Part shown: piece after piece, positions 1 through 64,000 of the stretch
Numbering within the stretch: the first letter of the stretch is position 1
Layout of the letters: each line of letters starts with the position of its first letter
NCBI GenBank assembly: GCA_963722075.1
Contig: CAVRJM010000001.1
Location: 640,001-704,000 of the forward strand
Reading direction: 5' to 3'
Origin: Candidatus Babeliales bacterium
GTDB lineage: Bacteria; Babelota; Babeliae; Babelales; JANWKD01
Length of the DNA stretch: 64,000 nt
Notes under the pieces: model-generated
What the model was told of the DNA's origin: nothing
The model's database searches: none
Seen by the model: only the letters and a program-made list of their open reading frames with translations
Translations under genes and position numbers: made by a program

Positions 1-2427
1 GCCAGTACTCATGGTAAACAATACGCTTCATTAGATTTTGGGCTTATGCAGGGCGATAAAATAATTTCCCTTACCAATAAAACAATTCGCGATACCCAAA
101 CCATTATTGAAACAACACTTGGCTTAGATTTTGATGCCTTTATTAATTCTGCATTTTTACGGCAAGGCCAATCAAATGAATTTTCAAAAAAATCTCCTAA
201 AGAACGCAAAGAAATATTAGGAGCCATTTTAGGGCTCAATCATTATGAATTGGTACGGAAAAAAGCATTAGATAAAGTTAAGCAAGCAGGTATCGAATTA
301 GACTATCTAAAAAAATTTCAAGAAAAGAACACGCAAGCATTACTGCGATTGCCACATTTACAAAATGAACTTCATCAAATTCAACAATCATTACAGGCAG
401 TAATACAAGAAGAAGAACGTATTTCAGCACAAAAAAATAGCTTGGAAAAAACAAAAGCACACCTGAATGAGCAAAAGAATCAACAACAATTTATTCAATT
501 ACAACAGGCACAAAAGATTCAAGAAGAAGAACAGCTTAAACTGCAGATTCAAAGCTGCTATACCCAATGGAAAAATATCCACAAAAAAATCATCGTAATG
601 GGCGCTCAATCGCTTGATCAACAAAAAAAGGATATCTTACAGCAAATTTCTGTTTATCAGCAAAAAACGCAAAAAGCGTTAACGTTGAAAGAAAAATTAC
701 TGCAAAAAAAACAGGAACAACAACAGCTCGTTTACCGTGCCCAAATTGAATACCAACAACAATTACTCACCCATCAAACGCTTTTTAATCAATGCCAATT
801 CACCATTGATACCAAAAGAAAAGATATTCAAGGCTTACAGGCGCAGCTTTCCCATTTCACGAATGAAAAGAATCAACATCAAATCGATTTAGAAAAGTTA
901 TCATCCGTACATTCTCATAGAGAACAGCTGCAAACTACTATAGAACTAGCAGAAAAGAAATTCGAAAAGCGAAAATTATTTTATCATCAGTGGATTACCA
1001 GTGCCAATCTTATAAAATCGCAGGCAGATCAATTAGAACATAAATATACTCTTATTTATGATGAAAATAATCCCAGCTGCCCGTTATGCGAGCAAACATT
1101 ATCAGCTTCACGTAAAAGATTTTTAAAAGGACAATTTACCAAACAAGAACAGTTTTATGCATGGCGCGTTCAACGGTTAACTCACCTAATTAAAAATCTT
1201 AAACAACTATTAGTGGAGCAACATACACAATTAAATCACCATAAAAAAGAATTAGAAGAATATTCCCTTTTACAAACTAAACAGCAAGAGCTTCTTAAAA
1301 ACCTAGAAAAATTGCATACCGAAGAAAAAACAATCCAACAACGGTTAGCAATGCTCATCGATGAATTAACGCAACTTGAAATCCAAGCGCGCGAGGCAGA
1401 AAAAAAGCTCACCACTCTCATACAGCAAGAGCATTCATTCAAAAACACCCCTGGGTATCTTTTGGTACAGCAAGAAATTGAAATACTTGAACAAGAAGCA
1501 CGGGCATTGGCTATCGATGACACTACTTTTGCACTGTTGCGCCAACGCCAATTAGAATTAGAACAAGAATCTAATCAATTGGAAACGTTTCAACAAGAAG
1601 TTGAAAAACAGGAACAACGCAAAAATCGTATCCATGAATTAATTGCTTCACTACGGACTATCAAAACTGAAAAAAAGAAATTATTGCTTTCGCTTGAGCA
1701 ATTTAATTTGCTTGAACAATCTTATGCACAGGTCCAACAACAAGAAAATACCCTACGCATATCTGTTGAAACCATTAAAAAAGAGAAAGAAACTCTTTTG
1801 CAAAAAAAAGGGTACATTGAAAATGAGCAAAGCCAATTAGTTAAGCTGCAAGAGGAATGCATCCTTCAAGAGAAGAAAATCGCTGAGCTTGATACCACTA
1901 TTTTTGAATACCAAGCGATCGCAAGTGCCGTGAGTAAAGATGGTGTTCAGGCATTGATTATTGAAGATGCCTTACCTGAAATTGAACAGGAAGCAAATAG
2001 CCTTTTAAGTCAACTGACTGATAACCAAGCGCATATTATTATTGAATCATTACGGGATCTCAAAAAAGGAGGCACTAAAGAAACGCTTGATATAAAAATT
2101 TCTGATACGGCCGGTATACGGCCTTATGAACTATTTTCAGGTGGCGAAGCATTTAGAATTGATTTTGCGCTGCGTCTGGCAATTTCTAAATTACTGGCAC
2201 GCCGTGCCGGCACTTCCTTGCAGATGCTCATTATTGATGAAGGCTTTGGCTCTCAGGATGAAGACGGATTACATCATATTATGGATTGCATTTATAAAAT
2301 CCAACATAATTTTTGTAAGATTATTATTGTCTCTCATTTGCCTTCTATGAAGGAACAATTCCCCGTTCATTTTTATGTTGAAAAAACATCACAGGGAAGT
2401 TCAATTCGTGTTATTGAGCAAGGCTAA
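1..2427 (+). CDS. sbcC: SbcC/Rad50-like SMC-family ATPase (5' end outside window)
   Basis: Frame open from base 1; Q-loop FLRQGQ, long coiled coil, zinc hook CPLC, signature LFSGGE, Walker B LIIDEGFG, H-loop IVSH. Confidence 0.9.
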   Translation, partial: ASTHGKQYASLDFGLMQGDKIISLTNKTIRDTQTIIETTLGLDFDAFINSAFLRQGQSNEFSKKSPKERKEILGAILGLNHYELVRKKALDKVKQAGIELDYLKKFQEKNTQALLRLPHLQNELHQIQQSLQAVIQEEERISAQKNSLEKTKAHLNEQKNQQQFIQLQQAQKIQEEEQLKLQIQSCYTQWKNIHKKIIVMGAQSLDQQKKDILQQISVYQQKTQKALTLKEKLLQKKQEQQQLVYRAQIEYQQQLLTHQTLFNQCQFTIDTKRKDIQGLQAQLSHFTNEKNQHQIDLEKLSSVHSHREQLQTTIELAEKKFEKRKLFYHQWITSANLIKSQADQLEHKYTLIYDENNPSCPLCEQTLSASRKRFLKGQFTKQEQFYAWRVQRLTHLIKNLKQLLVEQHTQLNHHKKELEEYSLLQTKQQELLKNLEKLHTEEKTIQQRLAMLIDELTQLEIQAREAEKKLTTLIQQEHSFKNTPGYLLVQQEIEILEQEARALAIDDTTFALLRQRQLELEQESNQLETFQQEVEKQEQRKNRIHELIASLRTIKTEKKKLLLSLEQFNLLEQSYAQVQQQENTLRISVETIKKEKETLLQKKGYIENEQSQLVKLQEECILQEKKIAELDTTIFEYQAIASAVSKDGVQALIIEDALPEIEQEANSLLSQLTDNQAHIIIESLRDLKKGGTKETLDIKISDTAGIRPYELFSGGEAFRIDFALRLAISKLLARRAGTSLQMLIIDEGFGSQDEDGLHHIMDCIYKIQHNFCKIIIVSHLPSMKEQFPVHFYVEKTSQGSSIRVIEQG

Positions 2428-4079
2428 TAAGAACTTAACTGTTGAATTAGCTCTGCTAATTCAATTAACTGTATTTTAGAATATGGATCTCCTATGCCAA
2501 TTGGAGCTCCTTTCATTTTAACTTCATGAAAAAGTAATTCTCTTAGCTCAGGCTCCATATTACTAATATAATTTTTTTGAAATGACTCATCTTTATTTAT
2601 TAGATAAGAAACCATTTTGCTAAGAGTAAGATGTACTAAACTTCTTACGGCGTATTTTTGTAATAATATTGTTGGTTTTATTAATTCCTTACAAAATTGG
2701 AGCGGTTTCATCGCTATTTGATAAAAATTCCCTGCTCGATCTCTTTCTCCTGATATTGTTGGCCCCGCCTGCCCTGGATCAACAGCATGATCTAACAAAT
2801 TTTTTAAAATTTTGCAGTACTGATTATATTCTTGGCAATTAAAATCTTTATTTCTTTTTTTTAACTCTATAAGTACATACCACAAAGCAGATAAGGGATT
2901 TCTGGAGGTAATCATCATATTAAGATTTTTTATCTCAGGCGCCATAGAAGCACGTCTACCATGTTTTACTAATAAATGAAGGTGCTCTTGATCCTTTTTA
3001 TTGAGCGGATAATATAAGGTTGAGTAACCAACAGAATAAATACCTTTGTCTAATAATAAATTAATCATATTTTCATCCGCCTGCTCCATAGCATAATATA
3101 AAGCTGAATAACGAGAAGAATCAAGCTCATCAATGTTATAGCCTCTTTCAAGTTGATGTTGTATCATTTCCATACTATGAAGCTTGTCTTTTTCTGAACA
3201 TTTAGAGAATTTCATAACAAGAAAATGAAGAGCTGGCATAAGCCTAAAAGACCACTCTGAATTATCTTTTTTATCTACATACGGAATTCTAATATTTGGA
3301 TTGTTATGTGCTGCGGCTAATAATATCTTAAGCGTTTCGTCATCAATTGCCGGCAAATTTTTTAATACCACATTAGTAGACCATTTTTCTAAACTCAAAT
3401 CAGTGCCAAAACCAACTAATAATTGAACTAATTTAATATTATTGTTATCGCATGCATATTCTAATGCCACTTTTTGGCTACGCGAACTCTTTGCATTTAC
3501 ATCGGCTCCGCCTTTTAATAAGGTGATAGCAATTTCGGTCATATTTTCAAATGCAGCGCGTATAAGTGGCGTATGTCCTTGTAAATTACGAGTTTCTAAA
3601 TTTGCAAACGCATCAATTAAATGCTGCAAACACGCGAGCGAATTTTTGTTTTTTTGTTCAACCGTTAATACCGTTTCAACGGCGGTTAATTGCCCAAACT
3701 CCGGATGAGGAAAAACTGCATTGGGATTTACGCCATACGATAACAATTTTTCTACAAGAGTTGAGTACTGCATTAAAATTGCATCTTTTAGAAAGTTAGT
3801 TTCTTCAATCACCTCTATCATATAGCTTTTTATTGCCGGTCTTATTTTAATAAAACGATCAAAAACAAATCCCTTTTCATTTGCCACGCCTAATTGATTT
3901 GTGCGAATCAAATTTATTATGGTACGAAAACCTTTTTTCACCTCATTTGGTGCTTTAGCCTGGTAGATTTGGGATAACGCTGTTTTAACCATTGCTTCAA
4001 AGCTTGATTGTTCTTGTTGCATACCATATAACGAGGTTATAAACCCTAAAGATAGTAATAGTAATCCTTTTTTTATCAT
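2424..4079 (-). CDS. Secreted ankyrin-repeat protein with C-terminal SOCS-box-like motif
   Basis: Likely start ATG 4079 after GGGGA; signal-like N-terminus; ankyrin motifs (GHTPLIRAA...LLKGGADVNAK, SALYYAM); VRSLVHL...NMEPELRELL near C-terminus. Confidence 0.8.
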   Translation of the reverse strand: MIKKGLLLLSLGFITSLYGMQQEQSSFEAMVKTALSQIYQAKAPNEVKKGFRTIINLIRTNQLGVANEKGFVFDRFIKIRPAIKSYMIEVIEETNFLKDAILMQYSTLVEKLLSYGVNPNAVFPHPEFGQLTAVETVLTVEQKNKNSLACLQHLIDAFANLETRNLQGHTPLIRAAFENMTEIAITLLKGGADVNAKSSRSQKVALEYACDNNNIKLVQLLVGFGTDLSLEKWSTNVVLKNLPAIDDETLKILLAAAHNNPNIRIPYVDKKDNSEWSFRLMPALHFLVMKFSKCSEKDKLHSMEMIQHQLERGYNIDELDSSRYSALYYAMEQADENMINLLLDKGIYSVGYSTLYYPLNKKDQEHLHLLVKHGRRASMAPEIKNLNMMITSRNPLSALWYVLIELKKRNKDFNCQEYNQYCKILKNLLDHAVDPGQAGPTISGERDRAGNFYQIAMKPLQFCKELIKPTILLQKYAVRSLVHLTLSKMVSYLINKDESFQKNYISNMEPELRELLFHEVKMKGAPIGIGDPYSKIQLIELAELIQQLSSY

Positions 4080-4114
4080 ATTTTCCCCTATAAGAAAGTT
4101 AAATTTATAGTATA

Positions 4115-4142
4115 ATTTTACCATTTATATACTATTTGTCAA
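4115..4142 (-). promoter_or_regulatory. Putative sigma70 promoter of the ankyrin gene
   Basis: TTGACA-N16-TAAAAT with TGG just before the -10, minus strand. Confidence 0.5.
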
Positions 4143-4183
4143 TAAACAACAGAAGGAATATTTCCCCTCATAAACCCATAAAT

Positions 4184-4212
4184 TTGACAAAAAAATTGGT
4201 AATTTTTAACCT
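4184..4212 (+). promoter_or_regulatory. Putative sigma70 promoter of the nitroreductase gene
   Basis: TTGACA-N17-TAACCT. Confidence 0.5.
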
Positions 4213-4245
4213 TGCCTCATAGTTTTACTAGCTAAAAAGGAATAT

Positions 4246-4926
4246 ATGGCTAAAAATGCAGCTCTTTTTATGGCAAATCTTATTTTTTTAAGTATCACCT
4301 TTAGTAGTTGTGATCAAATGACTTATTCTGACAAAAAAGGCGAAATCATGCGTAATTCATCATGCCCGATCAATCCGCTTATATTGAATCGGTGGTCAGC
4401 ACGCGCTATGTCAGGTCAAACCGTTAGTGAAAATGAGCTTAAATCTCTTTTTGAAGCAGCGCGCTGGGCCCCTTCATCATATAATAATCAACCGTGGCGT
4501 TTTTTATACGTTACTAAAGAAGATTCTAATTGGCAGAAGATGTTCAATCTATTAGTTCCTTTCAATCAATCATGGACACAAAATGCTGCCGTTTTGATTC
4601 TGGTTCTTTCGGCCCGCAATTATGAACATAATAAAGAATTTTCTAAAACACATTCCTTTGATGCTGGTGCCGCTACACAAAATTTAGCATTGCAAGGCTC
4701 ATCTATAGGATTAGTAGTTCATGTCATGGAAGGTTTTGATTATGATAAAGCGCGATCCGAATTCAATATCCCGCAAGAATATGATATTGAGGCAATGATA
4801 GTGGTTGGAAAACCAGGAAGCAAAGAAGTACTACCGTCAGAACTTCAAGAAAAAGAAACACCATCGGATAGAAGAGCAATTGATGACTTTGTATTTCATA
4901 ATGAATTAGTAAACCAAAGTAGGTAA
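4246..4926 (+). CDS. Nitroreductase family protein
   Basis: ILNRWSARAM, EAARWAPSSYNNQPWRF, FDAGAA...HVMEGFD motifs; alternative start at 4348. Confidence 0.9.
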   Translation: MAKNAALFMANLIFLSITFSSCDQMTYSDKKGEIMRNSSCPINPLILNRWSARAMSGQTVSENELKSLFEAARWAPSSYNNQPWRFLYVTKEDSNWQKMFNLLVPFNQSWTQNAAVLILVLSARNYEHNKEFSKTHSFDAGAATQNLALQGSSIGLVVHVMEGFDYDKARSEFNIPQEYDIEAMIVVGKPGSKEVLPSELQEKETPSDRRAIDDFVFHNELVNQSR

Positions 4927-7900
4927 TGGTTTCTTAGTCTTATAGATTTCATCAAGCATATTTACCTCTTGTTGACACGCTTTCATTTTGCGGGCAAATT
5001 GTGAATCGTCATATAATTTTTGTTGATCTGCATTAAAATTTGCATATTCCATGCCGCCATCATTATATATGACCCTTTTATGCACATACAATTTTTGCAA
5101 TTCTTTGCCAATTCTACCGGCAAAATCATCAGGAAGAATATCACGGTCTTGCGTTAAGAAATCTTTTAGTTCTACAGAAACTTCATTATAGTGCCTAATA
5201 TAGCCTTTAGTATTAATTGATAAGTTCAAAGAATCAATGTACTTCTTAATCCGAGGAATATACACGGAGCACATAACCGCTTTAACCGTATTGAGTAATT
5301 GATTATATTGATTCTCTGAAACGCGTAATCTTCGTAACGTATTGGCAATAGATCTGCAAGAATTTGCATCTTGGCAAGCACAAATTTCTTGCTCTTTGGT
5401 ACGTACTAGATGAAGCCCACGTAACTCTGTTAGCTCATTCTTTGTAAATAAATCTGTGCCGCTATATTGATCATATAACTCATTAAAATCATCTTTATTT
5501 TTTGTATGTGCAAATTCTTGTAATCTAACTGCGAGTTGCTCCTTAGCATACTGTTTAAGAATATCAGCTCTTTTTTTACTACACGGCCAAAAATCTGGAG
5601 AGACTAATTTTTTAAGCCTATTTAAATCATAGTCACCAATAGCTTCTTCAATTGCTCGTTGTGCATTAAAAGTCAAATTCTCTATTGCTTGCTGTGGGCA
5701 ACTCAATTGAGTTGGATCACAACCCAATTCTATTAATGCATCTCTGATTTTTAACCTCTTAATCTGTTTCAATCTTTTAAAATTTCGTTTATTATCTTCG
5801 ATCAAATAGGTAAAAAAACGAACTGGAAACGCTGATTGTTTCATACAAAGATATTTAAATGCGTAATTTGATTGAATAAAATCTAATTTATTCTCTAATG
5901 CTGCTTCTAATTGATTTTTACAGAAACTTTGTATTCGAATTTCAAAATGTCCAAGAATATCTTTTCTCAATTTATCATCATATGGCTCTAGCCATTCAGC
6001 ATCGATGTTCATAAAATCCAGGAGATCATTATTTTCTAGTGCAGGTTCAAGGATAGTTTTTATTAAATCTTCCATTATTTTTATTCTTACACTAGAACTA
6101 TATTGAATATTATTATATAAATTAATTGCTCTACTTTTTAAGGTAAATTGTTCACTTTCTTCAAAGGATTCAAGGACCTCGTGTAAATCATTTAAATGAC
6201 GTGTAAAACCATTTCTGCCCGCCTTCTCAATCGCTAATTTATACAATAACTGCTCTAACTTATTAATACTTGGTGAATATGACAAATAAAATTGAGTATC
6301 ATTAAAAAAAGGATGCAAAATTAAACCCATTATTTTACTCGACCGACTAAAAAAACCACAACGTTTGTATTCTTTATTTATTTCATATCTATTAAGTATC
6401 TTAAATGATAAATCCATAGCCGCCAATTCGCCCGATTTAGGTGATGTTATGATATGATGATCTGCTGTTATTGTTATAATTTGCCCTTCCATTTGACCAA
6501 CTCTCTTTCGATCAGTATCAAAATCATACAGAATAATATTACCGCCATAGGTAGTAATAAAATCATTATTATCACTTTTTATAACTACTGTATTAGTATT
6601 GGGTAAGCAATAAGTCTTAGCTGCTACATTTATTCCTTGCTTTGAAAATGAAAATGATTTAATTAATTTAATTGGGTTGCTTGTTAAATCAAATAAAAAA
6701 ATATTAAAGCGATTCTTCGCCATTAACTGTTTGCCATCACTACTAAATGTAATTAAAGTAACCTCACCCTCTATAGGCAATTCTATTTCTTTAGTTACAA
6801 CTGCAAAATGGTCCTCGGTATCTGAAATTAATTCTGCAATAAGGATTTTGCCTGATTTTTGAGGAATTATTAAAATATTATCTGAATACGATTGAACAAT
6901 TGCGGTAGCTCCATTAACAGAAAATTTACCTAAGCACTTGTCAAACTTTCTTGAAAATAAAAGACATTCTTTCTCACTTGCAACTGCTATAATTTTTTTT
7001 CTTACTGGCATTACAAATTTATTGTTACATAAGTTTGATTTTTTATTAAAAAATCTATCTATCGAATAAAACCGAGTACAATGCGGTTTTTGTAAATTAA
7101 TAACTGTCAAAGCAACGTGAAAAATTCCACTATTTTGCAAAGTAAAAAGTTCCTCTCATTAAAGCGCCTCCACGGCCGGCGCAGCCGGCTTCACCCTACT
7201 CTCGCGAGGGGGTAAACCGCTTACCCAACGTTGACTGCTCTGTGAAGGCTTTCTTGGTTTGTAATCTACTATTTTTTTCTCCTGAACTTGTGGGGTTACT
7301 CGTTGATAAATTTCACTAAAAGCAAGCGCTGTTTTTCTAATCCACAGTTTAATTTCTCCATCTAAATGCACCTTAACAACAATAATATCCTTTGGGCGTA
7401 GAATTGTTTTCTGATGCGGAGTCAATTGAAAAATGCGATTGTGGTAAGTAATAGTAAAATCGTTCATAAGAATGCGAGTCTCTTGCATGCTGAATACATC
7501 GGCTAAGTCATAAGATTGAGCATCAGCATGTGCATTGCCTTGTTGAGTTGGAGGGACTTGGAATGCAGCATTATGCTTGGTGATAAAGTTACTCGCTCTT
7601 AGATAATTATTTGCAGCAGTTATTGATGATATGCCAGCAAGCCTCATCTCTTTAATAAGGCGATCTTGCATGGTTTGATTGCATCGTTCAACACGTCCTT
7701 TTGCCTGAGGGCTATGGGCATGTTCAATCTCAATGTCTATAGATTCGCAAGCACGCTCCCATTGAGTCTTTTTAATATCATCTTTATTATTCAAATTAAC
7801 ATGAAAAACAGATCCATGGTCTACGTAAAAAGTTTGAGGGATTCCATATTTCTCAATGTAATTTTTAGTTGCCGCCATTAAAGCAAATACTGATTCAGAT

Positions 7901-8149
7901 GGAGCAAATTCAAGCCAAAGAATACGGCTGGTAGCATCGTCAATGAAAACAAGTAGCGTACATTCTGGAGCACGACCTTCAAACCAGTCATGTGGTGACC
8001 CATCAAGCTGAATCATCATGCCAAACATTAGTTTTCTTTCTCGTCGTTTACGATGTTTACCACTTCGTTTTCTGGAATGCCATAAACCCTCTTCGATCAT
8101 AGCCTTTCTAACAACTTCTCGGCTTACCTGTATCCCATGTAACTCATTA

Positions 8150-9287
8150 CAGGACTTACGCATAAATAGCACCAATATAACGATCTAATCGAGTGAACAT
8201 ACGATTTAGAGAAGAAGGATTTTTATTCTTAAAGGCTGTGATAGCGGCTTCTGGATTCTTATAAGAATTTCTTTTCATTTCAAATTGAGCGATTGAATAA
8301 GCTAAGAAGACAGCGCAGATATGATCAAATTGCGTAACTATTTTTCTGGAAAAGCATTCTTGAAGGCCTAAGCTTTGCTTAGAAGTCCTGATTAATTTTT
8401 CTATTCCCCAACGATTTTTATAATTAGTAGCATGTTGCTTTGGAGTGGCTTTATACGTTGCAGCCTGGTAAACAATAGTTTCATTACCATGCTTATCAAT
8501 GCGCCTTACGGCAGTAATGTAAAGGGAAAGACCATGCCAAACAATGGTTACAGTGCGAGCCATCTGCCGGCCCTTTGGGCGTATTTCTTTAATTTCACGC
8601 AACTTTCTTTTTTTCCCTTTATATTCAACTACACGGTTACTATGCATACGCACTTCGGTTGCAATATTATTTTCTATAGCCCATTTTAAATATTCCACCG
8701 AAGCAAATGCACCATCCAAAACTGCAATAATTCTTGCATTGGGAAAAAGTTTTTGAGCTTCGATGATAAATAGTTGTACCGTGATTATTAATGCTTGCTT
8801 GGGATTCTGATAAAACTCTTTTCCAAATGTAAAAACAGTATTGATTGGCACAGTAAATTTACCATCGGAAATGGCACTAATAAGCAATTTATATGCGTTA
8901 ATGGATCTACCAATTTTTGTGTCAAAAAACCAACACGTACCATCCATCATTTGGGAGTAAATTTTCTTAATAGTTGTTTCATCTATGATTACTAATAGCT
9001 CTTTTTTATGAGCAAAAATTTGTTGGGCAATTCTTTTTGATTGTTCAAGGCTTTCACGTCCTGATCGCAACATGCGATTAACAGTGTCACCACTTTTTTT
9101 GATGAGCTTACCCATATTTTCAAAACTTCTTTTCCCAATATTGGTAAGGATTGTAAGTAATGGATAAGTTGCTATATTATTAACAATGATCATTTAGGTT
9201 CTCCTTCGATTTAGTTGTTTTAGGAGAGCCTATTATTTTTTTAAAATACGTCTAGATCATATCTTTAAGTTATTTGCGCAAGTCCTG
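8150..9287 (-). mobile_element. IS701-family insertion sequence nested in the IS1202-type transposase
   Basis: Terminal inverted repeats CAGGACTTACGCA (8150-8162) and TGCGCAAGTCCTG (9275-9287); flanking duplication TCATTA (or CATT if each end is 1 bp longer). Confidence 0.85.
8156..9193 (-). CDS. IS701-like DDE transposase
   Basis: VIIDET, VLDGAFAS, YKNRWGIEKLIRTSKQSLGLQEC motifs; stop codon lies in the left TIR. Confidence 0.85.
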   Translation of the reverse strand: MIIVNNIATYPLLTILTNIGKRSFENMGKLIKKSGDTVNRMLRSGRESLEQSKRIAQQIFAHKKELLVIIDETTIKKIYSQMMDGTCWFFDTKIGRSINAYKLLISAISDGKFTVPINTVFTFGKEFYQNPKQALIITVQLFIIEAQKLFPNARIIAVLDGAFASVEYLKWAIENNIATEVRMHSNRVVEYKGKKRKLREIKEIRPKGRQMARTVTIVWHGLSLYITAVRRIDKHGNETIVYQAATYKATPKQHATNYKNRWGIEKLIRTSKQSLGLQECFSRKIVTQFDHICAVFLAYSIAQFEMKRNSYKNPEAAITAFKNKNPSSLNRMFTRLDRYIGAIYA

Positions 9288-10289
9288 TCATTAAGCTTTT
9301 CAGCTGCAAAGGTTGGTCCAAAGCCTTGCCAATCGCCTTCCAACAAGGTTATTAACAGTTGCCTCTCCTCTTGATCCCACCTATTCGGGCTTGCCTTTCC
9401 TCTATTGCCATGTACTAAGCCAAAGTCATCTAACTGGCAGTATCTTGTATATTTTTCCCTTACCCAGCGCCTGGTAAACCTCAGGCGTTCCGCTGCCTCT
9501 GCCTTTGTCAGCTTTCCTTCTTTAACCTGAGCAAACACTTTTGCCTGTTCTCGTTCTTTCTTATTCATGGTAATATATTCCATATAAGTTCCGGTGTATT
9601 TTTAGGGTTTATTCTTTTTTTCTTCAAGATTAAGTTTACCCTAAAAACCGGAACTTTTTACTTTGCGCTATAAGAGGAATTTATCACTTTGCACTAACAT
9701 TTTGTAAATTAATAACACCAATATTTTGACCTGAGTTGTCAATGAAAAAAAAATGTTTATCATCTTTCATAAAATCCGTAATATGAACTCCCGGTAGCTT
9801 AGATATTAATTGCCATGTAGGTTGGGTATTACGATAAAAATAATTCCACAATATCGGTGCATTCTGACATGAATCTGCTTGTTCCAAAATTGATTTAAAA
9901 TAGTCTATATCTTTTTTTGGATCTTTTGTGTCAACCGATTCTTTGATGTGCTGTCCAATTGCAAGCAAACATAATTGATCGAGCCTCAAAGGCGAAAATG
10001 GAATAACCCCTTGAGAATTACCGTTGCAACTTTGATCTGAAATCTCTATTTCCTTCTCTTTTGAACCGGACGGATTCATTGCAAAATTATTAGTTAAAGA
10101 CATGAAAAGTAACAACAAAAGAACAGATCTGCTATTTTTAATAGATTTAATATTCATGCATATGCACCCAAAGAAAAATTTTCATATTGGAAATGTTTAA
10201 CTGATATTAAATTAGAACAATAGTGATTTTAATATTAGTTTTATTTATAGTAGCAAAGAATAAATAAATTGAATAGAAATAAGATACCG

Positions 10290-10679
10290 TTAATTAGGTA
10301 AGTATTCAGCAATTAGGTGAGCACAGAGCTTTTTGCCCCATTTCTTTGCCCATGAGCTTTTTAATGCATAAAAATTATCAAGAATTGTTACCGCTGGGGC
10401 GCCAATACATTGCGCAATTTTATAATTCTTCTCGCGTCGCTGTTCTTTCTTTTTCTTTTTTTCACGCGCTTGGGTAACTAATTGAGTAAAATCAGCATAA
10501 TGAGACATTAATGCAGTTATTAGTTTATATAAACATACAGAACCAACCGTGGCCCCGGTAATTAATAACCCATTTTTAACAGTGCAATAACTTTTTACCG
10601 AATTATATTCATGAAAAGAAAACGATGTGTTTATAAGTGTCGTAATAATGACAAGAAAAAATACAATTCTTTTTATCAT
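10290..10679 (-). CDS. Hypothetical exported/membrane protein
   Basis: RBS GGAGGA, signal-like N-terminus, one hydrophobic segment, basic tract REKKKKKEQRREK. Confidence 0.6.
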   Translation of the reverse strand: MIKRIVFFLVIITTLINTSFSFHEYNSVKSYCTVKNGLLITGATVGSVCLYKLITALMSHYADFTQLVTQAREKKKKKEQRREKNYKIAQCIGAPAVTILDNFYALKSSWAKKWGKKLCAHLIAEYLPN

Positions 10680-10696
10680 ATATCCTCCATAAAATG

Positions 10697-10723
10697 AAAA
10701 AAGGGCTTTAATAGCCCTTTTTT
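10697..10723 (-). terminator. Rho-independent terminator after rplQ
   Basis: AAAAAAGGGCT-ttaat-AGCCCTTTTTT hairpin with A/T tracts on both sides. Confidence 0.75.
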
Positions 10724-11082
10724 CACTTAACCCATTCTAATTTAGCAATAGTTGCCGTATCGCTTACACGCTGTCCAAGCGGGATCAAGCGCGTATAACC
10801 GCCGGGTCTATCAACATATTCAGGAGCTATTTCTTTAAATAGCTTAATCACCGCTGCTTTATCATATGGTAATAATGATTGTACACGGCGATGAGCATTA
10901 AAGTTATGTCCTTTGCGTGCAATAGTCACCACTTTTTCAGCAAGCTTTTTTACTTCCTTAGCATTTGCTTTGGTTGTAACTAATGATCCATACGTAATTA
11001 AATGAATTACTTGATTACGCAACATAGATCTTTTATGAGGAGCTTTAAGATTTAATTTCTTTCGGGCACATTGATGTCTCAT
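10723..11082 (-). CDS. rplQ: 50S ribosomal protein L17
   Basis: MRH...TTKANAKE...RPGGYTR; operon position. Confidence 0.97.
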   Translation of the reverse strand: MRHQCARKKLNLKAPHKRSMLRNQVIHLITYGSLVTTKANAKEVKKLAEKVVTIARKGHNFNAHRRVQSLLPYDKAAVIKLFKEIAPEYVDRPGGYTRLIPLGQRVSDTATIAKLEWVK

Positions 11083-11097
11083 TGGTAATTTCCTTTA

Positions 11098-12156
11098 CTA
11101 TTTTTCAGTTTCAGAAACTTCAGTCTTCATAAGCTTTTTTAAATCTGATTCTTTAATGTTCATGCCAAAAGAAAGACCAAAAGCTTTAAGTGCATCTTCA
11201 ACTTCATTGAGTGATTTGCGACCGAAATTTTTAATTTTCAATGCATCATCGATTGATACATTTACTAAATCAATTACACGTTTAATACCCGCATTAACTA
11301 AACAGTTATGTGCACGTACTGAAAGTTCTAGTTCATTAATAGGCTTTAATAACAAATCAACGGGAATACCTTTTAAACTAACACTATCCATTTTGACTGG
11401 CACTGTTTGTTTGACTTCTTCAGGTATAGAAGAAATATCATTAAAAGGAATTTCTTGCGTAAATAAGAAATGCTCTAATTGGGTACGTAACACTGAAACT
11501 GCATAATTTAAAACCTGCGTTGGGGTATCAGAACCATCAGTTTCAATTTTCAAGATAAGTTTATCAAAATCAATATCACGGCCAACACGCGTTTTTTCTA
11601 CATCAAAAGTAACATTACGTACCGGTGAGAACATTGCATCTAAATAAATTCTTCCGTCTTCTTGAATTTGTTTGTCAGCAGGCCATTGTGCCGGTTGGTA
11701 TCCTCTTCCTGATTCCACAAAAAATTCAATATCTAAAGAACCACCTGGTGCCACATGTGCAATAATCTGATCTTTATTAATAATTTCTAAATGACCATCA
11801 GTTTTAATATCAGCACCGCGAAGAATGGTTTCACCATTGGCAGAAACATGCATTCTTCCTGATCTTCCTTCTTTATTGGCAACTACCAATTCTTTAATAT
11901 TAAGGATTACTTGCATGGTATCTTCTAAAACACCCGGTAATGAAGAAAATTCATTATTGACGCCTTTAATTATTACCGATGTCACCGCAGAACCTTCTAT
12001 TCCCCCTAATAAAATTCTTCGTAGGGCATTACCTAAGGTAATACCAAAACCAGGTTCTAATGGTTGCGCAATAAGTTCTCCTGAACTATCGCTTAAAGTT
12101 TCCTTAGTCCACCCCAGTAATGGAATTGTTAAAGGCTTATACTCCTTATTAATCAT
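11098..12156 (-). CDS. rpoA: RNA polymerase alpha subunit
   Basis: PLEPGFGITLGNALRRILL, DAMFSPV, ELSVRAHNCL, KNFGRKSL; start ATG 12156 after AGGAG. Confidence 0.97.
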   Translation of the reverse strand: MINKEYKPLTIPLLGWTKETLSDSSGELIAQPLEPGFGITLGNALRRILLGGIEGSAVTSVIIKGVNNEFSSLPGVLEDTMQVILNIKELVVANKEGRSGRMHVSANGETILRGADIKTDGHLEIINKDQIIAHVAPGGSLDIEFFVESGRGYQPAQWPADKQIQEDGRIYLDAMFSPVRNVTFDVEKTRVGRDIDFDKLILKIETDGSDTPTQVLNYAVSVLRTQLEHFLFTQEIPFNDISSIPEEVKQTVPVKMDSVSLKGIPVDLLLKPINELELSVRAHNCLVNAGIKRVIDLVNVSIDDALKIKNFGRKSLNEVEDALKAFGLSFGMNIKESDLKKLMKTEVSETEK

Positions 12157-12219
12157 ATATTCTCCTGAAAAAACTGTATCCACAAAATTTGGATCATCAA
12201 TGACAAGCTCACGCTTTCA

Positions 12220-12783
12220 TTATTTGGAATATAACTCAACAATTAAATGTTCCTCAATTGGAACCTGAATATCAGAACGAACTGGTAAGCGCAAAACTTT
12301 ACCCTTACGATCTTTTTTATTCAACTCCAACCACTCAGGAACCTTAACACCAATATTAAGCCTTTTATCAATTACTTTTTCTAAAAAACCTGCCTTATTA
12401 GCAACATTTGCTGCTAGTGAAATCTCATCATCAACTGACACAAGAAATGAAGGTGAATAAACCTTATTTCCGTTAACCAAAATATGACCGTGCACAATGA
12501 TTTGTCGTGCTTGAGCACGTGATGTGGCAAGTTTAAGACGATACACTGCATTATCAAGCCTACGCTCTAGTAAACTTAATAACCGTTCACCAGCTGCTTC
12601 CTGACTTTTAGCTGCTATTTTAAAGAATCTTTTAAACTGTTTTTCAAGCACTCCGTAAATGTTTTTTACTTTTTGCTTTTCTTCAAGTTGCTTACCATAT
12701 TCAGAAAGCTTTCTCATCTTTTTAGGAGTGGTTATTTTTTGATCATGAGAACTTGTAGCAGTAGAAGACTTCCTATTATTCAT
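12220..12783 (-). CDS. rpsD: 30S ribosomal protein S4 (shortened N-terminus)
   Basis: KLSEYGKQLEEKQK, LERRLDNAVYRL, ARQIIVHGHI, IVELYSK. Confidence 0.95.
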   Translation of the reverse strand: MNNRKSSTATSSHDQKITTPKKMRKLSEYGKQLEEKQKVKNIYGVLEKQFKRFFKIAAKSQEAAGERLLSLLERRLDNAVYRLKLATSRAQARQIIVHGHILVNGNKVYSPSFLVSVDDEISLAANVANKAGFLEKVIDKRLNIGVKVPEWLELNKKDRKGKVLRLPVRSDIQVPIEEHLIVELYSK

Positions 12784-12815
12784 AATATTTTTTATATCCT
12801 ACAAAATAAGTTAAT

Positions 12816-13199
12816 TTATACTCTTCGTTTCTTTGCCGGACGAGGCCCATTATGAGGAAGTGGGGTTACATCGCGCAACACAGAAATATTCAATCCAGAT
12901 GCTTGTAATGCACGGATCACCGCATCTCTACCTGAACCAGGACCCTGTAAATTAACTTCAACTGTTTTCACTCCAATACCAACCATTTCTTTAGCAAGGT
13001 TGGATCCAATTTGTGTTGCAGCAAAAGGAGTTCCTTTACGTGCTCCTTTAAAACCTAAACGACCCGCACTTCCAGTTAAAAGAACGTCGCCACCTTCGGT
13101 AGTAATAGAAACTAAGGTATTATTAAACGTAGACTTTACGTGTGCAATAACAGAATCAACGTGTCTTTTCTGTTTTTTTGTTTTCTTTTTATAAGCCAT
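12816..13199 (-). CDS. rpsK: 30S ribosomal protein S11
   Basis: STFNNT, GFKGARKGTPFAA, DVTPLPHNG. Confidence 0.97.
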   Translation of the reverse strand: MAYKKKTKKQKRHVDSVIAHVKSTFNNTLVSITTEGGDVLLTGSAGRLGFKGARKGTPFAATQIGSNLAKEMVGIGVKTVEVNLQGPGSGRDAVIRALQASGLNISVLRDVTPLPHNGPRPAKKRRV

Positions 13200-13217
13200 T
13201 CATTCCCTTAAATAATA

Positions 13218-13607
13218 TTATTTCTTAGTAACTTTACGTTTTAATGCAACAGCACCACCTGCTTTACGCGGACCTTTACGAGTACGTGCGTTAGTTTTGG
13301 TTCGCTGTCCACGTACTGGCAACCCCTTTTTATGTCTCAATCCACGATACGCACCAATATCTTGCAAACGTTTAATATTATTTCTAATATCTTTTCGTAG
13401 TTCGCCTTCAACAACATAATTTGTTGAAATTTCTTTTTGGATAGCGGCAACTTCTTCATCGGAAAGATTTCTTACCCGTTTGTCAAAATCTATTTTTAAT
13501 TTTAATAAAATATCTTGAGCAGCCTTTAAACCGATACCAAATATGTACGGTAAAGCGTATTCAATTCTTTTATTGCTTGGAAGAGTTACACCTTCTATTC
13601 TTGCCAT
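13218..13607 (-). CDS. rpsM: 30S ribosomal protein S13
   Basis: [33 protein letters not shown]. Confidence 0.97.
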
Positions 13608-13631
13608 AACATTCCTCTAATTAAATCCTTA

Positions 13632-13748
13632 TCAACCTTGGCGTTGTTTATGTCTTAAATTTCTATCACAAATAATGCGAACTACACCAGCACGTTTAAC
13701 TATACGACAATTTTCACATATTTTTTTTACCGATGTTCTTACTTTCAT
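13632..13748 (-). CDS. rpmJ: 50S ribosomal protein L36 (not in ORF track)
   Basis: Manual translation [38 protein letters not shown]; Zn-ribbon C-C-C-H. Confidence 0.95.
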
Positions 13749-13776
13749 GATCCATTTCCTTACTTAATCATTTTTT

Positions 13777-14004
13777 TTAATTTTTATACCGTAAAACAAT
13801 TCTTCCACGTGTTAAATCATACGGAGATAATTCAATAGCAACCTTATCACCGGGTAAAATTCGTATATAATTCATACGCATTTTACCTGAAACATGCCCT
13901 AAAATAACATGCCCCCCCTCAATTTCAACACGAAACATAGCATTTGGTAATGTTTCTTTAACAATACCATCAACTCTTATAACGTCTTCTTTTTTCTTAC
14001 TCAT
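13777..14004 (-). CDS. infA: Translation initiation factor IF-1
   Basis: [37 protein letters not shown]. Confidence 0.97.
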
Positions 14005-14774
14005 CGTATCATACCTTGTTGATCTAACCGTGTTAAAATATATGGTTCAGCCTCGGTAATCACTACCGTATCTTCAATATGAGCAGCTAAACTTTTATCT
14101 TCAGTCTTAACCGTCCAATGGTCATTCATAACAAACACCTTATACGACCCCATCGTGGTCATTGGCTCAAGGGCAAAAGCCATACCAGGTTTTAATAATG
14201 GACCTTGTCCCGGTTTACCATAATTTAAAATTTCAGGATCTTCATGCATTTTTTTACCAATACCATGACCAGCAAAATCACGTACCACACCATACCCTTC
14301 TTTTTCAACTTCTTGTTGTATAGCAGCCGATATATCCGAAAGACGGTTACCCGCACGCGCTTGCTCGATGCCCTTATTTAAAGCCTTTTGGGTGGTATCG
14401 ATAAATTTTTTAACCGCGTCAGGCATCTTACCAACATAAAAACAACGGGCTAAATCTGCGCAATATCCTTTCCATGAAGCACACACATCAATTTTTACTA
14501 AATCACCTTCAGCAATAATCTTTGATTTAGCAGGAACGCCATGCACCACTTCATCATTAATTGAAATACAACTTACATGGTGATAGCTTCCTAGGTATCC
14601 TTTCATTTGGGATACCAAGCCCTTATTTTTTATTTCTGTTTCAATCCATGAATCTATTGCAAGTGTAGATATACCCGGCTCAATTAACGATGGTACATGT
14701 GCCAAAATATCTGCTAGCAATTGCCCTGCTGTATACATTTTTTCTATGCCAGATTTATCTTTAATAGTAATCAT
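14001..14774 (-). CDS. map: Methionine aminopeptidase type I
   Basis: [35 protein letters not shown]. Confidence 0.96.
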
Positions 14775-14782
14775 AACGCTTA

Positions 14783-15463
14783 TTAATTTTTATCAAGCAA
14801 CGCTTGAAATTCCTCAAATACTTTATTTAGCGGCTGTTCAACATTCACTTGATTTATAATAAATCCATTTTTACTATAAAAATCGAGCAAGTTCTTTTCA
14901 TGCATATGATACGTTTGCAACCTGTTTTGTACAGCCCCCATTGCGTCATCACTTCTTCTTACTAATTCATTTAGGCAGTTATCACACGTCATCGCCTGGC
15001 GCGGATATAATGACTGACACACTTCAGAATATACCATTTGGCAATCATTATTTTTACAAATCAACCGTCCAGCAATTCTTTCTTTAACGGTGCTATCTGA
15101 TATGTACAACTTGATTATATTCAATTTGTAAATTTCTTTTTTCAATAAAAATTGATGCAGCGCCTCAGCTTGTGTAACCGTTCGAGGAAATCCATCCAAA
15201 ATTATGTTACTAAATAGCTGATCATGAGTAATAAGCCACTCATGTACCATATCAATAATCAGTTCATCAGCTATAAGTTTACCAGATTTTATAGCAAAAT
15301 CTATTTTTTTACCTATATCAGTCTGCTCATTAATATGCTTTCTGCATAAAACACCAGTAGATAATTGGTGCCAACCAGCCTTTTTTTTACAATGCTGCGA
15401 TAAGGAACCCTTGCCTGCACCAGGGGGACCTATAAAAATATAAACATTCTTAACCGACTTCAC
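14783..15463 (-). CDS. adk: Adenylate kinase
   Basis: P-loop GPPGAGKGS, ILDGFPRT, Cys-containing LID, RRSDD. Confidence 0.93.
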   Translation of the reverse strand: MKSVKNVYIFIGPPGAGKGSLSQHCKKKAGWHQLSTGVLCRKHINEQTDIGKKIDFAIKSGKLIADELIIDMVHEWLITHDQLFSNIILDGFPRTVTQAEALHQFLLKKEIYKLNIIKLYISDSTVKERIAGRLICKNNDCQMVYSEVCQSLYPRQAMTCDNCLNELVRRSDDAMGAVQNRLQTYHMHEKNLLDFYSKNGFIINQVNVEQPLNKVFEEFQALLDKN

Positions 15464-16773
15464 CGCAATGCCCTGCTTTTTAATCTACCAGATGACAAAA
15501 ACCCTTCATAACGGTGCTCAATTAGATACGATTCTATTTGTGCAGACGTTTCAAGTGCTACACCCACTACAATTAAGAGTGATGTACCACTTAAATAGAA
15601 TGGCATTCTAAAAAAGGCATTTAAAATATTTGGTGCTAACGATAAAAATGCTAAATATAAAGCACCAACTAACCCTATTCGAGTTAATATATAATTAAAG
15701 AAAACGGCTGTTTTTTTACCTGGTCTGATCCCCGGAATAAATCCGCCGCTTTTTTTGATATTTTCAGCAAGTTCATCAGGGTTAAATACTAATGCTGTAT
15801 AAAAAAATGAAAAGAAAATAATGAGAACAAAATCTAATGCGTTAAATAAAAAGCCCGTTTGGGTAAACCAATCAGCAAATTTTCTAAAAAATTCAAATCG
15901 TTGAGACAAAATCCCTGAAATGAATAAAGGTATTTGCAGTACTGATGAGGCAAAAATAACCGGCATAACCCCTGCCGTATTAATCTTAAATGGTATATAC
16001 GTACTTTGGCCCCCGTATATACGCTGACCCACTACACGACGTGCATATTGGACTGGAATTTTACGTTCACCTTTTTCCAAGAACACAATACATGCAGAAA
16101 TTGCGATAAAAATAAGTAAGATTAGAATTGCTTGCCATATCTCAAAACTGCCAGTATCTATAAGCGCTTTTGTTTTAATGATATAAATTGGAAACTTCGC
16201 TACAATACCAGAGAAAATAAGCATCGAGCTACCATTGCCAATACCAAAGAGAGAAATTTGCTCTCCCAGCCACATTACAAATAGAGCACCTACCGTCAGT
16301 GAAAGAATAAATAACATTCTAAAACCCCAGCCTGGTGTTAATACAAGCCCCTGGTGTTCTAAATAAGCAGCCATCCCAGAGCTGTACATAATACTCAGAC
16401 CAACGGTTAAATAGCGGGTATATTGGTTGATGATTTTTCTACCATATTCACCCTCTTTCACTAATTGCTCTAAATAGGGAATGGACATACCCAAAATCTG
16501 CATCATAATCGATGCGGTAATGTAGGGCCCAATCCCTAAAGCAAAAAGAGTAGCTGAAGCAAGAGCACCCCCAGAAAAAATATCAAGATAACCAAGTAAA
16601 CCCCCCAAACTTGTTGCCCGCTTCATATGTTCAGCAAGTAACGGAAGATTTACCCCAATTACTGGAATAAAAGTTCCCAATCGAGAAACTATTAAAACAC
16701 CTAAAGTAAAAAATAGTTTTTTTCTTAATTCAGGAATTAAGAAAATATTTCTGAAATTTTTTAGGAGTACCAC
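15460..16773 (-). CDS. secY: Preprotein translocase SecY
   Basis: FALGIGPYITASI, GIGNGSS, GVMPVIFASS, FIPGIRPG, GTSLLIVVGV. Confidence 0.97.
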   Translation of the reverse strand: MVLLKNFRNIFLIPELRKKLFFTLGVLIVSRLGTFIPVIGVNLPLLAEHMKRATSLGGLLGYLDIFSGGALASATLFALGIGPYITASIMMQILGMSIPYLEQLVKEGEYGRKIINQYTRYLTVGLSIMYSSGMAAYLEHQGLVLTPGWGFRMLFILSLTVGALFVMWLGEQISLFGIGNGSSMLIFSGIVAKFPIYIIKTKALIDTGSFEIWQAILILLIFIAISACIVFLEKGERKIPVQYARRVVGQRIYGGQSTYIPFKINTAGVMPVIFASSVLQIPLFISGILSQRFEFFRKFADWFTQTGFLFNALDFVLIIFFSFFYTALVFNPDELAENIKKSGGFIPGIRPGKKTAVFFNYILTRIGLVGALYLAFLSLAPNILNAFFRMPFYLSGTSLLIVVGVALETSAQIESYLIEHRYEGFLSSGRLKSRALR

Positions 16774-16777
16774 TACT

Positions 16778-17236
16778 TTAACTTTCCTTAATTAAATGAA
16801 CTTCTCCACCAACACGCTTAATTTTTTCGATGGCACTTTTACTAAAAGCATCACCATAAATCGTAAATTTTTTTGATAAGGTTCCATCGCCTAAGATCTT
16901 GATCAATGGATTTTTTTTCATCCCTTTACAAAAACCACTTGTCACTAATAAATCTTTAGTAATCTGTGTTCCATCATTAAAAACACGTTCCAAATCACTC
17001 AGGTTAATAATGATAAATTCAGTAGCAAATTGTTTATTATTAAAGCCACGTTTTGGAATACGACGCGCTAACGGTATTTGACCACCTTCAAAGCCAGCAC
17101 GGACTTTAGAAGCACCGCCAGTTCGCGCTAATTGACCTTTATGACCACGACCAGCTGTTCCACCGCGAGCACCACCACGACCAATTCGTTTTCTTTTTTT
17201 TACAATAGGGGTTAAATTACTAAGCAGCTGAGACAT
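16778..17236 (-). CDS. rplO: 50S ribosomal protein L15
   Basis: GRGHKGQLAR, GFEGGQ...RRIPKRGF. Confidence 0.96.
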   Translation of the reverse strand: MSQLLSNLTPIVKKRKRIGRGGARGGTAGRGHKGQLARTGGASKVRAGFEGGQIPLARRIPKRGFNNKQFATEFIIINLSDLERVFNDGTQITKDLLVTSGFCKGMKKNPLIKILGDGTLSKKFTIYGDAFSKSAIEKIKRVGGEVHLIKES

Positions 17237-17735
17237 GACTTCCCTTTATAATTTCACTAATTGTTTTACCTCTAAATCTTGCTACATCTTGCACAGTTCT
17301 TAATTTGGCAAGTGCATTCAAGGTTGCTTTTACCACGTTAATTTGATTAGAAGAACCAAGTGATTTAGCAAGTACATCTTTAATACCAAGTACTTCCATA
17401 ATAGAGCGCACCGGTCCTCCAGCAATAACACCGGTTCCCTTATAAGCGGAACGAATAATAACATGACTGGATCCATGGCTCCCTTTTACGTTATACGGTA
17501 TCGTTGTTTCACGTAAGGGCACCGCTATCATATTTTTACGTGCTCTAACTGTCGCTTTTGCAATAGCGGAAGAAACTTCTTTACTTTTTCCTACAGCAAT
17601 ACCAATTTTTCCTTTTTGATCGCCTGAAATTACAAACGCAGAAAATGAAAACCGTTTACCGCCTTTGGTAACTTTAGTTACACGACGAACACTAATTACT
17701 GCATCAATAAAATCTTTTTCTCTGGTTTCAGCCAT
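17220..17735 (-). CDS. rpsE: 30S ribosomal protein S5
   Basis: RVTKVTKGGKRFSF, GTGVIAGG. Confidence 0.97.
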   Translation of the reverse strand: MAETREKDFIDAVISVRRVTKVTKGGKRFSFSAFVISGDQKGKIGIAVGKSKEVSSAIAKATVRARKNMIAVPLRETTIPYNVKGSHGSSHVIIRSAYKGTGVIAGGPVRSIMEVLGIKDVLAKSLGSSNQINVVKATLNALAKLRTVQDVARFRGKTISEIIKGSHVSAA

Positions 17736-17753
17736 TTTTTCCTAACATATTTA

Positions 17754-18110
17754 TTAAACTTGTAATCCACCTTCACGTAAGCCATCAGCTAAGCTCTTTA
17801 CTCTTCCATGATAGAGATATCTACCACGATCGAATAATACGGCATTTATTCCTTGAGCTAATGCTCTTTTTGCAAGCTCTTGCCCTACCGCTTTAGCAAC
17901 TGCTGATTTATCACCAGATAGATTTTTTAACTCTAATGAAGAACAACTTAACAAGGTTTTATGTTGTTTATCATCAATAATTTGCGCGTATATATAATTT
18001 AAACTTCTCTGAACCGCAATTCTATATAAACCACTTGGATTTTTTAGTAAAGAACGAACTCTCAGTTGGCGTCGTTGCTTTTGTTTTTTTATCTTTGTTT
18101 TTAATGACAT
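17754..18110 (-). CDS. rplR: 50S ribosomal protein L18
   Basis: YAQIIDD, FDRGRYLYHGRVKSLADGLREGGL. Confidence 0.96.
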   Translation of the reverse strand: MSLKTKIKKQKQRRQLRVRSLLKNPSGLYRIAVQRSLNYIYAQIIDDKQHKTLLSCSSLELKNLSGDKSAVAKAVGQELAKRALAQGINAVLFDRGRYLYHGRVKSLADGLREGGLQV

Positions 18111-18126
18111 AGTTTATTCTCACCTA

Positions 18127-18666
18127 TTAAGCAGATTTTGTTTTACCAGCTTTACGAAGGATTACTTCTTTTTCTAATCTAATACCGGTACCTTTATATG
18201 GCTCAGGTGGTCTCAACTGTCTAATCTTACTCGCATAATAACCAACTAACTCTTTATTGGTTCCCTTAACCGTTACTTGTTGACCAGTTTTATCAACTTC
18301 AACCGTAATATGGGCTGGTATAGGAAGTTCAATCTCGTGACTGTACCCTAATTTTAATACCATTTTAGGTCCTGAAACATTCGCTTTAAAACCTAACCCA
18401 TTTATAATTACTTTTTGCTCAAAGCCGTCAGATATTCCTTTAATGCTATTAGCAAGAAGTGCACGATGCAATCCCCAAAGTATATTTGATTGCTCATTTT
18501 TTTCCGCACATATTACTTTAAGTTTTTGATCCGCAACCTCTGCTTTTAAAACAGCAGGTAATACGTGGGTTAAGGTGCCTTTTTTCCCTTTAAGATGTAA
18601 TTCTTGACCTTTGACTTCAACAGTAACGCTGTTAAGTTCAATCGGCTTTCTTCCAATTTTTGACAT
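18127..18666 (-). CDS. rplF: 50S ribosomal protein L6
   Basis: MSKIGRKPI, LGYSH, RPPEPYKGTG. Confidence 0.97.
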   Translation of the reverse strand: MSKIGRKPIELNSVTVEVKGQELHLKGKKGTLTHVLPAVLKAEVADQKLKVICAEKNEQSNILWGLHRALLANSIKGISDGFEQKVIINGLGFKANVSGPKMVLKLGYSHEIELPIPAHITVEVDKTGQQVTVKGTNKELVGYYASKIRQLRPPEPYKGTGIRLEKEVILRKAGKTKSA

Positions 18667-18676
18667 AGCTATACCT

Positions 18677-19069
18677 TTACCAGACTGAGCAAATTATTTC
18701 TCCGCCCACTGACAACTGCTTAGCCTTTTTATCGGTCATAATACCTTTATTAGTGGTCAGAATAGATATTCCTAATTTTCCAATGATATGCTTTAAGTTA
18801 TCAGTCTTTCCATACATGCGTCTTCCTGGTCTACTTACTCTTGTAAGTTCATGTATAACCGATTCACCTTCAACATATTTTAGAGCAATTTGGATCTTTT
18901 TTTTCGAATTTTCTTCAATAATCGAATAATCTCGAATAAATCCTTCTTCCTTCAAAATTTTCACTATTTCTACTTTAATATTGGAATAAGGAGTTTCTAC
19001 GGTTCGCTTAGAAGCCATCAATCCATTACGGATAACGGTTAAAAAATCCCCAAGAGCATCAATTGACAT
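18677..19069 (-). CDS. rpsH: 30S ribosomal protein S8
   Basis: DFLTVIRN, LKEEGFI, SRPGRRMY, VGGEIICSVW; start ATG 19069. Confidence 0.96.
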   Translation of the reverse strand: MSIDALGDFLTVIRNGLMASKRTVETPYSNIKVEIVKILKEEGFIRDYSIIEENSKKKIQIALKYVEGESVIHELTRVSRPGRRMYGKTDNLKHIIGKLGISILTTNKGIMTDKKAKQLSVGGEIICSVW

Positions 19070-19086
19070 TATTTCCTTCCTGCAAA

Positions 19087-19272
19087 TTACCAACTAGTTT
19101 TCTTAACACCAGGTAAAACACCTGTTAACGCAAGTTTTCTAAAACAGAGACGACACATCATAAAAAATCTGATATAACCGCGTGGTCTTCCGCAAAGCTT
19201 ACATCTATTTCGTTGACGTACAGCAAACTTGGGTATCTTATTAGCTTTTTCAATCATCGCTTTTCTTGCCAT
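19087..19272 (-). CDS. rpsN: 30S ribosomal protein S14, Zn-binding type Z
   Basis: 61 aa, [10 protein letters not shown]...CRLCFR. Confidence 0.96.
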
Positions 19273-19280
19273 TGCTCACC

Positions 19281-19832
19281 TTATTTCTTTACTTTTTTAA
19301 ACGGCATACCAAATCCTTTGAGCAACTCTAATGCACGGTCATCTTGACCCGCGGAGGTATGTATTGTTATATTCATACCAAACACATTTTCAAATGAATC
19401 TCGTTCTGCTTCAGGGAAAATCGTCCATTCCTTTAATCCAAGATTATAATTCCCACGGCCGTCCATTTTTAATGATAGACCCTGAAAATCTTTAACGTTG
19501 GGAAGCGCTAGGTTAATTAATTTATCAAAAAAATCATACATTCTATCACGACGTAAGGTAACCATAACGCCAAGCGGCATCCCTTCACGAATTTTGAACC
19601 CTGCAATAGATTTTTTAGCAATGGTTCTAACGGGTGCTTGTCCAGCAATTTTTGTGAGCGTATCGCTTACAACCTTTAAAATTTTGCTATCGGTCACCGC
19701 TTCTTTAACACCTATATTAAGAACAATTTTAGAAATTTTAGGAACTTGCATAACGTTCTTAATTCCTAACTTGGTCATTAATTCAGGTCTAATTTTTTTT
19801 ATATACTGTTCTTCTAAACGAGATTTAGGCAT
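19281..19832 (-). CDS. rplE: 50S ribosomal protein L5
   Basis: KIVLNIGV, KKSIAGFKIREG, DGRGNYNLG. Confidence 0.97.
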   Translation of the reverse strand: MPKSRLEEQYIKKIRPELMTKLGIKNVMQVPKISKIVLNIGVKEAVTDSKILKVVSDTLTKIAGQAPVRTIAKKSIAGFKIREGMPLGVMVTLRRDRMYDFFDKLINLALPNVKDFQGLSLKMDGRGNYNLGLKEWTIFPEAERDSFENVFGMNITIHTSAGQDDRALELLKGFGMPFKKVKK

Positions 19833-19849
19833 TAACTAATCCTTAATAA

Positions 19850-20167
19850 TCAAAAGACCTCTTTACACTGATTGCACACACGTGCTTTTTTATTATCAAC
19901 TACGGTACTATTTAAACGACACGGCTTCTTGCAACTCGTACAAATAGGCATAACCTTAGAAACATCAAAATAGGTCTCAATTTTTTTAATTGAAGCAACT
20001 TCACCTTGTTTGCGAGCTTTTGCATGACGAGTAACTAATCCCAGACCTTGAATTCTTACTTTATTAACTTTACCGTTTTTGGTTAAAACATCAATAACCT
20101 GGCCTTGATTGCCTTTTTCTTTTCCTGAAAGAACCAAGACGGTATCATTTTTTTTTATTCTCATCAT
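19850..20167 (-). CDS. rplX: 50S ribosomal protein L24
   Basis: KOW motif IKKNDTVLVLSGKEKG; operon position. Confidence 0.95.
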   Translation of the reverse strand: MMRIKKNDTVLVLSGKEKGNQGQVIDVLTKNGKVNKVRIQGLGLVTRHAKARKQGEVASIKKIETYFDVSKVMPICTSCKKPCRLNSTVVDNKKARVCNQCKEVF

Positions 20168-20179
20168 AAATTATAATCC

Positions 20180-20578
20180 TTAAATTACTTCAGGCGCCAA
20201 AGAAACTACTTTTGGGTGGCGCTCACGCATTTCGCGCGGGACGGGACCAAAAATTCGGCTTCCGACCGGTTCTGCTTCTGCTTTTGCAGAATCCATTTTC
20301 TTAAGCAAAACAACCGCATTATCACCAAAACGAATATAGCTGCCATCAGCACGACGGAACTCTTTACGTGTTCTTACTACAACCGCTTTGTAAATTTCTT
20401 TTTTCTTCACGCCAGCATTTGGTATGGCATCTTTAACTGAAACGACCACGATATCACCAATAACGGCATATCGTTTTCCGGTTGCACCCTTACCATTAGG
20501 AGTCATTAAACGAAAAACCATTACCTCACGAGCACCAGAATTATCTGCAACCTTGCAGCGAGAGAGTTCTTGTATCAT
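20180..20578 (-). CDS. rplN: 50S ribosomal protein L14
   Basis: [33 protein letters not shown]. Confidence 0.96.
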
Positions 20579-20586
20579 AATTCACC

Positions 20587-20862
20587 TTATTCCATTTTTT
20601 TGGATTTAATAACACGCGATAAATAAAGGAACTTCGTTTTAGAACATGGCCGACCTTCCAAAACTTCGACAACGTCTCCTACCTGTGCCACTTCTTGTTC
20701 ATCATGAACCTTATATTTTTTAAAAGATTTAACAACTTTATGGAGGAGCGGTTCAGAATAGGTTCTTTCAACTTTAATGACAATGGTTTTATCCATTTTG
20801 TCGGAAATAACTTCACCTATAATTGTTTTTTTTACTTTTTTTTCAGTTTCGTGAATAGCCAT
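20587..20862 (-). CDS. rpsQ: 30S ribosomal protein S17
   Basis: GEVISDKMDKT, VHDE, GDVV, RPCSKTK. Confidence 0.96.
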   Translation of the reverse strand: MAIHETEKKVKKTIIGEVISDKMDKTIVIKVERTYSEPLLHKVVKSFKKYKVHDEQEVAQVGDVVEVLEGRPCSKTKFLYLSRVIKSKKME

Positions 20863-20871
20863 CGATTACCT

Positions 20872-21075
20872 TTATTTATGTTCCTTCGTTTTTTGATTTA
20901 AATATGTTAAAGCACGTGCAATATTTTTCTTTATTTTACCAAATTTGGAATAATTTATAATATGCGTTGTTTTAGCATTAAACTTTAAACCAAAAAGTTC
21001 TTGTCTTAACTGTTCAACTTTTTCATGAAGTTGTTCTACAGACATCTCTTTAAGTTCAGTTTTTTCTTTGTTCAT
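20872..21075 (-). CDS. rpmC: 50S ribosomal protein L29
   Basis: ELF.LKF, KKNIARALT; operon position. Confidence 0.92.
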   Translation of the reverse strand: MNKEKTELKEMSVEQLHEKVEQLRQELFGLKFNAKTTHIINYSKFGKIKKNIARALTYLNQKTKEHK

Positions 21076-21487
21076 GATCTTCTAACTTTTTAACAATTTT
21101 TGTTTTCATGGGAAGTTTGTATGCAGCAAGACGAAGAAGGTCTTTTGCTTCCTGATCTTGCAATCCTTCAATCTCACAAATTATACGGCCACGTTTAACA
21201 ACGGCTACCCATAATTCCGGATTTCCCTTACCTTTACCCATTCGCGTTTCGGCAGGCTTTTTAGTCACCGGCTTATCGGGAAATACACGCAAAATTACTT
21301 TTCCAACCTTTTTTAATTTTCGAGACATCGTCACTCGAATTGCTTCAATTTGTTGAGCAGTTACCCAAGCAGGTTCTACCGCTTGTAATCCAAACTGACC
21401 AAAAGCAATCTCACGAGCACCTTTAGAAAGACCTTTGCGAGTCCCTCTTTGAACTTTTCGGTATTTAGTTTTTCTTGGCATTAACAT
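21056..21487 (-). CDS. rplP: 50S ribosomal protein L16
   Basis: [31 protein letters not shown]. Confidence 0.97.
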
Positions 21488-21506
21488 GATTTAACTCTTT
21501 CAACAA

Positions 21507-22139
21507 TTAACTTAAACGGAATTCACCTTTGTAAATCCATACTTTAACACCAATAACACCGTACGTAGTCATTGCTTCAGCAAAGCCATAATCAACATCA
21601 GCTCGCAGTGTATGTAACGGTATTGACCCACTACGATACCATTCATCACGAGCAATTTCTGCCCCGCCCAAACGTCCTGCACAGCAAATTTTCACCCCAC
21701 GTGCACCACTTCTTCCTGAAGAGGTTGCAGCGCGTTTCATTGCTTGCTTAAAATTAGCACGTTTTACCAATTGTGCTGCTATATTTTTAGCAACAAGTGT
21801 AGCATCTAATTCTGGGTTTTTAACTTCTTGTACCGAAACGTCAACATTCGGTCTATTAAGCAATGCAGCTAAATCTTTACGCAATGCATCAATTTCTTGG
21901 CCTTTTTTTCCGATGACGATACCAGGACGCGCCGTATGAATTACTACACGAATATTTTCACCAGCTTTTTCAATTTCGATGCGAGCAACTTCAGCCGTTT
22001 CAAAGATATTGTTTAAATAATTCCTAATTTTTATATCTTCTAAAACCTGTTGCCCATATGATTTTCTTGCAAACCAACGCGCATCCCAATCTCCGTAAAC
22101 GCCTAATCTAAATCCTCTCGGATGTACTTTTTGTCCCAC
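21507..22139 (-). CDS. rpsC: 30S ribosomal protein S3 (GTG start)
   Basis: MGQKVHPRGFRLG, RPGIVIGKKG, GRLGGAEIAR, PLHTLRAD. Confidence 0.97.
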   Translation of the reverse strand: MGQKVHPRGFRLGVYGDWDARWFARKSYGQQVLEDIKIRNYLNNIFETAEVARIEIEKAGENIRVVIHTARPGIVIGKKGQEIDALRKDLAALLNRPNVDVSVQEVKNPELDATLVAKNIAAQLVKRANFKQAMKRAATSSGRSGARGVKICCAGRLGGAEIARDEWYRSGSIPLHTLRADVDYGFAEAMTTYGVIGVKVWIYKGEFRLS

Positions 22140-22140
22140 A

Positions 22141-22479
22141 CTATACCTCTTTGCTTTCTAAAATAACATTTATATGACTAAACCGTTTTCTTAATACTGT
22201 TGGTCTTCCCTGAGCACCCGGTTTAAAATAACGATATATAGGGCCTTGATCAACACGAAAATCTTTTATAATAAGACTTTCAGGGCTAATATTGCTCTTG
22301 TTTTTAGCATTAGCAACGGCAGATTTAAGTACTTTTTCTAGAGGCTTAACTCGTTGTACAGAATTGGTTGATAACCATTCTAATGCATATTTCGCATTTT
22401 TTCCACGAATTACATCAACAAGTGGTCTTAACTTGTAGGGGGAATAATGAATATATTTTGCTTTCGCTGTAAATTGCAT
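22141..22479 (-). CDS. rplV: 50S ribosomal protein L22
   Basis: SPYKLR...IRGK, KSAVANA, AQGR. Confidence 0.96.
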   Translation of the reverse strand: MQFTAKAKYIHYSPYKLRPLVDVIRGKNAKYALEWLSTNSVQRVKPLEKVLKSAVANAKNKSNISPESLIIKDFRVDQGPIYRYFKPGAQGRPTVLRKRFSHINVILESKEV

Positions 22480-22498
22480 TTTTTATCCTTAATTTCTA

Positions 22499-22786
22499 TT
22501 AAGTAGGGGACGGAGTTCCAGCTTTTCGCTGTCCACTATGTAACCTAAAGGTTCTCGTTGGTGCAAATTCTCCTAAATAATGGCCCACCATGTTCTCAGT
22601 AATAAATACTGGAATAAATTTTTTGCCATTATGAACTGCAATCGTTAACCCAACAAAATCGGGTATTATCATACTATTACGAGACCATGTTTTAATCACT
22701 TCTCTTTTACCACTTGTTTTTAGTCGTTCGATTTTTTCTATAAGCGAATCAGCGACAAAAGGACTTTTCTTGGTTGATCTTGCCAT
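22499..22786 (-). CDS. rpsS: 30S ribosomal protein S19
   Basis: [23 protein letters not shown]. Confidence 0.97.
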
Positions 22787-22807
22787 ATTATTCTTTCTAA
22801 CTAAATG

Positions 22808-23623
22808 TTACCTTCTTCTCTTTAAAATCAAAGGGTTTTTTCTTTTACGGGTACGGCTACCTTTTGCACCCTTACCCCATGGACTTTGTGGATGAGATCC
22901 AGATTTTGAACGACCCTCACCACCACCATGTGGATGATCAACAGGGTTCATTGCCATACCACGTACGGTAGGTCGAATACCCATATGGCGTGTACGTCCT
23001 GCTTTACCTATCACAATATTTTTATAATCAGCATTCCCTAAAACACCAATAGTAGCCCAACACTCTAAACCTACTAATCGAATTTCACCTGATGGCATTT
23101 TTAATGAGGCATGTTCATCGGTTTTTGAAGTAAGCTGAACTGATGTTCCAGCACTGCGAGCAAATTTACCACCAGAATTAGGTCTAATTTCAACATTATG
23201 AATCATAAATCCTACTGGAACAGATCGCAACGGCATCGAATTACCAACGTTTGCTTCAGCATCAGCGGCTGCATATAAGGTGCTGCCCACTTTAATACCT
23301 TGAGGCATGAGGTGATATCTTTTAGCGCCGTTTGCATATACTACCAAGCCGATATGAACGTTTCTATTAGGATCATACTCTAAGGCCTTTACCGTTCCTT
23401 CAATATTACGATCAAGGCGTTTAAAATCAACAATACGATATTTACGTGCTGCACCACCGCCACGATGACGAGTTGTTATGCGACCATATGCGTTACGTCC
23501 ACCCGTTTTGTGTAACCCCTTAACTAGAGATTTTTCAGGACCTTTTTTAGATAATTCACTGGTATCAATATAGGTCTGAAATCGTAAAGCGGCACTTCTT
23601 GGTTTTCTTCTAATAATTGCCAT
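22808..23623 (-). CDS. rplB: 50S ribosomal protein L2
   Basis: EYDPNR, ARSAG, VRGMAMNPVDHPHGGGEG. Confidence 0.98.
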   Translation of the reverse strand: MAIIRRKPRSAALRFQTYIDTSELSKKGPEKSLVKGLHKTGGRNAYGRITTRHRGGGAARKYRIVDFKRLDRNIEGTVKALEYDPNRNVHIGLVVYANGAKRYHLMPQGIKVGSTLYAAADAEANVGNSMPLRSVPVGFMIHNVEIRPNSGGKFARSAGTSVQLTSKTDEHASLKMPSGEIRLVGLECWATIGVLGNADYKNIVIGKAGRTRHMGIRPTVRGMAMNPVDHPHGGGEGRSKSGSHPQSPWGKGAKGSRTRKRKNPLILKRRR

Positions 23624-23645
23624 TTGTAATCCTTAACATCTCTTT

Positions 23646-23993
23646 CTAATTTGTGGTACTTTCTTGAGCGGTGTTCTTGCTTGAAATCATGCCACCTGAT
23701 ACTAACTGAGCTAGTATATCAAAAGAGGAAGAATCTTTCAATGTGACAATCGCTTGTTTTTTTAAAGGACCAGCTGATTTTCTTCTTTTAAAAACCTTAT
23801 TTTTTCCCTTAATAACCTTAATGTTTACTGCCTTAACTTTAACATTAAAGAGCTTTTCTAAGGCTTCTTTAACTTGCGCTTTATTGGCAACAGGATCAAC
23901 TAAAAAAGTAATCTGTTGCTCTTCTTGCATAAGTTTAGTTGATTTTTCGGTAAGAATAGGTCGTCGAATTATAGAATAAATATTTAAAGCCAT
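23646..23993 (-). CDS. rplW: 50S ribosomal protein L23
   Basis: PILTEKS, ANKAQVKEALEKLFNVKV; ~20-aa C-terminal extension. Confidence 0.94.
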   Translation of the reverse strand: MALNIYSIIRRPILTEKSTKLMQEEQQITFLVDPVANKAQVKEALEKLFNVKVKAVNIKVIKGKNKVFKRRKSAGPLKKQAIVTLKDSSSFDILAQLVSGGMISSKNTAQESTTN

Positions 23994-24634
23994 TTTGAAA
24001 CCATTTCTTTAAAAAGGGATATATCTTTTTGCAAAACAACCCAATGTGAACTATTCATTAAATCAAAGGCATTAACTTCATCAAAAAGAACAACATGAAC
24101 ATTAGGAATATTAATAAATGAGGAATATGCAAGAACATCATTCATTGAAACAAAAACTAAGAGTTTTTTATCATTTAGATTTGCTTCTTTTAATAAGTTA
24201 TAGGCATATGAAGTTTTAGGAGCATTGCCAGTAAAATCCCACGGTAATGCATGAATAGATCCTTTTTCAAGAAAATCATGCAAAAGCGTATTAAGAATAC
24301 CACTTCTTAATTTTTTAGAAGCTTTTAACGTACGCACACGTGGTTGTGGTCCAAAAATGATACCACCACCTCTCCATAATGGAGAACGTGCAGATCCAGC
24401 ACGCGCACGCCCTGTTCCTTTTTGCTTCCATGGCTTTCTATTGGAGTAACTTACCTCAGAGCGTCCCTTGACACCAACAGTACCCTGACGCCAATTTTGT
24501 AATAGTTGACGAATATAAATAGAAATACCCGCCCCAGCAATATCGCGATTTTCAACAGTAAGATCTAGATCACGAGAAGTTATAGGCATTGCATTACTAT
24601 GAGCTTGTTTATCTGTTTTTTTTTGAGCAATCAT
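23984..24634 (-). CDS. rplD: 50S ribosomal protein L4
   Basis: RQGT..VKGRSEV, KPWKQKGTGRARAGS, WRGGG. Confidence 0.96.
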   Translation of the reverse strand: MIAQKKTDKQAHSNAMPITSRDLDLTVENRDIAGAGISIYIRQLLQNWRQGTVGVKGRSEVSYSNRKPWKQKGTGRARAGSARSPLWRGGGIIFGPQPRVRTLKASKKLRSGILNTLLHDFLEKGSIHALPWDFTGNAPKTSYAYNLLKEANLNDKKLLVFVSMNDVLAYSSFINIPNVHVVLFDEVNAFDLMNSSHWVVLQKDISLFKEMVSKWL

Positions 24635-24641
24635 ACGTTAC

Positions 24642-25262
24642 CTATACTTTTTGAATGAAAACTAATGAACCGGAGTGACCAGGAACTGCACCTTTTACAA
24701 AAACAACATTGGCTTCTGGTTCAATTCTAACAACCTCAAGGTTTTTAATACATTGGCGATCATTACCCATGTGCCCCGGTAATTTTTTTCCTTTAATTAC
24801 GCGGCCTTGAGATCTCATAAAGCCTAGTGACCCGGGAATTCTACCAAAACGCGGTCCGTGGCTTGCTCGTCCTCCAGAGAATCCATGGCGTTTAACAACA
24901 CCTTGGAATCCATGACCTCTTGAATTACCCGTAACATTTACCAATTGACCTTGTTCTAATAAAGCGCAAAGATCAATTGATTGACCAATTGCCGCTTCTT
25001 TTAATAATTCATGAGGAATAATTTCGTTAAAGCCGTAAAAATATACGTTAGGTTTTTTTAACCATGCTTTATCGAAAGCTTTATCGGTATATTTCTTTCG
25101 TAATAAACCAATCTGAACTGCCTCGTATCCATCTCGATCCTTGGTTTTAATATTGGTAATAACCCAATTACTTAAATCAATAGCAGTTACCGGAACAACT
25201 TTATCATTCTTAGAAAAAAGTTGCGTCATTCCAATTTTTCTACCAATAACGGATTGTGACAT
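24642..25262 (-). CDS. rplC: 50S ribosomal protein L3
   Basis: KIGMTQ, DGYEAVQ, GFQGVVKRHGF, GKKLPGHMG. Confidence 0.97.
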   Translation of the reverse strand: MSQSVIGRKIGMTQLFSKNDKVVPVTAIDLSNWVITNIKTKDRDGYEAVQIGLLRKKYTDKAFDKAWLKKPNVYFYGFNEIIPHELLKEAAIGQSIDLCALLEQGQLVNVTGNSRGHGFQGVVKRHGFSGGRASHGPRFGRIPGSLGFMRSQGRVIKGKKLPGHMGNDRQCIKNLEVVRIEPEANVVFVKGAVPGHSGSLVFIQKV

Positions 25263-25280
25263 TGTAATACCTTTCTAATT

Positions 25281-25586
25281 CTAACGAATCTCTACATCAA
25301 CACCGGATGATATATTTAATTTCATCAGAGCATCCATCGTTTGATCAGAAGGAGAAACAATATCTAGAATACGTCGGTGCGTTGTAAGCTCGAATTGCTC
25401 TCTTGATTTTTTATCAATATGAGGAGATCTTAACACCGTAAAGCAACGTTTCTTATTAGGCAAGGGTACCGGGCCCATAATTTGAGACCCAGTTCGTTTT
25501 GCCGTTAATACGATCTGTTTTACTGCCTTATCAAGAAGCTGATGATCATATGATTTTAAAGTTAAGCGAATCTTCTGTTTTTTCAT
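25281..25586 (-). CDS. rpsJ: 30S ribosomal protein S10
   Basis: [20 protein letters not shown]. Confidence 0.97.
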
Positions 25587-25598
25587 ATAATCCTTAGC

Positions 25599-26789
25599 TT
25601 ACTTTAAAATTTCAGTTATAACACCTGATCCAACGGTTCTACCGCCTTCACGAATCGCAAAATGCAAATCTTTTTCCATAGCAATAGGCGCTATTAAATC
25701 AACGGTAATTGATACGTTATCGCCAGGCATCACCATTTCACGGCCTGCTTCTAAGGTAACAATACCAGTAACGTCTGTTGTTCTGAAATAGAATTGTGGT
25801 CGGTATCCATTGAAGAACGGGCTATGACGGCCACCTTCATCTTTAGAAAGAATATACACTTCACATTTGAATTTTTGGTGAGGTGTTACCGTACCTGGTT
25901 GTGCAATAACCATTCCGCGTTCAATTTCTTCTTTTTTAACACCACGAAGAAGAAGACCTAAATTATCACCCGCTTGACCTTCTTTAAGTTCTTTTTTGAA
26001 CATTTCAACGCCAGTTACGGTTGTTTTAAGCGTATTGCCAAAGCCAACAATTTCAACTTCTTCACTCACTTTTACTCTACCACGTTCTACACGTCCTGTT
26101 GCTACGGTACCACGACCAGAAATTGAGAACACACCTTCAACTGACATCAAGAACGGCTTATCAATTTCACGTACTGGTTCTGGAATGTAGGTATCAACTG
26201 CTTCCATTAATTTTTTTATAGCAGGAACACCTATTTCACTAGTGTCGCCAGCTAAAGCTTTTACTGCTGAACCACGAATAAATGGGATTTTGTCGCCAGG
26301 GAAATCATATTTAGTTAATAGCTCTCTGATTTCTTCTTCAACCATGTCGATCATTTCAGCATCATCAACCATATCGATTTTGTTGAGGAATACCACGAGT
26401 GATGGAACACCAACGTTTTTTGCAAGCAAGATGTGTTCACGAGTTTGAGGCATCGCACCATCTGCTGCTGAAACTACTAAGATCCCGCCATCCATTTGCG
26501 CTGCACCGGTGATCATGTTTTTTACATAGTCAGCGTGCCCTGGGCAGTCAACGTGAGCGTAGTGACGGTTTTTAGTTTCATATTCAACGTGTGCTGTTGC
26601 AATAGTAATACCACGTGCTTTTTCTTCAGGCGCATTATCAATTTGATCATATGCTCTGAATTGTGCTAATCCTTCTTCTGCTAATACTTTGGTGATCGCA
26701 GCTGTTAATGTTGTTTTACCATGGTCAACGTGCCCAATAGTACCAATATTAACGTGAGGCTTTTTTCTTTCAAATAGTTCTCTTGCCAT
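25599..26789 (-). CDS. tuf: Elongation factor Tu
   Basis: [28 protein letters not shown]. Confidence 0.99.
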
Positions 26790-26832
26790 GTAAGTTTCTC
26801 CTAAGGAACATCTCTAAACAATTAATCAAATA

Positions 26833-28896
26833 TTATTTTTTCTCAACAATTTTATCTTGAACATGCTTTGGAACTTCACGATAACATTCAAATTCCATCG
26901 AATAGCCAGCACGTCCTTTGGTCATTGAACGAACTGACGTAGCATATCCAAGCATTTCTTCTAAAGGAACCTCTGCTAATATTACTTGGGTACCATTTTT
27001 TGATTCCATACCAAGAATTCTTCCACGACGTGAATTCAAGTCACCCATCACGTCACCCATATATTCATCAGGTGTATCCACTTCTACCTTCATGATAGGT
27101 TCTAAAAGCACGGGAGACGCTTTAGCCATCCCGCTTTTAAATGCTAATGAACCGGCAATCTTAAAGGCCATTTCAGAAGAGTCAACATCATGATATGAAC
27201 CATCAGTAAGCGCTACTTTAACGTCAACAACCGGGTATCCACCTAAAATACCTGAATTGAGCGCTTCAGTCACCCCTTTTTCAACGCCTGGAATAAATTC
27301 TCGCGGAATAGTACCACCCACAACCTTATCTTCAAAGATGAATCCTTTACCACGTTCCATTGGCTCAATATGTAACCAACAATGCCCATATTGGCCCTTA
27401 CCACCAGATTGCTTAATGTATTTACCTTCAGAATCAACCGGCTTTTGAATGGTTTCTTTATAAGCAACTTGAAGTTTTCCTTGAACTACTTCAACCTTGT
27501 GCTCTCTTTTCATACGATCAACAACAATCTCAAGGTGCAACTCACCCATTCCCTGTATTACTGTTTGACCGGTTTCTTGGTCATAAGAAAATTTAAAAGA
27601 TGGATCTTCTTGCATTAATTTTCGCAAAGAAAGAACCATTTTTTCATAATCAGCTTTATTTTTGGGTTCTACTGAAGCTGAAATTACGGTCGGCGGAATA
27701 TCAATAGATTCTAATAATAATGGGTGATCTTCTGCGCATAGGGTATTACCCGTCACCACATCCTTAACACCAACCACAGCAACAATATCACCCGCTTGTG
27801 CTGAGGCAATCTCTTCACGAGTATTAGCATGCATGCGAACCAAACGACTTATTCGTTCTTTACTGCCCTTACTTGCGTTTAACACATAAGAACCAGCTTT
27901 AAGCTCACCTGAATAAATACGAATAAAAGTCAATATCCCCACAAATGGATCTGTCATTATTTTAAATGCTAACGCACAGAATGGTTCTTTAGGATCTGCT
28001 TTTCTTGTTTCTTCTTTATCAGTATCAGGATTTATCCCAACAACTGGTGGAATATCAAGCGGAGAAGGGAGATAATCAATGACGCCATCAAGCATCAGCT
28101 GCACCCCTTTATTTTTAAAAGCACTTCCTGCAAAAGCAAGCGCAATTTTACGCTGAACGGTTCCTTTTCTTAATGCAGCTTTAACTTCTGGAATAGAAAT
28201 CTCTTCTCCATTAAGATATCTTTCAGCTAATGCATCATCAAAGTCGCATGCCTTTTCCACTAATTGACTACGTAATGTTTCAACTTGTTCTTTATACTCT
28301 GCCGGCACTTCTTGCCACTCAATGCTCAACCCTTGGTCTCCGCCAAATGTAGCAAGCTTTCTCGTTAAGAGATCAATAATGCCTGAAAAATTTTCTGCTT
28401 CCCCTACTGCTAATTGCACGGGAACAGCATTTACTTTTAATTTTTCATTTATATCGTTTACTACTCGTAGATAATTACCACCGGTACGATCAAGCTTGTT
28501 AACGAAAATAATACGTGGAACGCCATAACGATTTGCTTGTTTCCAAACCGTTTCAGATTGAGGTTGAACACCAGCTACGCCACAGAACACACCAACCATG
28601 CCATCAAGCACTCGTAATGAGCGCCCTACTTCAATAGTAAAATCTACGTGACCAGGCGTATCAATAATGTTAACCGTATGGTCTTTCCAAGAACAGGTAG
28701 TTGCTGCTGAAGTAATAGTAATACCTCGTTCACGCTCTTGTTCCATCCAATCCATGATCGCTTCACCTTCATGAACTTCACCAAGCTTATGAGTAACACC
28801 CGTATAAAACAAAATTCGTTCTGTTACCGTTGTTTTTCCGGCATCAATATGGGCAGCAATCCCTATATTTCTAAATTTATCGAGCTTTTGACTCAT
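26833..28896 (-). CDS. fusA: Elongation factor G
   Basis: [37 protein letters not shown]. Confidence 0.99.
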
Positions 28897-28910
28897 GAGA
28901 TCCCTCTACC

Positions 28911-29393
28911 TTACCATGCATAATGTGAGAATGCTCTATTAGCTTCTGCCATTCTGTGAACATCGATTTTCTTTTTTATTGCATTTCCACGCCCTTCATA
29001 AGCTTCAATAAGCTCATACGCAAGTCGTTGACCCATTGTTTTATCGGATCGCGTCTTAGCAGCCCCAATCAACCAACGCATAGCAAGTGCACGTGCACGA
29101 TCAGGACGTACTTCCATAGGAATTTGATAAACACTACCACCAACACGGCGTGGACGAACTTCTACCGCTGGAATCAATTGATCAAATGCTTTGAAGAAAA
29201 CGGTTAATCCCTTATTTTGATCCCCATTATTTTTTTTAATTAATATGTCGATAGCTTCATAGACAATACGACGGGCTATGCTTTTTTTACCACGCCACAT
29301 TACTACGTTAATGAACTTTTGGACCAATTCAGAACCAAAACGTTCATCAGGCATTATTTCTCTTTTATAGCTTACAGCTTTACGCCTTGACAT
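28911..29393 (-). CDS. rpsG: 30S ribosomal protein S7
   Basis: RRVGGSVYQIP, HRMAEANRAFSHY. Confidence 0.97.
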   Translation of the reverse strand: MSRRKAVSYKREIMPDERFGSELVQKFINVVMWRGKKSIARRIVYEAIDILIKKNNGDQNKGLTVFFKAFDQLIPAVEVRPRRVGGSVYQIPMEVRPDRARALAMRWLIGAAKTRSDKTMGQRLAYELIEAYEGRGNAIKKKIDVHRMAEANRAFSHYAW

Positions 29394-29410
29394 AATATAA
29401 ATCCCTTAGC

Positions 29411-29791
29411 TTATTTTTTCTTAGATTTTTTTGCACCATACAGCGAACGACCCTGCTTACGATTTTCAACGCCAGCAGTATCCAATGCGCCACGAACAAT
29501 ATGATATTTTACCCCAGGTAAATCTTTCACCTTCCCACCACGAACCAATACAACTGAGTGCTCTTGAAGATTATGCCCTTCTCCTGGAATATAAGCGGTT
29601 ACTTCTGCACCCGTAGAAAGCTTAACACGCGCTACCTTACGAAGCGCTGAGTTTGGTTTTCTGGGAGTCATTGTTTTAACCTGCAAACAAACGCCACGAG
29701 CCTGAGGGGCACCTTTAAGCGCAGGGCTTTTGGTTTTAAACAGATGTTTCTTTGAGCGCCCTTTTCGAGCGAGTTGGGTCACGGTAGGCAT
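29411..29791 (-). CDS. rpsL: 30S ribosomal protein S12
   Basis: [30 protein letters not shown]. Confidence 0.98.
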
Positions 29792-29896
29792 ACTTACAAT
29801 TTCCTAAATAGTTAAATAAAAACTTGAATAAATTTACTCATATTTCGTTATGTATATTTGAAATTAGCTAACGAATCATAATAGAAGGATAAGTCT

Positions 29897-29924
29897 ATTT
29901 TAGCCTTTTTACTAAATTTTTCAA
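29897..29924 (-). promoter_or_regulatory. Putative promoter of the rpsL/str operon
   Basis: TTGAAA-N16-TAAAAT upstream of rpsL. Confidence 0.4.
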
Positions 29925-30043
29925 GTGGAATTGAAAAAGATACGGTAATATAGACGTTTAAAAATATTAGTGTAAAACTATAAGCTGTCAGAAACTTTCA
30001 GGTGATAGGTATTTTAAGATTAATTTCGTACGGAGTTTACAGT

Positions 30044-31183
30044 ATGCTTTCCAGCCAATATGTTATTTCTCTCTTTTATAGCTCTTTTTTCATTATCGTA
30101 GGCCTTCTGGGAATAGGCTTTTTGATAGGATTCCATGAGCTGGGCCATTTTATATTCTGCAAGGTATTTAATATACGAACCCCTTCCTTCTCTATTGGTA
30201 TGGGTCCTCGTATCCTTACCAAAAAGATCGGCGAGACCGAATTTGCCTTATCGCTGCTACCTCTAGGCGGATACGTAGAAATAGCCGGATCAGCTGAAGT
30301 TGGCCAAGGCGAACAAAAAGAAGCGCATAGCAAAGACGAGCGGTCCTTTGCGGTTAAACCGTATTATCAAAAAATGCTGGTGATGGCAGGTGGCATTTTA
30401 TTTAACTTAATTTTTGCTTATATGGCGCTTTCTTTCCTTTATTTTATCGGTATGCCTAAAACCCCGTTCTTATACCCGCTCCATGCATCTACCGTCATTA
30501 GTAATGTTGATGAAGAAACCCCAGCGGCTCAGGCTCATTTACAACCAGGCGATAAGATTCTTGCATTTAACAAAACAACTACCCGCAATGCAGCTGAGCT
30601 TATTAATCTCATTAAGGATCTTCCCAATACTCCCGCACAGCTTCTTATCGAACGCAATGGCACACAGCAGGCAGTTGATGTTACCATAGGTTCCCGCGAA
30701 GTTAACAAAAAAGATGTTGGGTTCTTAGGGGTAGAATTTGAAATCCCTCGCTTTGGCGTTATTGAATCGATTAAACATGGTATTTCAGCTACTAACTATC
30801 TGATTGGTCATATCTGCAGCGCTTTCAAAAATATTTTTGCAGGACGTGAATTAAATAATTTGGGCGGGCCATTAATGGTTATTTCTCAGACAATTAAAGG
30901 GGCTGAAAAAGGATTTAAAATTTTCTTATTGTTGCTTGCATTCATTAGCATTAACTTAGCTATTTTAAATATTATTCCGCTGCCTATTATGGATGGCGGA
31001 CAAGCATTATTTTATACGATTGAAGCAATCATACGTAAACCGCTTAATGAAAAAGTACGTGAATATATTCATTATGCTACGTGGATTTTACTGCTTATTT
31101 TGGTGGTGTATTTAAGTATTAAAGACGTGATTACGATTTTTGGCTTAAAGGGCTTGTTTAGTAAATTTTTTGGGAAAAATTAA
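30044..31183 (+). CDS. rseP: RIP metalloprotease RseP (M50, PDZ)
   Basis: HELGH, FSIGMGP, LPLGGYV, PDZ domain, NIIPLPIMDGG; ATG 30044 after GGAG. Confidence 0.93.
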   Translation: MLSSQYVISLFYSSFFIIVGLLGIGFLIGFHELGHFIFCKVFNIRTPSFSIGMGPRILTKKIGETEFALSLLPLGGYVEIAGSAEVGQGEQKEAHSKDERSFAVKPYYQKMLVMAGGILFNLIFAYMALSFLYFIGMPKTPFLYPLHASTVISNVDEETPAAQAHLQPGDKILAFNKTTTRNAAELINLIKDLPNTPAQLLIERNGTQQAVDVTIGSREVNKKDVGFLGVEFEIPRFGVIESIKHGISATNYLIGHICSAFKNIFAGRELNNLGGPLMVISQTIKGAEKGFKIFLLLLAFISINLAILNIIPLPIMDGGQALFYTIEAIIRKPLNEKVREYIHYATWILLLILVVYLSIKDVITIFGLKGLFSKFFGKN

Positions 31184-31190
31184 GAATATA

Positions 31191-31230
31191 AAAAACATGG
31201 GTGCGTATTTTTGCGCACCCATGTTAATAA
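31191..31230. terminator. Hairpin terminator between convergent genes
   Basis: AACATGGGTGCG...CGCACCCATGTT. Confidence 0.7.
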
Positions 31231-31626
31231 TTATTTCGTTAGTTCGCTAACTTTAGCATCATTACGATTTCTTCTTCTCACTTTTTTCATTCTTTTAGAA
31301 TGCCGCTTATCTTTTATGTACTTTTTAATAAATTCATCAAATTTCTTTTTACATTGCTTATCCAACTTACCTTCTTGCTCTTCATATGTTTGAGCTAGTT
31401 CCATAAATTGAGTACACGCCTCTTGGTTACTCTCTTTACATTCCACATAAACTTTAGTTAAAGCAGAAAATTTTTTACTCAGATCCCGGGTACTTATCCT
31501 ATAAAATGCCCCAGTATTAAGCGCAGTAGAAAACCGATCACTAATAGCTAAAAAGCGCTCTTTTTCTGCTTGTCCCCCAACCGCTATACATGGGATTAAC
31601 AATAATAATAACAACAGTCTTTTCAT
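31231..31626 (-). CDS. Hypothetical secreted protein
   Basis: Signal peptide MKRLLLLLLLIPCIAVG; basic C-terminus. Confidence 0.65.
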   Translation of the reverse strand: MKRLLLLLLLIPCIAVGGQAEKERFLAISDRFSTALNTGAFYRISTRDLSKKFSALTKVYVECKESNQEACTQFMELAQTYEEQEGKLDKQCKKKFDEFIKKYIKDKRHSKRMKKVRRRNRNDAKVSELTK

Positions 31627-31633
31627 AAAAACC

Positions 31634-31867
31634 CTAACTATCTAAATGTGTCCTATTTCTTAATTCAGCTAAATATTCTATCCAATTAAACGATTGATCA
31701 TCATCTAATTCCAGATCAAAAGTATTGAAATCAACTTCATTTTTTCGTTCTCTATGATAAATACTTTTAATTAACTGAGAAAATCTTTCGCTAATTGATT
31801 CTAAATTAGATTCTGTACCAAGCGCTACATACGGTAGTAGCATTGATAATAACATTAGTTTTTTCAT
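31634..31867 (-). CDS. Short hypothetical secreted protein, paralogous N-terminus to 31231-31626
   Basis: RBS AAGGA; MKKLMLLSMLLPYVALG...SISERFS vs AISDRFS. Confidence 0.55.
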   Translation of the reverse strand: MKKLMLLSMLLPYVALGTESNLESISERFSQLIKSIYHRERKNEVDFNTFDLELDDDQSFNWIEYLAELRNRTHLDS

Positions 31868-31893
31868 AAACATCCTTATAAGGTAGAATTCTA

Positions 31894-32030
31894 TTAATGG
31901 ATGGCCATCCGTCTACGTTAAAACTTCGCCGAGACAAGCGCCTTGTCCGCCTTAGCCTTGGCGGCGGCGGATCGCCATGACAATATGCACATGGATTGTC
32001 ATTCCGAGTGAAACGTGGGAATCCATTAAT
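31894..32030. repeat. REP/RPE-like inverted pair carrying two nested hairpin modules
   Basis: TGGATGGCCA...TCGCCATGAC and GTCATTCCGAG...GGAATCCA arms; modules at 31908-31938 and 31942-31971. Confidence 0.8.
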
Positions 32031-32050
32031 AAATAAAAAAGTCATTACAT

Positions 32051-32077
32051 AAAAAAAGGCGAGTAAAAACTCGCCTC
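32051..32077 (-). terminator. Terminator after rplM
   Basis: Minus strand GAGGCGAGT-tttt-ACTCGCCTTTTTTT. Confidence 0.75.
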
Positions 32078-32104
32078 AAACTTCTTACCAAAAGAGCTCA
32101 TTCG

Positions 32105-32557
32105 TTACGCTGCAGATGCAGCTGCTTTCTTTTCTGTATTAACTTGTGCTTGATGTGGATGCTCAGCTCCAGGGTAAATTTTTAATTTTTTAATAATAAC
32201 GCGGCTTAACTTTGATTTAGGTAACATACGACGAACAGCCAACTCAATAATCTGTGTTGGATCTTTTGCCATCATCTCTTTTGCCGTCATTGTTTTATAG
32301 CCACCAATCCATCCTGAATAACGATCATAAATTTTCATTTCCATTTTATCACCACTTAATACAACCTTAGCCGCATTAGTAACAATAATATAATCACCGG
32401 TATCAGTATGTGGAGTGTAATTTGGCTTATGTTTACCACGTAACATATCAGCAATTTGGGTAGCTAATCTACCTAAAATTTTACCTTCAGCATCTAACTC
32501 AACCCAACGTGGGTTTCTATCTTCTTTTCTTACATAGAAGGTTCGATTCATATCCAT
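32105..32557 (-). CDS. rplM: 50S ribosomal protein L13
   Basis: LGRLAT, RGKHKPNYTPHTDTGD, RMLPK, HPHQAQ. Confidence 0.97.
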   Translation of the reverse strand: MDMNRTFYVRKEDRNPRWVELDAEGKILGRLATQIADMLRGKHKPNYTPHTDTGDYIIVTNAAKVVLSGDKMEMKIYDRYSGWIGGYKTMTAKEMMAKDPTQIIELAVRRMLPKSKLSRVIIKKLKIYPGAEHPHQAQVNTEKKAAASAA

Positions 32558-32619
32558 TAAATATCCTTAAATCACTTAAAAAGACTTTTGAGTGCTAAAA
32601 AACAAACAGGGTAATACTA

Positions 32620-32648
32620 AGAGTAAAGAAAAACAGGTAAGAGGTCAA
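32620..32648 (-). promoter_or_regulatory. Putative sigma70 promoter of rplM
   Basis: TTGACC-N17-TACTCT. Confidence 0.45.
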
Positions 32649-32761
32649 TATTGGTAATTCTGTAAAAAACGCATCTTCTTAACGACAAATTTATTTTTAT
32701 TTCAAATATACAATATTTATGGTAAAATGTAAATAAGAATTAATAATTGAGCGGAGAAAGT

Positions 32762-35440
32762 ATGCATTTAAAAAAAATTAGCACTTATTTTATTAGGTTA
32801 TTATTTTTATTGTTAATAAATAATAATCTAATAGCAATGGAAAGCCCTACTTCAATAAATACATTGCCTTATTATAAAAAAGAGCATTTAGAAGAATTAA
32901 AGAACAACAATATTCAACATCATACACCATGCGTTATTATTCTAGATGTCAAATTTGATGAAACACCCGAGCAATATAATATAGGGAACTTAACCTCAAC
33001 CCTCGCTGATGCAATTACATTAAAAATACCAACCATCGTTAGTTCATCAGTTCTTCATAATTTAATCGTAAGAAAACAACAAAAAGTTGATTCTAAACAT
33101 CCTGAAAATATAGATTTAATAAATAAAGCCAATAATTTAACAGAAGACGAATGGTTTTTATTTACCACCAGGTTAAGCAATTTTTTTATTCTTATTCCTA
33201 AATGGTATTTTGATATTTATGGAGATAATAAAGAGTTAGGTTTTGACCTATATAATCTTATTGGTGAGCCCACCGCATTACCTTCATCAAAAAACCTTGA
33301 TTTTACCAGCCTTATTTCTATAACTGATCTGCCTATTGATACAAACCAAACTGTTATTCTTGAAGCATTTAACGATATCTTTATAAAAAAACAAAAAAAA
33401 ACTGAAACTTATGTTCCAGAGAAAACACCATTCTGGGATTTTTTTGTTATTGGTCATGGAGATACCGATACAGCAATTGCTGGCGTTAAACCATTTATTT
33501 TTCGTAAAATTTTAAAATTTTTTAATGATTATATTGTAACTAACGTGGCTTACGTCACCTCATGTAACGCGGCTGGTAAAAACTTAAAACTTATACAATT
33601 TGCTAACACAGGTGCCGCGCAATTATTAAATTATATCTTAATTATAGGCGCCACAACTGATGCACCTGTATACGGACATATAGATTTAATAAGCTTTTTT
33701 GATGGTGCTGCTTCTTTAGAAGATAAAAGCAATAGCTTAGACAGATTGCTCACCAAAGTTCTGCCTGAAACAGAAATGGAATTGTCTCAATTTATTTCAA
33801 ATATTCCGCAAATATGGTTACCAGGAGGGTTAGGGTTTCAAACATATAATATTCATAATCGCATTGAGAACATTGGTTTAGTGAAAAATCTGGTACATGA
33901 AATTGAACATAAACCATTTGAAATTAATAAAAAACTTGCTGTTCTTATTTATCCATCAAAAATTAACGTACCAATGGAAGTTAATGTAGCAAGCACGCCC
34001 GTGCATTCTGAGGAAAAACGCGAATGGATATCATTATCGGTATCGTTTGGCGGACAGATTTTTGAAAAATATCCTACTTTCATATCAATGTTGCCGGGGG
34101 ATGCCATACATTTCTTTAAACATATAACGGTGGTAACACCTTCATTTGAACGTATGGGGCTCTTAACATTTATGAGAGATTCATTTTTAAATATTTCTGG
34201 TAGAGAAACAAAGAAAACAACCCTTATTGACACATTACATGGCAATAACGATTTTGAAGATATTTTAATGGCAGAAAGAAGAAAAAGGGTCAAAAGGGTC
34301 GGAAAAACAGCAATAAAAGAACCGCTTCATGAACTCGTAAATTTACCAAGCGATTTAGAATTAAAAAAAGTTATTATTGAGTCAAGCGGGAAATTGCTTT
34401 ATAATCCATCTGCCGAAACCGAACAGCAACAATTCTTATTTCATATTTATATTGCATTTGAATTTCAGGGAAATGCTTGGGAATTCACAGCAACTCAAGA
34501 CACCATTAAAAATGAACCTATAGGCTGGAATTTTAAAAAAATAGATGTATTGCAACATCAACAATATTATAACAAATTACAAAAAAAACTTGATTATCAA
34601 ATCCGTGAACGAGAAATCATACCTGTACCGACATTATTTAAGAAATTTGATTGGAATAAGTTTATTATCGTTGAGGCACTTAAATTAATACGCTCTACAG
34701 AAGAATTTAATAAGATTTCAAAACAACCCAAAATATACCCCGCATTAAATAGTTTTTTAAGAATCGTACGTGATCCTTCTCAAACATTCTATGCACAACT
34801 TTTTTCACCAAACATTGGTATCTTTGATGTTAATGAAGAAGTTAATAATTATCATTTATTTTCAACAAAAAAACAAAAACCAACAACAATTTTTAATATT
34901 ATTACCTGGTTAAGTTATTGGATCCAAATGCAACGTGAAGATTTTAAAAAACAGATTTTTTTCAGTAATCAATTACCATTGTATAATGATCTTTCTTCAA
35001 CATTAGAACTCAATAGATTACTTTCTGGTAGAATTAATATCCCCACAAAGGATACTTATCTTTTAGAAGAACTATTAAATCCAGAAATTGGCAAGCCAAT
35101 TATACTGGCACCTTTTATTGTTGAAATAACCCATTATCATGACACTATTTCATTTAATTTAGAATTTATTTTTAAAGAGCTTGGTTGGCAACTATCTACA
35201 AGCGTTTATAAAAAAGATAAAAGAGGATTGCCAGCTTATTATCCATGGGTTGTCAAACAAATCTCCGCTGAAGATGTTGCTCATAAATTTAATAGATACA
35301 AGCAACAAATCCTTGTTTATAAATTTCAAAGATATAAGCAGCAAATCGAAGAACCTCAAGAAAAAAAACCACAAAAATCGCTAAAGGACATTATTCTTAA
35401 AAAGTTAAAAGAATATAAGGAAAGTAGTAAAAGTGAATAA
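32762..35440 (+). CDS. Large secreted protein with putative clan CD-like cysteine protease domain; paralog of 46771-49686
   Basis: ATG after GGAG; signal peptide; WDFFVIGHG...VAYVTSCNAAG; shared blocks with the paralog such as PQ.WLPGG.GFQT. Confidence 0.7.
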   Translation: MHLKKISTYFIRLLFLLLINNNLIAMESPTSINTLPYYKKEHLEELKNNNIQHHTPCVIILDVKFDETPEQYNIGNLTSTLADAITLKIPTIVSSSVLHNLIVRKQQKVDSKHPENIDLINKANNLTEDEWFLFTTRLSNFFILIPKWYFDIYGDNKELGFDLYNLIGEPTALPSSKNLDFTSLISITDLPIDTNQTVILEAFNDIFIKKQKKTETYVPEKTPFWDFFVIGHGDTDTAIAGVKPFIFRKILKFFNDYIVTNVAYVTSCNAAGKNLKLIQFANTGAAQLLNYILIIGATTDAPVYGHIDLISFFDGAASLEDKSNSLDRLLTKVLPETEMELSQFISNIPQIWLPGGLGFQTYNIHNRIENIGLVKNLVHEIEHKPFEINKKLAVLIYPSKINVPMEVNVASTPVHSEEKREWISLSVSFGGQIFEKYPTFISMLPGDAIHFFKHITVVTPSFERMGLLTFMRDSFLNISGRETKKTTLIDTLHGNNDFEDILMAERRKRVKRVGKTAIKEPLHELVNLPSDLELKKVIIESSGKLLYNPSAETEQQQFLFHIYIAFEFQGNAWEFTATQDTIKNEPIGWNFKKIDVLQHQQYYNKLQKKLDYQIREREIIPVPTLFKKFDWNKFIIVEALKLIRSTEEFNKISKQPKIYPALNSFLRIVRDPSQTFYAQLFSPNIGIFDVNEEVNNYHLFSTKKQKPTTIFNIITWLSYWIQMQREDFKKQIFFSNQLPLYNDLSSTLELNRLLSGRINIPTKDTYLLEELLNPEIGKPIILAPFIVEITHYHDTISFNLEFIFKELGWQLSTSVYKKDKRGLPAYYPWVVKQISAEDVAHKFNRYKQQILVYKFQRYKQQIEEPQEKKPQKSLKDIILKKLKEYKESSKSE

Positions 35441-35567
35441 ATAATTTGCGTCATCGCCTCATTTTTATTACACTTAGATAATAATTATTTTTAACATATT
35501 TTAAGGTCGAAAACGCATTTAAATATCAAATTCAAAAGGTTTGATTAGAATAAGATTAATTTTGTAG

Positions 35568-35717
35568 CTGGATTGCTTAAGCAAGCCATGTCCGCCAAAG
35601 CCCCATCGGGCAAAGGCTGGATCGCAATGACGTTCTTTAAAATTCTTGGGTCAGTCGTCATTTCGAGCGTATCCGCCGTCGCCAAGAGCTATATCGGAGA
35701 TGAGTGCGGGATCCAGG
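35568..35717. repeat. REP/RPE-like inverted pair, each arm with a nested hairpin module
   Basis: CTGGATTGCTT...TCGCAATGAC and GTCATTTCGAG...GGGATCCAGG; modules at 35587-35621 and 35672-35702. Confidence 0.8.
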
Positions 35718-35767
35718 CTTAATTGTTTATCATTTAATGCGTTTATCACTGGATTTTAAGGTTTTCT

Positions 35768-37342
35768 ATGCAAGATTCATGGATCGTGTTGTTACCCCCG
35801 TTGGTAGTCCTTTGTTTGGCATTTATAACGAAAAGAATAATCCTTTCTCTTTTTGTAGGTATTGTTTTAGCCTCGGCCATAAAGGCAGATTTTATTATAC
35901 TTCCAACCATAGCGGTAATTAAAAATGCATTCATGAACCAGCTCATCAACTGGGATAATATTTATATTTTTTCATTTTTAATTGCTATCGGAATAATTAT
36001 ATCGTTAGTAACGTTAATTGGCGGGACACAGGCATATGCCCGGCTCATTAAAAAAAAGATTAAAACGGCTCGCGGTGCTGAATCGGCAAGCATTGTACTA
36101 TCGCTACTCTTATTATTTGATGACTTTTTTAGCAGTATCACGGTAGGCTCTATTATGCGGCCATTAACCGAGCATTTCTCGATACCGCGCGCTAAATTGG
36201 CTTTCTTAATTGATTCTATGGCGGCCCCATTAGTGGTAATAATGCCTATATCAAGTTGGATTGCTACCATGACTATGCAACTGGCTAAAGGCGGCGTTTC
36301 AGCAACAATGCAACCAGGTACCCTTATCATGAGCGAGCCATATTCGTTATACTTAAAAATAATCCCCTTTATTTTTTACTCCTTTATTTTGATAGCCTCA
36401 GTCATTTTTATTGTCCAATTTCGTATTTCATATGGACCTATGAAAAAGCATGAATTAGAATGCTATAAAGAGAATATCTCGAATGCCCCGATAAATTTGG
36501 CAGTAACAAAAAAGGGCAGTATTCTTGATTTCCTCATTCCAATGGGATTACTACTAGGCACTATTTTTGTTGCTATCTTATATGCAGGTAATTATCATCT
36601 TTTTGGAGGTAATAATTCATTTGTAATGGCTTTACAGCAAACTAATATCTTTTTAGCGCTTTTTATGGGAAGCACCATTTCGCTAATTATTTCTTTGGTC
36701 TTCTTTTTAGTAACACAGAAAGTTTCAATTAATAAAATACCCCTGTTGGTGAAGGAAGGCTTTTTATTAATGTATTCTTCCGTTACTATTCTCTTTTTTT
36801 CATGGGCTTTTAGTAATCTTCTTTTGGTAGATTTGCATAGTGGGGATTATTTGGCACAACTATTAAGTGGAAATATACCGCTCTTTTTACTACCTGCCCT
36901 CTTTTTTATAGTTTCTGCTGTTACTTCAATTGGCATTGGATCATCCTGGGGTACTATTGCTATTATGGTTCCGCTGGCTATTCCATTACTGGTACATCTT
37001 ATGAATATTCAAGTACCCGCCATGCCTCTTGATGTTCCCTTACTTTTTCCTACTCTTGGCGCCATATTTGCCGGAGCCGTAGCAGGAGACCATATTTCTC
37101 CGCTTTCAAGCACCACCGTAATGTCGGCTATGAGTAGCGGAACACCGTTGGCGCATCATGTACAAACGCAAATTCCCTATGCGCTTCCATCAATTATTTC
37201 ATCTATTATCGCCTATATTATTGCAGGTCTCTTAGTGCAGAAATCAATTGTCCTCAGTGCTATTCTTTCTTTAACCGTGGGGATAATCATTTGTTTTATT
37301 TTTCTATTAGTGCTTAATAATTGGTACAAAAAAAGAATCTAA
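35768..37342 (+). CDS. NhaC-family (Na+/H+ antiporter-like) transporter
   Basis: FDDFF, KLAFLIDS.AAP, PISSW, GSSWGT, GDHISPLS motifs; many TM segments. Confidence 0.85.
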   Translation: MQDSWIVLLPPLVVLCLAFITKRIILSLFVGIVLASAIKADFIILPTIAVIKNAFMNQLINWDNIYIFSFLIAIGIIISLVTLIGGTQAYARLIKKKIKTARGAESASIVLSLLLLFDDFFSSITVGSIMRPLTEHFSIPRAKLAFLIDSMAAPLVVIMPISSWIATMTMQLAKGGVSATMQPGTLIMSEPYSLYLKIIPFIFYSFILIASVIFIVQFRISYGPMKKHELECYKENISNAPINLAVTKKGSILDFLIPMGLLLGTIFVAILYAGNYHLFGGNNSFVMALQQTNIFLALFMGSTISLIISLVFFLVTQKVSINKIPLLVKEGFLLMYSSVTILFFSWAFSNLLLVDLHSGDYLAQLLSGNIPLFLLPALFFIVSAVTSIGIGSSWGTIAIMVPLAIPLLVHLMNIQVPAMPLDVPLLFPTLGAIFAGAVAGDHISPLSSTTVMSAMSSGTPLAHHVQTQIPYALPSIISSIIAYIIAGLLVQKSIVLSAILSLTVGIIICFIFLLVLNNWYKKRI

Positions 37343-37433
37343 TAATTTTTGTACTCTAGTAGCATTTTGTGTATAATTATCGTTATTGTTGCTATTAAAA
37401 GTAAATAACAGTATTCATTACTCAAAGGATTAT

Positions 37434-37850
37434 ATGAAAAAAATAGCTCTATTTATTATGCTTGCCTCCCTAATGACTCTCAATATGCACGCGGAAACTC
37501 CTTATACGCCCTACCAGGTATCTACTACCTCAACACCCATAATTCCTGACCATGCATTACCAAGCAGTAGCTTGCGCGTAATTGGCTTAGTAGCAGCAGG
37601 TGGTGGTATCCTTTGTGTATGTACCGCAGTTTTGAAAAATCTTTTTGATAAAGTGTTTGAAGAGAATATAGGCGCAAATGAAGCTACTTTAAAACAGAAA
37701 CTTATTACTGCAGTACGCTATACCCTTGGATGCTCAGCTGCTGTAGCAGGAATTATAGTAGGATTGGTTACCATAGCTAATGCGGATACACCAAACTTCT
37801 TACTAGTAAATAAAGCTCCTACCATAGCTCCATCAGTAACAACTAACTAA
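37434..37850 (+). CDS. Hypothetical membrane protein (signal + 2 TM)
   Basis: ATG after AAGGA; similar layout to 37974-38321. Confidence 0.6.
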   Translation: MKKIALFIMLASLMTLNMHAETPYTPYQVSTTSTPIIPDHALPSSSLRVIGLVAAGGGILCVCTAVLKNLFDKVFEENIGANEATLKQKLITAVRYTLGCSAAVAGIIVGLVTIANADTPNFLLVNKAPTIAPSVTTN

Positions 37851-37876
37851 AATAATAATTTGCTTCAATAGTATGT

Positions 37877-37906
37877 AGGCCAAAGAAAATTCTTTGGCCT
37901 TTTTTT
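37877..37906 (+). terminator. Rho-independent terminator
   Basis: AGGCCAAAGA-aaat-TCTTTGGCCT followed by T tract. Confidence 0.8.
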
Positions 37907-37973
37907 CTTGAACTCTGCACCTTTTTAGATTAATGTATAAACAATTAATATCATCAATAAAAAAGAGCTGTCA

Positions 37974-38321
37974 ATGAAAAAAACTATTTTATTATTTCTG
38001 TTATTATCCATTTTAATCCCTAGCCATTTATTCTCAGTTAGCCCGATTTCAAACAATTCGCTCATGTATGATGCACGTTGTGTGATATCAACAACAATAA
38101 GTACCTCTCTTGGTATTTTAGGAATATGGATCATCAAAAAAAGTATCGATAAGATGCTTGATACGTGCTATGAAAATGAATCAATACCCATGAAAGAAAA
38201 GCTCGTAGCGTTGAGCGCTGAATCGTTTGCAACATTCATAGGATTACTCTGTAGCGTAGGCGGTAGTTTATTAGTAGTTATGGATTCCTACAAAGTTAAA
38301 TGTAAAGGCACCAATTACTAA
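37974..38321 (+). CDS. Hypothetical membrane protein (signal + 2 TM), probable paralog of upstream gene
   Basis: KKSIDKMLD...NESIPMKEKLV vs KNLFDKVFE...NEATLKQKLI. Confidence 0.6.
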   Translation: MKKTILLFLLLSILIPSHLFSVSPISNNSLMYDARCVISTTISTSLGILGIWIIKKSIDKMLDTCYENESIPMKEKLVALSAESFATFIGLLCSVGGSLLVVMDSYKVKCKGTNY

Positions 38322-38323
38322 CC

Positions 38324-39628
38324 TTATTTTCTTCTTCGTGCATCTAGTATTGATTTTTCAATATCGTTCGGTTCTTTAGGCAACTGTTCGCTTAAACAAA
38401 TAGCGCCATCTGGAACAATCCAATAATCATCTTCAATACGAACACCTATTGATTCTTCAGGAATATAAATGCCGGGTTCGATGGTAATAACATCGCCTTC
38501 TTCAAGCGGTTGCGCATAATCACCAACATCATGCACTTCTAATCCTAGGAAATGCCCAATACCATGCAAGAAGTAATGTCCATAATGACGGTCTTCAAGA
38601 TATTTTTTTGCTAAATGATTTAATGATTTATCGGGATAATTTTTATTAGAAAGCCACATACCGGGTTTAGCAAGCGATGCTATATATGTTTGTGTTTCCA
38701 AGACCAAGGAATATATTTCTCTTTGGCGCGCTGAAAAAGTTCCTGAAACCGGATAGGTTCTAGTTAGATCAGCACAATAATGATTGTAACGAGCACCAAT
38801 ATCTATTACTACCAGATCACCTGAACTTATGATTGCTTCATTTTTTATATAATGCAAGATCGTACCATTTTTACCCGTTGCAACAATGCTAGTAAATGCA
38901 GCACTCGAGCCTGATGCAATGAAGGTATATTCTATTGCTGCTTGTACTTCACATTCCTTTTTACCCGGTTGAAACACTGAAAGCGCTGATTCATAAGCAT
39001 CGACTGTAATTTCAATTGCTTTATATAAATATTCTATTTCTCGTTTACTTTTTTTTCTACGCATCTGAGCAACTACCAATGAAATATCAATAAGAATCTC
39101 ATTAAACCATGGATTTTGTTGGGCAATACGTTGTAATACAAAGCGTTGTTCCATATAATCTGCGCCGTTGGTTGGATTCAACGTAAAAATTGTATACCCT
39201 TCAGCTGCCCATTTTTCTAGTAACTGCAACAAATTCTCATATTCTCGATGAGTAAAAAACGGATTACATTGGTAACCAGTACACTGATTGCCCAAATATT
39301 CAATTGAAGATAGCTGTAGTTCCTGTGCTTTTTGTTTATCTGGCGCAATAGCATCAGCTACCCATTTTTCGCGTTCTTTACCAAAATTAGGAACAAATAA
39401 GGTAGAAGAACCTTCTTCAACATCAATACTTACTACCGCAGCCGGCTCTTCAACACCCGTAAAGTAATAAAAGGAAGCATCTTGCCTAAATGGCCAGCCA
39501 TCGCGCTCAAAATTGGCAAACAAAAGAACTTTCGCCTTTTTAATATGCTTATATTGTTGTTGTATTAGCGTAATTAATTTCTGACGCCGCTCTGCAAAGA
39601 GAAAAAAATCAATTTTTTTATATACCAT
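38324..39628 (-). CDS. pepP: Xaa-Pro aminopeptidase (M24B)
   Basis: FRQDASFYYFTG, LHY, IDIG..YCADLTRT, HGIGHFLGLEVHD, TIEPGIY, RIEDD. Confidence 0.92.
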   Translation of the reverse strand: MVYKKIDFFLFAERRQKLITLIQQQYKHIKKAKVLLFANFERDGWPFRQDASFYYFTGVEEPAAVVSIDVEEGSSTLFVPNFGKEREKWVADAIAPDKQKAQELQLSSIEYLGNQCTGYQCNPFFTHREYENLLQLLEKWAAEGYTIFTLNPTNGADYMEQRFVLQRIAQQNPWFNEILIDISLVVAQMRRKKSKREIEYLYKAIEITVDAYESALSVFQPGKKECEVQAAIEYTFIASGSSAAFTSIVATGKNGTILHYIKNEAIISSGDLVVIDIGARYNHYCADLTRTYPVSGTFSARQREIYSLVLETQTYIASLAKPGMWLSNKNYPDKSLNHLAKKYLEDRHYGHYFLHGIGHFLGLEVHDVGDYAQPLEEGDVITIEPGIYIPEESIGVRIEDDYWIVPDGAICLSEQLPKEPNDIEKSILDARRRK

Positions 39629-39684
39629 AAAAAGCCCTCATGTAATAGTAGATGTTACTAATTATCGCATGAGGGCTTTTTTTT
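39629..39684. terminator. Terminator-like hairpin downstream of the ankyrin remnant
   Basis: AAAAGCCCTCATG...CATGAGGGCTTTT. Confidence 0.6.
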
Positions 39685-39714
39685 GCAAAGTACGTTATTT
39701 GTTTTTTAATATTT

Positions 39715-39880
39715 TTATTTATCGGTTAAGGCATCTTGTGATCTACGTAAAGCATCATATTTCTCAAACAATTCCACAAATGCCTTAGCGTTGAATAACT
39801 GAGCATACGTTCGCGGCGTGAATATTGAACCTTCCTCCCCTTGAAAAAATAAATCCGGATTTGCCCCATGTTGCAATAAT
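39715..39880 (-). pseudogene. 3' remnant of an ankyrin paralog
   Basis: LLQHGANPDL...TPRTYAQ...AFVELFEKY matches the C-termini of neighbouring paralogs; begins abruptly at a terminator. Confidence 0.7.
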
Positions 39881-39920
39881 AAAAAAGCCTCATGAGCTAT
39901 ATTACTCATGAGGCTTTTTT
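39881..39920 (-). terminator. Terminator after 39937-41238
   Basis: AAAAAAGCCTCATGAG...CTCATGAGGCTTTTTT. Confidence 0.75.
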
Positions 39921-39936
39921 AATTTCTTAGCGTATC

Positions 39937-41238
39937 TTAATTATTCTTATATTCATTGAACAATTCTACAAATGCTTGTTTATCTGCATCATGTTCGGCA
40001 AACTTCAGTGGCGTAGTAATTATTTCGTCACCACCATCTTCTGTTTCATATGCTTGATCCATATTAGCTCCTGCTTTAATTAAAAATCGGGCTAATTCTT
40101 CATCATCAGTAACAATAGCAAATGCTAGGAATGGCATCCTAATATCTTTGTAATCGCCAATAACCAATGAGTTAGCACTTAATCCTGCATTTACAAGCTG
40201 TATAATAACATTAGAATAAACCTCGGCACCCCGCATACCATGAGTTGGCATATACCCTGGTATATAAAATTTAATATGTAAATTATTATCACAATCATTA
40301 GTATCAAACGCTCCATTATTCAAAAGATGTAAGGCACTATTAACGTTTGAACTACTAAGCGCTTTTGATAATAAAGTCTCCGTTTCTGAATATTTATTAA
40401 AACATAATGCCTGGTTAACATTTAGTCCGTTTTCTAAAAATAACTCCAGGGATTCTTGCCATGCTTCATTGAACGTTTTAAGCTGTTCATCTCCTAACTT
40501 GCCTCTAGATGCAGGTTTTTCATTCATCAATGTTAAAAGCTTTTTAACTAGGCATTTAAATTCGGGTAACAATTCAGGCTTCTTGTTAGCAGCATTAGCA
40601 TTTGTTTTTAATTCTTTCTTCAAATCTGATATCAATTCTAATACCATTCCATTTTTCATTGCAGCTAATAAATATTTCAATAAAGCGCCCATAGTAGATT
40701 CATCAACAACAAGTCGATAATGCGCCCTGCTTGATAGTGCAAAATTATGTAAAGCAATCATGGAATCAGCTAATTTACCTCCTTTAGCAACTCCCAATAA
40801 AATCTCATACACTATTTCAGCGGGTAATACATCATTTCCTATCGGCTGTTCATTTTCTATCGAATCTAATAGAATAGTGCTTTTATTGCATAGTGGATTT
40901 GGCTTTTTGATCATTTTTACATAAGAGATTGATTCCGGTACAGCATTGCCAATAAGCTGCCTTTCTTCTTTATTAACCTTTTTGGCTAAAGCTGTTCCTA
41001 CAACACCCAATTGCAATGCATTGGTTACTTGTGAGCCTTGCGGATGGTGTAACACATCGGTTTTAGAATCATTTGCTTGCGTTCGTCTCTGCCTCTGAAC
41101 AATAACAGGAACTTCGTCCTCACTTCTTGTACTTTCAGAAATTCCACTTACAATTTTGTTCCATAACCACATTGGAGAAGTATGGTGCATTATATTGATA
41201 GCAAATAATGTAATTAAAATAAAAATACGTTTATTCAT
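39937..41238 (-). CDS. Secreted F-box-like/ankyrin protein (array member)
   Basis: Signal-like N-terminus; LPAEIVYEILL motif; ankyrin-like LARFLIKAGANMD. Confidence 0.75.
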   Translation of the reverse strand: MNKRIFILITLFAINIMHHTSPMWLWNKIVSGISESTRSEDEVPVIVQRQRRTQANDSKTDVLHHPQGSQVTNALQLGVVGTALAKKVNKEERQLIGNAVPESISYVKMIKKPNPLCNKSTILLDSIENEQPIGNDVLPAEIVYEILLGVAKGGKLADSMIALHNFALSSRAHYRLVVDESTMGALLKYLLAAMKNGMVLELISDLKKELKTNANAANKKPELLPEFKCLVKKLLTLMNEKPASRGKLGDEQLKTFNEAWQESLELFLENGLNVNQALCFNKYSETETLLSKALSSSNVNSALHLLNNGAFDTNDCDNNLHIKFYIPGYMPTHGMRGAEVYSNVIIQLVNAGLSANSLVIGDYKDIRMPFLAFAIVTDDEELARFLIKAGANMDQAYETEDGGDEIITTPLKFAEHDADKQAFVELFNEYKNN

Positions 41239-41262
41239 GTTTTTTCCTTTAATAATAATAAC

Positions 41263-42255
41263 TTAAAAATTATTTAATTTGTTGGAATATTGGTCAAATA
41301 GTGCTATAAATTCTTGCGCCTCATTTTGTTGAGCATATTTATAGGGTGTAACAAGTTTCAGCTCACGATCCCTATATTGAAGATGAGGATCAGCGCCATT
41401 TTTCAATAGAAATTCTGCTAAGTCTAGTAATTCGTACTCTACCGCATAACTCAGAAATGGGACACCTCCCCATTGAGTTTCATTCATTATGAGATTTCCA
41501 TTGGCCGTTAATCCTTTTTCAATTAATACTTTAAGTTGAGTCGCTGTAGCTGTAGGATTACTATACCGAGTATCTATTCTACAAGCATAATTAACCCCAG
41601 AATTTTTTCCATCTGCACCTTGCTCAAGAAGCTTTACTGCTAAATTCTGACAATCTAAATACAATGCTTTTGCTAGCAATGTCATTTTAATCATCTTCTC
41701 GTTTTCCCGCCGCATAGTCTCGACGTCTGTTAACCCCTGTTCATACAATACATAATTTTTATTAAGGCCTTGCTCTATTAACTTTAGAGCTAATTCTTGA
41801 AATTCCTGAATACCTTTCTTGTTGCTTTTTCTCACTCCACTTAACTTAATTAAGATTTCTAAATCTTTGAATATAGGTACTAACCTATGCTTATGTGCCA
41901 ATACATTTTCTGCCTCCTGAGCAGCTTGATGGTTTGATATAGAGGATAGTAATTTTTTTCGTATAGCCGCTCTGGTATGTTCATCCTTAATAAGATTTTT
42001 ATTTTGAGCACAGGTACACGCAAGATTATTTAATGCTTCTAAGATTTTTACCAAATTTTCGCCCGTTTTTATTTGCGGCTCTATTACATGCAACATTACC
42101 TTCGTTAATAGTTCCGGCGGTAATTCCATAAGAAAACACTTATTATTGATAGGTTTAGGACTGAAATAATCAACCATTTTTTGCCACATAGGATAGCTAT
42201 ACTGCATTCCACTCATAGCTATAGTAATAAATAAGATAAAAATACGTTTATTCAT
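41263..42255 (-). CDS. Secreted F-box-like/ankyrin protein (divergent array member)
   Basis: LMELPPELLTKVMLHV...LNNLACTC; LAEFLLKNGADP. Confidence 0.75.
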   Translation of the reverse strand: MNKRIFILFITIAMSGMQYSYPMWQKMVDYFSPKPINNKCFLMELPPELLTKVMLHVIEPQIKTGENLVKILEALNNLACTCAQNKNLIKDEHTRAAIRKKLLSSISNHQAAQEAENVLAHKHRLVPIFKDLEILIKLSGVRKSNKKGIQEFQELALKLIEQGLNKNYVLYEQGLTDVETMRRENEKMIKMTLLAKALYLDCQNLAVKLLEQGADGKNSGVNYACRIDTRYSNPTATATQLKVLIEKGLTANGNLIMNETQWGGVPFLSYAVEYELLDLAEFLLKNGADPHLQYRDRELKLVTPYKYAQQNEAQEFIALFDQYSNKLNNF

Positions 42256-42305
42256 ATGAGACCCCCTTTTTAAAATATTAATAACTGTAATTATATATTA
42301 CTATT

Positions 42306-42334
42306 ATAATACAATTGTTTTCACATAGGGTCAA
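42306..42334 (-). promoter_or_regulatory. Putative sigma70 promoter, homologous to the region upstream of 45183
   Basis: TTGACC-N17-TATTAT; leader block TTTAAAATATTAATAACTGTAATTA repeated near 45195. Confidence 0.55.
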
Positions 42335-42432
42335 CAGGGGGGAAGGCCATTTTCTCTGGAAACAGCTATAAAACAGTATATTTTCATTATTTTATGAGTT
42401 AAAGTGTGCTTTTTTGCATATCAGAAGATTTA

Positions 42433-42663
42433 GAGCCTATCTGAAAACTCGGGGCTGTTGAAAAAATAAATAAAAAAAATAAACCCCGAATTACGCAGGA
42501 TAAAGATTCAATTCGGTGGGTTGTTGAAAGAACATTTTCTTGGATAAATCGATTCAGACGTGTTTCCATTCGTTATGATAAGCTATCTAAAAACTTTCTT
42601 GGATTAGTTCAATTTGCTTGTCTAATCATTGTTTTTAGAAAAATTTAGTTTTCAGACAGGTTC
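42433..42663 (+). mobile_element. 231-bp internally deleted IS5-family (IS1031-like) element
   Basis: TIRs GAGCCTATCTGAAAACT / AGTTTTCAGACAGGTTC, TTA duplication on both sides, residual transposase C-terminus RWVVERTFSWINRFRRVSIRYDKLSKNFLGLVQFAC. Confidence 0.85.
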
Positions 42664-43847
42664 TTATTGAATAGTTCCACAAAAGCTTGCTTATCTGGAT
42701 CATCTACCGCTTGCTTTTGCGCAAATTCCCTCGGTGTCATAGTTATTCGCTCGCCACCTGACTCTGCAGTATATTCTTCATCAATAGTAGCTCCTTTTTC
42801 AATTAAAAAACGGGCTAAGTCAAGGTGATTTGTAGCAATAGCAAATACCAAAAATGGGTCATTAAACCCTTTATAAAAACCGTAAGGACCGGTCACACAT
42901 GAATTTGGACTTAAGCCCGCATTTACAAGCTGTTTAATAGCATCGGCATAAAATTCGCTCCGATACATATCATCTCCTAAATTATATCCTGGAACAAAAA
43001 AGATATGATGACACTGCAAATCATTTTTACCGTTCACACCCTTATTTAACAAATATATTACGCTATCAATGTTTGAACAAATAAGTGTTTTTGATAAAAA
43101 AGTTTCTGCTTTTTCGTTTTCATAAGATATAACATGATTAATGTCTAAACCATTTTGTAATAATAATTTTAGTGATTGTTGCCATGAGTTATTCAAACCT
43201 CTAAGCTTCTTTTCTTGGCTACCATTATCTCTAGGTCTTTCCTCAATAAATATTAAAAGCTTTTTAATTAAAAACTGAAACTCCGGTAATAACGTCGTCG
43301 TTGCTTTTGATTTTTGGTCGCGCATTGTTTTTTGTAAATCAGGTAGTGTGTTATTTTGTAAAGAAGCCAATAGTTGTTTTAATAAATTGCTCATTGTGCA
43401 TACATCAATAACACATCGATAATGAGCTCTACAGGAACGTGCAAAATTGGTTAAAGAAGTCATAGAATCAAATAACTTATTGCCTGTAGCAGTTTGTAAT
43501 AAAATCATCATAACTATTTCAGAAGGAAATATACCATCTCCTATGCACTGCTCTTTTTCGTGTTGATCTAATATGATTTTACTTTTACCGGACAATGTGT
43601 TGTTCGCTAAAGTCACCCCTAAAACAATCATATTTTCCGAATTATTTAGGCGTAGAGCTGGATTTACTTGTGGATCCCATCGCCACCGATGTGGTAACGA
43701 AAATTCTTTTTGTGGCTTGAAGGTAAGGAGTTTTTCGAATTTCTCCCGTAAAAACTTAGGAGTTTCCCATAACCACATTGAAGCACTATACTGGAATGAA
43801 CCAGTAGTGATTGCAACAAATAAAATAAATATATACTTATTCACCAT
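42645..43847 (-). CDS. Secreted F-box-like/ankyrin protein (array member; C-terminus supplied by IS relic)
   Basis: GTG start; IFPSEIVMMILL...LTNFARSCRAHY; LARFLIEKGATID. Confidence 0.75.
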   Translation of the reverse strand: MVNKYIFILFVAITTGSFQYSASMWLWETPKFLREKFEKLLTFKPQKEFSLPHRWRWDPQVNPALRLNNSENMIVLGVTLANNTLSGKSKIILDQHEKEQCIGDGIFPSEIVMMILLQTATGNKLFDSMTSLTNFARSCRAHYRCVIDVCTMSNLLKQLLASLQNNTLPDLQKTMRDQKSKATTTLLPEFQFLIKKLLIFIEERPRDNGSQEKKLRGLNNSWQQSLKLLLQNGLDINHVISYENEKAETFLSKTLICSNIDSVIYLLNKGVNGKNDLQCHHIFFVPGYNLGDDMYRSEFYADAIKQLVNAGLSPNSCVTGPYGFYKGFNDPFLVFAIATNHLDLARFLIEKGATIDEEYTAESGGERITMTPREFAQKQAVDDPDKQAFVELFNKNLSEN

Positions 43848-43905
43848 TTTTCCCTATTTAATTACCATAATAAAATATGATGCGTACTATATTGAAGCTT
43901 ATAAA

Positions 43906-45183
43906 TCACTCTTCATTAATCTTATAATGATCAAACAAATCAATAAAAGCTTGTTTAGCAGGATCATTTTCAACTTCATTTTGAGCAAATTGCCTCGGCG
44001 TCATATTTTCTATGACTCGTGCATCCTCAGCAGTATATTTTTGATCAATATTAGCCCCGTTTTCAATTAAAAAACGCGCTAAGCTTAAGCTATCTATCGC
44101 TATAGCAAATGCAAGAAATGGTTCTTTAAGATTTTTTTGGATACCAAAACCCCCTGTCACTAATGCATTCGGGCTTAATCCGGCATTTACTAACTTCTTA
44201 ATAGCATCTTCATAAAATTCACCTCGATTGCCCGCAAGACCATTTCCTGGCTGATATCCTGGAACATAAAATGTATAATAATCCTGCAAATCAACTTTAT
44301 GATTTAATAGAAGTAAGGCTCCTTCAACATTTGATAGAAGAAGCGCTTTTGATAATAAAGTTTGCGCTTCATTACGTTCGTCGTAATATAAAACGTGATT
44401 AATACTTAATCCATTCGGTAAGAGTAATTCTAATGACTCTTGCCATGATTTATTCAAAATTCTAAGATTCTTTTCTTCGCTACCTATCTTACCTTTATTT
44501 TCAGGTCTTCCATTTATAAGTGTTAAAAGCTTTTCAATTAAAAATTTAAATTCAGGTAATAATGGCGGTTTTTCATTAACAACTATTTTTTCTTTTAAAT
44601 CAACTAACGCACATTCTTTCATAGAACCTAATAAACGCTTTAATAGATGACTCATCGTGCTTTCATCAATAATAAATCGATAATAGGCCCTACCAGCTCG
44701 TGCTAAACTGGTTAAAGAACTCATAGAATCAAATAATTCATTGCCCTTAGCAGCCTGAAGTAAAATCATCATAACTATTTCCGCGGGGATTACATCATTT
44801 CCTACTGGCTGCTCATTTTCTTTAATAGCTAATTGAATACTGCTTCTATTACACAGCAAATTAAATTTTGCATCAGAATTTGGTGCTTGTTCATAATTAG
44901 AATCTAATTCTTGTTTAGTTTTTTCTTCACGCAGTTTCTTAGCTGAAGCTACCCCCAAAGCAACCATATTTTCCGGATTATTTAATTGTAGAGTTGGATT
45001 TACTTGTGAATCCCATCGCCACCTATGTAGTATTTGAACTTCGTTATCTACTTCACGACTGGTAAATAATTTTTCGAATTTCTCCCGTAAAAACTTGGGT
45101 GTTTCCCATAACGAAATTGGAGAAGTATGCTGTATTGCATTGATAGCAAAAAATATGCTTAAAATAAAAATAATTCTATTCAT
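43906..45183 (-). CDS. Secreted F-box-like/ankyrin protein (array member)
   Basis: VIPAEIVMMILL; LARFLIENGANID; strong similarity to neighbours. Confidence 0.75.
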   Translation of the reverse strand: MNRIIFILSIFFAINAIQHTSPISLWETPKFLREKFEKLFTSREVDNEVQILHRWRWDSQVNPTLQLNNPENMVALGVASAKKLREEKTKQELDSNYEQAPNSDAKFNLLCNRSSIQLAIKENEQPVGNDVIPAEIVMMILLQAAKGNELFDSMSSLTSLARAGRAYYRFIIDESTMSHLLKRLLGSMKECALVDLKEKIVVNEKPPLLPEFKFLIEKLLTLINGRPENKGKIGSEEKNLRILNKSWQESLELLLPNGLSINHVLYYDERNEAQTLLSKALLLSNVEGALLLLNHKVDLQDYYTFYVPGYQPGNGLAGNRGEFYEDAIKKLVNAGLSPNALVTGGFGIQKNLKEPFLAFAIAIDSLSLARFLIENGANIDQKYTAEDARVIENMTPRQFAQNEVENDPAKQAFIDLFDHYKINEE

Positions 45184-45309
45184 GTGCTTTTCTCTTTAAA
45201 ATATTAATAACTGTAATTAATCTATTGAGGATAATAATACCATATTTTCAAATAAGTTCAAAAGGCGGGGCTTTTTGGTCCCAAAAATAGTTGAAAATAG
45301 TAAATTTAG

Positions 45310-46695
45310 CTATTTTATAAGTTTCTGTACTAATTTATTTATTTTACCGGCACCCTGCAAAAGCACCAAATCATCAGGCACAATATGGGCATCGAGCTCT
45401 TTTTTTATATGATAAAATTCATTGTCAAAGGGAACATATTCAACGCTAAAAGAAGGCTGTAGTTTCTTTAATTCTTGCACAAAACGCTGTGCCGTAATAG
45501 TAGGTATGGGTTGTTCGCTGGCCGCATAGATATCAGTTACGATCAAATTATCGATTGGAAGCTCTCTAAATGTTTCTAAAAATAACTGCCATAATTTATC
45601 AGTACGTGTATAGCGATGCGGTTCAAATATGAGCGTTAGTTTATTTTTTTTACGTTTTGCTGCTACCATAACTGTGTTCTTAATTTCTTCCGGATGATGC
45701 CCATAATCATCAAACAACTCAGCACCTTTATATAAACCATTATAGCTAAAGCGCCGCTCAACGCCTTTAAAGGTAGTAAGCCCTTCTTGAATTTGCGCAA
45801 ATGGAATTTTTAATTCACGTGCTACGGCAATTGCAGCCAGTGCATTAAGTACATTATGGCGCCCGGGCATATTAATTTTGATAACTCCCAATTGCTCCTG
45901 CTTATAATACACCGTAAAAATAGAATGATCAGGATATAATGCTACATCATCAGCATAAATATCTGCCCATGATTCTAAACCATATTTAATGGTTTTTATA
46001 TGCGGCAGGGGCAATAACGAACGCACCTGTTCATTATCGATGCATACGATTGCAGTACCATAAAAAGGTAGATTTTCTAAAAATTGTTTAAAAGTATTTT
46101 TAATATCCTCAATATCGTGATATGTATCTAGATGTTCTAAATTAATATTAGTAACAATGGCGATTGTAGCTTGCAAATGAGTTAATGATCGATCACTTTC
46201 ATCAGCTTCTGCTACTAAAAAATCCCCTGCACCATACTGTGCATTGGTAGAGATTGTTTTAAGCCGCCCACCTATTATTACCGTAGGATCTTTTTTAGCT
46301 TCAATCAATATATGAGAAATGAATGAAGTAGTTGTGGTTTTGCCATGGCTTCCGGCAATAGCAATGCTGTATTTCGTGCGCATTAATTCTGCTAGCATTA
46401 AGGCGCGTGAAATAGTTGGTATATTGCGCTGCTGCGCAGCAATAATTTCAGCATTAGTTGCTTGAATGGCAGAAGAATATACTAATATATCAATAGCTGC
46501 TGATTTGCAATACACACTATTATTACCCTCAACAATAGTGCATCCTAATTTTTCTAACTCCTTAACACTTTGCTGATCAATATCTGCATCACACCCCGAA
46601 ATGGTATATCCTTGATAGCGTAATATTTTTGCAATACCACTCATGCCAATACCACCAATGCCCACAAAATGAATATGAATTTCTTTTCTATACAT
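45310..46695 (-). CDS. murC: UDP-N-acetylmuramate--L-alanine ligase
   Basis: HFVGIGGIGMSG, GSHGKTTT, EADESD, DDYGHHP, HRYTRT. Confidence 0.96.
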   Translation of the reverse strand: MYRKEIHIHFVGIGGIGMSGIAKILRYQGYTISGCDADIDQQSVKELEKLGCTIVEGNNSVYCKSAAIDILVYSSAIQATNAEIIAAQQRNIPTISRALMLAELMRTKYSIAIAGSHGKTTTTSFISHILIEAKKDPTVIIGGRLKTISTNAQYGAGDFLVAEADESDRSLTHLQATIAIVTNINLEHLDTYHDIEDIKNTFKQFLENLPFYGTAIVCIDNEQVRSLLPLPHIKTIKYGLESWADIYADDVALYPDHSIFTVYYKQEQLGVIKINMPGRHNVLNALAAIAVARELKIPFAQIQEGLTTFKGVERRFSYNGLYKGAELFDDYGHHPEEIKNTVMVAAKRKKNKLTLIFEPHRYTRTDKLWQLFLETFRELPIDNLIVTDIYAASEQPIPTITAQRFVQELKKLQPSFSVEYVPFDNEFYHIKKELDAHIVPDDLVLLQGAGKINKLVQKLIK

Positions 46696-46770
46696 CAAAA
46701 TTTCCTAAATTCTTGTTACTTATTATTGTATTAAAAATAGCAAAAAATTAGGATTAGAGAAAAAGTTAAT

Positions 46771-49686
46771 CTAAGATTTATCTATAATTTCTTTATAGTG
46801 TTTAAAATTGTTATGCAGGGTATTCACATCCGATGCTTGCACCTTCCATGGGATAGGCACATTTAATGCTTTTGGTTTAAGACTTGCTTCTAGTTTCCAC
46901 GCTTTATTATTATATTCAAATTCTATTGTCACCATTAATTCTTTTGGTAAAGCATGTATCGAAAGGATTACATTTTCTATTTCAAATTGATTTACATTTG
47001 AAGGTAATAATTTTTCTAAATCAGAAAACCTCAATTCGTTATTATAAAGACGATTCAACTCTAAAATATAGGAAAGATCATTAAGGCCAATCCCATTTTT
47101 TATAATAAAAATTTCTTTAGTTAAAACCGTGGTGCGATTAGTAATGAATTGCTTTAAAAATTGAATAATATTACTAAATAAAAATCCTGTTGGATCATCA
47201 ATTGTTAATTCATGAAATATTCTTGCTTCTTTAATAATTGAAACAGTTGGTTTTTTAGGTAGCTTCAAATTGATCGTCTTATACATTAATTGATTCAAAA
47301 CAAAAACTAAAATACTTTCTGTATCGGCATGCTTCTTTTCTAACTCTTTATATAGTTTATCTGATTCAACTGGATCAATGAAAAGAAATTCTGCTGCATC
47401 TAAAGCAACATTTTCTAATTTATTTAAAACAAACTGCGCCATATTAAAATAATAACCTGTTTTTAAAGAGAGTATTCCCTTTAATAAATAACTTTGTGAC
47501 ATATATATTTCTCTATAGGTTGCTGCCCATGAAGACACGTCTACCGCTGGAATACCCTTAGCAAGTAATCGTTCAGATATATGTTTTATTTTTAATTCCA
47601 AAGCATTATTCAGTAACTTATAAAATTCAAATTTGCTCTCATTACTTTTTAACAGCTCTAAAGAATTTATAAAGGTTGAAAGAAGCGGAAAATAATCTTT
47701 ATTATCTTTTATAAAGATCCATTCTTTAGGTTTCAAATTTAAAATAGTGTCATAATTTATTAGTAAATATGGTTGAAATTTTTGTGCATAAAAATATTTT
47801 TTTGTTGGTGCTAATTCTTGCTGATAGTGTCTTTGAGATAATTTTTCTAATAACTGAGTAAATTGTTGTTTATGGGTGCTAACCTCTTTAGATTTAAAAT
47901 ACCACGCATATGGTTCTGCATTTAACGATTCTTTTGATACATTAAATTGCCAAGCACTATTTTTATATTTAAAACTTAGTCTTATTTTATATCCTAACTG
48001 CTTATTTCCTTTTGTTTTAATAATAACTTTTTTTAATTTTATCTGTTCGCTTTGTAATGCTTGTTCTAATTCGTGTGGTATTTCAATACTTTTTTGTATT
48101 CGTTGTTTTTCAATAATATTTCTAATATCATTGAAACCTTCTAAGTTATTTATAAGCACCTTTTTTTTACTAACTCTTCCGGCGATATTAAAAAATGCAT
48201 CACGAATAAAATGTAAAACGCCACTTTCGGTTTTTTCAGTCGCTAGAGAACTTTTATGGACAATCACTTTTTGTAGTTGCTGTATGGTATTACCATGAAC
48301 CATGGAAATAAATTGTGGATATAAATAGTTGTAGATTGGTTTAATTGATAGATCAGACCATTCAAATTTCTCTTCAGATAGTAAGGATAAATTTTGTGGA
48401 TAAACGTGTAAAGGAACTGTGATTTGTAATGGGTACATAAGAATTGCCATCGCATCTTTTACAATTATTGGTTTTTTTGATAATTCATGGGTCCTTTTTT
48501 TAACTAATCCAATCGAGATTACGTAATTATTAAGAGCAACAGTTTGAAACCCAATCCCACCTGGTAACCACACTTGCGGTAAATTTGATATATATTCTGG
48601 TTCTTTAATTATTAAATCAGTTACCAATTTATTAAGCGAATCAGATTTATTGATAAGGTTTTTGGCATTGTTAAAATAATTACCTAAATAACCTGACAAT
48701 CTCATCCTTTGTGTATACAGAAGCTTAGTTGGAGAATCATCAATGGATTCTACCACCAAAATATAATTAAATGACCGACTAATACCACTTTTTCTCCATT
48801 GCACTAAATCTAAATTATTCCCTCCAATACTACATGTTGATAAGTTAACAACATTAGTAATAATCATATCATTAAAAAATTGTAATAATTTATTTAACTG
48901 AGCTGGTAATAGCCCCGCGATTTCCAAAGCTCTCATATCAGCTGAACCATGCCCATTGATATAGATATCCCATATTGTTGAGGGGCTTTCTTTCTTTTGC
49001 TTAAAAAGTGATATAATTGAAGGTAATACATTGATACCTTGATAGCGATCTATTTGATCAATTACCATTTCTAAATTCTGTTCTGTTGTTAATGGCAGAA
49101 TATACGTTATCTCTTCCAAAACAGCTCTATTAAAATTATGTAAAGGATAATTAGCGGGCACTAAAAAAAACATTGCTTGATCTGGGTTCAGTACATAAAG
49201 TTTCCAATCAGTACTTGTTAGGTTAACTGAAGATAAAAATTGATGCTCTTGTTCCCAAGATTGTTCATAGGGTTTTAACGAAGTAAGAGTTTCTTCGATA
49301 ATTTCTTTTACCCCAGGATATGATTCCATTCCTGCTAAACTTTTTTTAATTTCTTCAATGGTCTTTAAAGCATCCTGATATAAAGCAAAGTTTTTAAAAT
49401 AACTGCCAATAGATACTATTGTTTGCTTTCTTCTTAAAAAATTAAGCAAAATCGATTTACTTACTAAAATAGGAAATGAATTACTTTGTAACCCGGCAAT
49501 AAAATTTGCCGTAATTGACCTTACTACAATATCTTTCTCAGATTCACTATTAAATTGATCAATAAGAATTAACAATGGCTCATGATGTTTTTCAGTTGTT
49601 TGCTTTATTTCAGATGTAGGTTTTTCCATACCAACTAGAGAAAAACTCGATACTATCAAAAAGCTAAAAATATAGAAAAATCTCAT
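46771..49686 (-). CDS. Large secreted protein with putative clan CD-like cysteine protease domain; paralog of 32762-35440
   Basis: Signal peptide; WDIYINGHG...VVNLSTCSIGG; duplicated C-terminal domain. Confidence 0.7.
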   Translation of the reverse strand: MRFFYIFSFLIVSSFSLVGMEKPTSEIKQTTEKHHEPLLILIDQFNSESEKDIVVRSITANFIAGLQSNSFPILVSKSILLNFLRRKQTIVSIGSYFKNFALYQDALKTIEEIKKSLAGMESYPGVKEIIEETLTSLKPYEQSWEQEHQFLSSVNLTSTDWKLYVLNPDQAMFFLVPANYPLHNFNRAVLEEITYILPLTTEQNLEMVIDQIDRYQGINVLPSIISLFKQKKESPSTIWDIYINGHGSADMRALEIAGLLPAQLNKLLQFFNDMIITNVVNLSTCSIGGNNLDLVQWRKSGISRSFNYILVVESIDDSPTKLLYTQRMRLSGYLGNYFNNAKNLINKSDSLNKLVTDLIIKEPEYISNLPQVWLPGGIGFQTVALNNYVISIGLVKKRTHELSKKPIIVKDAMAILMYPLQITVPLHVYPQNLSLLSEEKFEWSDLSIKPIYNYLYPQFISMVHGNTIQQLQKVIVHKSSLATEKTESGVLHFIRDAFFNIAGRVSKKKVLINNLEGFNDIRNIIEKQRIQKSIEIPHELEQALQSEQIKLKKVIIKTKGNKQLGYKIRLSFKYKNSAWQFNVSKESLNAEPYAWYFKSKEVSTHKQQFTQLLEKLSQRHYQQELAPTKKYFYAQKFQPYLLINYDTILNLKPKEWIFIKDNKDYFPLLSTFINSLELLKSNESKFEFYKLLNNALELKIKHISERLLAKGIPAVDVSSWAATYREIYMSQSYLLKGILSLKTGYYFNMAQFVLNKLENVALDAAEFLFIDPVESDKLYKELEKKHADTESILVFVLNQLMYKTINLKLPKKPTVSIIKEARIFHELTIDDPTGFLFSNIIQFLKQFITNRTTVLTKEIFIIKNGIGLNDLSYILELNRLYNNELRFSDLEKLLPSNVNQFEIENVILSIHALPKELMVTIEFEYNNKAWKLEASLKPKALNVPIPWKVQASDVNTLHNNFKHYKEIIDKS

Positions 49687-49782
49687 TACATTTCTTTCAA
49701 TATTAAAATATGTTATTTCTAATATACATTAATATTGTATGATTTTTCTATATTTTTATCGTTCATGGTTGTACCGTATACG

Positions 49783-50154
49783 TTATGCAAGCAATTGGCT
49801 CAATTTAATAAGGCATTGTCGAAGCGTTTTTAGCTGATCAAAAAATGCTCCTTTTTGCTCATCAAGTAAAGGAACTACTTCTTTATCCATAGTAGTTTTT
49901 TGCGCTGCTACGGTATATGATTTTTCCGTTTTTAACGCTTCTTTGGCCCCTGCAATAGTAAATTTTTTTTCATACAATAACTCTTTAATTTTTGTAAAGG
50001 TTACTAAATGCCTCTCATCATAAAAACGCTGCCCGCCTTCCGAACGAGATGCTTTAATATTAAATTCCTTTTCCCAAAAGCGAATAACAAAAGACTCTAC
50101 ACTTAAATTATGCGCTAATTCGCCAATTCTAAACCGTTGTTTGGCAATTTTCAT
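49783..50154 (-). CDS. MerR-family HTH regulator
   Basis: FRIGELA...VIRFWEKEF...GGQRFY...LLYEKKFTIAGA; ATG 50154 after AGGAG. Confidence 0.88.
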   Translation of the reverse strand: MKIAKQRFRIGELAHNLSVESFVIRFWEKEFNIKASRSEGGQRFYDERHLVTFTKIKELLYEKKFTIAGAKEALKTEKSYTVAAQKTTMDKEVVPLLDEQKGAFFDQLKTLRQCLIKLSQLLA

Positions 50155-50276
50155 AATAACTCCTTTTGTAATTATGTACTCCTTAATAACGTAATTTCCT
50201 TCTAGCCCAAAAAGCAATTCTTTGCTATCTTGATTGAGTTATTTAAAAATATAAAAATCGAATAAAAGGTCATTTC

Positions 50277-51830
50277 ATGAGTTTTAGAGAGCTGCTGGTT
50301 CCTTTATCCCTTGCATTAATTACTACCTGGGCATTTCAATATTTCTTTAATGCACGCAAACCCAATCCCGAACAACAAACTACCATAGAGTCAGGGCAAC
50401 ATTTTTCTGCCCCCACCACTACGCAAGTAGAAGTCCATAAACCGCTTAATCTTGAAGTGGATCTTTTTGATAAAACAGCAAAAAAACCAGTACTCACCAA
50501 GATTGAAACCCCTGAAGCGCATTATCTATTTTCAACGGAAGGCGCTTCATTAGAGCATATTGAATTCAAACGTAAATGGGGTGGAAAAGAAGGTTATTTA
50601 AGTACGGTATTTGCGCCATCGGTTATTGATCGGGAACGACGCTGCTTTTTAGTGGTATTTAATGAACCAACGCCCTTTTCCTTTGATTTACTAAACAAAA
50701 AAGAAGATGACGAGCATATATATGTAGAATATGGCGCTTCTTTTGAACAAGGAACAATCCGAAAAGAATTTGTTATTTTTAAAAAACAATATCGCATTGA
50801 TCTTACTCTATCAATCGAACCGGTATCTAATAAATCATTGCAACCGCGCATTTTCTTCCCTTCCCCCTTTATCCCTGAACTTGGTAAAGATGATTGGATA
50901 AAAGGGATTGTTAATGAAGGAAATTCCGTTCATATATATGATAAAAATGATGAAACATTAAACGGCTATTGGTCAAAACCAACGCTTTTTGGTACTCAAG
51001 ATCGCTATTTTATTCATGCATTGGTAAATGACAAGGATGATTTTACCCAACGTGGTTACTTTAAGATTGTTGATTTAGAACATATGTATTCTATAGTAGA
51101 AGGCCCTGAAATAACAGCGCCTACCAGCTGGCAACTTTCATTTTATTTTGGTCCTAAAGAGCAACATGCTATTAAAGAGGTTGATGAGCGGTTGATTGCC
51201 GTGCTCAATTATGGTTGGCTATCTGCCATTTCACGTCCGGTTTCTAAAATACTCTTAGATATATTGAATTACCTCTATGACTACGTACATAATTATGGCG
51301 TTGCCATTATTATCCTAACGATTTTAATGAAACTTATTATGGTACCCTTCACCTTTAATAGTGAACGCTCAATGAAAAAGCGCCTTGAGTTTCAAAAGAG
51401 GTTACAACATTTACAAGACAAATATAAAAATGATAAAGAAACACTGGCTGCTGCTCGTGCTGACCTTATACGGAAACATGGCATGCCCGGACTGGGGGGT
51501 TGTTTACCGCTGTTAATGCAAATTCCACTCTTTATTGCGTTAAGTTGGGTATTAGGAAATTCTATTGAACTCTACAAAGCACCTTTTTTATGGATTAATG
51601 ATCTTTCTGCTGCCGATCCTTATTATATATTGCCAATCTTAGTAGGCATAAGCATGCTATTTCATAATCCAACCCAAACAATTGACCCAAAACAAAAAGT
51701 ATCTGTATTTGCAATGGCACTTATTTTTGCCGCATTTACCGCAAATTTATCAGCAGGATTAGTACTGTATATTCTAACCAGCACGCTTCTTGGTATTTTA
51801 CAAAGTACTATCGCTAGGCGTTTTTCATGA
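50277..51830 (+). CDS. yidC: Membrane protein insertase YidC
   Basis: NYGVAIIILT, GGCLPLLMQIP, APFLWINDLSAADPYYILP. Confidence 0.95.
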   Translation: MSFRELLVPLSLALITTWAFQYFFNARKPNPEQQTTIESGQHFSAPTTTQVEVHKPLNLEVDLFDKTAKKPVLTKIETPEAHYLFSTEGASLEHIEFKRKWGGKEGYLSTVFAPSVIDRERRCFLVVFNEPTPFSFDLLNKKEDDEHIYVEYGASFEQGTIRKEFVIFKKQYRIDLTLSIEPVSNKSLQPRIFFPSPFIPELGKDDWIKGIVNEGNSVHIYDKNDETLNGYWSKPTLFGTQDRYFIHALVNDKDDFTQRGYFKIVDLEHMYSIVEGPEITAPTSWQLSFYFGPKEQHAIKEVDERLIAVLNYGWLSAISRPVSKILLDILNYLYDYVHNYGVAIIILTILMKLIMVPFTFNSERSMKKRLEFQKRLQHLQDKYKNDKETLAAARADLIRKHGMPGLGGCLPLLMQIPLFIALSWVLGNSIELYKAPFLWINDLSAADPYYILPILVGISMLFHNPTQTIDPKQKVSVFAMALIFAAFTANLSAGLVLYILTSTLLGILQSTIARRFS

Positions 51831-52426
51831 TTGATAAACTACCTACCTTGGTACAATTAATTCGCCAGTTACAGCAAATGCCCTACCTTGCATCTAAAAA
51901 TATTTATCGCGTTGCTGACTTTTTATTAGCGCTTGAACCGCAACGCGCACAGCAACTGTGTCAAGCTATTTTAGATGCAAAAAGCAATATCATTAAATGT
52001 GAACAGTGCTGCACGTGGAAAGAGAAAAATCAGCCTTGTATGTTTTGTGCTTCCCCTAAACGGGATGCCTCAATTATTTGTGTCGTGGAAACATGGCAAG
52101 AGTTAATGAGCATAGAAAAAACAGGCGGCTATCAAGGCATGTATCATGTACTTGGCGGCGCTATCAGCCCCTTGGACGGTATTGGCCCTGAGCAATTGAG
52201 TATCGATGTATTGATTAGCCGCATAACAGAAAATACCAAAGAAATTATCTTAGCTACCAATCAAACGCCCGAAGGTGAAGCTACTGCAGCGTATATTGCA
52301 AATCGGCTAAAAAGATTCTCAGTCTCAATCTCTTGCTTAGCGCGCGGTATCCCGGTGGGTTCATCACTAGAATTTATGGATAAATTAACAGTTTATAAGG
52401 CCTTATCAGAGCGGCGACCGTTTTAA
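51827..52426 (+). CDS. recR: Recombination mediator RecR
   Basis: C4 Zn finger, ICVVE, YHVLGGAISPLDGIGP, EGEATA, LARGIPVG. Confidence 0.95.
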   Translation: MIDKLPTLVQLIRQLQQMPYLASKNIYRVADFLLALEPQRAQQLCQAILDAKSNIIKCEQCCTWKEKNQPCMFCASPKRDASIICVVETWQELMSIEKTGGYQGMYHVLGGAISPLDGIGPEQLSIDVLISRITENTKEIILATNQTPEGEATAAYIANRLKRFSVSISCLARGIPVGSSLEFMDKLTVYKALSERRPF

Positions 52427-52480
52427 ACTAGCATCTCATCAAGAAAAATCATTTGCATATTATAAGGCAAAATTTAATAA

Positions 52481-52562
52481 CTGGATTCTTTCGCTAATGC
52501 TCAGAATGACAAATGTACCTCTGAATGTCATCCTGAGGAACGAAGTGACGTGAGGATCCAGG
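52481..52562. repeat. REP/RPE-like inverted pair without nested module
   Basis: CTGGATTCTT...CTCAGAATGAC and GTCATCCTGAGGAACGAAGTGACGTGAGGATCCAGG. Confidence 0.8.
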
Positions 52563-52571
52563 CACATTTCA

Positions 52572-53159
52572 TTATGACTTCTGAGATACTTGCGCAATCT
52601 TCCTACCCAAAATAACGTAAAAGCACACAGCAACAATAACATAGGTTATTAATTCAATTATATGAACGCGCAATAACCCTGCTCTCATGACGGCGTTTGA
52701 TATAGCCATAGTCGCTCCTGGTTTGTTCATAATTATACTATTAATTAAATTAGAATCGGTTGCAGCTGCATAAGCAGTTTTATTAAGAAACAGTATGAGA
52801 AACAATCCAAAAATAATCCACAGTAACAAACCAATTGAAAAGAACACGAGTATTCGTACGCCTACGGGGAATCCCAAACAGATAAACCGTTCAATAAAGT
52901 TTTTATTATCACCTTGTTTATTAATAATAAAGCAATGATATATTCCCCAAACGGTAACCCCAACAATAATGCCAAAAAAGAGTGATTGAATTAATACTTC
53001 AGTATTAGTTACTGGCATAAATTGTATAAACCCAGGACCATTCATAAGCGAAAAAAGCTGCAATAAGGTGGTTGCTAATAAATATTTCATTTTTTCATAT
53101 TCACTAATGGTTCCCGCTTTTAATTCTTGTACTAAGCCATCAATATTCCAAAAATACAT
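52572..53159 (-). CDS. Hypothetical membrane protein (4 TM)
   Basis: MYFWNIDGLVQELK..., NKQGDNKNFIERFICLGFPV; GGAGG RBS. Confidence 0.7.
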   Translation of the reverse strand: MYFWNIDGLVQELKAGTISEYEKMKYLLATTLLQLFSLMNGPGFIQFMPVTNTEVLIQSLFFGIIVGVTVWGIYHCFIINKQGDNKNFIERFICLGFPVGVRILVFFSIGLLLWIIFGLFLILFLNKTAYAAATDSNLINSIIMNKPGATMAISNAVMRAGLLRVHIIELITYVIVAVCFYVILGRKIAQVSQKS

Positions 53160-53174
53160 ACTAAGCCTCCACAA

Positions 53175-53372
53175 TTATTTAGGATAGTTCTTACATTCAG
53201 CACATGCTTGGTCATTATACATATAACAACCATTGCAATACTTACAGCATTCAGAAGAGACCGCATGGCCTGATTGACAACATTCAGCACAATCAATAGT
53301 TTCATAAGGACATTCAGCAATAAGTGCGCCAGTAGAAACTGCTAAAAGAAAGAAATAAGATATCATTTTCAT
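53175..53372 (-). CDS. Small secreted cysteine-rich peptide
   Basis: RBS GAGGTG; signal peptide; 10 Cys in ~46 mature residues. Confidence 0.7.
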   Translation of the reverse strand: MKMISYFFLLAVSTGALIAECPYETIDCAECCQSGHAVSSECCKYCNGCYMYNDQACAECKNYPK

Positions 53373-53591
53373 AATTCACCTCTCATTTTAAATAATATTA
53401 TTTATATCAAATAATATATTTTTACCCAGCTGCTTCCCTGTTAAAAAACAATTTCCCTTATTATAGTTTACTAAATTTGATTTTCAGATTGCAACAAAAT
53501 ATATAATAATTAACTCATTTATCCCAAGGCATTCTTGATAAATAAGATAACTTGCAATTTAGATTAATAAAGGATTTTTATAGCTCACTAC

Positions 53592-54713
53592 TCATTTATT
53601 TAAATTAATGCCATTTTTTTTAGCCCACTTACTAATCTCATTACTAATATCGTTATAGTTATTTTTTCGTGCATTATCATATGCTTTTTGTAATACAGTA
53701 CCATCTGTAGTACCCGGATCAGCATAATCAAGGATTAATGTTACCAACCTCCTATTATTATTTTTAACGGCTAAACTTAAAGCAGAATCTCCCTCAGCAT
53801 TTTCTTCGGTACTATCTGCTCCATACTCTAATAATAGTTCAGCTATCTTATATTTATTTTCATCAAAATAATAAACTACTTGTGCCGCAATAATCATTAA
53901 TTTAGTAAATTCATTGTTGTCTTCTTGATTGGGATCAGCACCATAATGTAATAATAATTTTACTATCTGAGGATTCTCAGTAAAAAATAAATATGAATTA
54001 CCAATTGAAGTACGTGCGGTAACATCAGCTCCATAATCAATCAATAATTTAATAATTTGATAGCCTCTATTGAGATTTATCGATAATGCGCGTAGTAAAT
54101 CTGATTCATCTATTCGTGCGCCATGTTCTAATACCATTTGAATGAACGGAATATTTGCTTTTTCTATTGCATAATTTAATAGTGATTGTTCGCTTGAAAA
54201 TGGTATATTTCTAATTTTTATCCTAGGCAATTTTAGTTTAACTAAATCTAGTCGATCATTAATTACTGCTCTTAGTAAATCGTTATAGTTCTGATATTCT
54301 AATTGAATATAGAATAATATATTTATAAATTCTTTCGGTGCATTTTTTTCAAACAGTAATGCACTAAGTGTACCCAATTCTTTTAAGGTAACTTCTTTAC
54401 CACGCATTATTCTCTTAAAAACAGATTTTGCTATTTTACCTTGGACATATTCCCATTTTAATAATAAATCAAAAGACCGTGAGGACTTGCTGGTAGCTCG
54501 TAAAAGCGTAAGCTCCTTAATAAACGTTTTAATTTGATCGATTGTTTCAATTTTTTTTGGCATTAATCCTTTTATAATCTGTAATAATATAATTTCATGC
54601 ATTGCACTTAATTCGGGTGATTCTTTTTGACCAACTTCAGCTATCGGTGCCTCCATACTATTTAAACAAGAGATTCCGAGAATAATACCCAATAAATAGC
54701 ATTTTTTATCCAT
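53592..54713 (-). CDS. Secreted ankyrin-repeat protein with possible N-terminal F-box-like motif
   Basis: Repeated LL.YGAD, GDSALSLAV; LSAMHEIILLQII...LRATSKS. Confidence 0.85.
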   Translation of the reverse strand: MDKKCYLLGIILGISCLNSMEAPIAEVGQKESPELSAMHEIILLQIIKGLMPKKIETIDQIKTFIKELTLLRATSKSSRSFDLLLKWEYVQGKIAKSVFKRIMRGKEVTLKELGTLSALLFEKNAPKEFINILFYIQLEYQNYNDLLRAVINDRLDLVKLKLPRIKIRNIPFSSEQSLLNYAIEKANIPFIQMVLEHGARIDESDLLRALSINLNRGYQIIKLLIDYGADVTARTSIGNSYLFFTENPQIVKLLLHYGADPNQEDNNEFTKLMIIAAQVVYYFDENKYKIAELLLEYGADSTEENAEGDSALSLAVKNNNRRLVTLILDYADPGTTDGTVLQKAYDNARKNNYNDISNEISKWAKKNGINLNK

Positions 54714-54820
54714 AAAAATCCCTTTTTTAAAACAATCTTTCCTAATTATATATCTTATAACAATTAATTTTCAAAATGCAATATTTTTATTATAATAAAA
54801 ATATGTTATTTTCAGCATTA

Positions 54821-54850
54821 TTGACAAATATGATAATAGAAAGTTATACT
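54821..54850 (+). promoter_or_regulatory. Putative sigma70 promoter
   Basis: TTGACA-N18-TATACT, then AGGAG RBS. Confidence 0.55.
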
Positions 54851-54895
54851 AAATTATGAATTTAAGCCGTTAAATTCAAACTACAGGAGTATATT

Positions 54896-55414
54896 ATGAA
54901 ACGTTTAGTACCTATATTATTTATTTTTATCTCGTTATTTCCTCTATCTTCTATAGATGCTCGAGGTTTTGGCAGCAGTTTTGGGGGTAGTTTTTTAGGC
55001 GGTTTTAGCGGAAGCCTTATTGGTAATGCTATGAGCCAACCACGTCAACAACCCCGTGAATGTTATCAACAGCCCGTTTATTATCAACAACCAGTGCAAA
55101 CTCGCGTTATTGAACGTCCCATATATATAGAAAGCCCATCAAGAAAACGCAAACGAGGATATGAGGAAGAAGATTCTTATATTGCAAAAAAACGTCGTAC
55201 TCAATCTCAAGAAGAAGATCTTATACGCGAACAACGATTGCTAGAAATTCAAGAACGCAATAAAGCTATCGCACCAAAAATTGAACTAGAGAAACAAATA
55301 CAAGAATTGGAAATTCAAAAAAAAGAATTAGAGTTACAACGTGCACAAGCAGAACTTGAAAAAACTAAAGCCGAAAATGAACGCTTACGAATTGAACTAA
55401 AACAAAAGTCATAA
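54896..55414 (+). CDS. Secreted protein: Gly-zipper-like segment, basic NLS-like motif, coiled coil
   Basis: Signal peptide; GFGSSFGGSFLGGFSGSLIG; RKRKR-x10-KKRR; E/K/Q-rich helix. Confidence 0.75.
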   Translation: MKRLVPILFIFISLFPLSSIDARGFGSSFGGSFLGGFSGSLIGNAMSQPRQQPRECYQQPVYYQQPVQTRVIERPIYIESPSRKRKRGYEEEDSYIAKKRRTQSQEEDLIREQRLLEIQERNKAIAPKIELEKQIQELEIQKKELELQRAQAELEKTKAENERLRIELKQKS

Positions 55415-55523
55415 GATTTAAATCTTTTTGACAATCCCCCTTTTTGTGCAGTAATGTAATCAGGAGCAAATGCAGAAAATAATAAGTAGCTGAGCCAAAA
55501 AGTTAAAATGATATTACTTTTAG

Positions 55524-55834
55524 CCTGGATCAGCCTTCGCTCTTGGTAGAGCTACGGCGGACGCGGTCCCCACGCCATGTCCGACATAGCCCTCGGGCGA
55601 CGGCGAATGCGCTCGGGACGACAATATTTCAAATTAAGTCAACGTCGTTGCGAGCTTGTCGAAGCAATCCAGTATTTAAACTTTTGAATTCAATACTTTA
55701 AATGCATTTACCCGGTAATTAACAAAAAATTATTGCAAACAACAAATGTCATTCCGAACGAAGTGTGGAAATCCATTAATATGAATTCTCATTTTATTGC
55801 TGGATCCTCACGTCGCTTTGCTCCTCAGGATGAC
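55524..55834. repeat. Cluster of four REP/RPE-like arms, first arm with two nested modules
   Basis: Arms at 55524-55622, 55644-55672, 55748-55780, 55800-55834; the last is the reverse complement of 52527-52561 with 3 mismatches. Confidence 0.8.
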
Positions 55835-55855
55835 AAGGTCAAGAGGGAGATTTTT

Positions 55856-57334
55856 TTGAGCATTTATTTTCTTATCGTTCTATTATTTTTATCCCCCTTT
55901 ACTATCTATTCCCGTACTTATCATGATCAGCGCTGGGATTGGAGCACCATTGATCTTTCCCCAATTATTTTCCCTCGCAATTTTATTATCGGAACCGCTG
56001 CTTCTGCAATGCAAACTGAAGGAATCGTGACGGTGAATAACCAAAACACCATTAATAGCTGGACGGTTTGGGAATCACAACATATCTTTAAAGACGGTAT
56101 TTTACAACCTCGTTTTGAAGCAAAACGCCGCGTCGGTGCCGCTTGTGATCATTGGAATTTATATGGAGTTGATTTTCAACTTGCTGCTGAAATTGGGATA
56201 AAAGCACACCGATTCTCTCTTGAATGGAGTAAAATAGAGCCACAAAAAGGAGTTTTTGATGAGCAAGCAATGCAGCATTACATTGATTACACCTGGGAAT
56301 TAATAAAAAATAAGATTATTCCTATCCCAACTCTTTTCCATCATACCTGGCCATTATGGTTTGATTATCCTGATCAGGATAATCATGAAAAAAATCCTCG
56401 CAAACCAGGCTTTCAAGACTCACGTAATATTGCTGATTATGTGGAATATGCGATCTATGTTTTTACTGCGTATCAAAAAGCAGGCTTACTTAATTATGTA
56501 AAATTATGGCTTACCTTTAATGAACCCGTAGCGCACACTCTTGCCGCGTATATTTATTCAAAATATCCTCCGGGCAAAAAGTATCGCTTCAGATTATGCG
56601 GTATTGTAACCAAAAATATGCTTGATGCACATATTGCAGTATATGAAGCATTTAAAAGCATCGATCCAACAGTTAAAATAAGTTTTGCTCATATGATGCA
56701 ACCAATTCAACCATACCATACGTGGAATCCGTTAGATCAACTCCCCGCTATCATTTTTGATTACTTACTAAATGATGTTGCACTTCTATATTTTAAAACG
56801 GGCTATTTCAATTGGATGTGGCTTGTGCGCGGATTTAATGAAAATGCCCGTAATAAACTTGATTTTATTGGCGTTAATTATTATACCCATACCCTATTAA
56901 AAATGTTTAATGAAGCTACGCGACCTGATGAACAATTATCAGATCCCTATGATGATAAACAAGGAAAAGCGATATATGCAGAGGGCCTTTATTATTCTCT
57001 GCAAAAAGCAGCACAATTAAACGTACCAATTATCATTACTGAAAATGGTTTTGCCACTGACGATAAAGATCTGCGTGAAGAATATATCCGAAAACATCTC
57101 TATGTAATCTTGAAAGCAATGGAAGAAGGTATTGATATTCGCGGCTATTTATTTTGGACACTTACCGATTGCTTTGGCTGGAATAGCGCTCTTCATAGTA
57201 AACACGGTATTTTTAAAGTTAACTTTGAAACGCAAGAACGCATTTTAAAAGAAAGTGCACAATGCCTCATTGATATTATAAGAGAAAGCGTTCAATCACC
57301 AATTGCAATTGAGCCCTTAACACCGTTATTTTAA
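55856..57334 (+). CDS. Glycoside hydrolase family 1 protein (signal peptide)
   Basis: TTG start after GAGGGA; RFSLEWSKIEP, TFNEP acid/base, ITENG nucleophile. Confidence 0.9.
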   Translation: MSIYFLIVLLFLSPFTIYSRTYHDQRWDWSTIDLSPIIFPRNFIIGTAASAMQTEGIVTVNNQNTINSWTVWESQHIFKDGILQPRFEAKRRVGAACDHWNLYGVDFQLAAEIGIKAHRFSLEWSKIEPQKGVFDEQAMQHYIDYTWELIKNKIIPIPTLFHHTWPLWFDYPDQDNHEKNPRKPGFQDSRNIADYVEYAIYVFTAYQKAGLLNYVKLWLTFNEPVAHTLAAYIYSKYPPGKKYRFRLCGIVTKNMLDAHIAVYEAFKSIDPTVKISFAHMMQPIQPYHTWNPLDQLPAIIFDYLLNDVALLYFKTGYFNWMWLVRGFNENARNKLDFIGVNYYTHTLLKMFNEATRPDEQLSDPYDDKQGKAIYAEGLYYSLQKAAQLNVPIIITENGFATDDKDLREEYIRKHLYVILKAMEEGIDIRGYLFWTLTDCFGWNSALHSKHGIFKVNFETQERILKESAQCLIDIIRESVQSPIAIEPLTPLF

Positions 57335-57398
57335 GCGCTCTAATTGTATAAACCGCTATTATATGGTACTATAAATATGATTTTCTTATTTAAATCAC

Positions 57399-58943
57399 AT
57401 GGAGGTTTTCTTGAAAAATAAATTCTATTTGCCAATATTGGCTGGATTCCTTTCAACTTCTCTTTTTTCTATAGGCGTTAATGATTTTATTCCGCGCCTG
57501 GATTTCTTATATGAAGAACGCTTTGATTGGGATTCTATTGATACCAAAGCAGTGCTCTTTCCTGAAAATTTTATATGGGGAACTGGTGATTCAGCCTTTC
57601 AAACAGAAGGTATTGTAACGGCCAATGGAAAAACTATACAAAATAGCTGGACTGCCTGGGAAGAACAAATGATAGTTAAGAACGGAATCACCCAACCGCG
57701 CACCCCCGAAGGAAAAAGAGCAGGAAAAGCCTGTAACCGCTGGCATCTTTTTAAAGAAGATATCAATCTTGAAAAAGAGCTGGGGTTAAATGCACACCGC
57801 TTTTCAATTGAATGGAGTAAAATTGAGCCTCAAAAAGGTGTTTTTGATGAAGCTGCCATGCAACATTACATCGATTATGCCCGTGAAATGATTAATAACG
57901 GCATTCAACCAATACCAACCCTGTGGCATCACACCTGGCCCCTTTGGCTTCCTGATGGATTTGAAACTGAAGAGGCAAAAGAAGAATTTGTTATTTATGC
58001 CCTTTATGTAATCAATGCATTCAAAGAAGCTGGATTACTTGATACGGTTAAAATATGGCTTACGCTTAATGAACCAATTGGTTACGTTATGGCAGCTTAC
58101 ATTCAAGGCAAATATCCGCCCGGTAAAAAATATTACTTTGATTTATGTGGTAAAGTAGCAAAAAATTTACTTGATACACATATTGCCGTCTATGATGCAT
58201 TTAAAAAAATTGATCCATCGTTACAAATAAGTTTTGCACATATGATGAATCCTATGCAGCCTTACCATCCATGGAATCCACTTGATTATTTTCCTGCAAA
58301 AATTTTTGATTTTATTACCAATGATGTTGCACTCGAATATTTTAAAACAGGGATCTTTCATTGGTTAAATCTTTCTAATTTACCCGATTTAACGCCATAC
58401 AATTTCCTCAAAAAAATTATTAACTTAGATATTTCGTTAAGTGTATTTACCAAACAATATAACCCGCAAGCGATTGGCAAAATCGATTTTGTAGGCGTAA
58501 ATTACTATACGCATACCTTACTCAAAATGTTTGCACCCTCTGCTCGCCCTGATGAAAAATTAGCAGATAATTATCCAGTCCCTATGATTAAAGCAATGTA
58601 CCCTGAAGGCTTTTACGAATGCCTTAAAAAAGCATCGCAACTTAACCTTCCTATTTTGATTACTGAAAACGGGTTCTCTGCAACTGACTCTTTACGCGAA
58701 GAATATTTACAAAAGCATATATACATAATATATAAAGCACTACAAGAAGGTATGGATATCCGCGGATATCTTTTCTGGACGCTTACTGATTGTTTTGGCT
58801 GGAATAGCGGGCAACATAGCAGGCATGGTATATTTGCTGTAGATTTTAAAACACAAAAAAGAACATTCCGCCGCGGCGTTCAATATTTAATTGATGTAGT
58901 GAAATATAAATCGTACGCACCGCCGATTGCGCCATTAGCATGA
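57399..58943 (+). CDS. Glycoside hydrolase family 1 protein (signal peptide)
   Basis: RFSIEWSKIEP, TLNEP, ITENG; start may be TTG 57411 after GGAGG. Confidence 0.9.
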   Translation: MEVFLKNKFYLPILAGFLSTSLFSIGVNDFIPRLDFLYEERFDWDSIDTKAVLFPENFIWGTGDSAFQTEGIVTANGKTIQNSWTAWEEQMIVKNGITQPRTPEGKRAGKACNRWHLFKEDINLEKELGLNAHRFSIEWSKIEPQKGVFDEAAMQHYIDYAREMINNGIQPIPTLWHHTWPLWLPDGFETEEAKEEFVIYALYVINAFKEAGLLDTVKIWLTLNEPIGYVMAAYIQGKYPPGKKYYFDLCGKVAKNLLDTHIAVYDAFKKIDPSLQISFAHMMNPMQPYHPWNPLDYFPAKIFDFITNDVALEYFKTGIFHWLNLSNLPDLTPYNFLKKIINLDISLSVFTKQYNPQAIGKIDFVGVNYYTHTLLKMFAPSARPDEKLADNYPVPMIKAMYPEGFYECLKKASQLNLPILITENGFSATDSLREEYLQKHIYIIYKALQEGMDIRGYLFWTLTDCFGWNSGQHSRHGIFAVDFKTQKRTFRRGVQYLIDVVKYKSYAPPIAPLA

Positions 58944-60538
58944 TGACTATTAATAAAACCTGGATCCTTACGCATTCGCTCAGGATGACATTTTGTCATT
59001 ATGAGGAGCATATGCGACGTAATAATCCAGTTATAAAAAGATATATTCCATATTTTTTATTTTTATTGGCATTTACTAGTACTTGCCAATCAAAAGTAAC
59101 TGATTATATTCCAGAAACAATCAAAGCCCATCCTTATACCACCGCATTGTTCAGCACCGCAGCATTAGGAACAACTTATTGTGCATATAAACATTTTTAT
59201 GGTTATGAGCCACGCTGGGATTGGGCGACTATTGATAAAAATACCCAGGTAATGGCATTTCCAGCAGGTTTTTTATGGGGAACCGCCTCATCAGCATTGC
59301 AAACTGAAGGAATAATAACAGCAGATGGTAAGACAATTAGTAATAGCTGGACTGCTTGGGAAGATCAAAAAAATATTCCTAACCAAAATAGAATGAATAA
59401 TGCCTGTAATCATTGGAATCATTATAAAACAGATATTACATTAGCAGCAGATTTATCGATGAATTGTTATCGATTCTCTATTGAATGGAGCAAAATCGAA
59501 CCCGAGCGTGGTGTTTTTGATAGAGCGGCAATGGATCACTACATCGATTATGTTAAAGAATTAATCGCACAAGGATTAGCACCCATGCCGACTCTTTTCC
59601 ATCATGCATGGCCACGGTGGTTAAAAAACGGTTTTGAAACTACAGAAAGTATTGAAGCCTTTACTGAATTTGCTCTTTATGTATTTAATGCATTTAAAGA
59701 AGCAAATTTACTAGAACATATTCCTTATTGGCTCACCTTTAATGAACCTGCCGGATACGCTTTAGCAGCATATATGTCGGGTATGTACCCTCCGGGCAAA
59801 AAATATTGCATTAAACTTGCTGGTACGGTATTAAAAAATATGCTTGATGCACATGTTGCTGTATACAATGCCTTTAAAGCCATTTATCCAAATACTCAAA
59901 TTAGCTTAGCACACATGATGCACCCTATTAAACCATATGACCCGGTAAATCCGGCTGATTTATTATTGGCTGGCTTAATGGATTATCTGCTTAATAATGT
60001 TACCCTTACTTATTTACATACGGGAAAATTTAATTGGGCATATCTTATTAATGAATATAATCCTCAAGCAAAAGGCACCTTAGATTTTATAGGGATCAAT
60101 TACTATTCGCTCACTTTATTACATAACTTTCATGAAGCAAAACGGCCTTATGAATTATGCGCTGATGGCGATGAAGGAGCGCACGGCAAAGTTATTTACG
60201 CTGAAGGCTTTTATACATCATTAAAGCGTACACAAACATTATTACCAAATATTCCTATTATCGTAACGGAAAATGGATGCGCTACAAATAATACCCAAAT
60301 CAGAGACCTGTATCTAAAACGGCACTTATATGCAATGCATAAAGCGATGCAAGAGGGCGTTGATATTCGCGGATATTTAGTATGGACGCTTACTGATTGT
60401 TATGGATGGAATAGTGGGAACAATAGTAAATATGGTATGTATTACATCGATCGCACTACCAATAACAGAATACTAAAAGAAGGTTTTGAATATTTTCTTA
60501 ATGTAGTATATAAAAATCGTTATTTTGCGCTCGAGTAA
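58940..60538 (+). CDS. Glycoside hydrolase family 1 protein (signal peptide and membrane anchor-like segment)
   Basis: FLWGTASSALQTEG, TFNEP, VTENG; start either 58940 (coupled) or 59012. Confidence 0.9.
   Translation: MMTINKTWILTHSLRMTFCHYEEHMRRNNPVIKRYIPYFLFLLAFTSTCQSKVTDYIPETIKAHPYTTALFSTAALGTTYCAYKHFYGYEPRWDWATIDKNTQVMAFPAGFLWGTASSALQTEGIITADGKTISNSWTAWEDQKNIPNQNRMNNACNHWNHYKTDITLAADLSMNCYRFSIEWSKIEPERGVFDRAAMDHYIDYVKELIAQGLAPMPTLFHHAWPRWLKNGFETTESIEAFTEFALYVFNAFKEANLLEHIPYWLTFNEPAGYALAAYMSGMYPPGKKYCIKLAGTVLKNMLDAHVAVYNAFKAIYPNTQISLAHMMHPIKPYDPVNPADLLLAGLMDYLLNNVTLTYLHTGKFNWAYLINEYNPQAKGTLDFIGINYYSLTLLHNFHEAKRPYELCADGDEGAHGKVIYAEGFYTSLKRTQTLLPNIPIIVTENGCATNNTQIRDLYLKRHLYAMHKAMQEGVDIRGYLVWTLTDCYGWNSGNNSKYGMYYIDRTTNNRILKEGFEYFLNVVYKNRYFALE
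58959..59030. repeat. REP/RPE-like inverted pair overlapping the 5' end of the third GH1 gene
   Basis: CCTGGATCCTT...CTCAGGATGAC and GTCATTATGAGGAG...AATCCAG. Confidence 0.75.
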
Positions 60539-61621
60539 TTATTGCTTTAACTCACATTCAATAATTGATACCAATGATTCAGTTTTATATACATTCGTTA
60601 TCGTGAGACCAGCTTTATGAATAATATTCTTATACGCCTCATAAGTGCGTTCGCCACCACCAAAAATAGCAAGTAATAACAGGTCAACCTGTGCTAGCAA
60701 CTTTGATTTATCGCTCACTTCATTAGTAATAAGTGCCTCAATAATTAGCAATTTATTTGAAGAAGACATAGTAGCAGCAATATTACGTAATATCCCTAAT
60801 GCTTTTTCATCATCCCAATCATGAAGAATTCGTTTAAGAATAAATAAATCGGCATTAATTGAAATAGGCTTAAATAGATCCAATGCATGAAGTGAAAAAC
60901 GATCTGAAAATGAGTCCGATAAACAATGCTTTTCAATTACTTCAGGAAGATCTGCCAAAATGACCTGTGCCGTATTATGCTCTTTTAAAATTTTATTTAG
61001 CATTCCTCCGCTACCACCACCCAAGTCCGCAATTATAGGAAAATTACCAAATGTGTATTTGCTCACAATATCTTTTTCTTCAAAATCTGAAATTACTTTC
61101 ATTGCGTTATTGAAACGCTCATTCAATACTGGATGTAAAGCAGTATAAGAAAAATAAGACATATCATATATTTCATCAAATGCTGGTTTTCCTGTTGTAA
61201 TCGACAATTTAAGATTTCCTAAAGCATTCCAACGCGTTTCATCTTCGTGAAGCAATAATGGTTGTACCGTTTCAGGATGATCAGAACGCATATATGCTGA
61301 TCGTTCAGAATTATGGTACTGATTATTATCATCACAATAAAAAATATTATAGAGTTGTAGAAGATGCATTAATCGACTTAATGCATCTTCGTTTGTTTGA
61401 GTTTTTATGGCTAATTCATGAATTGTGCATGGGCTATCTGCTAAAATATCAGCAATTGCTAAATCAGCAGCTACATACAGTACCCGCTGTACAATAAATG
61501 CAGTTGAAATATCTTGAAAAAAGTGATGATGATTCTCATTTGATGCTGATATAGTTAACCATGATTGTGTGCTAAATATGCAAAAAAATAATATGTTCTT
61601 TATATTCATTGATATATTCAT
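60539..61621 (-). CDS. SAM-dependent O-methyltransferase with dimerisation domain
   Basis: VAADLAIADIL, FNNAM, ADLGGGSG, DLPEV, KRILHDWDD, GGERT. Confidence 0.9.
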   Translation of the reverse strand: MNISMNIKNILFFCIFSTQSWLTISASNENHHHFFQDISTAFIVQRVLYVAADLAIADILADSPCTIHELAIKTQTNEDALSRLMHLLQLYNIFYCDDNNQYHNSERSAYMRSDHPETVQPLLLHEDETRWNALGNLKLSITTGKPAFDEIYDMSYFSYTALHPVLNERFNNAMKVISDFEEKDIVSKYTFGNFPIIADLGGGSGGMLNKILKEHNTAQVILADLPEVIEKHCLSDSFSDRFSLHALDLFKPISINADLFILKRILHDWDDEKALGILRNIAATMSSSNKLLIIEALITNEVSDKSKLLAQVDLLLLAIFGGGERTYEAYKNIIHKAGLTITNVYKTESLVSIIECELKQ

Positions 61622-61633
61622 TTTCGTTATTAA

Positions 61634-63100
61634 TTACTCGGTCTCTAACTCTGTTTCAGATTCTAAATGATCTTTTTTACGTACAAATGAAAGCGCTTTT
61701 TTATTATCGTACCAATAACACAGTGGTATCGTAATTAACGGAATTAAACCCAGCACATAAAATGCATAATGGAAAATGTGCGCAAGATTTACTCCTACAG
61801 TATCTTGAAGATTTTGGATACCATAATATTGCATGCCAATTGAAACAATCATGGTAGAAAGGGCAACGCCAACGGTGGCTGATAGTTGCTTTCCTAATGC
61901 ATAAATTGCACTACCATCGCTTTTTAGATCTGAAGGAATCTCCGAAAAAATTGCTATTACATTTGGCGTTTGAACAATTGCAGATGAAGCACCTTCTAAG
62001 AAAATAAGAAAGGCGATTAGTAATGATGATGTTTGTGCCGTTACAAAAGTTAGTCCAAACATTGAAATTGCCATTCCTAATAAACCAGGAATAATAAATG
62101 GTAATGGCCCAAGACGATTATAATATCGTGAAACTATTGGCAAAATACAAATCATGCCAGGCGTAATTGCCGAAAGGATCCACCCTACCATAACGATATC
62201 CATATGCAAAGCATCTTGCAGGTATAACCCGGTAATAAACGTTGCACCAAGAAAAATAATATTTGCAGCGCATTGCACTATATTACCGATACTAAAAAGT
62301 TTAAACTTGAAAATTGACAATGAAAGCATAGGATTTTTACAACGCAGTTCGTTATATATAAAAAAGATCCCTGTTAAGAGAGAAATAATAATTAATAAGC
62401 CGAGCGTATAAATACTAACATGCGATTTTCCGATTTCTGAAAGCGCTATAAATAATGTTGATAAACTACCAGTTAATAATATAAATCCAAGCCAATCGAA
62501 TCTGCCTGTCTTTTTATTGGCAAGATATTCTTTTACCCATAGGTAACTCAATAGTAAACATACGAGCGACAACGGAATTTTACTAAAAAATAACCAACGC
62601 CATCCCCACATATTAGTAATATAACCTGCTAATAATGGGCCAACCGCTGGTGCAATAAGCGTTACTAAATTCATCCGTGAAGTAATAGCTGACCATTTAT
62701 ATTTGGGGATACTTTGAATCAATAGAGTCATACCAATAGGTATTAACAATCCGCCAGCAGCCCCTTGTATGATACGAAAAGTAATCAATTGGCTCAATGA
62801 AAAGGCAAATCCACATGCTAATGATGCTATCGAATACAGAACTTGCGAAAATAAAAAAGTTCTTCTCAAGCCATAGACATTGCCTAGCCAACTACTAATT
62901 GGAATTGCTATCGTTAACGCAAGCAGAAATCCAATAATAGTCCATTCTGCATTAGTCGGATCAATATTAAATGCTTGCGCAATATTGGGTAATGCTACGT
63001 TAAGCATCGATGCATCTAAGAGATCTATAAACCACACAATGCTATACAATATTGCAATTTTTATACCATATGAATCGAATTGGCTTTTTTGAGTATTCAT
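61634..63100 (-). CDS. MFS drug:H+ antiporter, DHA2 (EmrB/QacA) family
   Basis: LLDASMLNVALP, FRIIQGAAGG, APAVGPLLAG, WRWLFF, RFDWLG; ~14 TM. Confidence 0.9.
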   Translation of the reverse strand: MNTQKSQFDSYGIKIAILYSIVWFIDLLDASMLNVALPNIAQAFNIDPTNAEWTIIGFLLALTIAIPISSWLGNVYGLRRTFLFSQVLYSIASLACGFAFSLSQLITFRIIQGAAGGLLIPIGMTLLIQSIPKYKWSAITSRMNLVTLIAPAVGPLLAGYITNMWGWRWLFFSKIPLSLVCLLLSYLWVKEYLANKKTGRFDWLGFILLTGSLSTLFIALSEIGKSHVSIYTLGLLIIISLLTGIFFIYNELRCKNPMLSLSIFKFKLFSIGNIVQCAANIIFLGATFITGLYLQDALHMDIVMVGWILSAITPGMICILPIVSRYYNRLGPLPFIIPGLLGMAISMFGLTFVTAQTSSLLIAFLIFLEGASSAIVQTPNVIAIFSEIPSDLKSDGSAIYALGKQLSATVGVALSTMIVSIGMQYYGIQNLQDTVGVNLAHIFHYAFYVLGLIPLITIPLCYWYDNKKALSFVRKKDHLESETELETE

Positions 63101-63109
63101 CTTTTTCCT

Positions 63110-63784
63110 TTATATGAATTTATTTTTTTTTAATGAACTAATAATGTGCTCAAGTGAACCCATAATATGGTTGTTCATAAGTAAGGATGCTGTCTTAAAA
63201 TCTCTTTTTAAAACCGCGTCAGCGAGTTGTTCATGGTCTTTTTGATTATGCTCAAGATTATTTTTAATCATGGTAAATCCCATACGGCAATATCGATCAA
63301 ACCGGCGATAAATATCATGCCTCATTTGAAGGAGCGTTGGGGAATTACAACCGGCAATAAGCGCATAATGAAAAGCATAATTACGCTTAATCCATTCAGT
63401 ACAATCAGCACCGCTTTTTTCTTTTTCAATGAGTGATAATTCATACAAAGCAGCTACAATTGAAGCAGCCCATTTATCATCACCCTGTTCAATTGACTTT
63501 TTTAACGCAAGATTTTCAATATCAGCAAAAGTTTTATAAATATCACGGATATTTTCTTCTGAAATATCAGCAACATAAAATCCTTTATTATGTTGTATCT
63601 CAACCAAACCCAAACCTACTAACCGAGAAAGTGCTTCTCGAATTGGGCTTCCACCAATACCAAATCGTTGTTTTAGCTCCTCAATACGCAGTTTTTGACC
63701 TGGCTTTAAAGCAGTATCGATAATTTCTTGTTCTAACTGATCAAAACAGTGTTCCACTAAATTTGCATTATTCTCATTAAGCAT
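63110..63784 (-). CDS. GntR-family regulator with FCD domain (CsiR/GlaR-like)
   Basis: LKPGQKLR...SPIREALSRL...NKGFYV; FHYALI, DHEQL. Confidence 0.9.
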   Translation of the reverse strand: MLNENNANLVEHCFDQLEQEIIDTALKPGQKLRIEELKQRFGIGGSPIREALSRLVGLGLVEIQHNKGFYVADISEENIRDIYKTFADIENLALKKSIEQGDDKWAASIVAALYELSLIEKEKSGADCTEWIKRNYAFHYALIAGCNSPTLLQMRHDIYRRFDRYCRMGFTMIKNNLEHNQKDHEQLADAVLKRDFKTASLLMNNHIMGSLEHIISSLKKNKFI

Positions 63785-63801
63785 TTTAACCCTTTTATAA
63801 A

Positions 63802-63848
63802 ATTGCTATTTTATCGATATTATATAATTTTATCGATAAAATAGCAAT
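63802..63848. promoter_or_regulatory. Inverted-repeat operator upstream of the gntR operon
   Basis: Perfect 18-bp inverted repeat ATTGCTATTTTATCGATA-N11-TATCGATAAAATAGCAAT. Confidence 0.7.
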
Positions 63849-63957
63849 ATAATTATTTTTTTGGAAAATTAGGTCTCTAAATAGCCGGTTAAACCTGACT
63901 TTTGGAATATATGTTGTATAAGCTTCCCAATAACCCGACAAGGAATCCAATTTATAA

Positions 63958-63992
63958 CTGGATTCTTACGGCCTAAAAGGCCTCAGAATGAC
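63958..63992. repeat. REP/RPE-like arm
   Basis: CTGGATTCTTACGGCCTAAAAGGCCTCAGAATGAC; same ends as 52481-52510. Confidence 0.7.
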
Positions 63993-64000
63993 GAAAGGAG

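Follow-up and report, generated by a model that had tools for sequence, protein, structure and literature searches.

The window analysed here, a 64,000-nucleotide stretch of a Babelota genome (1.47 Mb, 34.7% GC, 99% complete), carries two large genes that lie on opposite strands, 11 kb apart, and do not form an operon (Table 1). As judged from sequence comparison, and as originally predicted, they are paralogs: their products share 35% identity over 425 amino acids (E 2e-75), with weaker matches at both ends, and their tails match each other (E 3e-7). The ORF finder started gene 1 at a TTG (32747) five codons before ATG 32762; a GGAG stands just upstream of the ATG. The GC content of both genes (30.2% for gene 1, 28.7% for gene 2) is below that of the genome. 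The interval between them contains four tandem paralogs (39937-45183, minus strand) encoding proteins of 330-433 residues whose N-termini resemble signal peptides and whose C-terminal parts match ankyrin weakly, one alone above a Pfam cut-off, as well as a gene (38324-39628) that we take, from reading the sequence by eye, to be aminopeptidase-P-like. Near the start of the window are genes for an ankyrin-repeat protein (2424-4124, minus strand) and a weakly beta-propeller-like protein (4906-7140, minus strand).

Table 1. Features of the two genes, with positions in the window
Feature	Residues	Position	Strand	Remark
Gene 1 (P0001)	892 aa	32762..35440	+	signal peptide, caspase-fold domain, beta-rich domain 2 and tail (predicted)
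Predicted Sec signal peptide, gene 1	~1-25	32762..32836	+	heuristic only
Predicted caspase/haemoglobinase-fold (clan CD) domain, gene 1	51-368	32912..33865	+
Predicted catalytic His, gene 1	His232 (CAT)	33455..33457	+	in G-H-G, right after a core strand
Predicted nucleophile, gene 1	Cys268 (TGT)	33563..33565	+	right after the next core strand
Domain 2, gene 1	~365-620	33854..34621	+	conserved, beta-rich
Degenerate second copy of C-terminal half of domain 2, gene 1 tail		34853..35422	+	domain-2 profile, domain E 5e-5
Gene 2 (P0002)	971 aa	46771..49686	-	paralog of gene 1, same layout
Predicted Sec signal peptide, gene 2	~1-19	49630..49686	-	heuristic only
Caspase-fold domain, gene 2		48520..49593	-	inferred by homology
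Predicted catalytic His, gene 2	His246	48949..48951	-
Predicted nucleophile, gene 2	Cys285	48832..48834	-
Domain 2, gene 2	~385-625	47812..48534	-
Degenerate second copy of C-terminal half of domain 2, gene 2		46792..47244	-	domain E 4e-6

Both proteins begin with a putative signal peptide. That of gene 1 has a basic N-region and a hydrophobic 9-mer at residue 11 (mean KD 2.9), with no later transmembrane stretch in the protein, and that of gene 2 a hydrophobic 9-mer at residue 4 (mean KD 2.6). The claim that both proteins are secreted is in line with these calls, which come from a hand-made heuristic and not from SignalP. The degenerate half-copy of domain 2 that the gene 1 tail carries, modelled with low pLDDT, also shows up when the protein is compared with itself.

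A Pfam scan of both proteins returned nothing meaningful and a PDB sequence search with gene 1 returned no match. The catalytic domain of gene 1 was modelled well (pLDDT 89); about 100 residues are inserted after its second core strand, ahead of the third. In clan CD peptidases the catalytic His precedes the Cys, and core strands beta3 and beta4 carry the two residues at their C-terminal ends (PMC4357240). This placement is found in the gene 1 model, where His232 and Cys268 (model residues 182 and 218) come right after strands 174-181 and 210-217, the position after a strand being one that the original prediction had assigned to both residues. The Gly adjacent to the catalytic His in clan CD is present in the family as well. 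In structure searches, the top 12 VIA matches and the PDB matches listed by Foldseek, the check that had been proposed for the fold, were all clan CD chains, with alignments that extended across the entire domain; the six-stranded sheet with helices that is characteristic of the clan is thus indicated by fold matches and not by strand order read from coordinates. The top viral matches were giant-virus caspase-like proteins (best E 6e-3), and the named neighbours in the ESM Atlas were C13 and C14 peptidases at 0.88, which we treat as a lead only. For gene 2, the domain matches the catalytic-domain profile (E 2.6e-65, gene 2 being itself a row of that profile) and gene 1 by BLASTP. We predict with high confidence that the domain adopts a caspase fold and works by Cys-His catalysis.

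The conservation of the dyad points in the same direction. The motifs and the His and Cys codons from which a caspase-like dyad had been proposed are all present in both genes, and the spacing given as 36-39 residues is 36 in gene 1 and 39 in gene 2. We collected 132 unique relatives from 113 loci by domain-profile score, without using the motif. The His was kept in 126/126 and the Cys in 127/127 of the rows with a residue in the column (13/139 rows were gapped at the His column and 12/139 at the Cys column), at a median pairwise identity of 22% and against backgrounds of 2.1% for His and 1.0% for Cys; as far as sequences can tell, the dyad is conserved more than expected by chance. The alignment used for folding (118 rows, six short rows having been dropped) shows the dyad in 118/118 rows, a count that is not independent because rows were filtered for both residues; in this filtered alignment the zero-entropy columns are the His and the Cys, followed by the flanking Gly. 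A held-out set of 35 additional proteins and fragments, most with low scores, kept the dyad in 30 of the 31 that cover the site (the other four being fragments that miss it), so that the invariance asked of homologs was found with a single exception. This exception (L160:829-3255, plus strand, genome G170), the sole member seen with a Tyr for the catalytic His, is a candidate inactive paralog, its alignment being less certain. Seven more members on metagenome contigs kept both dyad residues. Around the dyad, Gly precedes the His in 123/126 rows and follows it in 124/126; His-Gly and Ser/Thr-Cys are conserved in the family, and the best conserved charged positions are Asp62 (81% acidic) and Asp300 (86% acidic). 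Gene 2 has no Cys other than that of the dyad, and gene 1 has two, the dyad Cys included.

We then compared the family with the known families of the clan. The window proteins are 8-11% identical to the C13 structures (legumain, asparaginyl endopeptidase, PIGK; PF01650; 4awb, 4aw9, 5h0i, 7wld), from which they also differ by the residues inserted after the second strand, and neither matches PF01650 at its curated cut-off. The best family member scores 22.7 bits against a cut-off of 22.8 (23.2 when neighbouring stretches are included), and four of the six Pfam C13 matches in the phylum, all four weak, fall on family members. The Arg and His that form the C13 S1 pocket at the start of helix 1 are not conserved: the corresponding columns 75-78, mapped by secondary structure only, are mostly Gly-Ala-Ile/Val-Thr/Ser. 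Finally, the C13 accessory domain is the helical C-terminal LSAM, whereas domain 2 is predicted to be beta-rich. An assignment to C13 was therefore rejected on the PF01650 score, the S1 residues and the LSAM domain. Hydrolysis is the usual reaction of clan CD, but PIGK and plant asparaginyl ligases use the same fold for other chemistry, and the dyad might run a transpeptidase, ligase or isopeptidase reaction. We regard this as highly improbable, given identities of about 10% to PIGK and the asparaginyl ligases, the absence of partner subunits among the conserved neighbours and the general prevalence of hydrolysis.

In C14 peptidases (caspases, metacaspases, MALT1; PF00656) a specificity residue on L4 lies two positions before the Cys, as does Gln184 relative to Cys186 in caspase-7; MALT1 and TbMCA2 carry an Asp on L4. 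In the new family, this position holds 18 different residues in 118 rows (Asp in 7, Gln in 10, Ser in 27). C14 enzymes have no counterpart of the signal peptide and domain 2, and PF00656 is not among the families listed in the Pfam scans of members; C14 was rejected for want of a conserved Gln or Asp on L4. Three short divergent members of 358-466 residues that lack domain 2 (L002:1226-2596, minus strand; L127:1111-2508, minus strand; L159:1126-2199, plus strand) have an Asp or Glu two before the Cys and possibly represent the form least removed from the rest of clan CD. A metacaspase-like ORF with His-Gly and Asp-Ala-Cys motifs (L124:225-1562, plus strand, genome G021) is unrelated to the family. 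As for CHAT and separase-like proteins (8tl0, 7zoq, 5mz6), no CHAT family was matched in the Pfam scans as listed; the new proteins differ in being predicted to be secreted and in showing no conserved defence-gene neighbourhood.

The original prediction had likened the layout of the two proteins to that of clan CD proteases, among them the C80 cysteine protease domains such as those of MARTX and TcdA/TcdB (PF11713), with which they share the clan CD dyad, a predicted secreted protein and a host-associated bacterium. The clan CD layout was borne out by the model and the fold matches; the likeness to C80 in particular was not. In C80 a beta-flap replaces helices alpha4 and alpha5, whereas in the gene 1 model three helices (259-267, 274-282 and 291-296) separate beta5 from beta6. 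The best Lys/Arg column, sought among sequence columns as a counterpart of the basic pocket that binds InsP6 in C80, reaches 58% and is a Trp in gene 1. C80 fold scores are lower, and C80 domains are embedded in large toxins from which they release effector domains, whereas 77/115 members end at most 450 residues after the Cys, and in 27 long C-terminal tails the Pfam matches were limited to Ank, LRR and a single HEAT match below threshold. C80 identity was rejected for the missing beta-flap and large-toxin context, and it is extremely improbable that the family consists of InsP6-activated autoprocessing domains of this kind, releasing a C-terminal effector in the host.

Domain 2 is confidently modelled as beta-rich and occurs in 112/115 complete members (from which its profile was built). 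It possibly forms, according to the model, a short beta-helix capped by a beta-meander; Foldseek returned no match for it, and in the VIA search, where a terminal helix dominated, its resemblance to beta-helices and to XRCC4-like heads was weak. Among 40 extension segments scanned against Pfam, four carry ankyrin repeats (two proteins), four carry LRRs (three proteins) and none carries an enzymatic domain; a scan of 33 whole proteins found ankyrin repeats in nine, bringing the fusions to 11 proteins with ankyrin repeats and 3 with LRRs. Four members (L016, L018, L036, L023) have C-terminal regions of 400-560 residues that are apparently helical and match no Pfam family above cut-off; a minority of members may have cargo domains concealed in such tails.

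The source genome encodes four members: genes 1 and 2, a 669-residue protein, found beforehand by tblastn (E 3e-8), and a 457-residue protein without domain 2. All four are rows of the search profile; the next match has E 0.2, and reversed ORFs reach E 0.03. A five-sequence profile found matches in 137/261 Babelota genomes and a 118-sequence profile in 167/261 (128/189 near-complete ones, 17/21 families), with at least 474 matches when no more than eight were scored per genome, a figure that counts matches and not copies. The distribution is patchy with local expansions, copies per genome varying from 0 to 14, the maximum being the 14 distinct ORFs, many in tandem, of genome G244. Absence from 61/189 near-complete genomes means that genomes can do without the family or that its members there have become too divergent for the profile. 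In a quick tree with long branches, the window proteins are sisters (SH-aLRT 82, a modest value), the other two source-genome paralogs are placed elsewhere and clades mix host families, a topology that fits an old duplication with repeated gain and loss. In a genome of the same genus (G108), a homolog is spread over two overlapping ORFs of 336 and 334 residues (L020:546-2505, minus strand); the frame changes where the catalytic domain gives way to domain 2, close to runs of G, and reflects either a real split or an assembly error.

This distribution bears on the relation to clostripains (C11, PF03415; 6n9j, 6nag, 6mzo, 9cip). The new family has no PF03415 match, and a profile-profile alignment (hhalign) with six Babelota C11 proteins gave a probability of 0.4% with a shallow template alignment. 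After the last core strand, C11 has a helical subdomain whereas the new family has a beta-rich domain. Extra strands in the gene 1 model (81-85 and 91-96) may or may not form part of an extended sheet like the nine-stranded one of C11. C11 identity was rejected for lack of the Pfam match and of the helical subdomain, true C11 genes existing separately: they occur in 257/261 Babelota genomes, a genome having as many as 11 matches, of which some are arranged in tandem or lie inside long ORFs, and the source genome has two (G000:C1:1182342-1183517 and C1:1262772-1263506, both on the minus strand). Members might nevertheless act like clostripains, as periplasmic or surface maturases that process themselves or the bacterium's own exported proteins, such as its many ankyrin proteins with signal peptides; four tandem genes for ankyrin-like proteins of this sort lie between genes 1 and 2. 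The best VIA match is a secreted Bacteroides C11, a Sec signal alone ends in the periplasm, and clostripains have been implicated in surface-protein processing (in passages of PMC3482391). A role of this kind seems improbable to us, because near-universal C11 shows the pattern of a housekeeping maturase whereas the new family is patchy and expanding, and because members with an intact N-terminus have no lipobox. The same comparison favours a role in host interaction over a housekeeping one.

Babelota (TM6/Dependentiae) have been described as parasites that live inside protist cells and have numerous secreted proteins (parts of PMC6561590, PMC4776705 and PMC4378268). The heuristic called a signal peptide in 100/116 members, compared with 271/540 long ORFs of the source genome and 2/31 ribosomal-cluster control ORFs; by this measure, signal peptides are enriched in the family but common in the genome. 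The source genome also encodes two secretins (PF00263), and a Sec signal peptide, here called heuristically, together with a secretin is the combination sought in a type II secretion substrate. Type II secretion is reported as the sole secretion system of Babela (a section of PMC4378268).

A predicted caspase-type domain, a near-invariant His-Cys dyad and a likely export signal make it likely that these are secreted enzymes that cut host proteins. We put at about an even chance our preferred reading, that both genes encode exported clan CD endopeptidases cutting protist host proteins at specific sites. The signal peptide would route the protein via Sec to the periplasm, and its onward passage to the vacuole or the host cytoplasm would depend on type II secretion or on outer-membrane vesicles. 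As in legumain, clostripain and caspases, His232 would activate Cys268 for attack on the peptide bond, and domain 2, with ankyrin or LRR repeats in some members, may select substrates or regulate the active site. Paralogs would prefer different P1 residues, as the positions lining S1 elsewhere in clan CD are variable in this family. Variable S1 positions would equally suit a digestive panel, that is, secreted clan CD peptidases that broadly degrade host protein, the resulting peptides being taken up by a bacterium with little amino-acid synthesis of its own. The presumed aminopeptidase-P-like gene between the two genes would be in keeping with such a nutritional role, as would Chromulinavorax, which has no complete metabolic pathway and whose secreted peptidases are read as biopolymer degraders (according to passages of PMC6561590). 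Clan CD enzymes, however, generally have strict P1 specificity (PMC4357240), the ankyrin and LRR fusions and the conservation of domain 2 are easier to reconcile with targeting than with bulk digestion, and no transporter is a conserved neighbour in the short flanks examined; we consider bulk digestion possible but rather unlikely.

Together, these data delineate a Babelota-wide, unnamed family of predicted clan CD cysteine endopeptidases. We found no description of it in the literature, where supplements could carry it as an unnamed cluster, and database entries of the members looked up are either without a name or, in one case, 'hypothetical protein'. The peptidases reported for Babela are two C11, C19 and C48 peptidases, the word caspase being absent from that paper (PMC4378268), and those of Chromulinavorax are C11 and C65 (in part of PMC6561590). 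Caspase-like domains in secreted bacterial proteins are already a known theme (passages of PMC3482391), and the family is thus new within a known clan and not a new kind of system. It is unlikely, though worth stating, that Babelota evolved a caspase-like effector arsenal of their own, in which a new clan CD family, joined to a beta-domain whose fold may be new, amplified as much as 14-fold and equipped with diversified P1 pockets and ankyrin or LRR aiming modules, would cut specific protist proteins. Possible targets would be components of the host's own cell-death, mitochondrial or lysis apparatus, and their cleavage would serve to remodel the cell and to set the moment at which it bursts. 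Clan CD comprises few families, most with distinct specificities and activation tricks, and a candidate family with several hundred profile matches that was missed by Pfam, NCBIfam and PDB sequence searches would add to them. With its unexplained accessory domain and variable S1 positions, it may be a source of new protease specificities, and it provides a concrete candidate for an enzymatic effector in a phylum of protist parasites in which most secreted proteins lack annotation.
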